Shown piece after piece: positions 1 through 32,000 of a DNA stretch of 32,000 bases. Where the stretch lies: contig JAXMOK010000001.1 of NCBI GenBank assembly GCA_034669965.1, positions 814,194 to 846,193 on the forward strand, given 5' to 3'. The translations under genes and the position numbers were made by a program. Numbering within the stretch: position 1 is the stretch's first letter; each line of letters begins with the position of its first letter. Source of the DNA: Balneolaceae bacterium (GTDB lineage: Bacteria; Bacteroidota; Rhodothermia; Balneolales; Balneolaceae). The notes under the pieces were generated by a model. It was not told the origin of the DNA. It made no database searches and was given only the letters and a program-made list of their open reading frames with translations.

Positions 1-1517
1 GTTGGGCTATGCGGACTGATTAAAATCGGAGCATCCCAATTATATCGTTCAAACTCATCGCCTTCCAGCGGTTGTGGCTGAATGAAGGTTCGATCTCCAC
101 TTACCCGATCGATGCGATGCAATCCACCTTGCTGCGTTTCGCCATACACGATATTCGGATTACCCGGCTCGGTGGCGGTATCATGACCATCGGCAAACAG
201 AATGTGCTTCCAATCGGTGGTGCGAATTCCGTGCGATAAATCGGTACGAGATGGACCTTCATGCGTTCCGTTATCTTGCGTTCCACCGTACATGTTATAA
301 AATGGTGCCTCGTCATCCACCGCAACTTTGTAGTATTGTGTAAGTGGTAAATTTGGCATGTACCGCCAGTTTTCGCCATGATCGAAGGTCTCGTACACGC
401 CACCATCAGAACCCATCAACAGGTAATCGGGATCATCAGAACGGAAAGCCAACGCGTGATTGTCAGAATGCTTGTCGCGCTCGGGCAGATTGCTGTACGT
501 CTTTCCATGATCGTTAGAAACGATGGTTCGAACGTTCATCAAGTAAATACGACCAAAGTGATGGGGCGATGCATACAATTCCTGATAGTAATGCGGGCCG
601 GTTCCACCGGATACCATGTCCGACATTTTATTCCAGCTACCGCCACGATTTTCCGACATAAATAAACCGCCTTTGGTTCGATCCAGCTCAATGGCTGCAT
701 ACACGATGTCGGGGTTTTGAGGAGATATTGCCAACCCAATTTTACCGAGATTAGAACCCGGAATTCCTTTTTTCAATGGCATCCATGTGTTACCGCCGTC
801 AGTAGATTTGTGCAACCCAGAACCCGGTCCGCCACCCATATAAGCAGCTACGGTTCTATGACGTTGCCAAGTTGCTGCATACATTACATCCGCATTTCTT
901 GGATCTAACACTAAATCGGTAACTCCAACCCATTCGTCATCGCCCAGGGTTTTGGTCCAGCTTTCGCCCCCATCGGTTGATTTGTACAAACCGCGCTCGC
1001 CGCCACTGCTCCAAAGCGGACCTTGAGCAGCTACCCAAATTACATCAGAGTTTTCTGGATGCACCACCACTTTCGAGATGTGTTCGCTGGCTTTAAGCCC
1101 CATGTTTTTCCAGCTCATTCCGCCGTCTTCACTTTTGTACACACCATCACCAAAACCTACGTGCCGGCCACCTACGTTTTCACCAGTTCCAACCCAAACA
1201 ATATGCGGGTTCGAAGGATCGATGGTAACACTCCCAATGGAATACACCGGTTGGTCGTCGAAAATAGGTTTCCAGGTTACTCCGGCGTTTTCAGTTTTCC
1301 AAACTCCACCCGAACCTACGGCAATGTACCATACATTTTCGTTTTGTGGATGGATTGCGATATCGGCGATTCGGCCGGAGGCAAAACCTGTACTTACATT
1401 TCGTAATTCAAGTGCCCCATAATTAGTTGAAGAGATGATCGATTTATCCTGTGCAAACCCGAAAGTTGTAAAAATGCCCAGAACCATCATCAACCCCAGA
1501 AATCTGAGTTTCATCAT
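1..1517 (-). CDS. Secreted BNR/Asp-box repeat beta-propeller protein (sortilin/VPS10-like family, usually annotated 'glycosyl hydrolase, BNR repeat'). N-terminal ~505 aa only; the gene continues beyond the left edge.
   Basis: Absent from the ORF track because there is no stop codon inside the window. My minus-strand translation from ATGATG at 1517-1512 gives MMKLRFLGLMMVLGIFTTFGFAQ, a signal peptide. Repeated Asp-box motifs of SxDxGxTW type follow (SEDGGMSW, STDGGESW, STDGGNTW, SNDHGKTY, FDHGENW), plus YGGTQDNGT. The frame stays open to position 1. All track ORFs listed in 101-1422 are in other frames or on the other strand. Confidence 0.8.
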   Translation of the reverse strand, partial: MMKLRFLGLMMVLGIFTTFGFAQDKSIISSTNYGALELRNVSTGFASGRIADIAIHPQNENVWYIAVGSGGVWKTENAGVTWKPIFDDQPVYSIGSVTIDPSNPHIVWVGTGENVGGRHVGFGDGVYKSEDGGMSWKNMGLKASEHISKVVVHPENSDVIWVAAQGPLWSSGGERGLYKSTDGGESWTKTLGDDEWVGVTDLVLDPRNADVMYAATWQRHRTVAAYMGGGPGSGLHKSTDGGNTWMPLKKGIPGSNLGKIGLAISPQNPDIVYAAIELDRTKGGLFMSENRGGSWNKMSDMVSGGTGPHYYQELYASPHHFGRIYLMNVRTIVSNDHGKTYSNLPERDKHSDNHALAFRSDDPDYLLMGSDGGVYETFDHGENWRYMPNLPLTQYYKVAVDDEAPFYNMYGGTQDNGTHEGPSRTDLSHGIRTTDWKHILFADGHDTATEPGNPNIVYGETQQGGLHRIDRVSGDRTFIQPQPLEGDEFERYNWDAPILISPHSP

Positions 1518-1661
1518 GATTGTATCCTTTGATTGTGGTTAGTATTTCTTGTCCCTGATAATTTTATAGTCAGAACTACCCCTTATTCTGAAAAAAATGC
1601 AATTTTTACCTGCGCTTTTACCTTGTTTTATATTTGGATAAGAACCACGCTTAATGTTATA

Positions 1662-3152
1662 TCAAATAAACAATCCAGCCCAGAGAATCAGAATACTTAG
1701 AATCGATAACATAGCTAGAAGCGGCCAGATAAAACGAAGCCACGTATTATAGTTCACGTTTACCATGGCTAACGATGGCAGAACCAAGCCGGCCGGAGTG
1801 ATAAAGAGCATGATTCCAAATCCAAATTGATAGGCGTTTACAATTTCCTCGGTAGGAACACCAATGATTTGAGACAGTGAACTCATAATAGGCATTGAAA
1901 CCACGGCTAAACCGGAAGAACTTGAGATGAAGAATCCCATTACAAAAAAGACAACAAATAATGCCGGAAGAAAGGCAAAACCCGACATCCCTTCCACAAT
2001 CTGAACAGATTCGTATAAAATGGTATCCGAGATTTTACCGTCGTTCATAATCACAGTTACACCACGTGCAATCCCAATTATAAAACAAACCCCCAATAAG
2101 TCTTTAGCGCCATCAATAAATTCTTTGATGAATGCCTGTTCTCCGGTTTTTTGGAGGAATCCCATCAGAATTGATGCAATTAAAAATAAAACGGTCATCT
2201 CTTCCAGCCACCAACCCCAGAATGCAACTCCGGCAATCATCACCAAAAATGTGCTCCCGAATAGTAAAAGCAATAAGATGATTTTGAGGCTGAGTGGTTC
2301 CGCTTTTTTATCAAGATGAATATGCTTAAACGGGCTATGGACATCTAAACCATGAAGTAATGATTTAGTAGGATCAGCTTTAACTTTTTGGCCATATCGA
2401 ACTATATAAGTGATACAAATTAATGTGCCTAAAATGAGCATAGCCAACCGGCTTGAAAATCCGACTGTCCAGTTAATGCCGGCAGCATCTGAAGCAATAA
2501 TAGTAGCAAAGGGATTTACGGTACTTGCTAATGTCCCCATGCTTGATCCGATATATATCACTGCTACGGGTACCAATAAATCGTAGCCGGCGGCAAGAAA
2601 AACCGGCACTAAAATTGGATAAAACGCCAGTGTTTCTTCTGCTAACCCAAAGGTAGTTCCTCCGATGGCAATCAATGAAGTAACGATTACGATTAGCAGA
2701 CTTTCCCGGCCTTTCAATTTTGATGCAAGAGCTGCTATTCCCTGGTCCAATGCACCGGAATTATTGAATACTCCAATAAACCCACCTATAATTAATACCA
2801 ACAAAATGATATCAATTACGGCATACATGCCTTTAATGGGCGCCATAAAAACAGCCAGAATTCCCTGGGGATTTGCGTCAACTTGCCGGTAAGTTCCGGG
2901 CACAGATACTGCCCGGTTTATATCACCATTGGTAAAGGTATCCAGCGCAATAGTGATATTAAGTTCATCAAGAGTTGCCTCGGTTGCAGGTAATGTTTCG
3001 ATACCGTTTTCTGATGAAATTTCGAACACATCCGTGGTAGAATTATACTCAAGGGAGCTGTAATTACCGGCAGGTAAAACCCAGGTGGCTATTGCAGCAA
3101 AAACAATTACTCCCATCAAAACGGTATAGGGAGTTGGAAATCGAAATTTCAT
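1662..3152 (-). CDS. YfcC-family (DcuC/ArcD-like) polytopic membrane transporter
   Basis: 496 aa with many hydrophobic segments. The N-terminus MKFRFPTPYTVLMGVIVFAAIATWVLPAG, followed by an extracytoplasmic loop, matches the YfcC/C4-dicarboxylate anaerobic carrier-like family layout as I remember it. ATG confirmed at 3152. Confidence 0.7.
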   Translation of the reverse strand: MKFRFPTPYTVLMGVIVFAAIATWVLPAGNYSSLEYNSTTDVFEISSENGIETLPATEATLDELNITIALDTFTNGDINRAVSVPGTYRQVDANPQGILAVFMAPIKGMYAVIDIILLVLIIGGFIGVFNNSGALDQGIAALASKLKGRESLLIVIVTSLIAIGGTTFGLAEETLAFYPILVPVFLAAGYDLLVPVAVIYIGSSMGTLASTVNPFATIIASDAAGINWTVGFSSRLAMLILGTLICITYIVRYGQKVKADPTKSLLHGLDVHSPFKHIHLDKKAEPLSLKIILLLLLFGSTFLVMIAGVAFWGWWLEEMTVLFLIASILMGFLQKTGEQAFIKEFIDGAKDLLGVCFIIGIARGVTVIMNDGKISDTILYESVQIVEGMSGFAFLPALFVVFFVMGFFISSSSGLAVVSMPIMSSLSQIIGVPTEEIVNAYQFGFGIMLFITPAGLVLPSLAMVNVNYNTWLRFIWPLLAMLSILSILILWAGLFI

Positions 3153-3304
3153 AAAGCTTAGTTATTGATTAAAATGCATGATATTAAATTAGAGGAGATC
3201 GGTAAGCAATGAAAAAGTTTTCTTTGAACTAATTTTCATTACGATTTAAAACTATAGTTGTACAAAAAATTTAAGCCATTGTAACTGAACATTGCGGTAG
3301 AGTC

Positions 3305-4189
3305 TTAATTCAGATCATCCACTGTAAAAGTTATCATGCCTCTTCGAATCCCCCCTAAAAACCCGATGCCATTATCGATCTGACCGGAATCCAACATATC
3401 AAAAACGTAGTAGTCAGATTCTTCAAATTGTTCCCATTCCGGGCCAAAATGAATGTATCTGATATATACTTCATTGTTATCTAATTGGTGGCATTCAACT
3501 TCCGGTTTCCAAAATTCCGGAGGAACATTCGATGCGCCTTCGCCGCCAATTGGTGGTGGAAATATATCAACTAATAAGTTCCTTACCGTCAGCTCCATGT
3601 CCATGGTATTAGTACCCGGTACATGATCGGGTTCATCAACTCGTTCAACTTCGCCCCAATAGGTTTGTCCATTATAATTCACACCTGCCTCCGCTAAAAT
3701 ATATTCCGGGGCGAGCACATTATCCCATTTAAACCTAACCTTGTGAAAACAGTTTTGTACCGGGTCGCGGCTGACGGTTAAATTGCCAATCCCCGGCATG
3801 GAAAAGGTTGAATGTACAATCTCATCTTCATTGTAGTTCAGCATAAAGGTGTAGGCAACCCGTGGCTGCAGATCTTCCAATACAATAAAATTTAAGGTAT
3901 AATTGCCATTGTAGTCGATGGTTGTATCTCTCAAACCAATAACTTTTCCGCTTTCAACTTCGGTGAGCGAAACTTGGAGATCTTCGTAGCCTACCGAGGA
4001 ATCGGCTAAAAATGGGATGGTTACGTCACGAACTCTGATCAGGTTTTGATCCTCATTCAATTCAACTGCGCCGTAAATAGAATAGGTTCCAATGGTTTCT
4101 TCGAAGGGATTAATAACCCGGTTTTTATTACAGCCCACAATCAAAATAAAAACCATAGTCAGCAACAATAAAGAATAGCGAATATTCAT
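3305..4189 (-). CDS. Lipoprotein of unknown function (possibly DUF4249-like)
   Basis: 294 aa. Signal peptide with lipobox-like LIVGC (MNIRYSLLLLTMVFILIVGCNKN). The C-terminal DNGIGFLGGIRRG motif resembles the conserved G-x-G-x-F-G-G end of DUF4249 lipoproteins. The family assignment rests on memory only. Confidence 0.55.
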   Translation of the reverse strand: MNIRYSLLLLTMVFILIVGCNKNRVINPFEETIGTYSIYGAVELNEDQNLIRVRDVTIPFLADSSVGYEDLQVSLTEVESGKVIGLRDTTIDYNGNYTLNFIVLEDLQPRVAYTFMLNYNEDEIVHSTFSMPGIGNLTVSRDPVQNCFHKVRFKWDNVLAPEYILAEAGVNYNGQTYWGEVERVDEPDHVPGTNTMDMELTVRNLLVDIFPPPIGGEGASNVPPEFWKPEVECHQLDNNEVYIRYIHFGPEWEQFEESDYYVFDMLDSGQIDNGIGFLGGIRRGMITFTVDDLN

Positions 4190-4263
4190 TAAGTAATAAG
4201 TGAATTTAATACCGACAGTAAATACTATAAATTCCTGGAAAAATTATCGCCTATCACATTTAT

Positions 4264-4989
4264 TTACTTAGTATGGAGCTTTTTTAGCTGCATAATCTCG
4301 ATCCCTTTAAAAACACCAAAAAGTACTAAAGACCAGATTGATATTATTACCTCAATCACTAGAATGTACATTGGCCACGGTGGCAGAATACTGAAAAATG
4401 TAGTGCCCGGCGGTTTCCCCATCACATACAAATAGTTACTGCCCAGCAAAATATTGATCCCGTATATTATAGCTGCAACCACATTCAACGCTATAATAGT
4501 ACGCCCAACGTCTTTTAGCTCTAGTTTCCATTTCCAAACTATGGCGGGGTACAGGGCTAATAAAACCAAGCCTAAATGAACGCTCCAATATCTGATGGCA
4601 TCGTAATGGAACAGTGAATAGGTAACCGATGGTGTTAGATTAGCCTGAGAAACACCTAAGACGACCCAAAAAAACGTAGTTGCCCAAACTAATCTGCTTT
4701 TCGAAGCATAAATCCAGATCATCACGAACGGCAGAAAATTACACATGTGCAATGGTATATCTCTGGTTACATCGAATGTGTTGGTATAAAGGTTGAGCGG
4801 TATTTTTGCTAGCTGCATGCTTGCTAGCGTAATTGCTATAGCTAATAGTATTTTGCGTTGCTTTTCCTCTGGTTGCACTTTCATCCATCGAACTAAACCT
4901 GTTACGCCAACCATAAAAACCAACAATACAACGTAATGCTCGGTTGAGTAAGAAGTAAATAAGTTGGTTGTTTCGAAAAAAGAGTTCAT
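4264..4989 (-). CDS. TIGR02206/YwaF-like integral membrane protein
   Basis: Polytopic membrane ORF containing an IPLHMCNF motif (family signature PLHLC). The track start at 5022 is a TTG. The first ATG is at 4989 (MNSFFETTNLF...), and I prefer it. Confidence 0.6.
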   Translation of the reverse strand: MNSFFETTNLFTSYSTEHYVVLLVFMVGVTGLVRWMKVQPEEKQRKILLAIAITLASMQLAKIPLNLYTNTFDVTRDIPLHMCNFLPFVMIWIYASKSRLVWATTFFWVVLGVSQANLTPSVTYSLFHYDAIRYWSVHLGLVLLALYPAIVWKWKLELKDVGRTIIALNVVAAIIYGINILLGSNYLYVMGKPPGTTFFSILPPWPMYILVIEVIISIWSLVLFGVFKGIEIMQLKKLHTK

Positions 4990-5037
4990 ATACAACTTTG
5001 TCAGCAACGTGAAATTGAGCAAAGGATAGTATTAATT

Positions 5038-6078
5038 TTACTGAGTTGAAAACAAGGCACACACCTTCAACTGGTTTTTGGCCCTTACCAGATTATGTTC
5101 GGGGTAATCGGTAGCATAATAGAAATCGCCATTCAAGTAATCGGTAATAAATCGAACTGCCATGATGTAGGCCATATATGCCCCTGCAAACTCCAGACTT
5201 TTCAGTTCATCGGGTTCCAAAAGTTCGCCGGCAGTATCTAAATATCCATCAACAAAAGCTTGTTTATATTGGCTAAGAAGTTCAATAGAATCAAAATCCT
5301 CTTCGTCTTCTTTAGCATTAACCGCTATCGAGCGAAGCGCATCACCTACATCAAAAAACACAAAACCCGGCATTACGGTATCTAAATCAACCACCGTGCC
5401 TAAATCGTGCTCGCCTAATAACACATTGCTCAGCTTTGTATCGTTATGCAGAATTCGTTGAGGCATATTTTTGGATTTCGCCTCTTCCAAACGATTACTC
5501 ATGATACCGCGTAATCGATCGATTTCTTGAAGAGATGTCTTGGCGCTTTTCATGCGATCTACCACGGGTTTCTTTAAAGCCTCATCCAACTGCGATAACC
5601 GTACATTGATATCATGAAAATCCGGTAGATGTGCTTTGACCTTTGTAACCGAAATCCCTTCAGCAGCTTTTAGAAAACTACCATACGTAAATCCTGCTTT
5701 TCGGCAAATTTCATTGGAATTGGCAACTTCGAATGCTTTTTTTTGTTCGATGAACTCAAGCATCCTCCAATATTGCCCATCCGACATTAGCACATATTCA
5801 CCCGTTTTCGTCGGAATGATGTCTGCCACCATTTCTCTATACTGTTTTTGGCTTTTGATATGATTGGTAACCAAAACCAGATTCTCCATTAACTCATCAA
5901 CGTGCTTAAATACATGATGATTCACCTTTTGAAGCAGCAAATCAGGTTGATTTGGGATGGAGTTTTTTAATCGAAATGATGAATTAATATGCCCCCCTTT
6001 TATCGGAATAACCGATTCGACATCAAGTTGAATGTCGAACCAGCTAGAAAGGCTTATCAATTTTTCATTTAGCCCCAT
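5038..6078 (-). CDS. N-acetylhexosamine 1-kinase-like phosphotransferase (NahK/LnpB family, APH fold)
   Basis: 346 aa. GGHINSSF (nucleotide-binding region), catalytic-loop LHNDTKLSNVL, DLDTVMPG, FFDVGDALR and the C-terminal DYPEHNLVR all parallel the Bifidobacterium NahK signatures as I remember them (HNDTKLNNIL, DLDTIMPG, FDFGDSIR, YPEHNLVR). The start overlaps the upstream gene by 10 nt. Confidence 0.75.
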   Translation of the reverse strand: MGLNEKLISLSSWFDIQLDVESVIPIKGGHINSSFRLKNSIPNQPDLLLQKVNHHVFKHVDELMENLVLVTNHIKSQKQYREMVADIIPTKTGEYVLMSDGQYWRMLEFIEQKKAFEVANSNEICRKAGFTYGSFLKAAEGISVTKVKAHLPDFHDINVRLSQLDEALKKPVVDRMKSAKTSLQEIDRLRGIMSNRLEEAKSKNMPQRILHNDTKLSNVLLGEHDLGTVVDLDTVMPGFVFFDVGDALRSIAVNAKEDEEDFDSIELLSQYKQAFVDGYLDTAGELLEPDELKSLEFAGAYMAYIMAVRFITDYLNGDFYYATDYPEHNLVRAKNQLKVCALFSTQ

Positions 6079-6965
6079 AACTTCTTTGGGTATTTCCCTT
6101 GCTCTACCAATGCTAAAATTTCTTGCTGTACGCGAGCTTTATCATCCGGGTAGGTTACGCCAAACCAGGTAGATTTTGTAGCTTTTACAGGAATATCAAT
6201 CCCACGGTCAATAAGTTCTTTTAAAATCTGAGGAGCATAGAATTCGGCTTTTAGTTCATGCTTATGATTTTCATAAAATTGAACGAATAGTTCTTCCATT
6301 AAATCATAAACGGCAGGTGAAAACCCCATCAAATTCATACTAACGATGGTGTCGGCTGGTAATACTTGGTTTCCATCTTCGCGTACGGATATAATTTCCG
6401 ATCCCTGCTTTTCGATTTGAGTATGCTCTTCAATTCCATTTAATAATCCATTTTCGATATCGCATACCCCACGAGAAACACTGCCAAACTTTGATAAGGT
6501 ATCTGCAAGCTGATAGCCAACCATTCCACCTCCTAAGGTTGCATCATTTATAGAATTTAACAGATTATGCATTTGTTCGATGGCTTCGAATCCGTAGAAA
6601 TCATCAGCATTAACCATACAAAAAGGCGTATCTACCTCTTTTTTGGTTACCCAAAGTGCATGACCTGTTCCCCATGGTTTTTCTCTATTTGGGATTGGCG
6701 AACATCCGTCAGGAAGGTTATCCAACTCTTGATACACAAATCGTAAGTCGATTTTGTCGGCAAATTTTCGCTTTGCAGCTTCCTCGAAATCTTCGGCAAA
6801 TGCTTTTCTAATTACAAATACTACTCGATCAAAACCAGACCGTATAGCATCGTAAACTGTATAATCGAACAGTTGCTCTCCCGATGGCCCGAAAGTATCA
6901 ACCTGTTTTAAGCCTTTATATCGGCTACCGAGTCCGGCAGCAAGTATTACTAATGAGTTTGACAT
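6069..6965 (-). CDS. Sugar-1-phosphate nucleotidyltransferase (NTP_transferase fold)
   Basis: 298 aa. The N-terminal LVILAAGLGSRYKGLKQ is a G-x-G-x-R nucleotide-binding loop typical of sugar nucleotidyltransferases. A mid-protein VNADDFYG motif is also present. The gene is coupled to the NahK-like kinase by a 10-nt overlap. Confidence 0.7.
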   Translation of the reverse strand: MSNSLVILAAGLGSRYKGLKQVDTFGPSGEQLFDYTVYDAIRSGFDRVVFVIRKAFAEDFEEAAKRKFADKIDLRFVYQELDNLPDGCSPIPNREKPWGTGHALWVTKKEVDTPFCMVNADDFYGFEAIEQMHNLLNSINDATLGGGMVGYQLADTLSKFGSVSRGVCDIENGLLNGIEEHTQIEKQGSEIISVREDGNQVLPADTIVSMNLMGFSPAVYDLMEELFVQFYENHKHELKAEFYAPQILKELIDRGIDIPVKATKSTWFGVTYPDDKARVQQEILALVEQGKYPKKLWG

Positions 6966-6976
6966 AGTGTATAAAT

Positions 6977-8326
6977 TTATAGGTCACCAAGACCAAATAT
7001 AGGTTTACGAGTTATCCATTTTCCTTCAGTAAAATCAGGAATTGGTTGAGGAGCTCCACCCTCTTGTATCGAAATTTCTGAAAGCGGTGTTATTGCTCGC
7101 ATTACGGCGGCATCGTACACATCTAACACGGGTTCCGTTGCTCTTCGAACGCTTTCAACAAAAGCACGATCCAGGAAAAAATCCATTCCACCATGGCCAC
7201 CACCAACCGCTTCTTCGCCGTACTTTTTCCACAATTCATGATCGTATTTATTAAACCACTCGTCTCCAAAATCCCATCGATGAGAATCCGAAACACCTTC
7301 AACATGCACACGTTTGGTGTAGTAATCGAATTCGGCCAGGCCGTCTACTCCTTGTACCCTAAAACCGAGCGAATAAGGACGCGGTAAGTTTGTATCGTGG
7401 GTGATGATCATTGTCTCGCCACGCGCCGTTGTTATTGTGGAAGTTACGATATCACCTAGTTTCCAGTTTACTTTAGTATAAGGATGATTCTCGCCACCGT
7501 CGGGGTGTTTTTTTGCAAAATGTTTTAGTGATCTGGCTTTGGTTGCGTGCGACGAAATCGAAACTAACCGGTTTCCGCGATTCATATCCATGTAGGTAGC
7601 AATTGGCCCTAAACCATGAGTTGGATACAAATCACCATTTCTATGTTCAGAATGAGCAGTTCGCCATCGTGCTTCGCCATAACTTCCCTCACCATAAATC
7701 AAGCCGCCCTCGCCATCGTTAAATTTTACGGCTCGTAAATCGTGTTGATATCCACCTCTGAAATGAATCAACTCACCAAAAATGTTATCCCGAACCATAT
7801 TTAACACCGCCATTACATCACGACGATAGCATACGTTTTCAAGAAACATCAAATGTGTTCCTGTTTGCTGATGTGTGTTTACTAAGTCCCAACATTCATC
7901 AATCGAAAAAGCTCCTGAAACTTCCGTTCCAACATACACTCCGGCTTCCATCGCTTCGATACACATGGCAGTATGCCAGCGCCAGTTAGTTGCAATTATT
8001 ACCCCATCAAGGTCTTCCTTTGCGAGCATGTCTACATATGAATATTCGTTAGCAGAATACACCGTTGGAGTTGCTTTATCTCGTTCTGCAAACATTGCTA
8101 ACGTTTTGTCAACTGCATCAGGATCAATATCACAAAAGGCCGGGCATTCCACACCTTCAGTAGCTATGATATTATTTACGTGATTTCTACCACGCAGCCC
8201 GGTTCCGATAAACCCTATTCTTATTGTGTCTGATTTTCGGGTTTTTGCTTTCAGGATTGCCGGCGCTCCAATTACAGTTCCAAGGGTTGCTACAGTGCCG
8301 GTTTTAACAAAGGTTTTTCGATCCAT
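6977..8326 (-). CDS. Gfo/Idh/MocA-family NAD-binding oxidoreductase, GH109-like (alpha-N-acetylgalactosaminidase family), exported
   Basis: 449 aa. Tat-like N-terminus MDRKTFVKTGTVATLGTVIGAPAILKA. Rossmann motif IGFIGTGLRGRNH. Size and architecture fit GH109 NAD-dependent glycosidases. Confidence 0.65.
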   Translation of the reverse strand: MDRKTFVKTGTVATLGTVIGAPAILKAKTRKSDTIRIGFIGTGLRGRNHVNNIIATEGVECPAFCDIDPDAVDKTLAMFAERDKATPTVYSANEYSYVDMLAKEDLDGVIIATNWRWHTAMCIEAMEAGVYVGTEVSGAFSIDECWDLVNTHQQTGTHLMFLENVCYRRDVMAVLNMVRDNIFGELIHFRGGYQHDLRAVKFNDGEGGLIYGEGSYGEARWRTAHSEHRNGDLYPTHGLGPIATYMDMNRGNRLVSISSHATKARSLKHFAKKHPDGGENHPYTKVNWKLGDIVTSTITTARGETMIITHDTNLPRPYSLGFRVQGVDGLAEFDYYTKRVHVEGVSDSHRWDFGDEWFNKYDHELWKKYGEEAVGGGHGGMDFFLDRAFVESVRRATEPVLDVYDAAVMRAITPLSEISIQEGGAPQPIPDFTEGKWITRKPIFGLGDL

Positions 8327-8341
8327 GTTGATTAAGTCTAA

Positions 8342-10144
8342 TTATTCGAAATTCATTTTTGGCCACGTTCGCAACATAAAGTAAATACAGAGCCCGAAAA
8401 TTCCTCCAAAAATTTGCCCCATTCCCCAATCGCCATACACAAAATAGCCAATCGAGAATAGTGCTGAGTATATTCCAATACTACCTAAAAATACATTTAA
8501 CAAGCTCACAGGAAGATCCCAGGTTACATCAGCTAACTCAATTTCTTCATCGAGTTTACGAGAGTGAGTGGTTACTCGCTTCCAACCTGGGCCACCGGGA
8601 TGTACTTTTTTATAAAAATCAATCAGCACTTCCATCGACTCTGGCTTAGTTACATAGGTTGCAACTATCCAAACAACAGTGGTTATAAAAACTGCGATAA
8701 GTAATTTTATGGTTGCACCATCGATTAGATTTGTGGCAACTGATTCATCAGGAACCCAAAAAACAAGTACTACCGCCACAATGGTAGCTGAAACCATTGC
8801 TGTAATTTCTGTCCAAGCATTAATACGCCACCAAAACCAACGGAGCAGATAAATAGCCCCCGAACCTGCTCCGGAAAGCAGTAAAATATTAAACGCCTGG
8901 CTAGCATTTTCTAACACGGTTAACGCAAGTATGGCCGAGAAAATCATCAACCCAACCGTTGCAATTCGCCCTGTTTTTACTAGCTCTTTTTCGGTTGCTT
9001 CGGGGCGAATGAATCGGCCGTAAAAATCGCTAACTAAATAAGAAGCACCCCAATTTAGATGAGTACTTATGGTAGACATAAAAGCCGCGATCAACGAGGC
9101 AACTACCAAACCGAGCCAACCAGGTCCAAGCTTAGTAAGCATTACAGGGTAGGCGATATCATGCCCCAGATATTGATCTGCAATATTTGGAAACTCTTGT
9201 TTGATGCTCATCAAATCTGGATAAAGCACCAACGACCCTAATGCTACGATGATCCACGGCCAAGGACGAAGAGCGTAATGAGCTACATTAAAAAGTAAAG
9301 TTGCTCCCATTGCATTTTTTTCGTCTTTCGCTGCCAACATACGTTGGGCAATATAACCTCCGCCACCGGGTTCCGAGCCAGGATACCACACTGCCCACCA
9401 TTGCACTGCAATTGGTATAATAAATAAGCTGATGAGAATTGATGGATTTGACACATCTGGCATAAAGCTAATCTTATCTATTACATTTGGGTGGCTAATC
9501 AAATTTGAAAGGCTACCAATTTCGGGTTCTTGGATAACTACATAAGCGGCATAGACGGCCCCAAACATTGAAATGCCAAATTGAAAAAAATCAGCCCAGA
9601 TTACTCCTTTTATTCCACCAAGAGCAGAGTAAAGCACTACAATAATCGACAGAGAGATCACAATTGTAATAGGCTGTAAGCCAAACATGATGGATCCTAT
9701 TTTGATAGCCGCTAGCGTAACTGTTCCCATAATCAAACAATTGAACAACACTCCTAAATACAACGCTCTAAACCCTCTTAGAAAAGAAGCAGCTTTGCCT
9801 CCATAGCGCAGCTCGTACATACCTAAGTCGGTGGTTAAATTTGACCGCCGCCATAGTTTAGCATAAATAAATACGGTAACCATTCCTGTTATTAAAAATG
9901 CCCACCATGCCCAATTATTTGCTACGCCATTTTCTCGGACAAGCCCGGTTACCAAATTGGGTGTGTCGGCAGAAAAGGTTGTAGCAACCATTGAAATACC
10001 TAGTAACCACCATGGCATACTTCTGCCGCCCAGAAAAAATTCGTTTGCACTTTTACCTGCAGATTTAGAAGCCCACCAACCTATTATCAATAGAAATGCA
10101 AAGAAAAGAAGGATGATCCCCCAATCTATGTGAGATAAAATCAT
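8342..10144 (-). CDS. Sodium:solute symporter (SSS/SLC5) family transporter
   Basis: 600 aa with more than 12 hydrophobic segments. The N-terminal FFLGGRSMPWWLLGISMVATTFSADT is characteristic of SSS-family permeases. It is the first gene of the operon at 5038-10144. Confidence 0.8.
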   Translation of the reverse strand: MILSHIDWGIILLFFAFLLIIGWWASKSAGKSANEFFLGGRSMPWWLLGISMVATTFSADTPNLVTGLVRENGVANNWAWWAFLITGMVTVFIYAKLWRRSNLTTDLGMYELRYGGKAASFLRGFRALYLGVLFNCLIMGTVTLAAIKIGSIMFGLQPITIVISLSIIVVLYSALGGIKGVIWADFFQFGISMFGAVYAAYVVIQEPEIGSLSNLISHPNVIDKISFMPDVSNPSILISLFIIPIAVQWWAVWYPGSEPGGGGYIAQRMLAAKDEKNAMGATLLFNVAHYALRPWPWIIVALGSLVLYPDLMSIKQEFPNIADQYLGHDIAYPVMLTKLGPGWLGLVVASLIAAFMSTISTHLNWGASYLVSDFYGRFIRPEATEKELVKTGRIATVGLMIFSAILALTVLENASQAFNILLLSGAGSGAIYLLRWFWWRINAWTEITAMVSATIVAVVLVFWVPDESVATNLIDGATIKLLIAVFITTVVWIVATYVTKPESMEVLIDFYKKVHPGGPGWKRVTTHSRKLDEEIELADVTWDLPVSLLNVFLGSIGIYSALFSIGYFVYGDWGMGQIFGGIFGLCIYFMLRTWPKMNFE

Positions 10145-10252
10145 AAAACCCGATTAATTAATGCGAGGGAATATGGCAGGAAGTAACTTAAAAGGAAAGA
10201 TAAGATTTGAAAATGAAGGCTGGTCAATAAATCACGGATCAGGCTGTTAATA

Positions 10253-10786
10253 TCAGCGGTTAAACTCTATTTCTGCTAATGCTTTCAATATCCCTTTTTT
10301 TATACCGGGACTTAAAGAATTCAGATATTGAGGTTGTGTAATAGCTTCAAGTTCGTTGTGTAATTCAGGATATTTACTCACCATTTCCAAGATATTTTCG
10401 ATTGCTACATACCTAACCGATGATTGCTTACCCACCGACTCCCAAATTGATACGCTGATATCATAAAGCACACTTTCTTGATCATTTGTAAGCTCCAACA
10501 TTTGAAGTAATTTAATCAATTCTCTTTGGTGGCCATCCTCTTTTTTAGGTAAAACCTGCAGAAACCGATCTATATAAGGGATTGCTTGTGCATCATTTTT
10601 ATCCATCGCAGATCTTGTTACCCAAGCCGCTCTCCAACACATTGGTGGTTTATTGGTTAAGCATATCGGTAAAATTTGTTCTATTAATTCCGGATATTCT
10701 CGAATTGTTTGAACTGCTTTCGTCTTAAAATATTTTGAAAGTAGTAGTTCTAAAGGTGGTTGATCCGACATTTGCACGATGTTCAT
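10253..10786 (-). CDS. Hypothetical cytoplasmic helical-repeat (HEAT/ARM-like) protein
   Basis: 177-aa ORF with an ATG start and no signal peptide. The composition looks all-helical. A vague resemblance to DNA-alkylation-repair/HEAT-like proteins is not enough to name it. It lies downstream of an intrinsic terminator, so it is probably its own transcription unit. Confidence 0.5.
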   Translation of the reverse strand: MNIVQMSDQPPLELLLSKYFKTKAVQTIREYPELIEQILPICLTNKPPMCWRAAWVTRSAMDKNDAQAIPYIDRFLQVLPKKEDGHQRELIKLLQMLELTNDQESVLYDISVSIWESVGKQSSVRYVAIENILEMVSKYPELHNELEAITQPQYLNSLSPGIKKGILKALAEIEFNR

Positions 10787-10852
10787 TGATTGATCAATAA
10801 AACAGATTAATGCTTAAAATAAAACGATCTGCTATCAAGACTTTGACATAAT

Positions 10853-10882
10853 AAAAAAGCCTTACTTTCCAGTAAGGCTTTT
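10853..10882 (-). terminator. Rho-independent terminator closing the 10.9-19.3 kb operon
   Basis: Perfect 10-bp stem AAGCCTTACT (10857-10866) / AGTAAGGCTT (10871-10880) with a TTCC loop. On the minus strand it is followed by TTTTTTAT. Confidence 0.75.
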
Positions 10883-10958
10883 GGGGTCATCTATCAATAT
10901 GGCTCGCACAATCAAAAAAGCGAGCCTTGGGGGGTATTTGGGTTCTTAATAAAGTCTG

Positions 10959-11117
10959 TTATGGTTGTTCTTTTAGATCTTCGATACAATCAACCGAATT
11001 CAGTAAATCTGAAACCATCATTCTTATTCCGTTATAGATATAAAACTTTGCTTCAGGATATTCCTCTAATAACATCTCTAACTGCATCATAATATTTCGA
11101 ATGTCTCTTTCCATCAT
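10959..11117 (-). CDS. Small ORF (52 aa), hypothetical acidic helical protein
   Basis: Below the ORF-track size cutoff. Minus-strand ATGATG at 11117, TAA at 10961-10959. Product: MMERDIRNIMMQLEMLLEEYPEAKFYIYNGIRMMVSDLLNSVDCIEDLKEQP. A GAGAGGG SD-like element lies 4-5 nt upstream of the ATG. It sits between the receptor gene and the terminator. Confidence 0.4.
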   Translation of the reverse strand: MMERDIRNIMMQLEMLLEEYPEAKFYIYNGIRMMVSDLLNSVDCIEDLKEQP

Positions 11118-11204
11118 CTGGCCCTCTCAGTAATTTTGTTTCTTCCACCGTACCTCATATTTATCGGTCGAAATCTGAACTGTTAATTACAACTAGCGTG
11201 CCAA

Positions 11205-14132
11205 TTATATTTTTACTCGAAGAGACCCTCCGAATCTTCGTGCACCGGGGCCGGTTAAGTACTCAAAACCTAGATTGTTAACACCTCCTCCATTCGAGTT
11301 TACGTTAGGATCGAAGCCCGTTCCCTCCGGAATATTGTACATTTTCAGAAAGGCATTTTCTACCGAAACGGAAATAATTACCTCTTTTAATCCCGTTTTT
11401 TGTATCCAGTTTTGTGGAATTTGATACGAAAACCCAATGTGTGCAATACGTAAATGAGTCATGTCGTATACTCTAAGCTCATCAGGACCGAACCCTAGAT
11501 TATTGAAGTAATATTGCTGTTTACTAATTTCGATTTCGTTAGGTGAGCCATCAAATTGAACCCCTTCAATTATAAAAGATTCATCCCTGTCTAATGTTGA
11601 AGTAACCAAACCTCTTCCCACCAACGACCCAATCCACGAGCTGTACATGTCGCCACCTTGTTGATAATCAACTTGTAATGTGATAGACAGATTCTTGTAA
11701 TCGAATTGTTGAAGTACAGCAAGGTTCCAATCAGGAACTGGGTTTCCGATAATTGAATTTTGATCGGTGATGTAATTTCCGTTACCGTCGATTATAGGCG
11801 TTCCAATGGGTACGCCTCGCATATTCGGATCTGCTTGTTGCATTTCACGAGTTACTCGCAAAATTGTACTTCCATACATGCTTAAATATGGTTCATTTAT
11901 TTGCGCCAAATTTCCTCTGAATCCTTGACTATGCCCTAACTGAATGGCATTAAATGTACCTGTGTATTCTTTTACATCGGCTTTAGAAGTGCTGAAATTA
12001 GAAGTAATTTGCCAATTTACTTTGCCTTGTACAGGAATAAGTTGGGCTTGAGCATCCAAACCTTCTACTTCCATTTCAAGGAGATTATCTAATATTGAAC
12101 TGTAACCTAAATTCGGATTTACAGCAATCCTCGAAATTAAATCGGTATGAACGCGATTGTAATATTTAAACGATAGCAAAATACGGTTATTCAAAAATCC
12201 TATGGTTGAAGCCCATTGTTTTTCTATGGATCGCTCGGGCTTTAAGTTTTCATTAAAACCAACACTAGCTCGATCTTGAACAAGTATTTCAAGTTCAGTT
12301 AAGATTGATCTCCCTGAAGTCAGATAGGAGTATGAAATATCGAAGTAACTGAATAACTCAGTTCTTGTTGAAAACAATTGTGTTGGGGTAAGTCCGATTG
12401 TTACTGATGGATAGGTAGCTTCCAAATCCTGTTGTTGTAACGATTGATTCCACTGTTTTCGTAACCCAAATGAGCCATAAACCCATTGGTTGTATTTGAT
12501 ATCTAGCGAAGCAAATGCTCCGAGTGAACGCCGTTCAAAATCTCTTTCCATCAATTCGCTAGTAAATGAGTTTGTTGAACTTTGTACTCGAAAATTATCA
12601 TGATCAAACACTCCAAACTCTCTTATATCTGTACTTTCGAGACCTTTTTCATTTATATTTTCACTAATATAATGGGCTCCCAAATTAATCTCCGTCATCA
12701 AGCTTTCAGAGAAATCAGGTCGGATTTTTGCAATAGCAAAATTATCAAGAAGCGTTCTATCAACTTCTATTGTTTGAAATAACCCAAGTGTATAAGGGAA
12801 ATTAAATGTACCATTCGGATTAAGTTTGTACTCTTGATTTTCGTCGTAGCTATCAAAAGTATATTTGTAGTAAAATTCAAAAATATCAGATGGCTTAAAT
12901 GAGAGTGCTGTTTTACCAAGTATTCTATTTGTCTCGTTCGTTGTTGATGCATTATTTACGAACCATTTAGGGTGTATGATATCTTGGCGGTAATACAGGA
13001 ATCCATCGTTATCAGGATTAACATTTGGCATATCTAAATCGATAGACCGCGGCGTAAAAAATAGATAAGTGAAAGCGCCGGTTGTAGCCCCCCCTTCTAC
13101 AACGCCACTCCCGCTCCCCGCCGATTGTGGTGGCATTTTAACATCGGTGAATAAAAACTGAACGCTTGAGTTACCACTTACTTGATTTGTAATTTGATAA
13201 TTCGCCGATGTGCCAAAACTGTTTTTAAGTATAGAGTTGTTTGGAGTGAATCCATCTTCTTGATTTCCAGAGTAATTAAAACTCCACGAAGTTTTTCCCT
13301 TCTTGTAATTAACATCAATGAAAGAACGTGTTGCTATACCATTTCTGAAATATGATTCGATAGGCGTATTTTTGGCTTCATATCGATAAACCTGGGTTGA
13401 ATAATCTGGTGCATCATTTGAAGTAAAATTGTAATACCCATACGGATGATCTACCAGAACTGTACCGTCGTCATCAAGACCATTGTAATTCGATGGAAAG
13501 TTTGCTGGGTCTTGACTGTCAAATGAAGCGCCCCACGTACTATAAAAAGCCCCGTATTGTTCATTAAACCCAATACCATATTTATTTTGATAATCCGGTC
13601 TACTCGATATTGAAGTTGAATAAACACTCTGATCTATGTTGATCTCCAATCCTTCGTTAATCTGCTGTTTTGCTCCTCTGATGGTGTTGATTTCAATCAC
13701 ACCATTCGTTGCTTCTTCGCCATAAATAATTGTTCCTTGTAAAGAGCTAAGTACACGTACATCAATAATTTCAGATGGATGTATATCAAATGATCGGTTT
13801 GGGGTTACTAGAGTTCCTCCTCCGTTAAATGCTGTACTGTTAAAGTTACTAGCACCATCAAAACGAATTCCATCAATAATTATAAGAGGGTCGCTAGAAG
13901 CATTTAAACTCGAATAACTTCGAATAACTGCATTTGTACCTGTACCGGAAACTCCTCCAGTTGCAGTAATTTTTAATCCGGGAGCAAGACCTGACAAAAC
14001 CCTTAGGAAATCAGCTTGGGATACAGATTTAGAAGTGATGATATTTGTTGAATCAGGAAATGATTGAGATTGTACCTGATTAATTCCGAAAAAGAGAAGT
14101 AAAAGCGAAAGTAGATATTTTTTCATAGGCAT
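11205..14132 (-). CDS. TonB-dependent receptor homologue, SusC/RagA-like outer-membrane beta-barrel (plug plus barrel)
   Basis: 975 aa. Signal peptide MPMKKYLLSLLLLFFGINQVQSQ. Plug-domain signature LSGLAPGLKITATGGVSGTGTNAVIRSYSSLNASSDPLIIIDGIRFDG ... IIDVRVLSSLQGTIIYGEEATNGVIEINTIRG, compared with SusC as I remember it. A long beta-rich C-terminal region follows. There is no CarboxypepD_reg N-domain and no susD-like gene downstream. Confidence 0.8.
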   Translation of the reverse strand: MPMKKYLLSLLLLFFGINQVQSQSFPDSTNIITSKSVSQADFLRVLSGLAPGLKITATGGVSGTGTNAVIRSYSSLNASSDPLIIIDGIRFDGASNFNSTAFNGGGTLVTPNRSFDIHPSEIIDVRVLSSLQGTIIYGEEATNGVIEINTIRGAKQQINEGLEINIDQSVYSTSISSRPDYQNKYGIGFNEQYGAFYSTWGASFDSQDPANFPSNYNGLDDDGTVLVDHPYGYYNFTSNDAPDYSTQVYRYEAKNTPIESYFRNGIATRSFIDVNYKKGKTSWSFNYSGNQEDGFTPNNSILKNSFGTSANYQITNQVSGNSSVQFLFTDVKMPPQSAGSGSGVVEGGATTGAFTYLFFTPRSIDLDMPNVNPDNDGFLYYRQDIIHPKWFVNNASTTNETNRILGKTALSFKPSDIFEFYYKYTFDSYDENQEYKLNPNGTFNFPYTLGLFQTIEVDRTLLDNFAIAKIRPDFSESLMTEINLGAHYISENINEKGLESTDIREFGVFDHDNFRVQSSTNSFTSELMERDFERRSLGAFASLDIKYNQWVYGSFGLRKQWNQSLQQQDLEATYPSVTIGLTPTQLFSTRTELFSYFDISYSYLTSGRSILTELEILVQDRASVGFNENLKPERSIEKQWASTIGFLNNRILLSFKYYNRVHTDLISRIAVNPNLGYSSILDNLLEMEVEGLDAQAQLIPVQGKVNWQITSNFSTSKADVKEYTGTFNAIQLGHSQGFRGNLAQINEPYLSMYGSTILRVTREMQQADPNMRGVPIGTPIIDGNGNYITDQNSIIGNPVPDWNLAVLQQFDYKNLSITLQVDYQQGGDMYSSWIGSLVGRGLVTSTLDRDESFIIEGVQFDGSPNEIEISKQQYYFNNLGFGPDELRVYDMTHLRIAHIGFSYQIPQNWIQKTGLKEVIISVSVENAFLKMYNIPEGTGFDPNVNSNGGGVNNLGFEYLTGPGARRFGGSLRVKI

Positions 14133-14177
14133 TTTAGCTTCAATAACTGAAGCGACGACAGTTTAGTGCCTTGAAAA

Positions 14178-14870
14178 TTAGTTAGAAGCTACTTGATAAT
14201 AAATACGTACAACAATTCTTCTATTCAATGCTCTGTTTTCGATAATATTTCCACCCTCTTCATCAACATGAGGAACTACAGGTTTTGTATCTGCATATCC
14301 TGACGCTTTCAACCTCTCTGCCTCAATGCCTTCTTCGATAAAGTATTTTACTACGCCAGATGCTCTGGCAACAGATAATTCCCAGTTAGAAGGATAGATG
14401 GGGGTGTTGATGGGTACGTTATCTGTGTGACCTTCAACATCAACATTGAACTTATAAAAATCCAGTTCGTTCATTGCCTGTGTAACTTTATCTATAATTA
14501 CCTGACCAGAAGGTAATAATTCAGCCTCGCCCGATTGGTAAAATGAACTACTTGAAAAGTATAGTTTGATCCCGTCACGATCGAGGGTAATATCAACCAA
14601 GCCTTGAGTTTTTTCAACAGCTAACAACGAATCCAAATCTGCTTTAACTTCTGCTAGTGGCGTACGAACATCTTCTTGTTTAGAAATCTCAGAACGTAAA
14701 CCTTGCTTCATCTGCTCCCAGAGATTTAAATCAACGTAAGACACAGCAATTAACATTGCAAAGAACGCGAGTAACAGGGTTATCATATCACTATAAGTGA
14801 GTAACCATTCTTGGTCCTCAACATGCTCTTCCTTTATATCAGAATTTCCGCCGTATTCGCGTTTTATCAC
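14178..14870 (-). CDS. MotB/PomB-like stator subunit with C-terminal OmpA-like peptidoglycan-binding domain
   Basis: 230 aa. GTG start at 14870, preceded by AGGAGG 7 nt upstream. Single TM WLLTYSDMITLLLAFFAMLIA carrying the conserved proton-accepting Asp (residue 28; compare E. coli MotB D32). OmpA_C motifs GHTDNVP...NWELSVARASGVVKY...GYADTKPV...NRALNRRIVVRI. Confidence 0.85.
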   Translation of the reverse strand: MIKREYGGNSDIKEEHVEDQEWLLTYSDMITLLLAFFAMLIAVSYVDLNLWEQMKQGLRSEISKQEDVRTPLAEVKADLDSLLAVEKTQGLVDITLDRDGIKLYFSSSSFYQSGEAELLPSGQVIIDKVTQAMNELDFYKFNVDVEGHTDNVPINTPIYPSNWELSVARASGVVKYFIEEGIEAERLKASGYADTKPVVPHVDEEGGNIIENRALNRRIVVRIYYQVASN

Positions 14871-14883
14871 CGGAAGCCTCCTG

Positions 14884-15702
14884 TTAGTCTGCTACTTGCT
14901 TATTCTTGAAATCTCTTCTTAAATAAGTACTTAATTTATCCTGAATGTAGAAGGATGATTTTTTATCGTTGATCAACAAAATACCTTCGAGAATAAAATA
15001 CTCACGAAACCGGTTAAGTTGAGCTACATTTTTAATCTTCTCGGCAACCGGATAGAAAATAAACCGCGCCAATGATATCCCGTACAGTGTGGTTATCAAT
15101 GCGGCTGCTAATCCCGGCCCCATTCCAGAAGGATTTTCGAGTTGACCAAGCATAACAATCAAACCAAATAAAGTACCAAACATACCAAACGAAGGTGCCG
15201 CAGCTCCCATAGCACGGAGAACATCAACTACTACCAGTTGTCGAAAATATTGCTCTTCAATATGATTAGATCCAAACGACTTGATATCTTCGCTCGAATA
15301 ATTCGTACTCAATAAAGAAAACAAATAACCGGATACCTCACCTATATGCTCGTCTTCGAGTTTGGAAAGCGCAGATACGCGATTATTTTTAATCTGATCG
15401 TTCCAAACAAGCATTTCACCTAAATCAGATTCTAAGGTTTTGGATGATGTTTTAGCTTGGCTAAATAAGTAAAGCAATCCTGCAAACGCTTGCCCAACAT
15501 ATTTTGGTTGATAGGTTATAAACACTGCATTTAGAATACCTCCCATCACTATAAATAAACTTGGAAGGTTTAAAAAGGTGTATTGCGATAGAAAAGGGAT
15601 GGAATTTAAAACGTTTGTAACACTGGTGATTTCGGTAACCCCGAAAACCAGAATTCCTACACTAAAAAGTACCCCTAATATATTTGTTAACGAAAGTCTC
15701 AT
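14884..15702 (-). CDS. MotA/PomA-like stator subunit (MotA/TolQ/ExbB proton-channel family)
   Basis: 272 aa with flagellar-MotA topology: 2 TM, a ~100-aa cytoplasmic loop, 2 TM and a cytoplasmic tail. AAAPSFGMFGTLFGL and ALITTLYGISLARFIFYPVAEKI carry prolines at residues 170 and 218 (compare E. coli MotA P173 and P222). An ATGA overlap links it to the upstream gene. Confidence 0.85.
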   Translation of the reverse strand: MRLSLTNILGVLFSVGILVFGVTEITSVTNVLNSIPFLSQYTFLNLPSLFIVMGGILNAVFITYQPKYVGQAFAGLLYLFSQAKTSSKTLESDLGEMLVWNDQIKNNRVSALSKLEDEHIGEVSGYLFSLLSTNYSSEDIKSFGSNHIEEQYFRQLVVVDVLRAMGAAAPSFGMFGTLFGLIVMLGQLENPSGMGPGLAAALITTLYGISLARFIFYPVAEKIKNVAQLNRFREYFILEGILLINDKKSSFYIQDKLSTYLRRDFKNKQVAD

Positions 15703-16325
15703 TGTCCACCGTCCTCTCGTAGTTCATTAATTAATGTTTCTAATTCCGGAATACTTGGTACAGGAATATTCGGATCCATCTGTACGGCTTTATTCCAATT
15801 TGCCCGAGCTGCAGTAATATTCTCCATCATAAAAAAGATAGTCCCTTTAAGTGCATACGCGTCGGCTGTTTCTTGAATCCTCATCGTTTTTTCAACTTCG
15901 GCTAATGCGTCGTTGTATTCTCCCAAATAAAATAAATCCTGTGCTTTTCTATAACTCGCTAACAATGTTTGTATGTCTCGAGCACGGTTTTTAACTAACG
16001 ATGAATCAACTACAATGATTGAATCGGATTCCGTTGGAGTCATACCTTTCAGATCTAAATAGAATTCATCTTGGCTAGGGTCAAGGGTTACCTGAATAGC
16101 AGAACTTGCATTTCGATAGGTTACGATAACTGGGTTTGGTCGCCTAGTTTCATTTTCCGATTCAGCAGAATTCGAATTACTACTCAATTCCGGAATCGCT
16201 TGAATACCGTTCTGCGGCTCTTCTTGAGCCGCTTCAGATGACTTACAACTATAGCCTGCCATAGCAATCAAAGTCACTAATAGTATTGATTTAAAATCTA
16301 ACAACCGCGTGCACACCATATCCAA
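15699..16325 (-). CDS. TPR-repeat lipoprotein (periplasmic)
   Basis: 208 aa. The track start at 16325 is TTG, and the first ATG is at 16319. N-terminus (M)VCTRLLDFKSILLVTLIAMAGYSC looks like a lipoprotein signal. A low-complexity linker follows, then a TPR-like region (DLFYLGEYNDALAEVEKTMRIQETADAYALKGTIFF...ANWNKAVQMDPN). It overlaps the upstream gene by about 29-35 nt. Confidence 0.65.
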   Translation of the reverse strand: MDMVCTRLLDFKSILLVTLIAMAGYSCKSSEAAQEEPQNGIQAIPELSSNSNSAESENETRRPNPVIVTYRNASSAIQVTLDPSQDEFYLDLKGMTPTESDSIIVVDSSLVKNRARDIQTLLASYRKAQDLFYLGEYNDALAEVEKTMRIQETADAYALKGTIFFMMENITAARANWNKAVQMDPNIPVPSIPELETLINELREDGGQ

Positions 16326-17376
16326 CCTTATTGTATGTTATTCTATCGTTGTTGCTAAGCCGAAGCTCCTCGCCGGATAATATGAGACTTGTATAAAACG
16401 AGAGACCTAAGTTTTTACTCATATTAAACATGATTCCGGGACGGGCCGTAAACATTTCACCTTTTACATTACTAAGGGGAAACTGAACACTGGTATTCAA
16501 GTACACTACCATTCTGTAATTATCAATATCTTCATTTATTTCAGGTGAAAGCGCTTGAAAGTACGTCAAGCCAAAATTTAGTAAGAACAAATTAAATTCA
16601 TCGTCACGGCGCGCGCGTAATATATTTAACCCACCTGTAAAACCGATATATGCACTATTATCTCGATTTAATGGTTGCCGATATGTAAAATTGGCTGAAT
16701 AAGTTAATATTGGATTACTAAATGATGTATCCTGATTTGCAAATGATGTGTCGGCTCTGAATTTTGAATCCGTTTGCATAGACCCTGCTCCTACTTTTAA
16801 TATAAGAGTTTGGCCTTTATCTAGTATTTCCACCACTTCAAAGGGATTTGCAATAAAGCTTTTTGTCCACACAATTTCTCGTGAACGAGGATTCATTATT
16901 CTAATCGACAATATCAATCCGTCAGGGTTACGACGCTGTAAACCAACTTCAATTAGGCCGTTAACACCATACTTTTCAGTAATTTCAGTCAGAAATTCTG
17001 GCGAAACATCAGCAAGTGATCTTCCTTGAATATTTAATATCTGAAGAGTGCTATCGTTCCCCATAATTTTCATCTTATCATTGGGTTCAAGCTCTGGGGG
17101 CGAAAGTACGGTTATACCCGCATACGTTCGCAGTGATGACTCAATCTCGCTTCTGATAAATTCAACCTCTTGAACCGTAAAACGCATTGCGTTATAGTTC
17201 ATTTTATAAACAGCAACGCGCCGAATATTCGCTGGTATGTCGCTCAATTGATCTACCATTTGATTAGTGATCAATCCCATCTGATATGGCACACCTTCTT
17301 CATGGGTTTGTGCCTGTAAATTTTCTACTAAACTAGTAGTTAGTATCAGAAAACTAAACAGTACTACTCTTTTCAT
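16291..17376 (-). CDS. Two-domain outer-membrane protein: periplasmic N-domain (CsgG/FlgO/LpoB-like pattern) plus C-terminal beta-barrel
   Basis: 361 aa. Signal peptide MKRVVLFSFLILTTSLVENLQAQ. The N-half (IRRVAVYKMNYN...GVNGLIEVGLQRR..LILSIRIMNPRSREIVWTKSF) has the pattern seen in CsgG/FlgO-type periplasmic domains. The C-half has alternating hydrophobic strands and ends in the OMP-type terminal HAVVRF. The start lies 2 nt after the upstream stop, with an AGAGGG SD-like element. Confidence 0.6.
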   Translation of the reverse strand: MKRVVLFSFLILTTSLVENLQAQTHEEGVPYQMGLITNQMVDQLSDIPANIRRVAVYKMNYNAMRFTVQEVEFIRSEIESSLRTYAGITVLSPPELEPNDKMKIMGNDSTLQILNIQGRSLADVSPEFLTEITEKYGVNGLIEVGLQRRNPDGLILSIRIMNPRSREIVWTKSFIANPFEVVEILDKGQTLILKVGAGSMQTDSKFRADTSFANQDTSFSNPILTYSANFTYRQPLNRDNSAYIGFTGGLNILRARRDDEFNLFLLNFGLTYFQALSPEINEDIDNYRMVVYLNTSVQFPLSNVKGEMFTARPGIMFNMSKNLGLSFYTSLILSGEELRLSNNDRITYNKVGYGVHAVVRF

Positions 17377-17378
17377 TG

Positions 17379-19325
17379 CTAGCCCTCTGTCTTCATTTTT
17401 CGACGTACAGCATACAATACAGTCTTCTGAGCATCTTCGATTGCTGCTTTTGGTACTTCAGCAGGATTATCAACCTCCGACAATATCAGCTGTTGCTCAC
17501 GTTTCGGCCGAACTTTAAGAATTTTTTCCCTCACAGTAGCGGGTGCCGTTTTAAGTGCGAGAATTAACGTTTCGGTAGGAATATCCTCTAGGGCACTTTG
17601 TACAAAATCGTCTTTAACTTTCGGTAGATCATCAAAACCGATAAAGAATTTCTTAATACGCTTAGCCAAGTTTAAATCTTGTTCGGCAATCGAACGCACA
17701 TAATCGTCTTGCTCAGACAATGGCATAGTTTCTAGAGTAGTAAGAATCGAATCGATACCATCGGCAGCTACATATTTCATATCCGATACAGATAGCGCTT
17801 TATTAGAGAAATGAGCAGCAACTTTTTTATACACCGAAATTGGAATATTATTGATCTTACCCATTTTTAGCAGAATAGAAATCCTTTTTTGTTCATCCAT
17901 TTTCTGAAGGATAACACCGGCTCTTTCCCCAGCAATTTGAGCTAACAATATTGCTACTAATTCATCCGACTCTTCTTTAATGAGGTGCAATAATTGCACA
18001 TCGGTAAGTTGATACACAAAATCGAATAGACTTGAGCCGGAGTCAGCCGTACCATTCTTAGAATTAACCTGCTGAAGACTTCTTCTCAAAGCTTTAACTT
18101 CGTCTATCCTTTCATCGATTGGAATAGATTCTAGGTTTTGAATGGAATATTTAACCGATTCATAGTGCTCCACTTTCAAATGTGGTTCCAGTACATTGAG
18201 CAATTTCTCATCAACACTATTTAATGCTCGAGCCGATCTTATTATTCCCTGCTCATCATCACTAGCAATCCATTGCCCAACTAAATCTGCAACTTTATCT
18301 GGATGACTAATGCATGAATTTGTCACAAACGTTTTATCCTCTTCATGCTGAGCTAATGTTTTAGCATCTGGACCTTTAGGTTCTTCTTTTGTTTCAGTAG
18401 CAGGCATTACAGAAGCGACCTCATATCCAGGCATTGGTTGCATTCTATAATCTTCATCCCTTTTCGAAGGGCGACGTAATAATGCAATTAACAATGCAAT
18501 CAAAAATAAAACACCTAATATTGCTATCACATAAATCAAATGCTGTGGGTTGTTCCAATCAATGCCAAGAAACATGTTCTTTTCTAGCTCAGCTGTTTGT
18601 TGTTGATTTAAAGCCGGATCTAGCATTTCTATCTGTGGCTCTTCCTCATCTGAGTCATCCTTAGTATTTGCTTGGCGGTTTTGAGCATCCTGTTGAATAG
18701 CACGGGCACTTCTTGGAAATACTTTTTTCTCAACCGTTACTATATCGCCACGAAATGGATCCGCATTTGCAATTAAAGACGTGGCCTCTTCAACAAATTC
18801 AACATCTTCATCACTATACGATGTATCAACAAGGACTTTAATGTTTAAGCGGGTCAGCCTGAAACGAGCATCAAACCCGGAGGCTTTTAAACTATCGGTT
18901 GTTCCATTTGTAGACCTTTGAAGATTAGGTGGCACAAACGGAAGACCGGGTAGATTTTCGATACGCACAGGCTCTTCACCTTCGATCACTTCGTATCCTC
19001 TTGGAACCAGCACACGTTCAAGCGAAGCTTTCGCATCTACTATAAACGTACCACGCCGATAATAATCGGAAAGAGCGTTATTTAAAATTACCTCGTAATA
19101 CTGCTCATACTTAGCAGCTTCCTCCTGAACATCGGTAGATACTACCTGTCCGGGTAATGTTTGGGCAATAATACCAGTGCTTAAACAGGTAAATACCAGT
19201 ACTAATAGCCATTTTTGTTTTTTCCCAACCATTTCAAACCCCTGTAGAGTAAGTTGATGCCTGTAGTTTTGAATTTTTTTACGAAAAGAGACTAAGTATG
19301 CAGAAAATTTTAGAGTTTTCCACAT
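17379..19325 (-). CDS. Bitopic inner-membrane protein with a periplasmic FliF/RBM-like region fused to a cytoplasmic full-length FliG-like domain
   Basis: 648 aa. TM/signal anchor at aa ~38-55 (KKQKWLLVLVFTCLSTGIIAQ). Periplasmic region aa ~56-261. TM2 at aa 262-284 (HLIYVIAILGVLFLIALLIALLRR). Cytoplasmic aa ~340-648 align by eye with FliG N/M/C domains: FDFVYQLTDVQLLHLIKEESDELVAILLAQIAGERAGVILQKMDEQKRISILLKM, FFIGFDDLPKVKDDFVQSALEDIPTETLILALKTAPATVREKILKVRPKREQQLILSEVDNPAEVPKAAIEDAQKTVLYAVRRK. An alternative start at M32 (19232) has a better GGGG RBS. Confidence 0.75.
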   Translation of the reverse strand: MWKTLKFSAYLVSFRKKIQNYRHQLTLQGFEMVGKKQKWLLVLVFTCLSTGIIAQTLPGQVVSTDVQEEAAKYEQYYEVILNNALSDYYRRGTFIVDAKASLERVLVPRGYEVIEGEEPVRIENLPGLPFVPPNLQRSTNGTTDSLKASGFDARFRLTRLNIKVLVDTSYSDEDVEFVEEATSLIANADPFRGDIVTVEKKVFPRSARAIQQDAQNRQANTKDDSDEEEPQIEMLDPALNQQQTAELEKNMFLGIDWNNPQHLIYVIAILGVLFLIALLIALLRRPSKRDEDYRMQPMPGYEVASVMPATETKEEPKGPDAKTLAQHEEDKTFVTNSCISHPDKVADLVGQWIASDDEQGIIRSARALNSVDEKLLNVLEPHLKVEHYESVKYSIQNLESIPIDERIDEVKALRRSLQQVNSKNGTADSGSSLFDFVYQLTDVQLLHLIKEESDELVAILLAQIAGERAGVILQKMDEQKRISILLKMGKINNIPISVYKKVAAHFSNKALSVSDMKYVAADGIDSILTTLETMPLSEQDDYVRSIAEQDLNLAKRIKKFFIGFDDLPKVKDDFVQSALEDIPTETLILALKTAPATVREKILKVRPKREQQLILSEVDNPAEVPKAAIEDAQKTVLYAVRRKMKTEG

Positions 19326-19479
19326 CTTTCTTCAAAAAACTACATAATTCTACCTATAAAATTCTACTCAATATCACTATATCAAACCAATATGTTGTTA
19401 AAATGCACTAAATAGACATTATTTTTGCCGAATTATCCACATTTTAAAATTTATTGTGTTTTCGGAGGCAAGTATAGCA

Positions 19480-20745
19480 CTAGTTCTGTCTAGGCATCGA
19501 TTTTAGTACTAAATTTGCCAACTTTTCTTCCAGATACGCCTTTTCACATCGGGTTTTGCTATAATCTATCGCTACCACATAATATGATTTAGCTTTTTCA
19601 AATTCTCCAATTTTTGCATGAACTCTACCTAATGCAGCAAATAACAAAGAAAACTGAACTGAGGACTTCGACTTCAATTTCTTTAAAAGAGTCAGGCTTT
19701 TTTCTACTTCTCCGTATTCACATAGGGCGATTGCTAAACTAGTTTCAACTTGAATCGAATCATCGAAAGAAAGTAACCGTTGGTACAAATCTATGATTCT
19801 CTCCCAATCGGTATCGCTATAGGAATTGGCAGTACTGTGAATTGCAGCAATACCAGACTCAATGTGAAATCTACTTAACCTTTCTGTTATTCTTGATAAT
19901 TTTTGGTGTACTAGTCCTCTGTGAATGAGCTCTCTGTGCCAAAGTTTACGGTTTTGGTCTTCTATACTAATAGGTATCCCTTTGTCATCTACTCTTGCTT
20001 CAAAGCGAGCGAATTGAAATAACATTAAAGCAAATAATGCGTGTGTAGATGCATTGCAAAGAGTTTTATCATCAATAACCCACTCCGTTAATCGCATTGC
20101 TTCGAAACAAATATCGGCATTTACTTCGCTCTCGCTGTTTGAGGTTGAATATCCTTCGTTAAACATCAGATACAGAACCATTTCTACAATGGGTAAACGC
20201 TGTTGTAAATCCTTATCTGTGAGTTCTAGAAAATAGTTCTGATGTTCTTTTAACGTGATTTTTGCTCTATAAATCGCTTTCCTAACCGCTGCAGGCTCCA
20301 TAAAAAAGGCGTTCGCAATTTCTTTATCTCCAAAACCACATACCATTTTTAAAGTGAGCATAATTTGAGATTTAACAGCCAATAATGGGCTACAACAACC
20401 AAATAGTGCTTTTAGCTGAATGGCTTTTTCTTGATGATAAACCGCCCCTATTAAATCAGATTCTTCTTCAATAATTGGTACTAACTTTTTATTTAGTTCT
20501 TTGTGTCGGCCTTTTTTGTTTAACTCATTTATAGTTTTGTTCGTAGCCACTTTCATCAACCAAGCTTCAGGATTCTCGGGAATCCCCTTCATCCCCCAAA
20601 GCCGAAGTGCGGTATAAAATGTGTCTTGAATTGAATCCTCTATCAATTCTGCATTATTGAACCCAAACTTACCAATTAATATAGAAGCCATCTTTCCAGA
20701 CTGTTGCCTGAAAAGATGGTCGAATAGATGGTTTGCTACCTTCAT
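19480..20745 (-). CDS. ECF sigma factor with C-terminal TPR-like extension (ECF42-type)
   Basis: Sigma-70 region 2 (IEDSIQDTFYTALRLWGMKGIPENPEAWLMKVATNKTINELNKKGRH), a region 4-like segment (GFGDKEIANAFFMEPAAVRKAIYRAKITLK) and a ~200-aa helical/TPR-like tail. I chose the ATG at 20745, which forms an ATGA overlap with the stop of the upstream YciI-like gene. The track start at 20808 would overlap that gene by 67 nt. Confidence 0.75.
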   Translation of the reverse strand: MKVANHLFDHLFRQQSGKMASILIGKFGFNNAELIEDSIQDTFYTALRLWGMKGIPENPEAWLMKVATNKTINELNKKGRHKELNKKLVPIIEEESDLIGAVYHQEKAIQLKALFGCCSPLLAVKSQIMLTLKMVCGFGDKEIANAFFMEPAAVRKAIYRAKITLKEHQNYFLELTDKDLQQRLPIVEMVLYLMFNEGYSTSNSESEVNADICFEAMRLTEWVIDDKTLCNASTHALFALMLFQFARFEARVDDKGIPISIEDQNRKLWHRELIHRGLVHQKLSRITERLSRFHIESGIAAIHSTANSYSDTDWERIIDLYQRLLSFDDSIQVETSLAIALCEYGEVEKSLTLLKKLKSKSSVQFSLLFAALGRVHAKIGEFEKAKSYYVVAIDYSKTRCEKAYLEEKLANLVLKSMPRQN

Positions 20746-21086
20746 TTCATTTCGATATGCATAACCGGCCGAATTTCTACCGATCCCCCTAAATTTAATA
20801 TTGGGCATCCTTTTGAGAGTTCGGTTGCTTCTGCAAGGCTGTTCGCTTTAATGATATAAAAACCACTTACCAGTTCTTTTGCCTCGATGTATGGGCCATC
20901 AGTAACCATTCTATCTTTCCCGTGAACAGAAAACGCATCACCTTCTAATGGTTCGCCAGAATCGTAGTGGTCGCCAAGCTCCGCTATCCATTGTCCGTGT
21001 GCATTTATCTCGTTTTGGTATTCCTCAGGCGTCATATTTGCGTAACTATCACCTGATTCAAATAAAATGAGCATATATTTATTCAT
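20742..21086 (-). CDS. YciI/DGPF (YCII-related) domain protein
   Basis: MNKYMLILFESGD...VTDGPYIEAKELVSGFYIIKANSLAEATELSKGCPIL is typical of YCII-related domain proteins. Start chosen at 21086 because AAGGAG lies 7 nt upstream. The track start at 21116 would add 10 aa. Confidence 0.75.
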   Translation of the reverse strand: MNKYMLILFESGDSYANMTPEEYQNEINAHGQWIAELGDHYDSGEPLEGDAFSVHGKDRMVTDGPYIEAKELVSGFYIIKANSLAEATELSKGCPILNLGGSVEIRPVMHIEMK

Positions 21087-21169
21087 CTCGTCTCCTTTTT
21101 TAATATTGATGTACACCCGTAATACAATTGAATGAAAGGAAACGGGACATCACTTAAAAATGCAATGTC

Positions 21170-21583
21170 ATGAATATCAGTATCTCAACTTCGCCTTCGA
21201 CCGAAGAAATCGACCAACTGCGTGCAGCACTTCGGGCCTTCAATCAGTCGGTGACCGGGCAATCTGAGTATCATCAAATTTATATTAAAGCAGAAGACGA
21301 TAAAAATGCTTTGATTGGCGGAGTTTTTGGCAAAATTGCCTGGCAATGGTTATACATTGATTTATTGTGGGTTCATCCTAATTATCGTAAAAGTGGTTTA
21401 GGATCAACTTTAATGAATAGTATCGAAAAGGAAGCGAATAAGAAATCGGTGTATGCTTACTACTTAAGCACCAGTAGCTTTCAAGCTCCTGTATTTTATC
21501 AAAAACTAGGATATCAAATCTGTGGTGAGATTAAGGACTTACCACCCGGTTACATTACCTATTATTTAAAAAAACAGGCTTAA
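21170..21583 (+). CDS. GNAT-family N-acetyltransferase
   Basis: 137 aa. Acetyl-CoA-binding motif A region LYIDLLWVHPNYRKSGLGSTLMNSIEKEA. Confidence 0.75.
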   Translation: MNISISTSPSTEEIDQLRAALRAFNQSVTGQSEYHQIYIKAEDDKNALIGGVFGKIAWQWLYIDLLWVHPNYRKSGLGSTLMNSIEKEANKKSVYAYYLSTSSFQAPVFYQKLGYQICGEIKDLPPGYITYYLKKQA

Positions 21584-23415
21584 GGTTTAACTAGTGCTAC
21601 CATTGCCTTTTGTAAATCTGCCGGATTGAATGGCTTTGTGACATAATCGTTCATGCCACAATCAAAAACTTGAACCTTTACCTCTTTAAGTGCTGCAGCG
21701 GTTAAAGCGATTACCGGAACTTTGCTTTTTTCATGATTCTCCATGCCACGTATTAATGCCGTGGCTTCGTAGCCGTCCATCACCGGCATTTGCAAATCCA
21801 TCAATACTAAATCGAAGTTTTCTTTTTTAATTGCATCGACAGCTTCTTGCCCATTATCAACTACTTTCAAGTCGATTTCCCAGCGTTCAAGGAAACGATT
21901 CATCACTGTTTGATTTACGATATTATCCTCAGCCAAAAGTACACGTTTACCTCGTAATGAGGCTACATCTGAGTCGATTACATTCTCAGGCGAACTATTT
22001 AGCGCATTTTCATCACCTTTCTCGAAAGTTAGGGTTGCTGTAAATGTTGTACCTTTACCTTCTTCACTATCTAATTGTAAAACGCCCCCTTGCAGTTCGG
22101 TAAGCTCTTTGCTTATGGCAAGCCCTAATCCTGTTCCGCCATACAAGCGTTTAGTACTTCCACTTGCTTGTGTAAAGCTATCAAAGATAGTATCAATTCT
22201 ATCAGCTGGAATACCAATCCCGGTATCTTTTACTGTGAAAGCTATTGCAACATTGTCGTTCGTTTCAATACTCTTTTTCACCTCAAGTAACACAAAGCCT
22301 TGTGCGGTAAACTTTACTGCGTTACTCATTAAATTATTGATGATTTGAGTAAGCCGTGCCGGATCGCCAATTAACACTTTGTGAATATCGTCTTCGATTT
22401 CACTTTTTAGCTCAATCTTTTTATTCGCTGCCGATACTTTGAACGATTCAATGATTGATCCTAGCAGGCGTTCCAGGTCGAATTCTGTGCGCTCAAATTC
22501 GATCTTTCCGGCTTCTATTTTAGAGATATCAAGTACATCATCGATAAGAGTAAGAAGCGTTTTGCCGGAGAAATCAAGAATATTAAGTGGTTCTAACTGG
22601 TCTTCTCTTGGCTCATCTTTTCTCAACATGTGCGTCATCCCCATTATGGCGTTCATTGGGGTTCTGATTTCGTGGCTCATTGTAGCCAGAAACTCAGATT
22701 TTGCTTTCGTATTATGTTCGAGTTGCTTTCGTGCTTCCTCCAGCTCGACAATATATTTTTCCAGCTTTTTTTGGTTAATTGCCAGCTGTTTATTGAGTTC
22801 AATCTCTTTTTCAAGCAGCTCGGATGTTTTACTTTCTGCCGATTCTTTGAACTCTGAGAATGTATTAAATATGAGCCATGTGGTAACAAATGCCGCTGTG
22901 AGTACACTCCAACGGATGATATTGTATCCATCTTCTGAAATCGCAACCTGATCAAATATGACGTAATCTAAAATGATATACGACAATGCTGAGATAAGAA
23001 TAGAAAAATTGCGAAGTTTAATATTGGTGGTATCGAACAGTAAGATCGAAAGCCCCATCGTTGGGATAAAGAATGCTTGTATCAATGCTTCATTACCAAA
23101 TACCGAGCTGAGTACAATTATGCCAATATCGATATAAATGATATGCAACATCTTGGCTGTATTCACATAGCCCTGACGAGCAAGAATAGGGATTAAACCA
23201 AAGGCGAGTGCTTCTGAAAGAAAGAACCAGGTTAGAGAAACTGAATCGTTGAAATGAAAAGGAATCAAAAAAACGACACAAACTAAAAGCAGAAAAAACG
23301 ATACCCGATTCATTATTTTGATACCGGGCGGTACAATATCTTCCAAAGGATCGCCAAAAAATTTGCCATCCTTTTTAATTGATCCTATGCCTGTAAGTGA
23401 GAATTTGTGTTCCAT
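21580..23415 (-). CDS. Hybrid sensor histidine kinase/response regulator with a multi-TM N-terminal sensor
   Basis: 611 aa. About 5-6 TM helices and a coiled coil. HisKA H-box ATMSHEIRTPMNAIMGM. HATPase_c N/G boxes (NLMSNAVKFT, DTGIGI, GGTGLGLAIS). Receiver domain (VLLAEDNIVNQ...DLVLMDLQMPVMDG...ALTA...K). A possible alternative start is M35, at 23313. Confidence 0.85.
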   Translation of the reverse strand: MEHKFSLTGIGSIKKDGKFFGDPLEDIVPPGIKIMNRVSFFLLLVCVVFLIPFHFNDSVSLTWFFLSEALAFGLIPILARQGYVNTAKMLHIIYIDIGIIVLSSVFGNEALIQAFFIPTMGLSILLFDTTNIKLRNFSILISALSYIILDYVIFDQVAISEDGYNIIRWSVLTAAFVTTWLIFNTFSEFKESAESKTSELLEKEIELNKQLAINQKKLEKYIVELEEARKQLEHNTKAKSEFLATMSHEIRTPMNAIMGMTHMLRKDEPREDQLEPLNILDFSGKTLLTLIDDVLDISKIEAGKIEFERTEFDLERLLGSIIESFKVSAANKKIELKSEIEDDIHKVLIGDPARLTQIINNLMSNAVKFTAQGFVLLEVKKSIETNDNVAIAFTVKDTGIGIPADRIDTIFDSFTQASGSTKRLYGGTGLGLAISKELTELQGGVLQLDSEEGKGTTFTATLTFEKGDENALNSSPENVIDSDVASLRGKRVLLAEDNIVNQTVMNRFLERWEIDLKVVDNGQEAVDAIKKENFDLVLMDLQMPVMDGYEATALIRGMENHEKSKVPVIALTAAALKEVKVQVFDCGMNDYVTKPFNPADLQKAMVALVKP

Positions 23416-23455
23416 TAGCTCCTTATGGAAAACATATTATAAAAAATCGATTAAC

Positions 23456-23881
23456 CTAGCTAACAAGTTTTGATTTATATGCCATTGCATAAATTTTCAT
23501 TTGTTTTACCATACTTGCTAATCCATTGGCTCTGGTTGGTGAGAGATGCTCCGCTAGCCCTATTTGTTTCAAAAAATCAGGTTTATGAGACAGAATATCG
23601 TCAGGGGTTTGTCCCGAATATACTCGAATCATCAACGCAACCAATCCTTTGGTTATAGCAGCATCGCTATCTGCGGCAAACATTATTCTATCCCCTTCCA
23701 AATGAGCCGTAAGCCATACTTGGCTTTGGCATCCTTTTACCAGATTCTCATTTTTGTGATCTTCTTCGGGTAATACTTCTAGTTTCGAACCCAGTTTTAT
23801 GATGTGTTTGTACTTATCGGTCCAGTCTTCAAACAAACTGAATTCTTTAATTATTCTTTCTTGGGTTTCGTTGATGGTCAT
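23456..23881 (-). CDS. sufE: SufE-family sulfur acceptor protein
   Basis: 141 aa. Conserved active-site region LVKGCQSQVWL and overall SufE/BolA-adjacent-type length. Confidence 0.75.
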   Translation of the reverse strand: MTINETQERIIKEFSLFEDWTDKYKHIIKLGSKLEVLPEEDHKNENLVKGCQSQVWLTAHLEGDRIMFAADSDAAITKGLVALMIRVYSGQTPDDILSHKPDFLKQIGLAEHLSPTRANGLASMVKQMKIYAMAYKSKLVS

Positions 23882-23916
23882 AAGTAATTTGAGTCAATTT
23901 CTTCAATCCACAATAT

Positions 23917-23940
23917 AAAAAAAGCCCACATCAGTGAGCT
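23917..23940 (-). terminator. Rho-independent terminator after the PAS gene
   Basis: On the minus strand, AGCTCAC-TGAT-GTGGGCT forms a 7-bp stem with one G-U pair (plus-strand 23923-23940), followed by TTTTTTTAT. Confidence 0.6.
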
Positions 23941-23964
23941 TATTTAATCCGGAGTTTTCGGATT

Positions 23965-24846
23965 TTAACTTTCTTTAAGTTCTAACTTAACTACAGATTT
24001 TACCGTTTTTATATAACCTGAAGTCTCATCTTTAACCGGTTTGAATGATTGAAGCATATCAATGTATCCACCGGCAGAAGTTCTATATCTACAGAGCTGC
24101 GCAGATTGTTCACCGTTAAAAGCTTTATTTAGCGCTTCTATAATATTGTTGTAATCATCAGAGTGAATTACAGATGCCAATCCTTTGTCGAATATCTCAT
24201 CTTTATTCAGACCTGTTATTTCTTCAAAAGTTTCGGTAACTAATTTACAATTAAAATCATCTTGAGGAGTCGGCTTCACAAACTTGATCGTGAATTCTTC
24301 TCTTCGTTTCAACAATTCATCAAAATCGGTATTAAAAATTGCTTTAGCGGTTTCTTTCTTTTCAGTTACATCACGTTGATACGAAACCCAATGCGTCACT
24401 TCACCTTCTGCGTTAATTAATGGATGGATATCCCATTGATTGATAAATTCAGATCCATCTTTTCTATAATTGATGGTGTGCCCGAAGAAAGCTTGCCCTT
24501 CAATAAGCCTACGCTTCAGCCTATCGAGAATTGCGCGATCGGTTTTTTCACCTTGCAGCATTCTAGGGGTATTACCTATAGCTTCTTCTTTTGAGTATCC
24601 CGTCATTCGTGTAAAACCGTCGTTCACATATACAATTTTTGGACCGGGCTTTTCCAAGCTTAATTCTGTTATTAGAATAGAATCATAGTCGTTACGAATA
24701 GCACTTTCGAGTAATTCAACATGCTCATTCGCTTGAACATATTTATTATAAAGATCGCCAAATAGCTGTTCTAGTTGCTTAAAAGCCTCTGCATCTTTAG
24801 CATTTGCTTTAAGATGTTCTAGAATTTGTTGTTGTTCATTACTCAT
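23965..24846 (-). CDS. Stand-alone double-PAS protein. The first PAS is LOV-like but lacks the photoactive cysteine.
   Basis: 293 aa. IVYVNDGFTRMTGYSKEEAIGNTPRMLQGEKTD...INYRKDGSEFINQWDIHPL...WVSYQRDVT aligns with the LOV consensus (GRNCRFLQGxxTD...INYxKxGxxFWN...GVQxDVT). A second PAS-like domain occupies aa ~185-290. There is no output domain. Confidence 0.75.
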   Translation of the reverse strand: MSNEQQQILEHLKANAKDAEAFKQLEQLFGDLYNKYVQANEHVELLESAIRNDYDSILITELSLEKPGPKIVYVNDGFTRMTGYSKEEAIGNTPRMLQGEKTDRAILDRLKRRLIEGQAFFGHTINYRKDGSEFINQWDIHPLINAEGEVTHWVSYQRDVTEKKETAKAIFNTDFDELLKRREEFTIKFVKPTPQDDFNCKLVTETFEEITGLNKDEIFDKGLASVIHSDDYNNIIEALNKAFNGEQSAQLCRYRTSAGGYIDMLQSFKPVKDETSGYIKTVKSVVKLELKES

Positions 24847-24968
24847 TCTTTGTCACTGTTTTTTTGCTTTACTCGCCTAAAATATTTGTTGTCTATCGTA
24901 CTTAAACTTCGCCAAAGTACTTATCATTCCCGTAAATACTCAACATTTTAAAAAAAAACCTCAGATAT

Positions 24969-25709
24969 ATGCGCCAGCATATTTTACTTATAGCTCTAAT
25001 GGCTTATTTAATATCAAGCTGTTCAATTTTTAAAAAAACTATCGAAACATACAGCCCTGTAATGGTTGAGATTGAAGGAGGTGAATTCCTATTTGGCGAT
25101 TTTTATGAATTATCGAACTCCGATGCTCTTCCTCTCCATCAAGTAAATGTAAAACCATTTATGATTGGCAAATTTGAAATCACTTTTGAGCAGTACGATG
25201 ATTTTGCTTTGAAATCCGGTCGCGATCTGCCCGATGATGGTGCTTACGGTAGAGGTAAACGTGCGGTAGTAGACATCACTTGGGATGAGGCCTTGGCATT
25301 TTGCAAAAGTTTAGGATACCGTCTACCATCAGAAGTTGAGTGGGAATATGCTGCCCGATCGGGTGGAAAAAACCACGTTATTTCCGGAACAGATAGTTTA
25401 TCGCACCTCAAAAATTATGCAAATGTTCGAAGTTCAGGAATAAACTTTAGTTTTATGGTCGGATCTAAGAAGCCCAATGAATTAGGACTTTACGATATGA
25501 GCGGCAATGTTTTTGAGTGGATCGATGAGTTTTATCAGTTTTACAGCCTACCCGATCAAAAACACGACAATGACGCTGATGCTATTCGAATTATTCGTGG
25601 CGGCAGTTTTGGAGAAGAGGAAATGGCAACACGCACGTATTGGAGAGTGGGCACTTTACGTGATGTAAAAGCAACCGATATTGGCTTTCGGTGCGCTAAA
25701 AGTTTGTGA
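24969..25709 (+). CDS. Formylglycine-generating-enzyme (SUMF1/FGE-sulfatase) domain lipoprotein
   Basis: 246 aa. Lipoprotein signal LIALMAYLISSCS. FGE-family motifs: MVEIEGGEFLFGD, FMIGKFEITFEQY, WDEALAFCKSLGYRLPSEVEWEYAARSG, YDMSGNVFEW, RIIRGGSF, IGFRCAKS. Confidence 0.8.
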   Translation: MRQHILLIALMAYLISSCSIFKKTIETYSPVMVEIEGGEFLFGDFYELSNSDALPLHQVNVKPFMIGKFEITFEQYDDFALKSGRDLPDDGAYGRGKRAVVDITWDEALAFCKSLGYRLPSEVEWEYAARSGGKNHVISGTDSLSHLKNYANVRSSGINFSFMVGSKKPNELGLYDMSGNVFEWIDEFYQFYSLPDQKHDNDADAIRIIRGGSFGEEEMATRTYWRVGTLRDVKATDIGFRCAKSL

Positions 25710-25712
25710 AAT

Positions 25713-25739
25713 AAAAAAGGGGGACCGTAGCCCCCCTTT
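25713..25739. terminator. Bidirectional intrinsic terminator between convergent genes
   Basis: AAAAAAGGGGG-ACCGTAG-CCCCCCTTT: a G5/C5-6 stem flanked by an A-run and a T-run. It lies between the FGE-like gene (stop at 25709) and the acyl-CoA dehydrogenase gene (stop at 25750). Confidence 0.7.
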
Positions 25740-25749
25740 CCTCACTCAC

Positions 25750-26913
25750 TCATCGAAGTAGCAACTTAGCAATGGTGCTTAGTTGCATGTTCGTTGTACC
25801 CTCGTAAATTTTACCGATCTTCGCATCACGGTAAAACTTCTCAACAGGATATTCTTTTACGTAGCCATTGCCGCCGAACATATCGATCGCCATAGATGCT
25901 ACGCGTTCAGCCACTTCCGACGAATAGAACTTCGCCATGGCTGCTTCTTTTAAAAAGGGTTGGCCGGCCATCTTCATGCGGGCCGCATTGTATACTAGTA
26001 AACGAGCAGTTTCGATATCGGTAGCCATTCGGGCTAATTGAAACTGAATGCCTTGAAATTCTGAAATAGCTTTACCAAACTGCTTTCGCTGCTTGATGTA
26101 ATCCAAAGCTGCATCAAAAGCACCTTGAGCAATACCCACCATTTGTGCGCCAATTCCGATACGACCTTCGTTCAAAGTCTCAATAGCTACTTTATAGCCT
26201 TTGCCGTATTCGCCTAGGATATTTTCCTTAGGCACTTTACAATCTTCAAGAAGAATCTCGCAAGTTGAACTCGCTCTGATTCCCATTTTGTCTTCTTTGT
26301 TAGAAACCGAGAATCCTTCGAAATCTCGTTCTACCACGAATGCAGTAATACCTTTGTATCCTAATTCAGGATTCACATTCGCAAATACCAAAAAGATGTC
26401 TGCTTCATTGGCATTAGTGATCCACAATTTAGCACCATTCAACACAAAGTGATCATCTTCTTCTTTAGCTGAACACTTTAAAGCAAATGCATCACTTCCC
26501 GAACCTGCTTCTGATAAGCAATAGGCACCAACTTTTTCGGTAGCTAATTGCGGTAAATACTTTTCTTTCAAAAAGTCGGAGGCGTAATTTACAAAAGCGT
26601 TATTTACTAATGTATTTTGCACATCCATAAAAACGCCTGCAGAAGCATCTACTCGTGAAATCTGCTCGATAGCTACCACACTCATCATAAAGGTGCCACC
26701 ACCACCTGAGTACTTTTCGGGGATATCAATACCCATAAGTCCCATTTCAAAAAATTCCTTGATCAAACCAGGGTTTAATTTGGCTTGTTCGTCCATTTCG
26801 CTTACTAACGGACCAATTGAACTTTTTGCAAAATCTGCGGCTGCGTCTCTTAGCATTTGCTCATCTTCTGTGAGCTGAGTTAAAGGAGGAATAGCGTTTT
26901 CGACTTGATTCAT
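25750..26913 (-). CDS. Acyl-CoA dehydrogenase (short/branched-chain type)
   Basis: 387 aa. Typical ACAD length and motifs: GAYCLSEAGSGSDA, WITNA, QFGKAISEFQGIQFQLA, and the catalytic-base region YEGTTNMQL near the C-terminus. Confidence 0.85.
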   Translation of the reverse strand: MNQVENAIPPLTQLTEDEQMLRDAAADFAKSSIGPLVSEMDEQAKLNPGLIKEFFEMGLMGIDIPEKYSGGGGTFMMSVVAIEQISRVDASAGVFMDVQNTLVNNAFVNYASDFLKEKYLPQLATEKVGAYCLSEAGSGSDAFALKCSAKEEDDHFVLNGAKLWITNANEADIFLVFANVNPELGYKGITAFVVERDFEGFSVSNKEDKMGIRASSTCEILLEDCKVPKENILGEYGKGYKVAIETLNEGRIGIGAQMVGIAQGAFDAALDYIKQRKQFGKAISEFQGIQFQLARMATDIETARLLVYNAARMKMAGQPFLKEAAMAKFYSSEVAERVASMAIDMFGGNGYVKEYPVEKFYRDAKIGKIYEGTTNMQLSTIAKLLLR

Positions 26914-27040
26914 TACTTAATTAAAGCATTCTCTATTTTAGCGAAGCAAAGATACGATTGTAAGCGCTTTTTTACTATTAAAAAGACGTATTTGTAAAAA
27001 AAATATTTTCTAAAAACCCTAAGTAATTACGCTAAAGAAG

Positions 27041-28006
27041 TTAGCCGATTTCATCAATTAGCCTTCGAGCAGCTTCTGTTGCACTTATTTTTCCACTCAG
27101 CATATGATCTTTGAGATCACTTACCATTTGTTGGGTCGACTCTTGATTCCATATACGGTGCAACACTTCATCTTCAACCAATCGCTTAAACCAATTCAGA
27201 TCTTGTTTATTCCTGTTTTTATCAAACAGTTTGTTAGATGCGAGTTGATCTTTGAAATTATTCACAGCTTCCCAAACATCCGTAATGCCTTCATTCTGGA
27301 GGGCGCTAATGGTTAAAATGGCTACTTCCATCCCTGGATATTTTGGCGCCAGCATGTGAAATGCATTTTTGTATTCCGATTTCGCCATTTCAGCTAATTT
27401 CTTTTGATCTCCATCCGCTTTATTTATCACCATCACATCCGTGATTTCCAAGATGCCGCGCTTAATCCCTTGCAACGAATCTCCGGCTCCGGGCAGCATC
27501 AACACCATAAAACAGTCCACCATCGAAGCAACTTCGAATTCGCTTTGTCCCACACCTACGGTTTCAACTAAAATGATATCATACCCGGCAGCTTCGCATA
27601 GGCGAATCGACTCTCTTGTTTTCTTAGCAACACCACCTAAGGTTCCGGCTGTTGGCGAGGGACGAATAAATGCTTCTTCTTTACCGGATAACAACTCCAT
27701 GCGGGTTTTGTCGCCCAAAATACTTCCGCCGGTAGTTGGACTACTGGGATCAACTGCAAGCACGGCAACTCTATGACCTTCCTCAATTAGTAAATTTCCA
27801 AAAGCTTCTATGAAAGTGCTTTTACCAACGCCCGGCACACCTGAAATACCCAATCGAAGAGTGTCATTTCGTTTAGGCAAAGCGCTTAATAACTCAGCTG
27901 CTTTTTGCTGATCCCCTTCCCGGCTACTTTCGATCAAGGTGATCGCTTTCGCGAGATGTCTTCGCTTCCTATTCGATATGCCTTCGGCCAGCTCGGTTAC
28001 GGTCAT
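27041..28006 (-). CDS. meaB: Methylmalonyl-CoA mutase-associated GTPase MeaB (ArgK family)
   Basis: 321 aa. P-loop [44 protein letters not shown] and the NKAD G4 motif. An ATGA overlap (28003-28006) links it to the mutase gene. Confidence 0.9.
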
Positions 28007-30150
28007 TTTTTCATTGCCCGAATTTCGTCGATTACTTCAGAAGCTGCTTTCGGGATATTAGTGCCGGGACCAAAAATCGCTTTAACACCGGCATTGTACA
28101 AAAACTCATAATCCTGAACTGGAATTACACCACCGGCAACAATCATGATGTCTTCAGCACCTTCTTCTTTCAATAATTTGATGAGCTCAGGAATCAACGT
28201 TTTGTGTCCTGCTGCCAGCGTCGAAACTCCGATCACGTGCACATCATTTTCAATGGCCTGTTTTGCGGCTTCATCTGGTGTTGAAAACAACGGTCCTACA
28301 TCCACATCAAAACCCATATCGGCGAAAGCGGTTGCAACTACTTTTGCTCCACGGTCGTGACCATCCTGCCCCATTTTTACCACTAAAATTCGAGGTCGGC
28401 GCCCTTCTTCTTTAGCAAACGCATCAATTTTCTTCTTTATCTGCTGATAATGCTCATCGTTTTGATACACGCTTTCGTACACTCCCTTTATGGTTTGATT
28501 GTTCGCCTTATGACGACCCCATGCTCGTTCCATTGCGCTCGAGATTTCGCCTACTGTAGCTCTGTTTCGGGTAGCATCCACAGCTAAATCCAGCAAATTA
28601 CCAGTTCCGCTTTTTGCTGCTTCATAAATAGCCTCGAGTGATTCTTTTACAGCAACGGTATCTCTCGAACTTTTAATTTGTTCGATTAAAGCCAGCTGTT
28701 TATTTCGAACCTCGGTGTTGTCGATGTCCAGAATTTCTACCGGATCTTCTTTGTCGTTGATGTATTTGTTAACGCCTACTATGGTTACATCTCCTTTATC
28801 GATTCCGGCTTGCTTGATGGCTGCAGCTTCTTCTATCTTCCGCTTCGGATAGCCTTGCTCAATCGCTTTGGCCATTCCGCCCATTTCAAACACTTCGTTA
28901 ATAATCTCCCGGGCTTTTTCCTTTAAATCGTGCGTCATCGACTCTATGGCATACGACCCACCCAGCGGATCAACGGTGTGTGTGATGTCGGTTTCTTCCT
29001 GAATGATTGTTTGTGTGTTTCTGGCGATGCGGGAAGAGGTCTCTGTCGGCAAACTGATCGCTTCATCGTAACTATTGGTATGCAATGATTGCGTTCCACC
29101 TAACACGGCTGCCATGCCTTCGATGGTAGTCCGAATCACATTATTCAACGGATCCTGAGCAGTCAACGACCATCCCGATGTTTGGCAATGCGTGCGTAAC
29201 ATCATTGATTTCTGATTCTTTGGATCAAAATGCTCTTTCATCAATTCTGCCCAAAGCATTCGCGCTGCGCGAAGTTTACTTACTTCCATCAAAAAGTTCA
29301 TTCCAATGGCAAAGAAAAACGATAATCGTGGAGCAAAAGCATCCACATCCAGTCCGCGATCCACTGCAGCTTTTACATACTCCAATCCATCCGCCAAAGT
29401 AAACGCTAATTCCAGCGCAGAATCGGCACCGGCTTCCTGCATGTGATAACCTGAGATCGAAATGGTGTTGAAGCGAGGCATGTGCTTGCTGGCATATTCA
29501 ATAATATCCGACACCAATCGCATAGATTCTTGCGGTGGATAGATGTACGTATTTCGCACCATGAATTCTTTCAAAATATCATTTTGGATGGTGCCACTCA
29601 GCGCTTCTTTGCCAACGCCTTGTTCTTCGGCTGCAACGATATACGCCGCTAAGATTGGTATCACCGCTCCGTTCATGGTCATCGAAACCGACATTTTATC
29701 GAGTGGAATTCCATCGAACAAAATTTTCATATCCTCCACCGAATCGATAGCTACACCTGCTTTACCCACATCGCCAACCACACGCGGATGATCGGAATCA
29801 AAACCTCGGTGTGTTGCTAAATCGAAAGCAACGCTAAGCCCTTTTTGCCCTTTTTCGAGCGCTGCACGGTAAAAACGATTGGACTCTTCTGCCGTAGAAA
29901 ACCCGGCGTATTGTCGGATGGTCCACGGCCGCTGGGTGTACATGGTTGGGTAGGGCCCTCGTTTAAATGGAAACTGTCCCGGATATCCATCTTCTACTTT
30001 TCTTTTTTCTAGATCTTCCTGACTGTAAAGCGCTTGAATATTTATTCCTTCCGGACTTATTCTGTCTAATGAATCAACAGATTTTCCTTTTAGCGCTTTC
30101 TCGGCTGATGCTTCCCACTTCGATTTAGCTTCGTTATTCTCGTTCGACAT
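28003..30150 (-). CDS. scpA: Methylmalonyl-CoA mutase, large (catalytic, B12-binding) subunit
   Basis: 715 aa. N-terminal (beta/alpha)8 substrate domain motifs ([33 protein letters not shown]). C-terminal cobalamin-binding domain with [11 protein letters not shown] and GVSTLAAGH. Confidence 0.92.
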
Positions 30151-30250
30151 AGGTTTGATTTTCTTTCATGGAAACGATTTTCTGCCCCGAATGTACGGGT
30201 TTTAAGGAAATCAAATAAGAACAAGAATGTGAAAATGAAGTGAAGGGGAA

Positions 30251-30347
30251 AATTAGGAATTTGAGAATATCGAATTAGGAATAATGTTAGCTGTTTCATC
30301 TCTTTGAACAACTACTCTTTATTGAATATTCCTAATTCATAATTAGG
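30251..30347. repeat. Intergenic AATTAGGAAT motif cluster (two direct copies, one inverted, one partial)
   Basis: AATTAGGAAT occurs at 30251-30260 and 30273-30282. The inverted copy ATTCCTAATT is at 30328-30337, and a partial AATTAGG is at 30341-30347. GAATTAGGAATA (30272-30283) and TATTCCTAATTC (30327-30338) form a perfect 12-bp inverted repeat 43 nt apart. Confidence 0.6.
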
Positions 30348-30349
30348 TT

Positions 30350-31165
30350 CTACTTCAAATTCATCTCGGTTTGGGAAGCACTAAAACCCATCTCTTCTTC
30401 GAATTTTTCGGTCCCGAAGGTTTCTTCCATCTCAGCTCGAAGTTTTTGAATGGAAAGCCCGGAAGTGAGTGAGCCATTTCTGGAAATTGAGATTCTACCT
30501 GATTCTTCGGAAACCACCAAAACAAATACATTATTAGTTTCACTTACTCCTACTGCTGCGCGATGCCGAGTTCCAAAGGATTGAGAAATATTCGGATTTT
30601 GAGAGATTGGCAAATATGCACTAGCTGCAATTATTCGGTTATTGCGGATGATTACCGCACCGTCATGAAGCGGCGTATCTTTTTGAAAAATAGTAAGTAA
30701 CATCTCGCTGGTTATTTTCGCATCAATGCTAACCCCTCCATCGATAATATCCTGTAAACCACCTGTTCGAACGAAAACAATCAATGCCCCTACTTTCTCT
30801 TTCGACATCACTTTTACTGCCTCGATAATTTCATCGATCATATCATCGGAGCTGGAACGAGCAAAAAAACGATCCAGATTGGTGTTCTGACCCAATCGAT
30901 AGAGTAGTTTTCGAATTTCCGGTTGAAAAATGATAAAAACGGCGAGAATACCTACATCCAGAATTCCAGATAGAATAAAATCGATGGTATCGAAACCCAA
31001 AACTCGTATTCCGAGATTTATCACCACTAGTAGAATTATTCCGATCCCGGCTTGAATGGCAAATGTCCCCCTGATCCATTGATACAGATATACCAACACA
31101 CCTGCGATTAGCAGGGTTTCGATAAAATCCATAAGTCCGAAATCAAGAAATCCGATGGGAATCAA
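30350..31165 (-). CDS. cdaA: Diadenylate cyclase CdaA (membrane-anchored DAC domain)
   Basis: 271 aa. Three N-terminal TM helices. DAC-domain motifs GALIVF, TPLHDGAVII, GTRHRAAVGVSE, VVSEESGRISI. The start codon at 31165 is TTG, and the N-terminal IGFLDFG..DF.E matches the usual CdaA N-terminus. Confidence 0.88.
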   Translation of the reverse strand: MIPIGFLDFGLMDFIETLLIAGVLVYLYQWIRGTFAIQAGIGIILLVVINLGIRVLGFDTIDFILSGILDVGILAVFIIFQPEIRKLLYRLGQNTNLDRFFARSSSDDMIDEIIEAVKVMSKEKVGALIVFVRTGGLQDIIDGGVSIDAKITSEMLLTIFQKDTPLHDGAVIIRNNRIIAASAYLPISQNPNISQSFGTRHRAAVGVSETNNVFVLVVSEESGRISISRNGSLTSGLSIQKLRAEMEETFGTEKFEEEMGFSASQTEMNLK

Positions 31166-31177
31166 AAGAGCAACCGT

Positions 31178-32000
31178 TTAACTGTGTGATATAATTGCGT
31201 TGAATATACGAATAGAATCGCTTGCTTCCTTTACATCATGAACACGCAATATTTTTGCGCCTCTCATTAACGAATGATAATGCACAGCAATGGTGCCGGT
31301 AAGTCGTTCGTCGGTTGGTCGACCGTCTAGAATCTGCCCGATCATTGATTTGCGTGAAGCTCCAACTAATACAGGGAACGCTTTTTTGGTGAAAGTATCA
31401 AGCTGCGCAATGATTTTTGTGTTATGCTCGAGTTTTTTTCCAAAGCCAATCCCGGGATCGAGTACAATTTGATCTACTCCTGCTTCTTTTAACACATCGA
31501 TTTTCTGATTAAAAAACCGATCTATCTCACTTACAACATCAGAATACTTGGGGTTCTCTTGCATGGTTTGAGGATCACCTTGGCTGTGCATCAACACATA
31601 CACTGCATTATATTGAGCGCACAACTGTGCAAAACGCGGTTCTTTTTCCAAGCCACTTACATCGTTAACGATTTGCGCTCCACAATCGAGCGCTTTACGG
31701 GCCACTTCGTATTTTGTGGTATCAATAGAGAAGTAAGTAGCCGGAAATTCTTTGATTGCCTGCTGCAGCACCGGAATAACTCGTTTCAGCTCTTCGGCTT
31801 CGCTCACTGGTTCGGCATAAGGGCGAGTAGATTCCCCGCCGACATCAATAATAGATGCACCGTATGCCACCATTTGCTCAATCTGTCGAAGAGCGGCATC
31901 TACAGAAACAAACTGCCCGCCATCGCTAAATGAATCTGGAGTCACGTTTAAAATCCCCATAATTATTGGGGAGCCTGAGAATAAAAGAGATTGTTGCTTA
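31178..32000 (-). CDS. folP: Dihydropteroate synthase. The 5' end probably lies beyond the right edge.
   Basis: MGILNVTPDSFSDGG, DVGGESTRP, NDVSG and GIGFGK are pterin-binding DHPS signatures. The reading frame stays open upstream of the ATG at 31960 (…KQQSLLFSGSPII-MGILN) to position 32000. DHPS proteins normally have ~10-20 aa before this motif. Confidence 0.88.
   Translation of the reverse strand, partial: KQQSLLFSGSPIIMGILNVTPDSFSDGGQFVSVDAALRQIEQMVAYGASIIDVGGESTRPYAEPVSEAEELKRVIPVLQQAIKEFPATYFSIDTTKYEVARKALDCGAQIVNDVSGLEKEPRFAQLCAQYNAVYVLMHSQGDPQTMQENPKYSDVVSEIDRFFNQKIDVLKEAGVDQIVLDPGIGFGKKLEHNTKIIAQLDTFTKKAFPVLVGASRKSMIGQILDGRPTDERLTGTIAVHYHSLMRGAKILRVHDVKEASDSIRIFNAIISHS

What the first reader, a model, noticed from the sequence alone, without database searches (positions are those of the whole stretch)
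10853..19325. MotA/MotB stator operon with a membrane-anchored FliG-like protein, a TPR lipoprotein and two outer-membrane proteins: candidate undescribed non-flagellar envelope-spanning motor
Seven co-directional genes are packed as a single unit. Their order is:
1. FliF/FliG-like fusion (17379-19325).
2. After a 2-nt gap, an OM beta-barrel protein with a periplasmic N-domain (16291-17376).
3. After a ~30-nt overlap, a TPR lipoprotein (15699-16325).
4. After an ATGA overlap, MotA (14884-15702).
5. After a 13-nt gap with AGGAGG, MotB with an OmpA-like PG-binding domain (14178-14870).
6. After a 45-nt gap with no terminator, a SusC-like TonB-dependent-receptor homologue (11205-14132).
7. A 52-aa ORF (10959-11117), followed by a strong terminator (10853-10882).

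The mechanistic hallmarks of a working stator/rotor pair are retained. These are the MotB TM Asp (residue 28), the MotA prolines at 170 and 218, and a FliG C-domain with a partly conserved charged 'torque helix' (PKREQQLILSEVD versus E. coli SQRAANILRDDL). None of the other flagellar genes that normally surround motAB/fliG (fliF, fliM/N, flhA/B, fliI, flg rod/hook) occurs anywhere in the 32 kb. The partners are instead periplasmic and outer-membrane proteins.

The design logic (ion-driven 5:2-type stator, IM anchor, TPR lipoprotein, OM barrels) recalls Agl-Glt, GldLM/PorLM and ExbBD-TonB systems, but with a FliG-type interface. Possible roles are energising the co-encoded OM transporter in place of ExbBD-TonB, surface motility or adhesin movement, or OM remodelling.
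Basis: partly seen in the sequence, partly recalled or inferred. Interest (0 to 1): 0.92.

Follow-up and report, generated by a model that had tools for sequence, protein, structure and literature searches.

The report
Flagellar-type rotary motor without a flagellum
A tightly conserved five-gene operon in marine Balneolaceae and several other non-flagellated bacterial lineages encodes the rotor and stator of a flagellar motor, with two outer-membrane-linked partners and no other flagellar genes nearby, which points to an undescribed ion-driven rotary machine of the cell envelope.

Summary
All seven ORFs are at the stated coordinates, and the domain calls hold.

**Rotor.** The 648-aa protein (probable true start M32) is a natural single-chain fusion. 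It joins the FliF MS-ring RBM3/beta-collar, TM2 and C-tail to a full FliG (N, M and C domains).

**Other components.**
- A ~360-aa outer-membrane protein with a TolB-N/LpoB-like domain and an 8-strand barrel.
- A TPR lipoprotein.
- A PomA/PomB-like stator with intact channel residues.

**Conservation.**
- These five genes are syntenic in all 55 loci whose contig reaches far enough (Balneolaceae and Fibrobacteria).
- The set persists, sometimes permuted, in relatives at 22-26% identity, including Bacteroidales and Elusimicrobiota MAGs.
- All are under strong purifying selection (omega 0.007-0.08).
- The MotA-R90/FliG-D289 charge pair co-varies between phyla.
- The FliM-binding EHPQR motif is lost.

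**Hosts.** One host is *Gracilimonas tropica* DSM 19535, described as non-motile and reported to lack flagellar assembly genes.

**Not part of the core.** The SusC-like gene and the 52-aa ORF are neighbours only in close relatives.

**Reading.** This is most likely a stand-alone, probably Na+-driven, non-switching rotary motor. Its output is unknown. No description was found in the literature searched.

The parts
17379..19325 (-). Rotor gene: a single-chain FliF(RBM3/beta-collar, TM2, C-tail)::FliG(N, M, C) fusion. The probable true start is at 19232 (M32 of the 648-aa ORF). Layout: signal peptide or TM1, periplasmic RBM3-like domain with conserved LPGLP and VLVDTSY...RGD.V.V....FP motifs, one TM helix, and a cytoplasmic full-length FliG.
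   Evidence: Pfam and NCBIfam. AF2 model with pLDDT 84. Foldseek: full-length FliG (3hjl, 8wiw, 8umx; about 315 columns, E 1e-9) and FliF RBM3/collar (8z5v_A, 8z4g_1, 6sd1_A; TM-score 0.52-0.55 normalised to the target). YscJ_FliF_C hit in 30 of 49 members, best 7e-8. The family profile matches Salmonella FliF residues 458-560.
16291..17376 (-). Outer-membrane protein (361 aa): signal peptide, periplasmic TolB-N/LpoB-C-like alpha/beta domain, C-terminal 8-strand beta-barrel ending in Phe. Orphan family with no Pfam or NCBIfam model.
   Evidence: AF2 model with pLDDT 76. Foldseek: LpoB-C 4q6l TM-score 0.69, TolB E 2e-6, OmpA TM domain 1bxw 0.60, OmpW, OmpX, NspA. No sequence family. Conserved across phyla, with a C-terminal aromatic residue in nearly every aligned member.
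15699..16325 (-). TPR lipoprotein (208 aa): lipoprotein signal with a conserved Cys, a linker, a small beta region, and a C-terminal TPR module.
   Evidence: TPR_1/TPR_2 hits. Hydrophobic stretch plus Cys conserved in Balneolaceae and Fibrobacteria. The same TPR module is found fused to the C-terminus of a ~1000-aa protein in a variant cassette (E 5e-11).
14884..15702 (-). Stator A subunit (272 aa), PomA/MotP-like flagellar-type MotA.
   Evidence: NCBIfam MotP 2e-31 and PomA 1e-27, against TolQ 1e-3. Best solved relative is Vibrio PomA 8bri at 1e-22. Equivalents of PomA P151, T158, T186 and P199 are invariant in 53 family members.
14178..14870 (-). Stator B subunit (230 aa, GTG start): MotB/PomB-like, with TM Asp28, a plug and an OmpA-type peptidoglycan-binding domain.
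   Evidence: MotB_plug plus OmpA. NCBIfam MotD 5e-46 and MotS 1e-37. Solved relatives: Clostridium MotB 6ysf 1e-26, MotS, PomB, with the Asp aligned. AGGAGG lies upstream.
11205..14132 (-). SusC/RagA-like outer-membrane transporter (975 aa). It is a lineage-specific neighbour, probably co-transcribed in this genome, and not part of the conserved system.
   Evidence: TIGR04056 1e-72, below cutoff. Plug domain aligns with BT2264 5fq6_B at 3e-17. Present downstream of MotB only in L003-L009. No terminator in the 45-nt gap.
10959..11117 (-). Conserved 52-aa protein of unknown function. It is restricted to one Balneolaceae subclade and is found downstream of MotB with or without the SusC-like gene in between.
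   Evidence: tblastn and HMM hits in 10 loci. omega 0.034 at dS 0.6.
10855..10882 (-). Intrinsic-terminator-like hairpin (12-bp stem followed by a T run) that probably ends the transcription unit in this genome.
19233..19479 (-). AT-rich intergenic region upstream of the rotor gene. It is the presumed promoter region. No promoter has been verified.
   Evidence: Sequence read. Only weak sigma-70-like matches.

Best explanation
The five genes at 14178-19232 encode a self-contained, non-flagellar rotary motor built from the torque-generating core of the flagellum.

**Proposed mechanism**
1. *Rotor (inferred from FliF homology).* The FliF-RBM3/collar::FliG fusion oligomerises through its periplasmic ring-building domain. 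This forms an inner-membrane ring that carries one FliG per subunit on its cytoplasmic face.
2. *Stator (inferred from intact plug, Asp, Pro and Thr residues).* PomA5/PomB2-type units are anchored to peptidoglycan by the MotB OmpA domain and conduct ions. The ion is probably Na+, because the PomA T158/T186 equivalents are kept and the hosts are marine or halophilic.
3. *Torque (supported by residue conservation and co-variation).* The stators turn against the FliG C-domain torque helix.
4. *No switching (motif loss is shown; the consequence is inferred).* There is no FliM or FliN and the EHPQR motif is lost. The motor should therefore be non-switching and not under chemotaxis control.
5. *Accessory proteins.* The TPR lipoprotein and the OMP with a TolB-N-like domain are the constant outer-membrane-tethered parts. 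I consider two roles:
   - A periplasmic scaffold that positions the stators, as PflA/PflB or MotX/MotY/FlgT do in complex flagellar motors. This is somewhat more likely.
   - A coupling of the rotor to the outer membrane, for example the TPR module binding the invariant LPGLP tip of the collar.
6. *Output.* This is not known. The most likely class is mechanical work on the envelope (surface structure, outer membrane or peptidoglycan), not swimming.

The SusC-like gene and the 52-aa ORF are local neighbours, not components.
For: **Gene-set conservation**
- The order rotor, OMP, TPR, MotA, MotB is kept in all 55 loci whose contig is long enough, in both Balneolaceae and Fibrobacteria.
- No other neighbour is consistently shared between the phyla.
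- The same set appears at 26% identity (L063/64) and in permuted order at 22% identity (L065/66).
- It also occurs in an Elusimicrobiota MAG, and in variant form (without the ~360-aa OMP) in a Bacteroidales MAG.

**Family size**
- More than 150 representative clusters at the 50% level, mostly 560-750 aa and matching the query over most of its length.

**Rotor anatomy**
-.

**Stator type and channel residues**
-.

**Interface**
- The FliG R281 equivalent is invariant in both phyla.
- The D289 equivalent is E in 42 of 43 Balneolaceae, which also have K/R at the MotA R90 position in 42 of 42.
- In Fibrobacteria the D289 equivalent is G (13 of 18) and the MotA R90 position is Q (10 of 11).
- The R90-D289 and E98-R281 pairing is taken from PMC7564593.

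**Selection**
- Purifying selection on all five genes (omega 0.007-0.079 at dS 0.4-0.8).

**Hosts**
- *G. tropica* DSM 19535 carries the cassette (L028). It is described as non-motile (PMC5167729 Table 1) and as lacking flagellar-assembly genes (PMC9909488).
- No flagellar genes occur in the window or among the Pfam-annotated neighbours of ten other loci.

**Precedent for scaffolds**
- TPR proteins acting as stator scaffolds: PMC11870540.
Against: - No whole-genome scan for a flagellar regulon could be run on any host. Some Balneolaceae do carry flagellar genes (the Aliifodinibius group), and *Balneola vulgaris* is described as flagellated.
- Ring formation, rotation and ion type are inferred from homology. 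Only monomer models were made.
- There is no rod, so how rotation of an inner-membrane ring would do useful work, or cross the peptidoglycan, is unexplained.
- The charge-pair co-variation rests on essentially one phylogenetic contrast.
- Taxonomy outside Balneolaceae rests on MAG labels.
Confidence: 0.7

Rival explanations
1. Ordinary flagellar genes: these are the organism's normal fliG and motAB, which happen to lie away from the rest of the flagellar regulon.
For: The domains are genuinely flagellar-type. Source databases often label the protein 'flagellar motor switch protein FliG'. Some Balneolaceae have flagellar genes.
Against: - The rotor protein is a membrane fusion that lacks FliF RBM1/2, which in flagella surround the export gate. 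It also lacks the FliM-binding EHPQR motif.
- The partners are an OMP and a TPR lipoprotein that are not flagellar families.
- The cassette is present in a non-motile isolate reported to lack flagellar-assembly genes, and in a Bacteroidales MAG.
Confidence: 0.03
2. A decaying remnant of a lost flagellum with no present function.
For: The literature interprets partial flagellar gene sets in Balneolaceae as leftovers of gradual loss (PMC9909488; PMC12199754).
Against: - omega is 0.007-0.08 on all five genes.
- ORFs are intact and channel residues invariant across two phyla.
- The gene set is maintained even where the order is permuted.
- Two dedicated non-flagellar partners are gained in every cassette.
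Confidence: 0.05
3. Energiser of the adjacent SusC-like transporter, replacing ExbBD-TonB.
For: In this genome the SusC-like gene follows MotB after 45 nt with no terminator. It has a real plug but only about 16 mature residues before it, with no obvious canonical TonB box, and no SusD partner gene.
Against: - Adjacency exists only in 7 closely related loci out of about 55.
- Elsewhere glyoxalase, SRAP, peptidase or other genes follow MotB.
- No TonB-like protein is present.
- The large protein in the variant cassette is unrelated to SusC.
Confidence: 0.05
4. A Tol-Pal-like envelope tether that is not a true rotary machine. The FliF-FliG protein would be a static inner-membrane platform. The 5:2 stator, the TolB-N-like OMP, the TPR lipoprotein and the OmpA domain would together couple the inner membrane, peptidoglycan and outer membrane for envelope integrity or division.
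For: - The parts list parallels TolQ/TolR, TolB N-domain, CpoB (TPR) and Pal (OmpA-like). TolB is the top Foldseek hit for the OMP.
- PMC12204202 reports that Bacteroidetes lack recognisable tol-pal loci.
- Broad presence across the Balneolaceae sampled suggests a housekeeping role.
Against: - The stator is flagellar-type, not TolQR-type.
- There is no TolA, no TolB propeller and no Pal lipoprotein.
- Retention and co-variation of the torque-helix/MotA charge pair argue for a working FliG-MotA interface.
- A ring-building domain would not obviously be needed for a static tether.
Confidence: 0.12

Closest known systems
Bacterial flagellar motor core (FliF MS-ring, FliG, MotAB/PomAB stator)
   Same: - Homologous FliF RBM3/beta-collar, TM2 and C-tail.
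- Full FliG N/M/C with the torque-helix Arg.
- PomA/PomB-like stator with plug, Asp, Pro and Thr channel residues and an OmpA peptidoglycan-binding domain.
   Different: - FliF and FliG are one polypeptide.
- No RBM1/2.
- No FliM or FliN, and the EHPQR motif is lost.
- No export apparatus, rod, hook, filament or L/P-ring genes at the locus.
- Constant partners are an OMP and a TPR lipoprotein.
- Found in non-motile hosts.
Chlamydiaceae FliF-FliG fusion protein (Bergeron, bioRxiv 10.1101/023564)
   Same: A natural fusion of a shortened FliF to a FliG-like domain, in bacteria without flagella.
   Different: - The chlamydial protein is about 330 aa and keeps RBM2 plus one further RBM.
- It carries only a FliG-M-like domain.
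- It has no MotAB partner and is thought to work with the type III secretion system.
- The present family has RBM3/collar plus full FliG and is always encoded with a stator.
Laboratory FliF-FliG full-frame fusions (Salmonella, abstract of PMC6079021; Vibrio construct in PDB 8z4d/8z4g)
   Same: They show that a single-chain FliF-FliG can assemble rings (abstract listed; fusion chains matched).
   Different: These are engineered or spontaneous constructs of full-length FliF inside a flagellar system, not a natural stand-alone operon.
Periplasmic stator scaffolds of complex flagellar motors (Campylobacter PflA/PflB TPR proteins; Vibrio MotX/MotY/FlgT)
   Same: - TPR proteins and outer-membrane-linked proteins surround the motor and hold stators (PMC11870540).
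- From memory only, not tested here: MotX is a Sel1/TPR-like protein of similar size, and FlgT has a TolB-N-like domain.
   Different: - No sequence homology to PflA, PflB, MotX or FlgT was detected.
- Those scaffolds decorate a complete flagellum.
Tol-Pal system (TolQRA, TolB, Pal, CpoB)
   Same: A 5:2 motor, an inner-membrane partner, a TolB-N-like fold, a TPR protein and an OmpA-type peptidoglycan binder, all encoded in one operon.
   Different: - The stator belongs to the flagellar clade.
- The partner is FliF-FliG, not TolA.
- No beta-propeller and no Pal.
Other non-flagellar 5:2 motor systems (ExbBD-TonB, AglRQS-Glt, GldLM/PorLM, ZorAB)
   Same: An ion-driven 5:2 motor coupled to periplasmic or outer-membrane components.
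   Different: - None of these uses FliG or a FliF ring.
- MotA here has no ZorA match, and its ExbB and TolQ matches are weak.
- No GldL, GldM or TonB domains were found.

Membership tests
Bacterial flagellum (flagellar motor) | FliG with N, M and C domains and a charged torque helix facing MotA | tested here: met
   Foldseek aligns about 315 columns with full-length FliG. FliG_C is found in 49 of 49 members, FliG_M in 48 and FliG_N in 44. The R281 equivalent is invariant.
Bacterial flagellum (flagellar motor) | FliF MS-ring protein with RBM1, RBM2 and RBM3 | tested here: not met
   There is only one periplasmic alpha-beta-beta-alpha-beta domain, and it matches RBM3/collar. No YscJ_FliF (RBM1/2) hit was found.
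Bacterial flagellum (flagellar motor) | Switch complex: FliM and FliN, and the FliG EHPQR motif that binds FliM | tested here: not met
   No FliM or FliN is present in the window or flanks. EHPQ is replaced by E-S-D-E in Balneolaceae and E-S-L-G in Fibrobacteria.
Bacterial flagellum (flagellar motor) | Flagellar-type MotA/MotB stator (plug, TM Asp, channel Pro/Thr, peptidoglycan-binding domain) | tested here: met
Bacterial flagellum (flagellar motor) | Type III export apparatus, rod, hook and filament genes in the same genome | not testable with these tools
   None occur in the 32-kb window or among the Pfam-annotated neighbours of other loci. The literature reports that *G. tropica* DSM 19535 lacks flagellar-assembly genes (PMC9909488). 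No whole-genome scan was possible.
ExbBD-TonB / TonB-dependent transport | ExbB/ExbD-type motor, a TonB transducer, and a conserved link to a TonB-dependent transporter | tested here: not met
   ExbB scores E 0.01 against MotP at 2e-31. There is no TonB domain. The SusC-like gene is adjacent in only 7 of about 55 loci.
Tol-Pal | TolQ/TolR motor, TolA, TolB with a beta-propeller, and the Pal lipoprotein | tested here: not met
   TolQ scores only E 1e-3. There are no TolA, propeller or Pal genes. Only the TolB N-domain fold and a TPR protein resemble Tol-Pal parts.
Zorya anti-phage defence | ZorA and ZorB together with ZorC/D (or ZorE, and so on) | tested here: not met
   PADLOC finds no ZorA, ZorC or ZorD match. 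MotB hits ZorB at 2e-19, weaker than its flagellar MotD (5e-46) and MotS (1e-37) matches.
Chlamydial-type FliF-FliG fusion | A ~330-aa protein with RBM2 plus one RBM, a FliG-M-like domain only, and no stator partner | tested here: not met
   The present protein is about 617 aa, has RBM3/collar plus FliG N/M/C, and is always next to motAB. The comparison is with the description in 10.1101/023564.
SusC/RagA transporter (the 975-aa neighbour only) | Plug plus a 22-strand barrel of the SusC family, a TonB box, and a paired SusD gene | tested here: inconclusive
   TIGR04056 scores 1e-72, below the curated cutoff. The plug aligns with BT2264. No Pfam Plug or TonB_dep_Rec hit was found. There is no SusD-like gene downstream. 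A TonB box is not evident.

The most novel reading that the evidence does not exclude
This is a previously undescribed class of envelope machine: a flagellar motor without a flagellum. A ring of single-chain FliF-FliG rotors would be driven by Na+-type stators. It would be mechanically linked, through a TPR adaptor, to outer-membrane components.

A variant form of the cassette sits next to genes that resemble a chaperone-usher fibre system: DUF4402 subunits, a PapD-like protein, and a ~1000-aa protein ending in the same TPR module.

If true, rotation would be used for something other than swimming, such as moving, assembling or turning a surface structure, or remodelling the envelope. The system would also show what a minimal FliG/MotAB motor can do on its own.
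Probability: 0.45. Interest if true: 0.95.

Novelty: new variant of a known kind. Interest (0 to 1): 0.86.

Why it matters
FliG and the FliF ring are regarded as flagellum-specific. All other known 5:2 ion motors (Ton, Tol, Agl, Gld/Por, Zorya) use different partners.

**Why a specialist would care**
- A conserved, selected, stand-alone FliF-FliG plus PomAB operon in non-flagellated bacteria would be the first non-flagellar use of the flagellar rotor/stator pair.
- It bears on two open questions. [quoted passage not shown] The other is which sub-assemblies of the flagellum can function independently.
- It offers a naturally minimal rotor (no switch, no export gate, no rod) for structural and biophysical work on torque generation.

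**Practical points**
- These proteins are being mis-annotated as flagellar switch proteins, which inflates genomic predictions of motility.
- The system is testable. It occurs in the cultured strains *Gracilimonas tropica* DSM 19535 and *Balneola* sp. EhC07.

Tried and rejected
1. The genome scan with the 49-sequence alignment failed because no conserved stretch was found. It succeeded with 13 closer sequences, but it used a single peptide pattern, so the taxonomic range is a lower bound.

**Hypotheses tested and rejected**

3. The SusC-like protein as a recurring partner. It is unrelated to the ~1000-aa protein of the variant cassette (E 0.27) and absent from most loci.
4. The 361-aa OMP as a relative of that ~1000-aa protein. 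hhalign probability is 0.2%.
5. Zorya or another defence system.
6. The 'OMP-TolB-like' proteins of PMC12204202 as the same family. Those carry a beta-propeller, which this OMP lacks.

**Searches that found nothing**

7. A sequence family for the OMP: none in Pfam, NCBIfam or PDB sequences.
8. A cultured Fibrobacter host: only environmental Fibrobacterota MAGs were found.
9. Prior description: ten literature searches found none. The nearest items are the chlamydial fusion and general remarks on orphan rotor proteins.
10. Identity of the ~1000-aa variant protein: no PDB or family match beyond weak TPR and CarboxypepD_reg hits.

Full report
**1. Observation**

- The junctions are as described: a 2-nt gap, a ~35-nt overlap, an ATGA overlap, a 13-nt gap with AGGAGG upstream of a GTG start, and a 45-nt gap.
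- The only convincing minus-strand terminator in 10200-19800 is the 12-bp hairpin at 10882-10855, after the 52-aa ORF.

Profile searches confirm the domain calls:
- The last ~200 residues of the 648-aa protein carry FliG_M and FliG_C.
- The 272-aa protein is a MotA_ExbB protein. Its best NCBIfam matches are the flagellar MotP and PomA models (1e-31 and 1e-27), far ahead of TolQ and ExbB (about 1e-3 and 1e-2).
- The 230-aa protein is a MotB with plug and OmpA domains.
- The 208-aa protein is a TPR protein.
- The 975-aa protein is a sub-threshold SusC/RagA match.

All other ORFs of 100 aa or more in the window are metabolic, transport or regulatory. None is flagellar. The window comes from a Balneolaceae bacterium: the 648-aa rotor protein is 94% identical to that of a Balneolaceae MAG (JAEPNO010000003.1).

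**2. The 648-aa protein is a true FliF::FliG fusion**

Homologs are 605-645 aa and align from M32 of the ORF, so the real start is probably at window position 19232.

An AlphaFold2 model built on 49 diverse homologs is confident (mean pLDDT 84). Numbering from M32, it shows:
- an N-terminal hydrophobic helix;
- a periplasmic alpha-beta-beta-alpha-beta domain with two 20-residue strands;
- one TM helix (residues 229-252);
- a disordered linker;
- an all-helical cytoplasmic region (residues 290-616).

Foldseek against the PDB gives two groups of hits:
- Full-length FliG: 3hjl, 8wiw, 8umx, about 315 aligned columns, E about 1e-9.
- The FliF MS-ring RBM3/beta-collar (S-ring): 8z5v_A, 8z4g_1, 7cg7_A, 6sd1_A, TM-score 0.52-0.55 normalised to the target, probability 1.0.

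The relationship also holds at sequence level:
- 30 of 49 family members hit Pfam YscJ_FliF_C, with a best E of 7e-8. In addition, 44 hit FliG_N.
- The family profile matches Salmonella FliF residues 458-560, which cover TM2 and the FliG-binding tail (E 2.7e-4).

The architecture is therefore: signal peptide or TM1, FliF RBM3/collar, TM2, FliF C-tail, then FliG N, M and C. RBM1 and RBM2 are absent. In flagella these surround the export gate.

**3. The other components**

*MotA.* It aligns best with Vibrio PomA (1e-22). The equivalents of PomA P151, T158, T186 and P199 are invariant in 53 family members from two phyla.

*MotB.* It aligns with Clostridium MotB, Bacillus MotS and Vibrio PomB. The TM Asp is conserved.

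*The 361-aa protein.* It has no sequence family. Its model (pLDDT 76) shows:
- a signal peptide;
- an alpha/beta domain resembling the TolB N-domain and the LpoB C-domain (4q6l, TM-score 0.69 normalised to the target);
- an 8-strand barrel like the OmpA TM domain, OmpW and OmpX, ending in Phe.

This layout is conserved across phyla.

*The TPR protein.* A hydrophobic stretch followed by Cys is conserved in Balneolaceae and Fibrobacteria, so it is a lipoprotein.

**4. The conserved unit is five genes**

*How widespread the rotor family is.*
- An exhaustive search of 1.84 billion representative proteins found more than 150 clusters, at the 50% level, mostly 560-750 aa and matching over most of the query, down to 22% identity.
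- A scan of one genome per species returned 60 loci. They include many Balneolaceae, among them the cultured *Gracilimonas tropica* DSM 19535 and *Balneola* sp. EhC07. They also include about 18 Fibrobacteria MAGs at 26-31% identity.

*Synteny.*
- In all 55 loci whose contig extends far enough, the order is rotor, ~360-aa OMP, TPR, MotA, MotB, with small gaps or overlaps.
- Clustering of all flanking ORFs found no other gene consistently shared between the two phyla.

*More distant members keep the same set.*

| Locus | Identity to window rotor | Arrangement |
|---|---|---|
| L063/64 | 26% | same order |
| L065/66 | 22% | rotor gene moved to the end |
| L070 (Elusimicrobiota MAG) | 25% | same order |
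| L071 | 28% | same order |

*Genes outside the core.*
- The SusC-like gene follows MotB only in the seven closest relatives (at least 77% identity). Elsewhere unrelated genes follow.
- The 52-aa ORF is a real gene (omega 0.034), but it is confined to one subclade.

**5. A variant cassette**

This variant occurs in a Bacteroidales MAG (L069) and in metagenome contigs (L067/68).
- The ~360-aa OMP is missing.
- A ~960-1000-aa unannotated protein lies directly upstream of the rotor gene. It is preceded by DUF4402 proteins and by a ~270-aa protein with weak PapD_N matches.
- That large protein is unrelated to the window's SusC-like protein and to the 361-aa OMP.
- Its C-terminus is homologous to the TPR module of the window's lipoprotein (33% identity, E 5e-11).

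The TPR module is thus a constant element of the system and can be fused to a large envelope protein. The gene order (small subunits, chaperone-like protein, very large protein) resembles a chaperone-usher fibre cluster. This is a lead only.

**6. Evidence that the rotor-stator interface is functional**

Against Salmonella FliG, and MotA against PomA:

| Position | Balneolaceae | Fibrobacteria |
|---|---|---|
| FliG R281 equivalent | R (invariant) | R (invariant) |
| FliG D289 equivalent | E (42 of 43) | G (13 of 18) |
| MotA R90 / PomA R88 equivalent | K or R (42 of 42) | Q (10 of 11) |
| PomA E96 equivalent | S or D | E or D (11 of 11) |

- MotA R90 pairs with FliG D289, and E98 pairs with R281, in the flagellar motor (abstract of PMC7564593, seen). 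The joint presence or absence of the first pair is what a working interface would show.
- This is essentially a single phylogenetic contrast, so it is suggestive rather than decisive.
- The FliM-binding EHPQ motif is replaced by E-S-D-E or E-S-L-G. That fits the absence of FliM and FliN.
- Pairwise dN/dS against the closest relative is 0.007-0.079 for all five genes at dS 0.4-0.8. This excludes decay.

**7. Flagellated or not?**

I could not scan whole genomes. The indirect evidence is as follows.
- *G. tropica* DSM 19535 carries the cassette (L028). It is listed with motility 'None' (PMC5167729 Table 1).
- A KEGG comparison of 16 type strains states that *G. tropica*, *G. amylolytica*, Balneola, Rhodohalobacter, Halalkalibaculum and *Fodinibius salinus* lack flagellar-assembly genes. 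The Aliifodinibius group has an incomplete set (PMC9909488).
- Bacteroidales are non-flagellated by established knowledge, but here the assignment is a MAG label.
- The rotor lacks RBM1/2 and the FliM site, so it could not by itself nucleate an export gate or a switch.

One caveat remains. *Balneola vulgaris* is described as flagellated, although the KEGG study says Balneola lacks the genes. I did not resolve this conflict.

**8. Mechanism**

*Shown computationally:*
- domain composition;
- conservation of the gene set;
- intact stator channel;
- retained and co-varying interface;
- loss of the switch motif;
- purifying selection;
- lipoprotein and OMP character of the partners.

*Inferred:*
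- The fusion forms a ring through its RBM3 domain, as FliF does.
- PomAB-like 5:2 units bind peptidoglycan and conduct ions. The ion is probably Na+, given the Thr residues and the marine or halophilic hosts.
- The stators turn the FliG ring in one direction.

*Role of the TPR lipoprotein and the OMP.* Two roles are possible.
- They may hold the stators. TPR proteins PflA and PflB do this in Campylobacter (PMC11870540). From memory, Vibrio MotX, MotY and FlgT are similar.
- They may link the rotor to the outer membrane. The invariant LPGLP motif lies in the loop between the two long collar strands, which is the sort of extended peptide that TPR domains bind.

*Output.* It is unknown. There is no rod, so how torque would be used, or how it would cross the peptidoglycan, is the main gap.

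**9. Comparison with known systems, and novelty**

- The core is homologous to the flagellar motor, but the system fails three defining features of a flagellum: RBM1/2, the switch, and axial and export genes at the locus.
- It is not a Ton, Tol, Gld/Por or Zorya system.
- The only natural FliF-FliG fusion I found described is the chlamydial one. That protein is much shorter, carries only a FliG-M-like domain, and has no stator.
- Recent surveys note rotor proteins in non-motile genomes as unexplained, and treat flagellar-type stators as a clade tied to flagella.
- Ten literature searches found no description of this operon.
- Source databases call the rotor protein hypothetical, 'FliG C-terminal domain-containing', or, wrongly, FliG.

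I rate it a new variant of a known kind: a flagellar-type motor core in a new, non-flagellar configuration. There is a substantial chance that it is a distinct class of envelope machine.

**10. Limits**

- MAG taxonomy is taken at face value.
- Only monomer models were made.
- The genome scan used a single peptide pattern.
- No expression data were available.
- No phylogeny against canonical flagellar sequences was built, so I cannot say whether the system is a reduction of a flagellum or an older sister lineage. I think reduction is more likely, because RBM3/collar and the flagellar-type stator are flagellar innovations.

Noticed in passing
window 10959-11117 (-); L010:15396-15554; L001:16751-16900: A 52-aa protein is highly conserved (57-96% identity, omega 0.034) in one Balneolaceae subclade. 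It lies downstream of MotB whether or not the SusC-like gene intervenes. It has no family match.
   Followed up: partly
window 11205-14132 (-): The SusC/RagA-like protein has a genuine plug but no Pfam hit and no adjacent SusD gene. Only about 16 mature residues precede the plug, with no obvious canonical TonB box. It is an atypical transporter found only in the closest relatives.
   Followed up: partly
L069:4645-13335; L067:1565-13909: A variant cassette is preceded by DUF4402 proteins, a weak PapD_N-like protein and a ~1000-aa protein. The C-terminus of that protein carries the same TPR module as the window's lipoprotein. This may be a chaperone-usher-like fibre cluster linked to the motor.
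   Followed up: partly
literature (PMC5167729 Table 1 versus PMC9909488 section 3.4): *Balneola vulgaris* is described as motile by flagella, yet the KEGG comparison states that the genus Balneola lacks flagellar-assembly genes. Either the phenotype or the annotation needs re-examination.
   Followed up: no
window 19480-21116 (-): An ECF-like sigma factor with a DUF6596 domain and TPR-like C-terminus, plus a YCII-domain protein, lie directly upstream of the cassette. They are syntenic in 15 Balneolaceae loci only, so they could be a lineage-specific regulator.
   Followed up: no
window 16291-17376 (-), residues 93-125 of the product: A Balneolaceae-specific insertion (EPNDKMKI.GNDS..NIQGRSLAD) in the OMP N-domain is almost invariant but modelled with very low confidence. 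This is typical of a segment that folds on a partner.
   Followed up: no
window 23456-30150 (-); clusters c5-c8 in L002, L010, L019 and others: Methylmalonyl-CoA mutase, MeaB, a PAS-domain protein and SufE are conserved upstream neighbours of the cassette in about 20 Balneolaceae loci. This is probably plain synteny rather than a functional link.
   Followed up: no
window 17379-19232 (-), product residues 94-98 (numbering from M32): The LPGLP motif lies in the loop between the two long collar strands. P95 is invariant, and L94, G96 and P98 are conserved in at least 90% of 49 members down to about 18% identity. It is a candidate docking peptide for the TPR module.
   Followed up: no

Follow-up and report, generated by a model that had tools for sequence, protein, structure and literature searches.

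To our knowledge, outer-membrane barrels of the SusC type are thought to act solely as TonB-driven, SusD-lidded importers, and no flagellar motor is known to contain a barrel of this type. In the SusC homologue BT1763, function is abolished when either the TonB box or the N-terminal extension (NTE) is deleted, and loop L7 is the SusD 'hinge1' loop (PMC7782687). Another TonB-dependent-type barrel, Oar of Myxococcus xanthus, is encoded beside exbB/exbD and serves protein secretion (PMC11658791). In the 32,000-nt stretch of Balneolaceae DNA analysed here (the window), a SusC-like gene lies on the minus strand (positions 11205–14132) directly behind the motB gene of a MotAB/FliG-like gene set. The arrangement resembles that of Oar in that a receptor-type barrel is encoded beside a motor of the MotA/ExbB family, and Oar offers an example of such a barrel serving a purpose beyond nutrient uptake; however, Oar depends on TonB1 and carries a TonB box, and ExbBD, rather than a MotAB/FliG-like rotor-stator set, is its motor (PMC11658791). 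A literature search found no report of TonB-independent activity for any SusC homologue and nothing specific on natural TonB-box-less SusC proteins or on non-flagellar FliG/MotAB systems with receptors. An earlier note on this DNA had raised the possibility that the barrel is gated, or used as an outer-membrane anchor, by the Mot-type machine rather than by TonB.

Identity and fold of the barrel protein

The gene (P0001; stop codon at 11205–11207) is an intact open reading frame encoding a protein of 975 aa. This protein matches the NCBIfam SusC/RagA profile TIGR04056 with 245.6 bits, under the curated cut-off of 368.25, and the match spans positions 87–964 of the 981 profile positions, leaving the NTE part of the profile unmatched. 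A Pfam search with the 975-aa sequence gave no match, Plug included; the plug can be aligned to that of BT2264 and appears to be too divergent for a match to the Pfam family. The phmmer comparison with the BT2264 SusC protein yielded an E-value of 1e-32, and the residues that are invariant across the SusC family are retained. In the AlphaFold2 model (pLDDT 82.5, pTM 0.84), a plug (residues ~28–160) is followed by ~22 long strands, and the top Foldseek match of this model in the PDB is the BT2264 SusC structure (5fq6; TM 0.81–0.84), with further matches to BT1763, RagA and other SusC/RagA chains. We conclude that the protein is a plugged, SusC-derived 22-strand outer-membrane barrel which shares the fold of the SusC/RagA transporters BT2264, BT1763 and RagA and comes from an "orphan" branch within the SusC family of the Balneolaceae.

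As read from the sequence, residues 1–22 (14067–14132, minus strand) form a signal peptide with predicted cleavage after VQS, making Q23 the first mature residue; across the eight orthologues, the AQ/SQ junction and the hydrophobic core of this peptide have been retained, and residues 1–28 are disordered in the AlphaFold2 model. The first ATG of the gene is missing in three orthologues, and the second one (residue 3) may be the real start. The plug domain (13653–14051, minus strand; residues ~28–160) was delineated from the secondary structure of the model, with pLDDT of 77–90 over residues 41–160, and the DSSP strands of the same model define the ~22-strand beta-barrel with its long extracellular loops (11208–13652, minus strand; residues 161–975). 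Among the clade-specific indels seen in the alignment with canonical relatives is an 18-residue deletion at residue 615, which, by the strand count in the model, would fall in the loop counted as L7.

Missing coupling parts

The MAFFT alignment shows LDDVVVTAFGIQRERRALGYG in the canonical relatives, and this entire block is a gap in the Mot-linked clade to which the barrel belongs; the gap opposite the canonical NTE amounts to 82 residues, and the reading frame is open for only 10 codons upstream of the barrel start. The place of the NTE, TonB box and linker is occupied by a short mature N-terminal segment, QSFPDSTNIITSKSVSQA (residues 23–40; 14013–14066, minus strand). Only ~18 mature residues lie before the conserved plug motif D41-F-L-R...PG, and ~5 before the first predicted strand. 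Each of the 27 other receptors with a Plug domain in this genome, which were surveyed by a Pfam Plug search (a home-made plug-motif HMM was dropped as too narrow), has an acidic-x-[IV]VV box ([DE]x[IV]VV) directly before the plug, and no such motif was found in the N-terminal region of the 975-aa barrel. A second SusC homologue devoid of TonB box and NTE is located at C17:47650, next to an FG-GAP/ASPIC gene.

No susD-like gene adjoins the barrel gene, which is followed downstream by a 52-aa ORF and then by a gene for a cytoplasmic-looking 177-aa protein; the SusD-like genes of the genome are all located elsewhere (C1:243–248 kb, C9, C10 and C17). Two tandem orphan SusD-like genes on C9 were considered as a partner acting in trans and rejected on account of their mismatched distribution across the genus: they are absent from G098–G100, in which the barrel is present, and have a 61%-identical homologue in G096, in which the barrel is absent. 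Compared with the SusC/RagA transporters, the orphan barrel accordingly has no NTE, TonB box or adjacent SusD, and its presumed L7 hinge is shortened by 18 residues. Because BT1763 loses function without its TonB box or NTE, a protein that is devoid of all these parts cannot be a canonical SusCD importer. The description of the protein in the earlier note as a SusC-like receptor without SusD, NTE and TonB box is therefore borne out by the TIGR04056 coverage, the alignment, the AlphaFold2 fold and the gene neighbours, and its suggestion that the barrel is not energised via a canonical TonB box gains support from the joint absence of the box, the NTE and SusD in a genome in which every other Plug-bearing receptor has the box.

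Ancestry of the orphan SusC clade

In the maximum-likelihood tree, the NTE-less proteins, namely eight Mot-linked ones and five orphans, form a monophyletic clade (SH-aLRT 100) which nests among canonical 1100-aa Balneolaceae SusC genes that have a SusD-like gene next to them (SH-aLRT 100/99), which places the descent of the barrel within the SusC clade. Its closest full-featured relative is a canonical paralogue in its own genome (C1:248033), with 40–42% identity over residues 13–974. At this canonical SusC/SusD locus (C1:242–252 kb), as well as in the Balneolaceae orthologues, the barrel is equal in size to that of the orphan. However, the canonical gene encodes 1099 aa with Pfam matches to CarbopepD_reg_2, Plug and the barrel and with the box DDVVVTAFG, none of which the orphan has; downstream of the canonical gene come genes for a SusD-like protein and for another lipoprotein, which are likewise missing next to the orphan barrel.

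The orphans of the sister group, P0012, P0013 and P0016 (with accD/DUF885 adjoining) and P0009 (with an AraC gene adjoining), are also devoid of NTE and SusD and are of comparable length, but, unlike the 975-aa barrel gene, none of them is linked to motAB or has other Mot genes in its neighbourhood. Most of the orphans keep a degenerate, box-like ADSVNTSFG/ADTIQSPTG stretch and a linker, whereas the Mot-linked barrel does not; in P0009, an unlinked gene of G035, the TonB box has been lost as well. Loss of the NTE and of SusD predates the adjacency to the Mot genes. A long stem branch (0.54 substitutions per site) leads to the Mot-linked clade; its length fits a change of function around the time of relocation. 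The 177-aa neighbour of the barrel gene was compared with the 180-aa gene found beside the accD-type orphans, and no homology was detected. As for the observations named earlier as pointing to fortuitous adjacency, a clear TonB box and relatives in ordinary susC/susD loci, the outcome is divided: no TonB box was found, but the nearest canonical relatives do reside in susC/susD loci and the nearest NTE-less ones are unlinked to motAB.

Operon position and the five-gene module

The spacer between motB and the barrel gene (14133–14177, minus strand) is 45 nt long and contains a 6-bp hairpin (14137–14153) and a AGGCACTAA motif (14163–14171); a terminator scan of this spacer revealed no terminator-like site. 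The GGCACTAA element is conserved in seven of the eight orthologous motB/barrel spacers and occurs a single time in the window. Between motB and the 177-aa gene, the sole terminator-like site is a hairpin of the intrinsic-terminator type (10855–10882, minus strand; 12 bp followed by a T run), which is located 3' of the 52-aa ORF (10959–11117, minus strand) and would close the transcription unit. The gene order on which the motor proposal was built, with the barrel gene on the same strand directly after motB and followed by only the 52-aa ORF and a terminator (10882–10855), is thus correct. Given the 45-nt gap and the lack of a terminator, the barrel gene is most likely co-transcribed with the five-gene operon; an internal promoter before the barrel gene is compatible with the same spacing. 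Searches of the window for an ECF42-type promoter motif and for Rfam families gave no matches. The 52-aa ORF is a conserved, real gene: all 10 genomes of the genus besides this one have it at 84–96% identity, and its dN/dS is 0.03–0.08. Its inclusion in the module, which would place the barrel gene inside the operon, was considered and rejected, as it occurs where no type-1 FliG-fusion gene was found; the gene is tied neither to the module nor to the barrel.

The five genes of the module precede the barrel gene on the minus strand. The first one (17379–19325) encodes a membrane-anchored, 648-aa FliG-like protein, a FliF/FliG fusion with Pfam FliG_N/M/C domains at residues 444–645, which has orthologues in nine genera. 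It is followed by the gene for p361 (16291–17376), an outer-membrane protein predicted to combine a TolB-N/LpoB-like periplasmic domain with an 8-strand barrel; the AlphaFold2 model (pLDDT 75.8) has eight C-terminal strands, the C-terminus reads ...AVVRF, and Foldseek matches include LpoB/TolB and OmpA/OmpX/NspA/OmpW. Next come the genes for a 208-aa TPR lipoprotein (15699–16325; Pfam TPR, lipobox-like GYSC), a 272-aa MotA-like stator subunit (14884–15702; Pfam MotA_ExbB, with MotP/PomA/MotA as the best NCBIfam matches) and, as the last module gene, a 230-aa MotB-like stator subunit (14178–14870; Pfam MotB_plug and OmpA) that is 65–99% identical across the module-bearing genomes examined. On this model of p361, the module has an outer-membrane component of its own. 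Assignment of the module to anti-phage defence with the PADLOC models was rejected, the only signal being a generic ZorB/MotB similarity of MotB.

Full-length orthologues of the barrel were found, among the 216 genomes of the family searched, in its own genus only (G000 and seven others). The eight loci constitute one fully syntenic block extending from a histidine kinase to an SSF symporter, and in all eight species the barrel gene follows motB on the same strand at 45–50 nt with no terminator in between, the barrel proteins having diverged to 49% identity. This retention behind motB despite such divergence makes co-expression likely and a functional tie possible. However, the barrel does not accompany the module wherever the latter occurs, the co-occurrence being confined to these eight genomes of one genus. 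No SusC-like gene is present in the 15 other type-1 module loci examined, which span nine genera (G096 and G093 from the same genus and 13 genomes from eight other genera), and the surroundings of six loci representing two more distant module types were likewise free of receptor genes, which indicates that the association of barrel and module arose once. In the congeners G096 and G093, the 52-aa gene directly follows motB, and no trace of the barrel was detected by blastn or tblastn in the AT-rich, 365-nt spacer between these genes in G096. The G096 DNA by itself fits either insertion of the barrel gene or its clean deletion; insertion is favoured, as the other genera lack the barrel gene.

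Constraint and possible roles of the barrel

Comparison with a 91%-identical orthologue yielded a dN/dS of 0.054 for the barrel gene at a dS of 0.86. Conservation is highest in the plug (0.71) and the extracellular loops (0.67), followed by the strands (0.60), the N-terminal tail (0.41) and the periplasmic turns (0.38), and this ranking by topology is the same as in canonical SusC. The barrel gene is functional and is kept by strong purifying selection, and its constrained parts, the plug and the extracellular loops, are those of the SusC/RagA transporters. These data already contradict the reading of the gene as a decaying, functionless SusC relic, which the stepwise loss of NTE, SusD, TonB box and a loop segment, the sub-threshold family score and the lack of a Pfam match might otherwise bring to mind; with the reading frame intact in eight species, a confident fold model, a conserved plug and the family-wide invariant residues in place, we consider it extremely unlikely. 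It is also conceivable that the barrel is still TonB-dependent, with the N-terminal D-S/T-x-x-hydrophobic stretch serving as a cryptic, shortened TonB box for some TonB paralogue. A profile search detected 10 TonB_C-domain genes in the genome and, beyond the flagellar and the two FliG-fusion-linked copies, there are two further MotA/ExbB-family genes, C16:59976, which adjoins a TonB_C gene, and C1:148260; TonB and a putative ExbB/ExbD-type motor would be at hand in the cell. The D-S/T pair, the sole conserved feature of segment 23–40, is found 4–5 residues past the cleavage site in each of the eight orthologues as well as in the unlinked P0009; the low model confidence of residues 28–40 (pLDDT 33–53 for the segment) is often seen for flexible TonB boxes; and the constraint on plug and loops resembles that of working transporters. 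Yet in the alignment this stretch pairs with the first strand of the canonical SusC plug and not with the box, at most five free residues precede the plug, and there is no acidic-x-[IV]VV pattern such as the other 27 receptors display. Moreover, the segment is the second least conserved region (within-clade pairwise identity of 0.41), with prolines at differing positions in two orthologues, whereas the canonical DDVVVTAFG is almost unchanged, so that a cryptic box seems very unlikely.

Somewhat less doubtful, but still improbable, is a role as an unenergised, slow-diffusion outer-membrane entry for the downstream sugar-scavenging cluster of SSF symporter, GH109, nucleotidyltransferase and kinase genes, with the Mot adjacency being accidental. 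This cluster begins ~1 kb downstream of the barrel gene, the NTE-less P0012 of another lineage has a GH109 gene and an orthologue of the SSF gene (56% identity) within ~4 kb, and conserved extracellular loops and plug would suit ligand handling; however, the terminator and two unrelated genes (52 and 177 aa) intervene, G096 has the SSF/GH109 cluster in the same place without the barrel, the other NTE-less relatives do not have such neighbours, and the GH109 genes of the two contexts are only 35% identical. The case for a lineage-specific accessory of the Mot-type machine, with the plug or the position of the barrel driven via p361 or the TPR lipoprotein instead of TonB, draws on the same-strand, 45-nt gap and a terminator only after the 52-aa ORF, on the preservation of this arrangement in eight species, on the complete absence of the TonB box in contrast to the 27 other receptors of the genome, on the long stem branch that coincides with relocation, and on the conserved spacer element. 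Against it, the association has a single origin, with the module conserved without a receptor gene at 15 other type-1 and six distant loci, two congeners included; the module already owns an outer-membrane barrel, p361; the loss of NTE and SusD is basal to a clade with members unlinked to motAB, one of which (P0009 of G035) has no TonB box either; the periplasmic turns and N-terminal tail, that is, the periplasmic face, are the least conserved surface; and, with the entire neighbourhood being syntenic, the retained position says little. On these grounds, the gating or anchoring of the barrel by the Mot machine, as suggested in the earlier note, is not upheld, the motor link is probably not the mechanism of the barrel, and the accessory role is unlikely.

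The explanation to which we incline, on slightly better than even terms, sees in the barrel a SusC derivative that is specific to this lineage and independent of TonB; it is likely co-transcribed with the Mot module and would be neither a core component of the Mot machine nor a gate energised by it. Under this scenario, the orphan branch would first have lost the N-terminal extension and the SusD partner, and the sub-branch represented in the window would next have lost the TonB box, the linker and 18 residues of the presumed SusD-hinge loop L7. The barrel gene would then, in the common ancestor of eight species belonging to one genus, have been placed between motB and a small unrelated gene and thereby been appended to the 3' end of a far older FliG-fusion/MotAB operon of five genes. 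At the cell surface, the barrel may have a TonB-independent role of the ligand-binding, slow-channel or receptor type. The persistence of purifying selection on the plug and loops of a barrel from which the NTE, TonB box, SusD and part of the presumed hinge are gone suggests that SusC-type barrels have an unrecognised role that does not depend on TonB, and the genomes with and without the barrel gene constitute a small, well-defined set for testing this role. The locus also calls for caution, in that the operon position in one genome mimicked a coupling between motor and barrel, which under wider sampling appears to be a single late insertion beside an older, self-sufficient module.

A more far-reaching version of the motor link, which we regard as a long shot, is that a SusC barrel already uncoupled from TonB was captured as the outer-membrane effector of a second, non-flagellar FliG/MotAB rotary machine; if true, a plug or barrel position driven by a Mot stator would be a new way to energise an outer-membrane barrel. 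The genes upstream of the barrel, which encode MotA, MotB and a FliG N/M/C-domain protein, are reminiscent of flagellar MotAB and FliF/FliG, but the genome has a separate, complete-looking flagellar cluster at C1:406–465 kb, in which genes for FlhA, FliF, a 352-aa FliG and a MotA-family protein are accompanied by five tandem flagellin genes.

A SusC-like protein without NTE, TonB box or adjacent SusD gene

The gene behind motB (11205-14132, minus strand) is an intact open reading frame encoding 975 aa with a typical signal peptide, predicted to be cleaved after VQS, with Gln23 as the first mature residue. The annotated start reads ATG-CCT-ATG (14126-14132, minus strand); the first ATG is missing in three orthologues, and translation may begin at the second (residue 3). 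A Pfam search of the protein produced no match, Plug included, and the gene was also absent from the results of a whole-genome Plug search. The NCBIfam SusC/RagA model matched with 245.6 bits, under the cut-off of 368.25, and only at profile positions 87-964, leaving the part that models the N-terminal extension (NTE) without a match. In an AlphaFold2 model for which 32 homologues were used (pLDDT 82.5, pTM 0.84), residues 28-160, approximately, form a plug, and some 22 long strands come after it. The top Foldseek match of this model is the SusC chain of the BT2261-2264 complex (TM 0.81-0.84), with other SusC and RagA chains next and classical siderophore receptors far below, and a phmmer search against PDB sequences concurs on SusC (BT2264, E 1e-32). 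The earlier note's assignment to the SusC-type receptors, with the predicted plug and 22-strand barrel, is thus borne out.

The same note had claimed that the protein lacks an NTE, an obvious TonB box and a SusD partner, which is confirmed. In canonical relatives, the first plug strand is preceded by an NTE of 80 residues, the box LDDVVVTAFG and a linker; all three blocks are gaps in the alignment in the barrel and its seven orthologues, and the stretch STNIITSKSV of the barrel aligns opposite that strand. Within the 75-140 residues leading up to the plug, each of the 27 receptors with a Plug match in this genome (G000) has an acidic-x-[IV]VV-type box, and nearly all have an NTE as well, which makes the window's protein a true exception among the receptors of its cell. 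In the barrel clade, moreover, 18 residues are lost at residue 615, within the loop that by our own count is L7. In BT1763, L7 forms the "hinge1" contact to SusD, and deletion of the TonB box or NTE abolishes function (PMC7782687). No susD-like gene follows it, the SusD-like genes of this genome being located at C1:243-248 kb, C9, C10 and C17.

Junction with motB and downstream genes

The motB gene (14178-14870, minus strand) ends 45 nt upstream of the barrel gene. The spacer contains a small hairpin without a T-run, and the sole terminator-like site between motB and the 177-aa gene (10882-10855) lies past the 52-aa ORF. Given the short same-strand gap and the position of this site, the barrel gene is likely co-transcribed with the motB operon. 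A AGGCACTAA motif (14163-14171, minus strand), about 35 nt upstream of the barrel start, could be a promoter, processing site or regulatory site; GGCACTAA is kept in seven of the eight orthologous spacers, the remainder of which diverges. The 52-aa ORF (10959-11117, minus strand) is a real gene, found in all 10 other genomes of the genus (77-96% identity, dN/dS 0.03-0.08) and better conserved than the barrel. Genera and genomes in which no type-1 FliG-fusion gene was found have it as well, and it is therefore independent of the type-1 module.

Origin of the barrel and of its association with the Mot module

The nearest full-featured relative is a 1099-aa SusC of the same genome (C1:248033, ~40% identity) with NTE, Plug and barrel Pfam matches. 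A SusD-like gene and one for another lipoprotein come after it, and this trio recurs in other Balneolaceae. In the maximum-likelihood tree, all NTE-less proteins, eight from Mot-linked genes and five from orphans, form one clade (SH-aLRT 100) nested among canonical Balneolaceae SusC genes, and a long stem branch (0.54 substitutions per site) leads to the Mot-linked clade. The orphans adjoin accD and a DUF885 gene, or an AraC regulator, and have neither SusD nor Mot genes nearby; hence, loss of the NTE and SusD is older than the Mot adjacency. Most orphans retain a degenerate box-like stretch (ADSVNTSFG), missing from P0009, where the loss was independent or shared with the Mot-linked clade. 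According to the earlier note, a clear TonB box, and orthologues in ordinary susC/susD loci unlinked to motAB, would point to fortuitous adjacency; no box was found, but the closest canonical relatives do occupy ordinary susC/susD loci, and the closest NTE-less ones have no link to motAB.

Among 216 genomes of the family, full-length orthologues of the barrel (49-91% identity, 974-978 aa) are confined to the window's own genus (G000 and seven others). Orthologues of the FliG-fusion gene are spread over nine genera. All eight genomes with the barrel share a syntenic block consisting of histidine kinase, YCII, ECF sigma, FliG-fusion, p361, TPR, MotA, MotB, barrel, 52-aa, 177-aa and SSF symporter genes, so that the kept position of the barrel carries little weight. 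In 15 further type-1 loci that we fetched (one cut at a contig end), the order FliG-fusion-p361-TPR-MotA-MotB is kept, the gene 3' of motB varies by genus and none includes a receptor gene; in two of them, from the congeners G093 and G096, motB is directly followed by the 52-aa gene. Neither the paralogous second module of G000 (MotB-SPOR) nor distant modules of two other families have receptor genes nearby. The proposed tie between barrel and Mot machine accordingly failed to generalize. Because the other module loci examined, congeners included, lack a receptor gene, a single, late origin of the association, beside an older module, is well supported. The G096 region (L046), otherwise syntenic with the window, also lacks the YCII/ECF-sigma (DUF6596) pair (19480-21116, minus strand) and the 177-aa gene; counting the barrel, the two groups of the genus differ in three respects within this one block.

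Possible function

Relative to its closest orthologue, the barrel shows a dN/dS of 0.054 at dS 0.86, similar to the module genes, which contradicts the notion of a decaying relic, a highly improbable one in our view. When conservation was binned by topology of the AlphaFold2 model, the plug (0.71) and extracellular loops (0.67) scored highest and the periplasmic turns (0.38) and N-terminal tail (0.41) lowest, a ranking identical in canonical SusC. Mapped on the model in this way, the pattern would be expected for a protein still handling something at the cell surface and would not be expected for a key interface facing a periplasmic motor; that the barrel serves the Mot machine as an accessory component specific to this lineage seems unlikely. 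Cryptic TonB dependence is quite improbable: in the mature tail (residues 23-40; pairwise identity 0.41) only a D-S/T pair is kept and prolines occupy differing positions in two orthologues, which speaks against a hidden TonB box. A role as entry pore for the adjacent SSF/GH109 sugar cluster finds a parallel in the similar neighbourhood of one orphan, but a terminator and intervening genes separate barrel and cluster, and G096 has the cluster after its 52-aa gene, as in the window, without a barrel; we regard this role as rather unlikely. The evolutionary part of our preferred account, a single insertion of an orphan SusC derivative behind motB, is well supported. Functionally, the barrel would have a TonB-independent role at the surface, in ligand binding, as a slow channel or as a receptor or platform, and we lean slightly towards this account as a whole.

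Other SusC/SusD-like genes and motors of the genome

A second SusC-like protein without NTE or TonB box (901 aa; G000:C17:47650-50199, L002:3498-6203) is only distantly related to the barrel; its mature N-terminus also has a D-S-L triplet, and the start of its gene overlaps the stop of a gene for a 1083-aa FG-GAP/ASPIC-UnbV protein. A tandem pair of SusD-like_2 lipoprotein genes (546 and 547 aa; G000:C9:2281-5587, L076) has no adjoining SusC gene; the two share 48-54% identity with the SusD-like genes at the canonical C1 locus, and their distribution in the genus differs from that of the barrel. At G000:C10:20274-23293, a canonical SusC gene followed by its SusD partner seems to fall into two frames, with one TGA and one TAA as in-frame stops; it could be a pseudogene with a frameshift, or the assembly could be wrong here.

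The module's own protein p361 (16291-17376, minus strand), without a match among Pfam, NCBIfam and PADLOC families, has in its structural model a TolB-N/LpoB-like periplasmic domain and then an eight-strand OmpA/OmpX-like barrel terminating in an aromatic residue; judged by this model, p361 makes the module self-sufficient at the outer membrane. The search for exbB and tonB copies elsewhere, suggested earlier, revealed ten genes with TonB_C and another two of the MotA/ExbB family. A separate canonical flagellar cluster that looks complete (G000:C1:406000-466000) encodes FlhA, FliF, a 352-aa FliG, a MotA-family protein and five tandem flagellins (~318-320 aa each), so this flagellated organism has the window's module in addition. 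The second, paralogous module (G000:C2:484000-494300, L001:1368-10239) encodes a 281-aa protein, a 998-aa protein with CarboxypepD_reg/TPR matches, a 618-aa FliG-fusion, TPR, MotA and a MotB-SPOR fusion of 610 aa, and is kept in further genera of the family as well as in another family of the order.

What the first reader, a model, noticed from the sequence alone, without database searches (positions are those of the whole stretch)
17379..19325. Natural FliF-like/FliG fusion: a FliG N-M-C module tethered directly to a two-TM membrane protein with an RBM-like periplasmic domain
Canonical FliG is a soluble ~330-aa protein that docks on the FliF C-terminus. Here a complete FliG-like module (aa ~340-648, nt 17382-18308) is covalently attached through a ~55-aa acidic linker to TM2 (aa 262-284, nt 18474-18542).

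The ~205-aa periplasmic segment between the two TM helices contains a strand-helix-strand stretch (RLTRLNIKVLVDTSYSDEDVEFVEEATSLIANADPFRGDIVTVEKKVF). This stretch resembles the ring-building motifs of FliF/YscJ/SctJ. The topology (TM, periplasmic domain, TM, cytoplasmic FliG) is that of a miniaturised MS-ring/C-ring protomer in one polypeptide. The usual FliM-binding context is absent, since there is no fliM/fliN nearby.

The first 31 codons (MWKTLKFSAYLVSFRKKIQNYRHQLTLQGFE) may not be translated. M32 at 19232 has a GGGG RBS-like element 6 nt upstream and gives a canonical positive-then-hydrophobic N-terminus.
Basis: partly seen in the sequence, partly recalled or inferred. Interest (0 to 1): 0.85.

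Follow-up and report, generated by a model that had tools for sequence, protein, structure and literature searches.

The report
Non-flagellar FliF–FliG rotor with MotAB
This gene encodes a natural fusion of the two flagellar rotor proteins FliF and FliG. It sits in a conserved five-gene operon with the MotA/MotB stator and two envelope proteins, in Balneolaceae; for two genera that carry the module (Balneola, Gracilimonas tropica) one KEGG-based genome comparison reports no flagellar assembly genes. The module therefore looks like a stripped-down rotary motor used for something other than a flagellum.

Summary
ORF 17379-19325 (-) encodes a membrane protein whose C-terminal half is a complete FliG (N, M and C domains). 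Its periplasmic part is homologous in sequence and fold to the RBM3/beta-collar (S-ring) of FliF.

The fusion is collinear with adjacent fliF and fliG genes. The FliF transmembrane helix 2 and the FliG-binding C-terminal tail are both present, and the tail runs directly into FliG_N.

- The N-terminal hydrophobic segment looks like a cleavable signal peptide (…IIA|Q), not a first transmembrane helix.

The order fliFG, outer-membrane protein (361 aa), TPR lipoprotein, motA, motB is kept in all 40 orthologous loci whose contigs reach that far (of 41 found). Relatives at 23-34% identity also sit next to motA/motB.

RBM1/RBM2, the FliM-binding EHPQR motif, and fliM/fliN or any export, rod or filament gene are absent from the window. 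Gracilimonas tropica carries the module, is described as non-motile, and is reported to lack flagellar assembly genes.

dN/dS is 0.05. I found no published description. The most likely reading is a MotAB-driven FliF-FliG ring coupled to outer-membrane partners, with unknown output.

The parts
17379..19232 (-). fliFG: 617-aa FliF(RBM3/collar)-TM-FliF C-tail-FliG(N-M-C) fusion; real start M32 of the listed ORF; stop codon TAG at 17379-17381
19233..19325 (-). The 31 upstream codons of the listed ORF, probably untranslated 5' region. Contains the conserved motif TGTGGAAAAC-N13-GCATACTT (19294-19324) and an AGGGG element just upstream of the ATG
   Evidence: In-frame stops in most orthologues. Motif invariant in 13 aligned upstream regions. 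Coordinates checked
19164..19232 (-). Predicted Sec signal peptide MVGKKQKWLLVLVFTCLSTGIIA, followed by the invariant Q24
   Evidence: Short h-region. The sequence is not conserved but A/G-Q is. The Cys is not conserved, so it is not a lipobox. Cleavage is inferred from the Bacteroidetes Q-rule (PMC5837995), not tested
18660..19142 (-). Periplasmic RBM3 plus beta-collar-like domain (aa 31-191): helix 33-55, long strands 63-82 and 115-135, helix 141-154, strand 164-169, helix 176-191
   Evidence: AF2 pLDDT above 90 for most of it. Foldseek matches FliF S-ring chains 8z5v_A, 7cg7_A, 8z4d, 6sd1 at E 4e-4 to 1e-3, TM-score normalised to target length 0.52-0.55. YscJ_FliF_C hits. FliF 6scn_A at E 2.3e-7
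18921..18959 (-). ENLPGLPFVPPNL motif in the loop joining the two long collar strands; P-G-L-P kept in at least 90% of 79 diverse relatives
   Evidence: Its role as a partner-binding tip is inference
18546..18572 (-). FLGIDWNNP juxtamembrane motif, invariant in all but the Ile among 22 aligned orthologues and slightly less strict among 43; preceded by a disordered acidic segment (18573-18659)
18477..18548 (-). Transmembrane helix, equivalent to FliF TM2
   Evidence: Hydropathy; AF2 helix 229-252; aligned to E. coli FliF TM2 region
18258..18368 (-). Homologue of the FliF C-terminal FliG-binding tail (…HPDKVADLVGQWIASD), preceded by a 36-aa disordered linker (18369-18476)
   Evidence: The profile alignment runs to the last residues of E. 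coli FliF (…VALVIRQWINNDHE). W321 is kept in at least 90% of relatives. pLDDT above 90
18057..18257 (-). FliG_N domain
   Evidence: Profile against 3hjl_A FliG 13-323 and 5tdy_B. Foldseek full-length FliG alignments of 306-318 columns. FliG_N in 45 of 79 relatives
17784..18023 (-). FliG_M domain; the EHPQR FliM-binding motif is replaced (EESDE…K)
17382..17765 (-). FliG_C domain with torque helix RPKREQQLILSEVDN (17466-17510). R578 corresponds to E. coli R281 and E586 to D289
16291..17376 (-). 361-aa secreted protein: signal peptide (…LQA|Q), conserved roughly 150-aa periplasmic domain, C-terminal beta-barrel-like half ending in …VVRF. No known family
   Evidence: Starts 2 nt after the fliFG stop. 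Conserved in 40 loci. Alignment A4. No PDB or Pfam match apart from weak OMP_b-brl hits
15699..16325 (-). About 206-aa TPR lipoprotein (lipobox …AGYSC). Its C-terminal TPR domain recurs in all variant loci
14884..15702 (-). motA: PomA/MotP-like flagellar-type stator A subunit. P170 and P218 correspond to E. coli P173 and P222. Invariant R108-x7-E116 in the cytoplasmic loop
14178..14870 (-). motB: plug, TM helix with the channel Asp (D28, E. coli D32), OmpA-like peptidoglycan-binding domain
11205..14132 (-). Divergent SusC/RagA-like outer-membrane protein. Possibly co-transcribed here, but not part of the conserved module

Best explanation
The gene encodes the rotor subunit of a minimal, non-flagellar rotary motor.

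Shown:
- The protein is an end-to-start fusion of FliF and FliG that keeps only the S-ring part of FliF: RBM3 plus beta-collar, TM2 and the FliG-binding tail.
- All three FliG domains are present.
- It is encoded in a strictly conserved operon with a flagellar-type MotA/MotB stator, a TPR lipoprotein and a secreted protein with an outer-membrane beta-barrel signature.
- The gene is under strong purifying selection.

Inferred:
- After signal-peptide cleavage, subunits assemble through the RBM3/collar domain into a ring in the inner membrane. Each subunit carries its own FliG.
- MotA5B2 units are anchored to peptidoglycan by the MotB OmpA-like domain and opened by plug release. They conduct ions through the conserved MotB Asp.
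- They push on the FliG_C torque helix through complementary charges: FliG R578/E586 and MotA R108/E116.
- With no FliM/FliN switch the ring would turn without chemotactic switching.
- With no RBM1/RBM2, export gate, rod, hook or filament, the torque is passed from the periplasmic collar to the TPR lipoprotein and the 361-aa outer-membrane protein. The invariant LPGLPF tip is the likely contact.
- This would drive an unknown process at the outer membrane or cell surface.
For: Domain identity
- FliG_C and FliG_M pass Pfam cutoffs.
- All 79 diverse relatives have FliG_C, 72 have FliG_M, 45 have FliG_N and 16 have YscJ_FliF_C.
- The family profile hits FliG 3hjl_A over residues 13-323 (E 5e-39) and FliF 6scn_A over 404-560 (E 2e-7).
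- The alignment reaches the last residue of E. coli FliF.
- The AF2 model has pLDDT 85. Foldseek finds full-length FliG and then FliF S-ring/RBM3-collar chains.

Torque interface
- The FliG R281 equivalent is R or K in 78 of 79 relatives.
- The D289 equivalent is E in the window protein.
- MotA keeps both channel prolines, MotB keeps the Asp and the plug.
- MotA has an invariant R-x7-E pair with the spacing of E. coli R90/E98.
- The stator is flagellar-type: best NCBIfam matches are MotP/PomA (E 1e-27 to 1e-31), against TolQ/ExbB at 1e-3 or worse.

Operon
- The genes are 2 nt apart, overlapping, or within 13 nt.
- The five-gene order is identical in all 40 Balneolaceae loci whose contigs reach that far, of 41 found.
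- Members at 23-34% identity also lie beside motA/motB and a TPR protein.

Selection: dN/dS is 0.049 overall, 0.056 for the periplasmic domain and 0.025 for FliG.

Not a flagellum
- No other flagellar gene lies in 32 kb.
- Gracilimonas tropica DSM 19535 carries the module (L026). It is listed as non-motile (PMC5167729) and as lacking flagellar assembly genes (PMC9909488).

Precedent: engineered FliF-FliG fusions assemble rings and, in Salmonella, support rotation (PMC4768692; PMC11481574 and PMC10941966 abstracts).
Against: - No oligomer was modelled, so ring formation is inferred only from homology to a ring-forming domain.
- Rotation, ion coupling and any contact with the 361-aa protein or the TPR lipoprotein are untested.
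- The assignment of MotA R108/E116 to R90/E98 rests on spacing and invariance. Automated alignments placed the gap differently.
- D288 is Ser, and the D289 equivalent is acidic in only about 40% of relatives.
- I could not scan whole genomes for flagellar genes, so absence rests on one KEGG-based paper.
- The same paper reports incomplete flagellar pathways in Aliifodinibius, and flagella were reported for Balneola vulgaris.
- No output device such as a filament, adhesin or track is identified in the Balneolaceae operon.
Confidence: 0.6

Rival explanations
1. It is the rotor of a genuine but atypical flagellum. The fused FliF-FliG replaces separate FliF and FliG, and the export apparatus, rod, hook, filament and switch are encoded elsewhere in the genome.
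For: Every recognisable part is flagellar: FliF, FliG, MotA and MotB. Flagella and motility were reported for Balneola vulgaris, and the family description allows flagellar motility (PMC5167729). Some Balneolaceae (Aliifodinibius) keep partial flagellar gene sets (PMC9909488). Engineered FliF-FliG fusions work in Salmonella flagella.
Against: - RBM1 and RBM2, which surround the export gate, are missing.
- The EHPQR FliM-binding motif is not conserved.
- TIGR00207 fliG scores 86 against a cutoff of 227.
- The operon partners are an outer-membrane barrel-like protein and a TPR lipoprotein, not flagellar genes.
- G. tropica has the module but is non-motile and is reported to lack flagellar assembly genes.
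- The Balneola genus is likewise reported to lack them.
Confidence: 0.12
2. The complex is a non-rotating or only locally moving envelope energiser or tether. MotAB uses the ion gradient and the FliF-FliG protein acts as an adaptor or scaffold. It links the stator to the TPR lipoprotein and outer-membrane protein for outer-membrane maintenance, uptake or signalling, in the manner of Tol-Pal, Ton or the GldLM/PorLM systems.
For: The operon couples a 5:2-type motor to a TPR lipoprotein and an outer-membrane protein, as Tol-Pal/CpoB does. A SusC-like barrel follows motB in this lineage with no intervening terminator. Distant loci carry large TPR-ended envelope proteins. Many 5:2 motors drive non-rotary outputs (PMC12204202).
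Against: - The partner is FliG with its torque helix, plus the ring-forming S-ring domain. Both are known only from a rotating ring.
- The stator is of the flagellar clade with a plug, not TolQR/ExbBD-like.
- The SusC-like gene is present in only 7 of 41 loci and is unrelated to the large proteins of the distant loci.
Confidence: 0.2
3. It is an evolutionary leftover of a lost flagellum with no present function.
For: PMC9909488 proposes gradual loss of flagellar genes in Balneolaceae.
Against: - dN/dS is about 0.05 with intact ORFs in 41 genomes.
- The five-gene order is strictly conserved.
- The architecture is kept down to 17-25% identity across 79 cluster representatives.
- Dedicated non-flagellar partners are present.
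- A conserved upstream DNA motif is present.
Confidence: 0.03

Closest known systems
Flagellar MS-ring/C-ring rotor (FliF plus FliG) with the MotAB/PomAB stator
   Same: - The RBM3/beta-collar fold, TM2, the FliF C-tail followed by FliG_N, FliG_M, and FliG_C with a conserved torque-helix Arg.
- MotA channel prolines, and the MotB Asp, plug and OmpA-like domain.
- The fliF-to-fliG gene order.
   Different: - One polypeptide instead of two.
- No RBM1/RBM2.
- A probable cleaved signal peptide instead of TM1.
- No EHPQR motif, and no FliM/FliN.
- No export gate, rod, hook or filament genes nearby.
- The partners are an outer-membrane barrel-like protein and a TPR lipoprotein.
- Some hosts are reported to be non-motile and without flagellar genes.
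Chlamydiaceae natural FliF-FliG fusion (Bergeron 2016, PMC4768692)
   Same: A natural fusion of a shortened FliF (signal or TM, RBM-type periplasmic region, TM) to a FliG-like cytoplasmic domain, in an organism without flagella.
   Different: - The chlamydial protein is about 330 aa. It keeps RBM2 plus an unassigned RBM-like region and only a FliG_M-like domain.
- It is discussed as a possible injectisome partner (SctQ), and no MotAB is associated with it.
- The protein here keeps RBM3/collar and complete FliG N-M-C, and it is operonic with MotAB.
Engineered FliF-FliG fusions of Salmonella and Vibrio (Francis 1992; Thomas 2001; PMC11481574; PMC10941966)
   Same: The FliF C-terminus is joined to the FliG N-terminus. 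These fusions assemble MS-rings, and the Salmonella ones rotate. This shows the covalent link is compatible with function.
   Different: The engineered proteins are laboratory constructs with full-length FliF inside complete flagella. This one is natural, truncated and non-flagellar in context.
Other 5:2 ion-driven motors with non-flagellar outputs (GldLM/PorLM, AglRQS, TolQR, ExbBD, ZorAB)
   Same: A MotA/MotB-family motor is used to power an envelope process other than flagellar rotation.
   Different: None of those uses FliG or an MS-ring. Their force transducers are GldM/PorM, TolA, TonB or the ZorA tail. Here MotA has no PADLOC ZorA match, and ZorC/ZorD are absent.

Membership tests
FliG (flagellar rotor/switch protein) | FliG_C armadillo domain with torque helix carrying conserved charges (E. 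coli R281, D288/D289) | tested here: met
   PF01706 E 1.2e-19. The R281 equivalent is R or K in 78 of 79 relatives. D289 is E and D288 is S in the window protein.
FliG (flagellar rotor/switch protein) | FliG_M and FliG_N domains in N-M-C order | tested here: met
   PF14841 E 5e-8. Profile against full-length FliG 3hjl_A residues 13-323. Foldseek aligns 306-318 columns to full-length FliG structures.
FliG (flagellar rotor/switch protein) | EHPQR motif of FliG_M that binds FliM | tested here: not met
   The window has E-S-D-E…K at the E125-H126-P127-Q128…R160 positions. Only the first Glu is common in the family.
FliG (flagellar rotor/switch protein) | Scores as an equivalog of flagellar FliG (TIGR00207) | tested here: not met
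   85.9 bits against a cutoff of 226.7.
FliG (flagellar rotor/switch protein) | Soluble stand-alone protein of about 330 aa, encoded with fliM/fliN and other flagellar genes | tested here: not met
   It is the C-terminal half of a 617-aa membrane protein. No fliM or fliN lies in 32 kb.
FliF (MS-ring protein) | RBM3 with beta-collar (S-ring) | tested here: met
   Foldseek matches S-ring chains at E 4e-4 to 1e-3, TM-score normalised to target length 0.52-0.55. YscJ_FliF_C in 16 of 79 relatives, best 7e-8. FliF 6scn_A at E 2.3e-7.
FliF (MS-ring protein) | TM2 followed by a C-terminal tail that binds FliG_N | tested here: met
   The profile alignment covers E. coli FliF 396-552, ending at …VALVIRQWINNDHE against …VADLVGQWIASDDE. 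Binding itself was not tested.
FliF (MS-ring protein) | RBM1 and RBM2 (SctJ-homology region, Pfam YscJ_FliF PF01514) | tested here: not met
   No such Pfam hit. Only about 30 residues lie between the signal peptide and the RBM3 helix.
FliF (MS-ring protein) | Uncleaved N-terminal TM1 | tested here: inconclusive
   The h-region is about 15-17 residues, variable in sequence, and ends A/G followed by an invariant Q. This fits SPase I cleavage and the Q-rule (PMC5837995). No signal-peptide predictor or proteomics was available.
FliF (MS-ring protein) | Assembles into a ring of about 33-34 subunits | not testable with these tools
   Only monomer prediction was available.
Flagellar stator MotA/MotB (PomAB-like) | MotA_ExbB channel domain with the two conserved prolines; MotB plug, channel Asp and OmpA-like domain | tested here: met
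   PF01618, PF13677 and PF00691. P173, P222 and D32 equivalents are conserved. Best NCBIfam matches are MotP/PomA/MotD/MotS, all below equivalog cutoffs.
Flagellar stator MotA/MotB (PomAB-like) | Cytoplasmic-loop charges R90/E98 that meet FliG | tested here: inconclusive
   An invariant R108-x7-E116 has the same spacing and local context as …SR90QMGMFSLE98RD…. MAFFT and HMM alignments do not fix the correspondence.
Chlamydiaceae FliF-FliG fusion | About 330 aa; RBM2-type periplasmic region; FliG_M-like cytoplasmic domain only | tested here: not met
   617 aa, RBM3/collar, and full FliG N-M-C, compared with the description in PMC4768692. I had no chlamydial sequence for a direct comparison.
Zorya anti-phage system (ZorAB plus ZorC/D/E) | ZorA with a long tail, ZorB, and effector genes | tested here: not met
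   Only generic ZorB/MotB matches. No ZorA, ZorC or ZorD matches for any of the six proteins.

The most novel reading that the evidence does not exclude
The fliFG-motAB module may be a free-standing rotary engine that is not a degenerate flagellum. It could be a surviving relative of a pre-flagellar or para-flagellar rotor: an S-ring plus a FliG ring turned by MotAB, without a type III export apparatus.

Such an engine would drive a different surface device through outer-membrane partners. In distant relatives the same rotor sits beside clusters of small secreted DUF4402 proteins and large TPR-ended envelope proteins (L045, L047). These could be a non-flagellar appendage or track that it rotates.

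This would show that the flagellar torque-generating core can exist and function independently of the secretion system. That bears directly on how the flagellum originated.
Probability: 0.3. Interest if true: 0.95.

Novelty: new variant of a known kind. Interest (0 to 1): 0.8.

Why it matters
FliG and the MS-ring are known only as parts of the flagellum, apart from the truncated chlamydial protein of unknown role.

This module is conserved, strongly selected and operon-encoded, and it combines rotor, stator and outer-membrane partners. At least some carriers are reported to have no flagellar genes. Two readings follow:
- The flagellar torque core has been re-used for another envelope function.
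- Or such a core can stand alone, which feeds the long-running question of whether rotation or secretion came first in flagellar evolution.

It also offers an unusually simple experimental system for rotor-stator mechanics. There is one rotor gene, no switch and no export gate. Cultured hosts are available: Gracilimonas tropica DSM 19535 and Balneola sp. EhC07.

Finally, it corrects public annotations that call these proteins 'flagellar motor switch protein FliG' or 'hypothetical'.

Tried and rejected
- **Weak first model.** The first AF2 model used close homologues only (A2, 43 sequences). It gave pLDDT 65 and an unreliable periplasmic domain. I replaced it with a model from 79 diverse representatives.
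- **Related-loci search.** The search for related loci failed with the diverse alignment because no conserved stretch was found, so I used A2.
- **SusC-like gene.** I considered the SusC-like protein (11205-14132) as the output device and rejected it as a core part. It is present in only 7 of 41 loci and is unrelated to the large proteins of the distant loci.
- **ECF42-like sigma factor and YCII gene.** I considered them as dedicated regulators. Their position relative to fliFG varies or they are absent.
- **Zorya-like defence.** Rejected.
- **MgtE_N-only helical repeat.** Rejected, because FliG_C and the full FliG fold are present.
- **The 361-aa protein.** No PDB or Pfam relative was found, so its fold is unknown beyond a beta-barrel signature.
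- **Distant-locus proteins.** DUF4402, the roughly 280-aa proteins and the 962-aa protein gave nothing informative against the PDB. No paper mentions DUF4402.
- **Literature.** Nine full-text searches found no description of this family. Absence from the held library is not proof of novelty.
- **Taxonomy of the most distant members.** The profile search of the protein database and the cluster look-up returned no taxon names for them. One 32%-identity member was placed in Balneolales through its YchF neighbour.
- **LysM-RBM3 proteins.** These are a separate family, not linked to motAB.


Full report
**1. The observation**

The ORF listing returns a 648-codon ORF at 17379-19325 on the minus strand.
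- Pfam finds FliG_C (E 1.2e-19, ORF aa 545-645) and FliG_M (5.3e-8).
- NCBIfam's fliG equivalog model matches at 86 bits, far below its cutoff of 227.
- Hydropathy shows one strong helix (ORF aa 260-283) and a weaker, shorter N-terminal hydrophobic segment (aa 39-59).

So the described object is real.

**2. Start codon and topology**

- The 120 homologues listed cover 92-96% of the ORF. In the alignment of 21 of them, none starts upstream of the M32 position, and all but one begin exactly there, MVGK…/MAGN….
- In most of the 41 orthologous genomic loci the 31 upstream codons contain in-frame stops. M32 (nt 19232) is therefore the start. I use M32 numbering below (617 aa).
- The upstream 'codons' are in fact a conserved non-coding element, TGTGGAAAAC-N13-GCATACTT (19294-19324). 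It is invariant in 13 aligned upstream regions.
- The N-terminal segment has a basic n-region and a 15-17-residue h-region of variable sequence. It ends in A/G followed by a Gln that is invariant among the 43 closer orthologues and remains the consensus in the 79 diverse relatives. The Cys is not conserved, so it is not a lipobox.
- The 361-aa neighbour and the SusC-like protein also have Q after a plausible cleavage site. This fits the Bacteroidetes Q-rule for signal peptidase I substrates (PMC5837995).
- I infer a cleaved signal peptide, giving a single-pass protein rather than the two-TM topology of FliF. This was not tested.

**3. What the protein is**

A phmmer search of 1.84 billion cluster representatives with aa 1-269 found 127 clusters, most of them proteins of about 600 aa. 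I aligned 79 full-length members (17-50% identical to the window protein, A3).
- Pfam domains across the 79: all have FliG_C, 72 have FliG_M, 45 have FliG_N and 16 have YscJ_FliF_C (best 7e-8).
- The A3 profile hits full-length Aquifex FliG (3hjl_A residues 13-323, E 4.8e-39).
- Separately it hits Salmonella FliF (6scn_A residues 404-560, E 2.3e-7).
- Against E. coli FliF the alignment runs from RBM3b (including a shared RGD motif), through TM2, to the last residues of FliF: …VALVIRQWINNDHE against …VADLVGQWIASDDEQG. E. coli fliF and fliG are adjacent and overlapping.
- The protein is therefore an end-to-start fusion of the two genes. It retains the FliF tail that normally binds FliG_N.

AlphaFold2 with A3 gave mean pLDDT 85, and above 90 for the periplasmic domain and all FliG domains.
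- The periplasmic domain is: helix 33-55, long strand 63-82, a loop carrying the near-invariant LPGLPF motif, long strand 115-135, helix 141-154, strand 164-169, helix 176-191.
- Foldseek against the PDB returns full-length FliG first (E 7e-10 to 1e-7, 306-318 aligned columns).
- Next come FliF S-ring / RBM3-beta-collar chains (8z5v_A, 7cg7_A, 8z4d, 6sd1 and others; E 4e-4 to 1.5e-3; TM-score normalised to target length 0.52-0.55).
- The domain is thus RBM3 plus collar. RBM1 and RBM2 are absent.

**4. Residue-level checks**

| Feature (E. coli numbering) | Finding |
|---|---|
| FliG R281 | R in 71 and K in 7 of 79 relatives; window R578 |
| FliG D289 | E586 in the window; acidic in about 40% of relatives |
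| FliG D288 | Ser |
| FliG EHPQR (binds FliM) | Not conserved: E-S-D-E…K |
| MotA P173, P222 | Kept |
| MotB D32, plug, OmpA-like domain | Kept |

- The best NCBIfam matches for MotA and MotB are MotP/PomA/MotD/MotS rather than TolQR/ExbBD.
- The MotA cytoplasmic loop has invariant D93, R108, E116, E118, E150 and R154.
- R108-x7-E116 (…NRVSALSKLEDE…) reproduces the spacing and context of E. coli R90-x7-E98 (…SRQMGMFSLERD…). Automated alignments do not settle the correspondence.

**5. Context**

On the minus strand the genes run in this order:
- fliFG (17379-19232)
- a 361-aa secreted protein (16291-17376)
- a TPR lipoprotein (15699-16325)
- motA (14884-15702)
- motB (14178-14870)
- a divergent SusC-like protein (11205-14132)

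The first five are 2 nt apart, overlapping, or within 13 nt of each other. No terminator-like hairpin occurs before 10855-10882. No other flagellar or chemotaxis gene lies in the window.

A scan of one genome per GTDB species found 41 loci, all Balneolaceae/Balneola/Gracilimonas or unclassified MAGs.
- The five-gene order is identical in every one of the 40 loci whose contig reaches that far. The SusC-like gene occurs only in the seven closest, and the ECF sigma/YCII pair varies in position.
- The 361-aa protein has a conserved periplasmic domain of about 150 aa and a C-terminal half that ends …RF. It gives weak OMP_b-brl hits and has no PDB relative.
- The TPR protein has a conserved lipobox.

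**6. Distant relatives**

Members at 23-34% identity also sit next to motA/motB.
- L049 has the same five-gene order.
- L044 has a TPR gene, motA and motB after fliFG.
- L046 has an OMP_b-brl+TPR protein before fliFG, and a small TPR-like protein, motA and motB after it. It is Balneolales by its YchF neighbour.
- L045 and L047 have several small DUF4402 or unknown secreted proteins, two paralogues of about 280 aa, and a 962-978-aa protein ending in a TPR domain. fliFG, a 156-aa TPR-like protein (L047 only; in L045 motA follows fliFG directly), motA and motB follow.
- The C-terminal TPR domain of the window lipoprotein is homologous to all of these TPR parts.
- The conserved core is therefore fliFG plus motA plus motB, usually with a small TPR protein. 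The outer-membrane components vary.

**7. Is it functional, and is the host flagellated?**

- dN/dS against the closest orthologue is 0.049 (dS 0.80). It is 0.056 for the periplasmic domain and 0.025 for the tail plus FliG. It is higher (0.10-0.11) in the two disordered linkers.
- G. tropica DSM 19535 carries the module (L026). It is tabulated as non-motile (PMC5167729). A KEGG-based comparison reports that Balneola, Fodinibius, Rhodohalobacter, G. amylolytica and G. tropica lack flagellar assembly genes, while Aliifodinibius keeps an incomplete set (PMC9909488).
- Flagella were reported for Balneola vulgaris.
- I could not scan whole genomes myself.

**8. Mechanism**

Shown: the rotor-type and stator-type parts, their co-conservation, and the loss of the switch-binding and export-gate-housing parts.

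Inferred: the protein forms a ring through RBM3/collar, with one FliG per subunit. MotAB units turn it through the torque-helix charges. There is no switching. The collar, whose tip motif LPGLPF is conserved across the whole family, couples to the TPR lipoprotein and the outer-membrane protein. The output is unknown.

Engineered FliF-FliG fusions that assemble and rotate show that the covalent link is tolerated.

**9. Comparison and novelty**

The nearest precedent is the chlamydial FliF-FliG(M) fusion (PMC4768692). It differs in which RBMs and which FliG domains are kept, and it has no MotAB.

The protein fails membership tests for canonical FliG: the equivalog score, EHPQR, and the stand-alone and contextual criteria. 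It also fails for canonical FliF, because RBM1/2 are missing. It is nevertheless clearly homologous to both.

Nine literature searches found no description of the family or the operon. Public names are 'FliG C-terminal domain-containing protein', 'flagellar motor switch protein FliG' or 'hypothetical protein'.

I rate it a new variant of a known kind, with a substantial chance that the system as a whole is a new kind of machine.

Noticed in passing
window 19294-19324 (-): The DNA motif TGTGGAAAAC-N13-GCATACTT lies 61 nt upstream of the real fliFG start codon. Its two core blocks, TGTGGAAAAC and CATACT, are invariant across 13 orthologous upstream regions that are otherwise poorly conserved. 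It lies inside the spurious first 31 codons of the listed ORF. It may be a promoter for an alternative sigma factor or a regulator site. It does not fit sigma-70, sigma-54 or the Bacteroidetes TAnnTTTG consensus by eye.
   Followed up: partly
window 11205-14132 (-): A 975-aa divergent SusC/RagA-like outer-membrane protein scores 245 bits on TIGR04056, below the cutoff of 368, and has no Pfam TonB-dependent-receptor hit. It lies 45 nt after motB with no terminator until the hairpin at 10855-10882, and it has no SusD-like partner. It is present only in the seven closest genomes, so it is probably a lineage-specific passenger of the operon.
   Followed up: partly
window 19480-21116 (-): A 442-aa sigma-70-family protein carries DUF6596 and a C-terminal TPR. 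From memory this resembles the ECF42 type. An overlapping YCII-domain gene precedes it. The pair is conserved in many Balneolaceae, but its distance from fliFG varies.
   Followed up: partly
proteins P0169, P0171, P0200, P0206, P0219; loci L051, L052: A separate family of roughly 300-aa proteins combines an N-terminal LysM domain with an RBM3-like (YscJ_FliF_C) domain related to the periplasmic part of the fusion. In the 11-kb contig examined (L051) it is not next to motAB or any FliG gene. It may be another non-flagellar use of the S-ring fold.
   Followed up: partly
loci L045 (259-7986) and L047 (2820-9989): In relatives of fliFG at 23% identity, the rotor and motAB are preceded by several small secreted proteins (some DUF4402), one (L047) or two (L045) proteins of about 280 aa, and a 962-978-aa protein with a weak (below-cutoff) CarboxypepD_reg-like match and a C-terminal TPR domain. 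A protein with a T9SS C-terminal sorting domain lies upstream in L047. The arrangement is reminiscent of a fibre- or appendage-assembly cluster, but no family could be assigned.
   Followed up: partly
window 19161-19163, 17308-17310 and about 14067-14069 (-): Three secreted proteins of the operon have Gln immediately after the predicted signal-peptidase I site: FliFG IIA|QT, the 361-aa protein LQA|QT, and the SusC-like protein VQS|QS. This suggests the Bacteroidetes Q-rule (N-terminal pyroglutamate) also operates in this Balneolaceae organism.
   Followed up: no
window 14884-15702 (-), MotA residue 177: The position of E. coli MotA A180 is Thr in all 41 orthologues. From memory, Thr near this position is associated with Na+-coupled PomA-type stators. 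That would fit the marine or saline habitats of Balneolaceae, but ion specificity was not tested.
   Followed up: no
window 10253-10786 (-) and 3305-4189 (-): Two conserved ORFs (177 aa and 294 aa) have no Pfam or NCBIfam match. The 177-aa gene is syntenic downstream of the SusC-like gene in the closest genomes.
   Followed up: no
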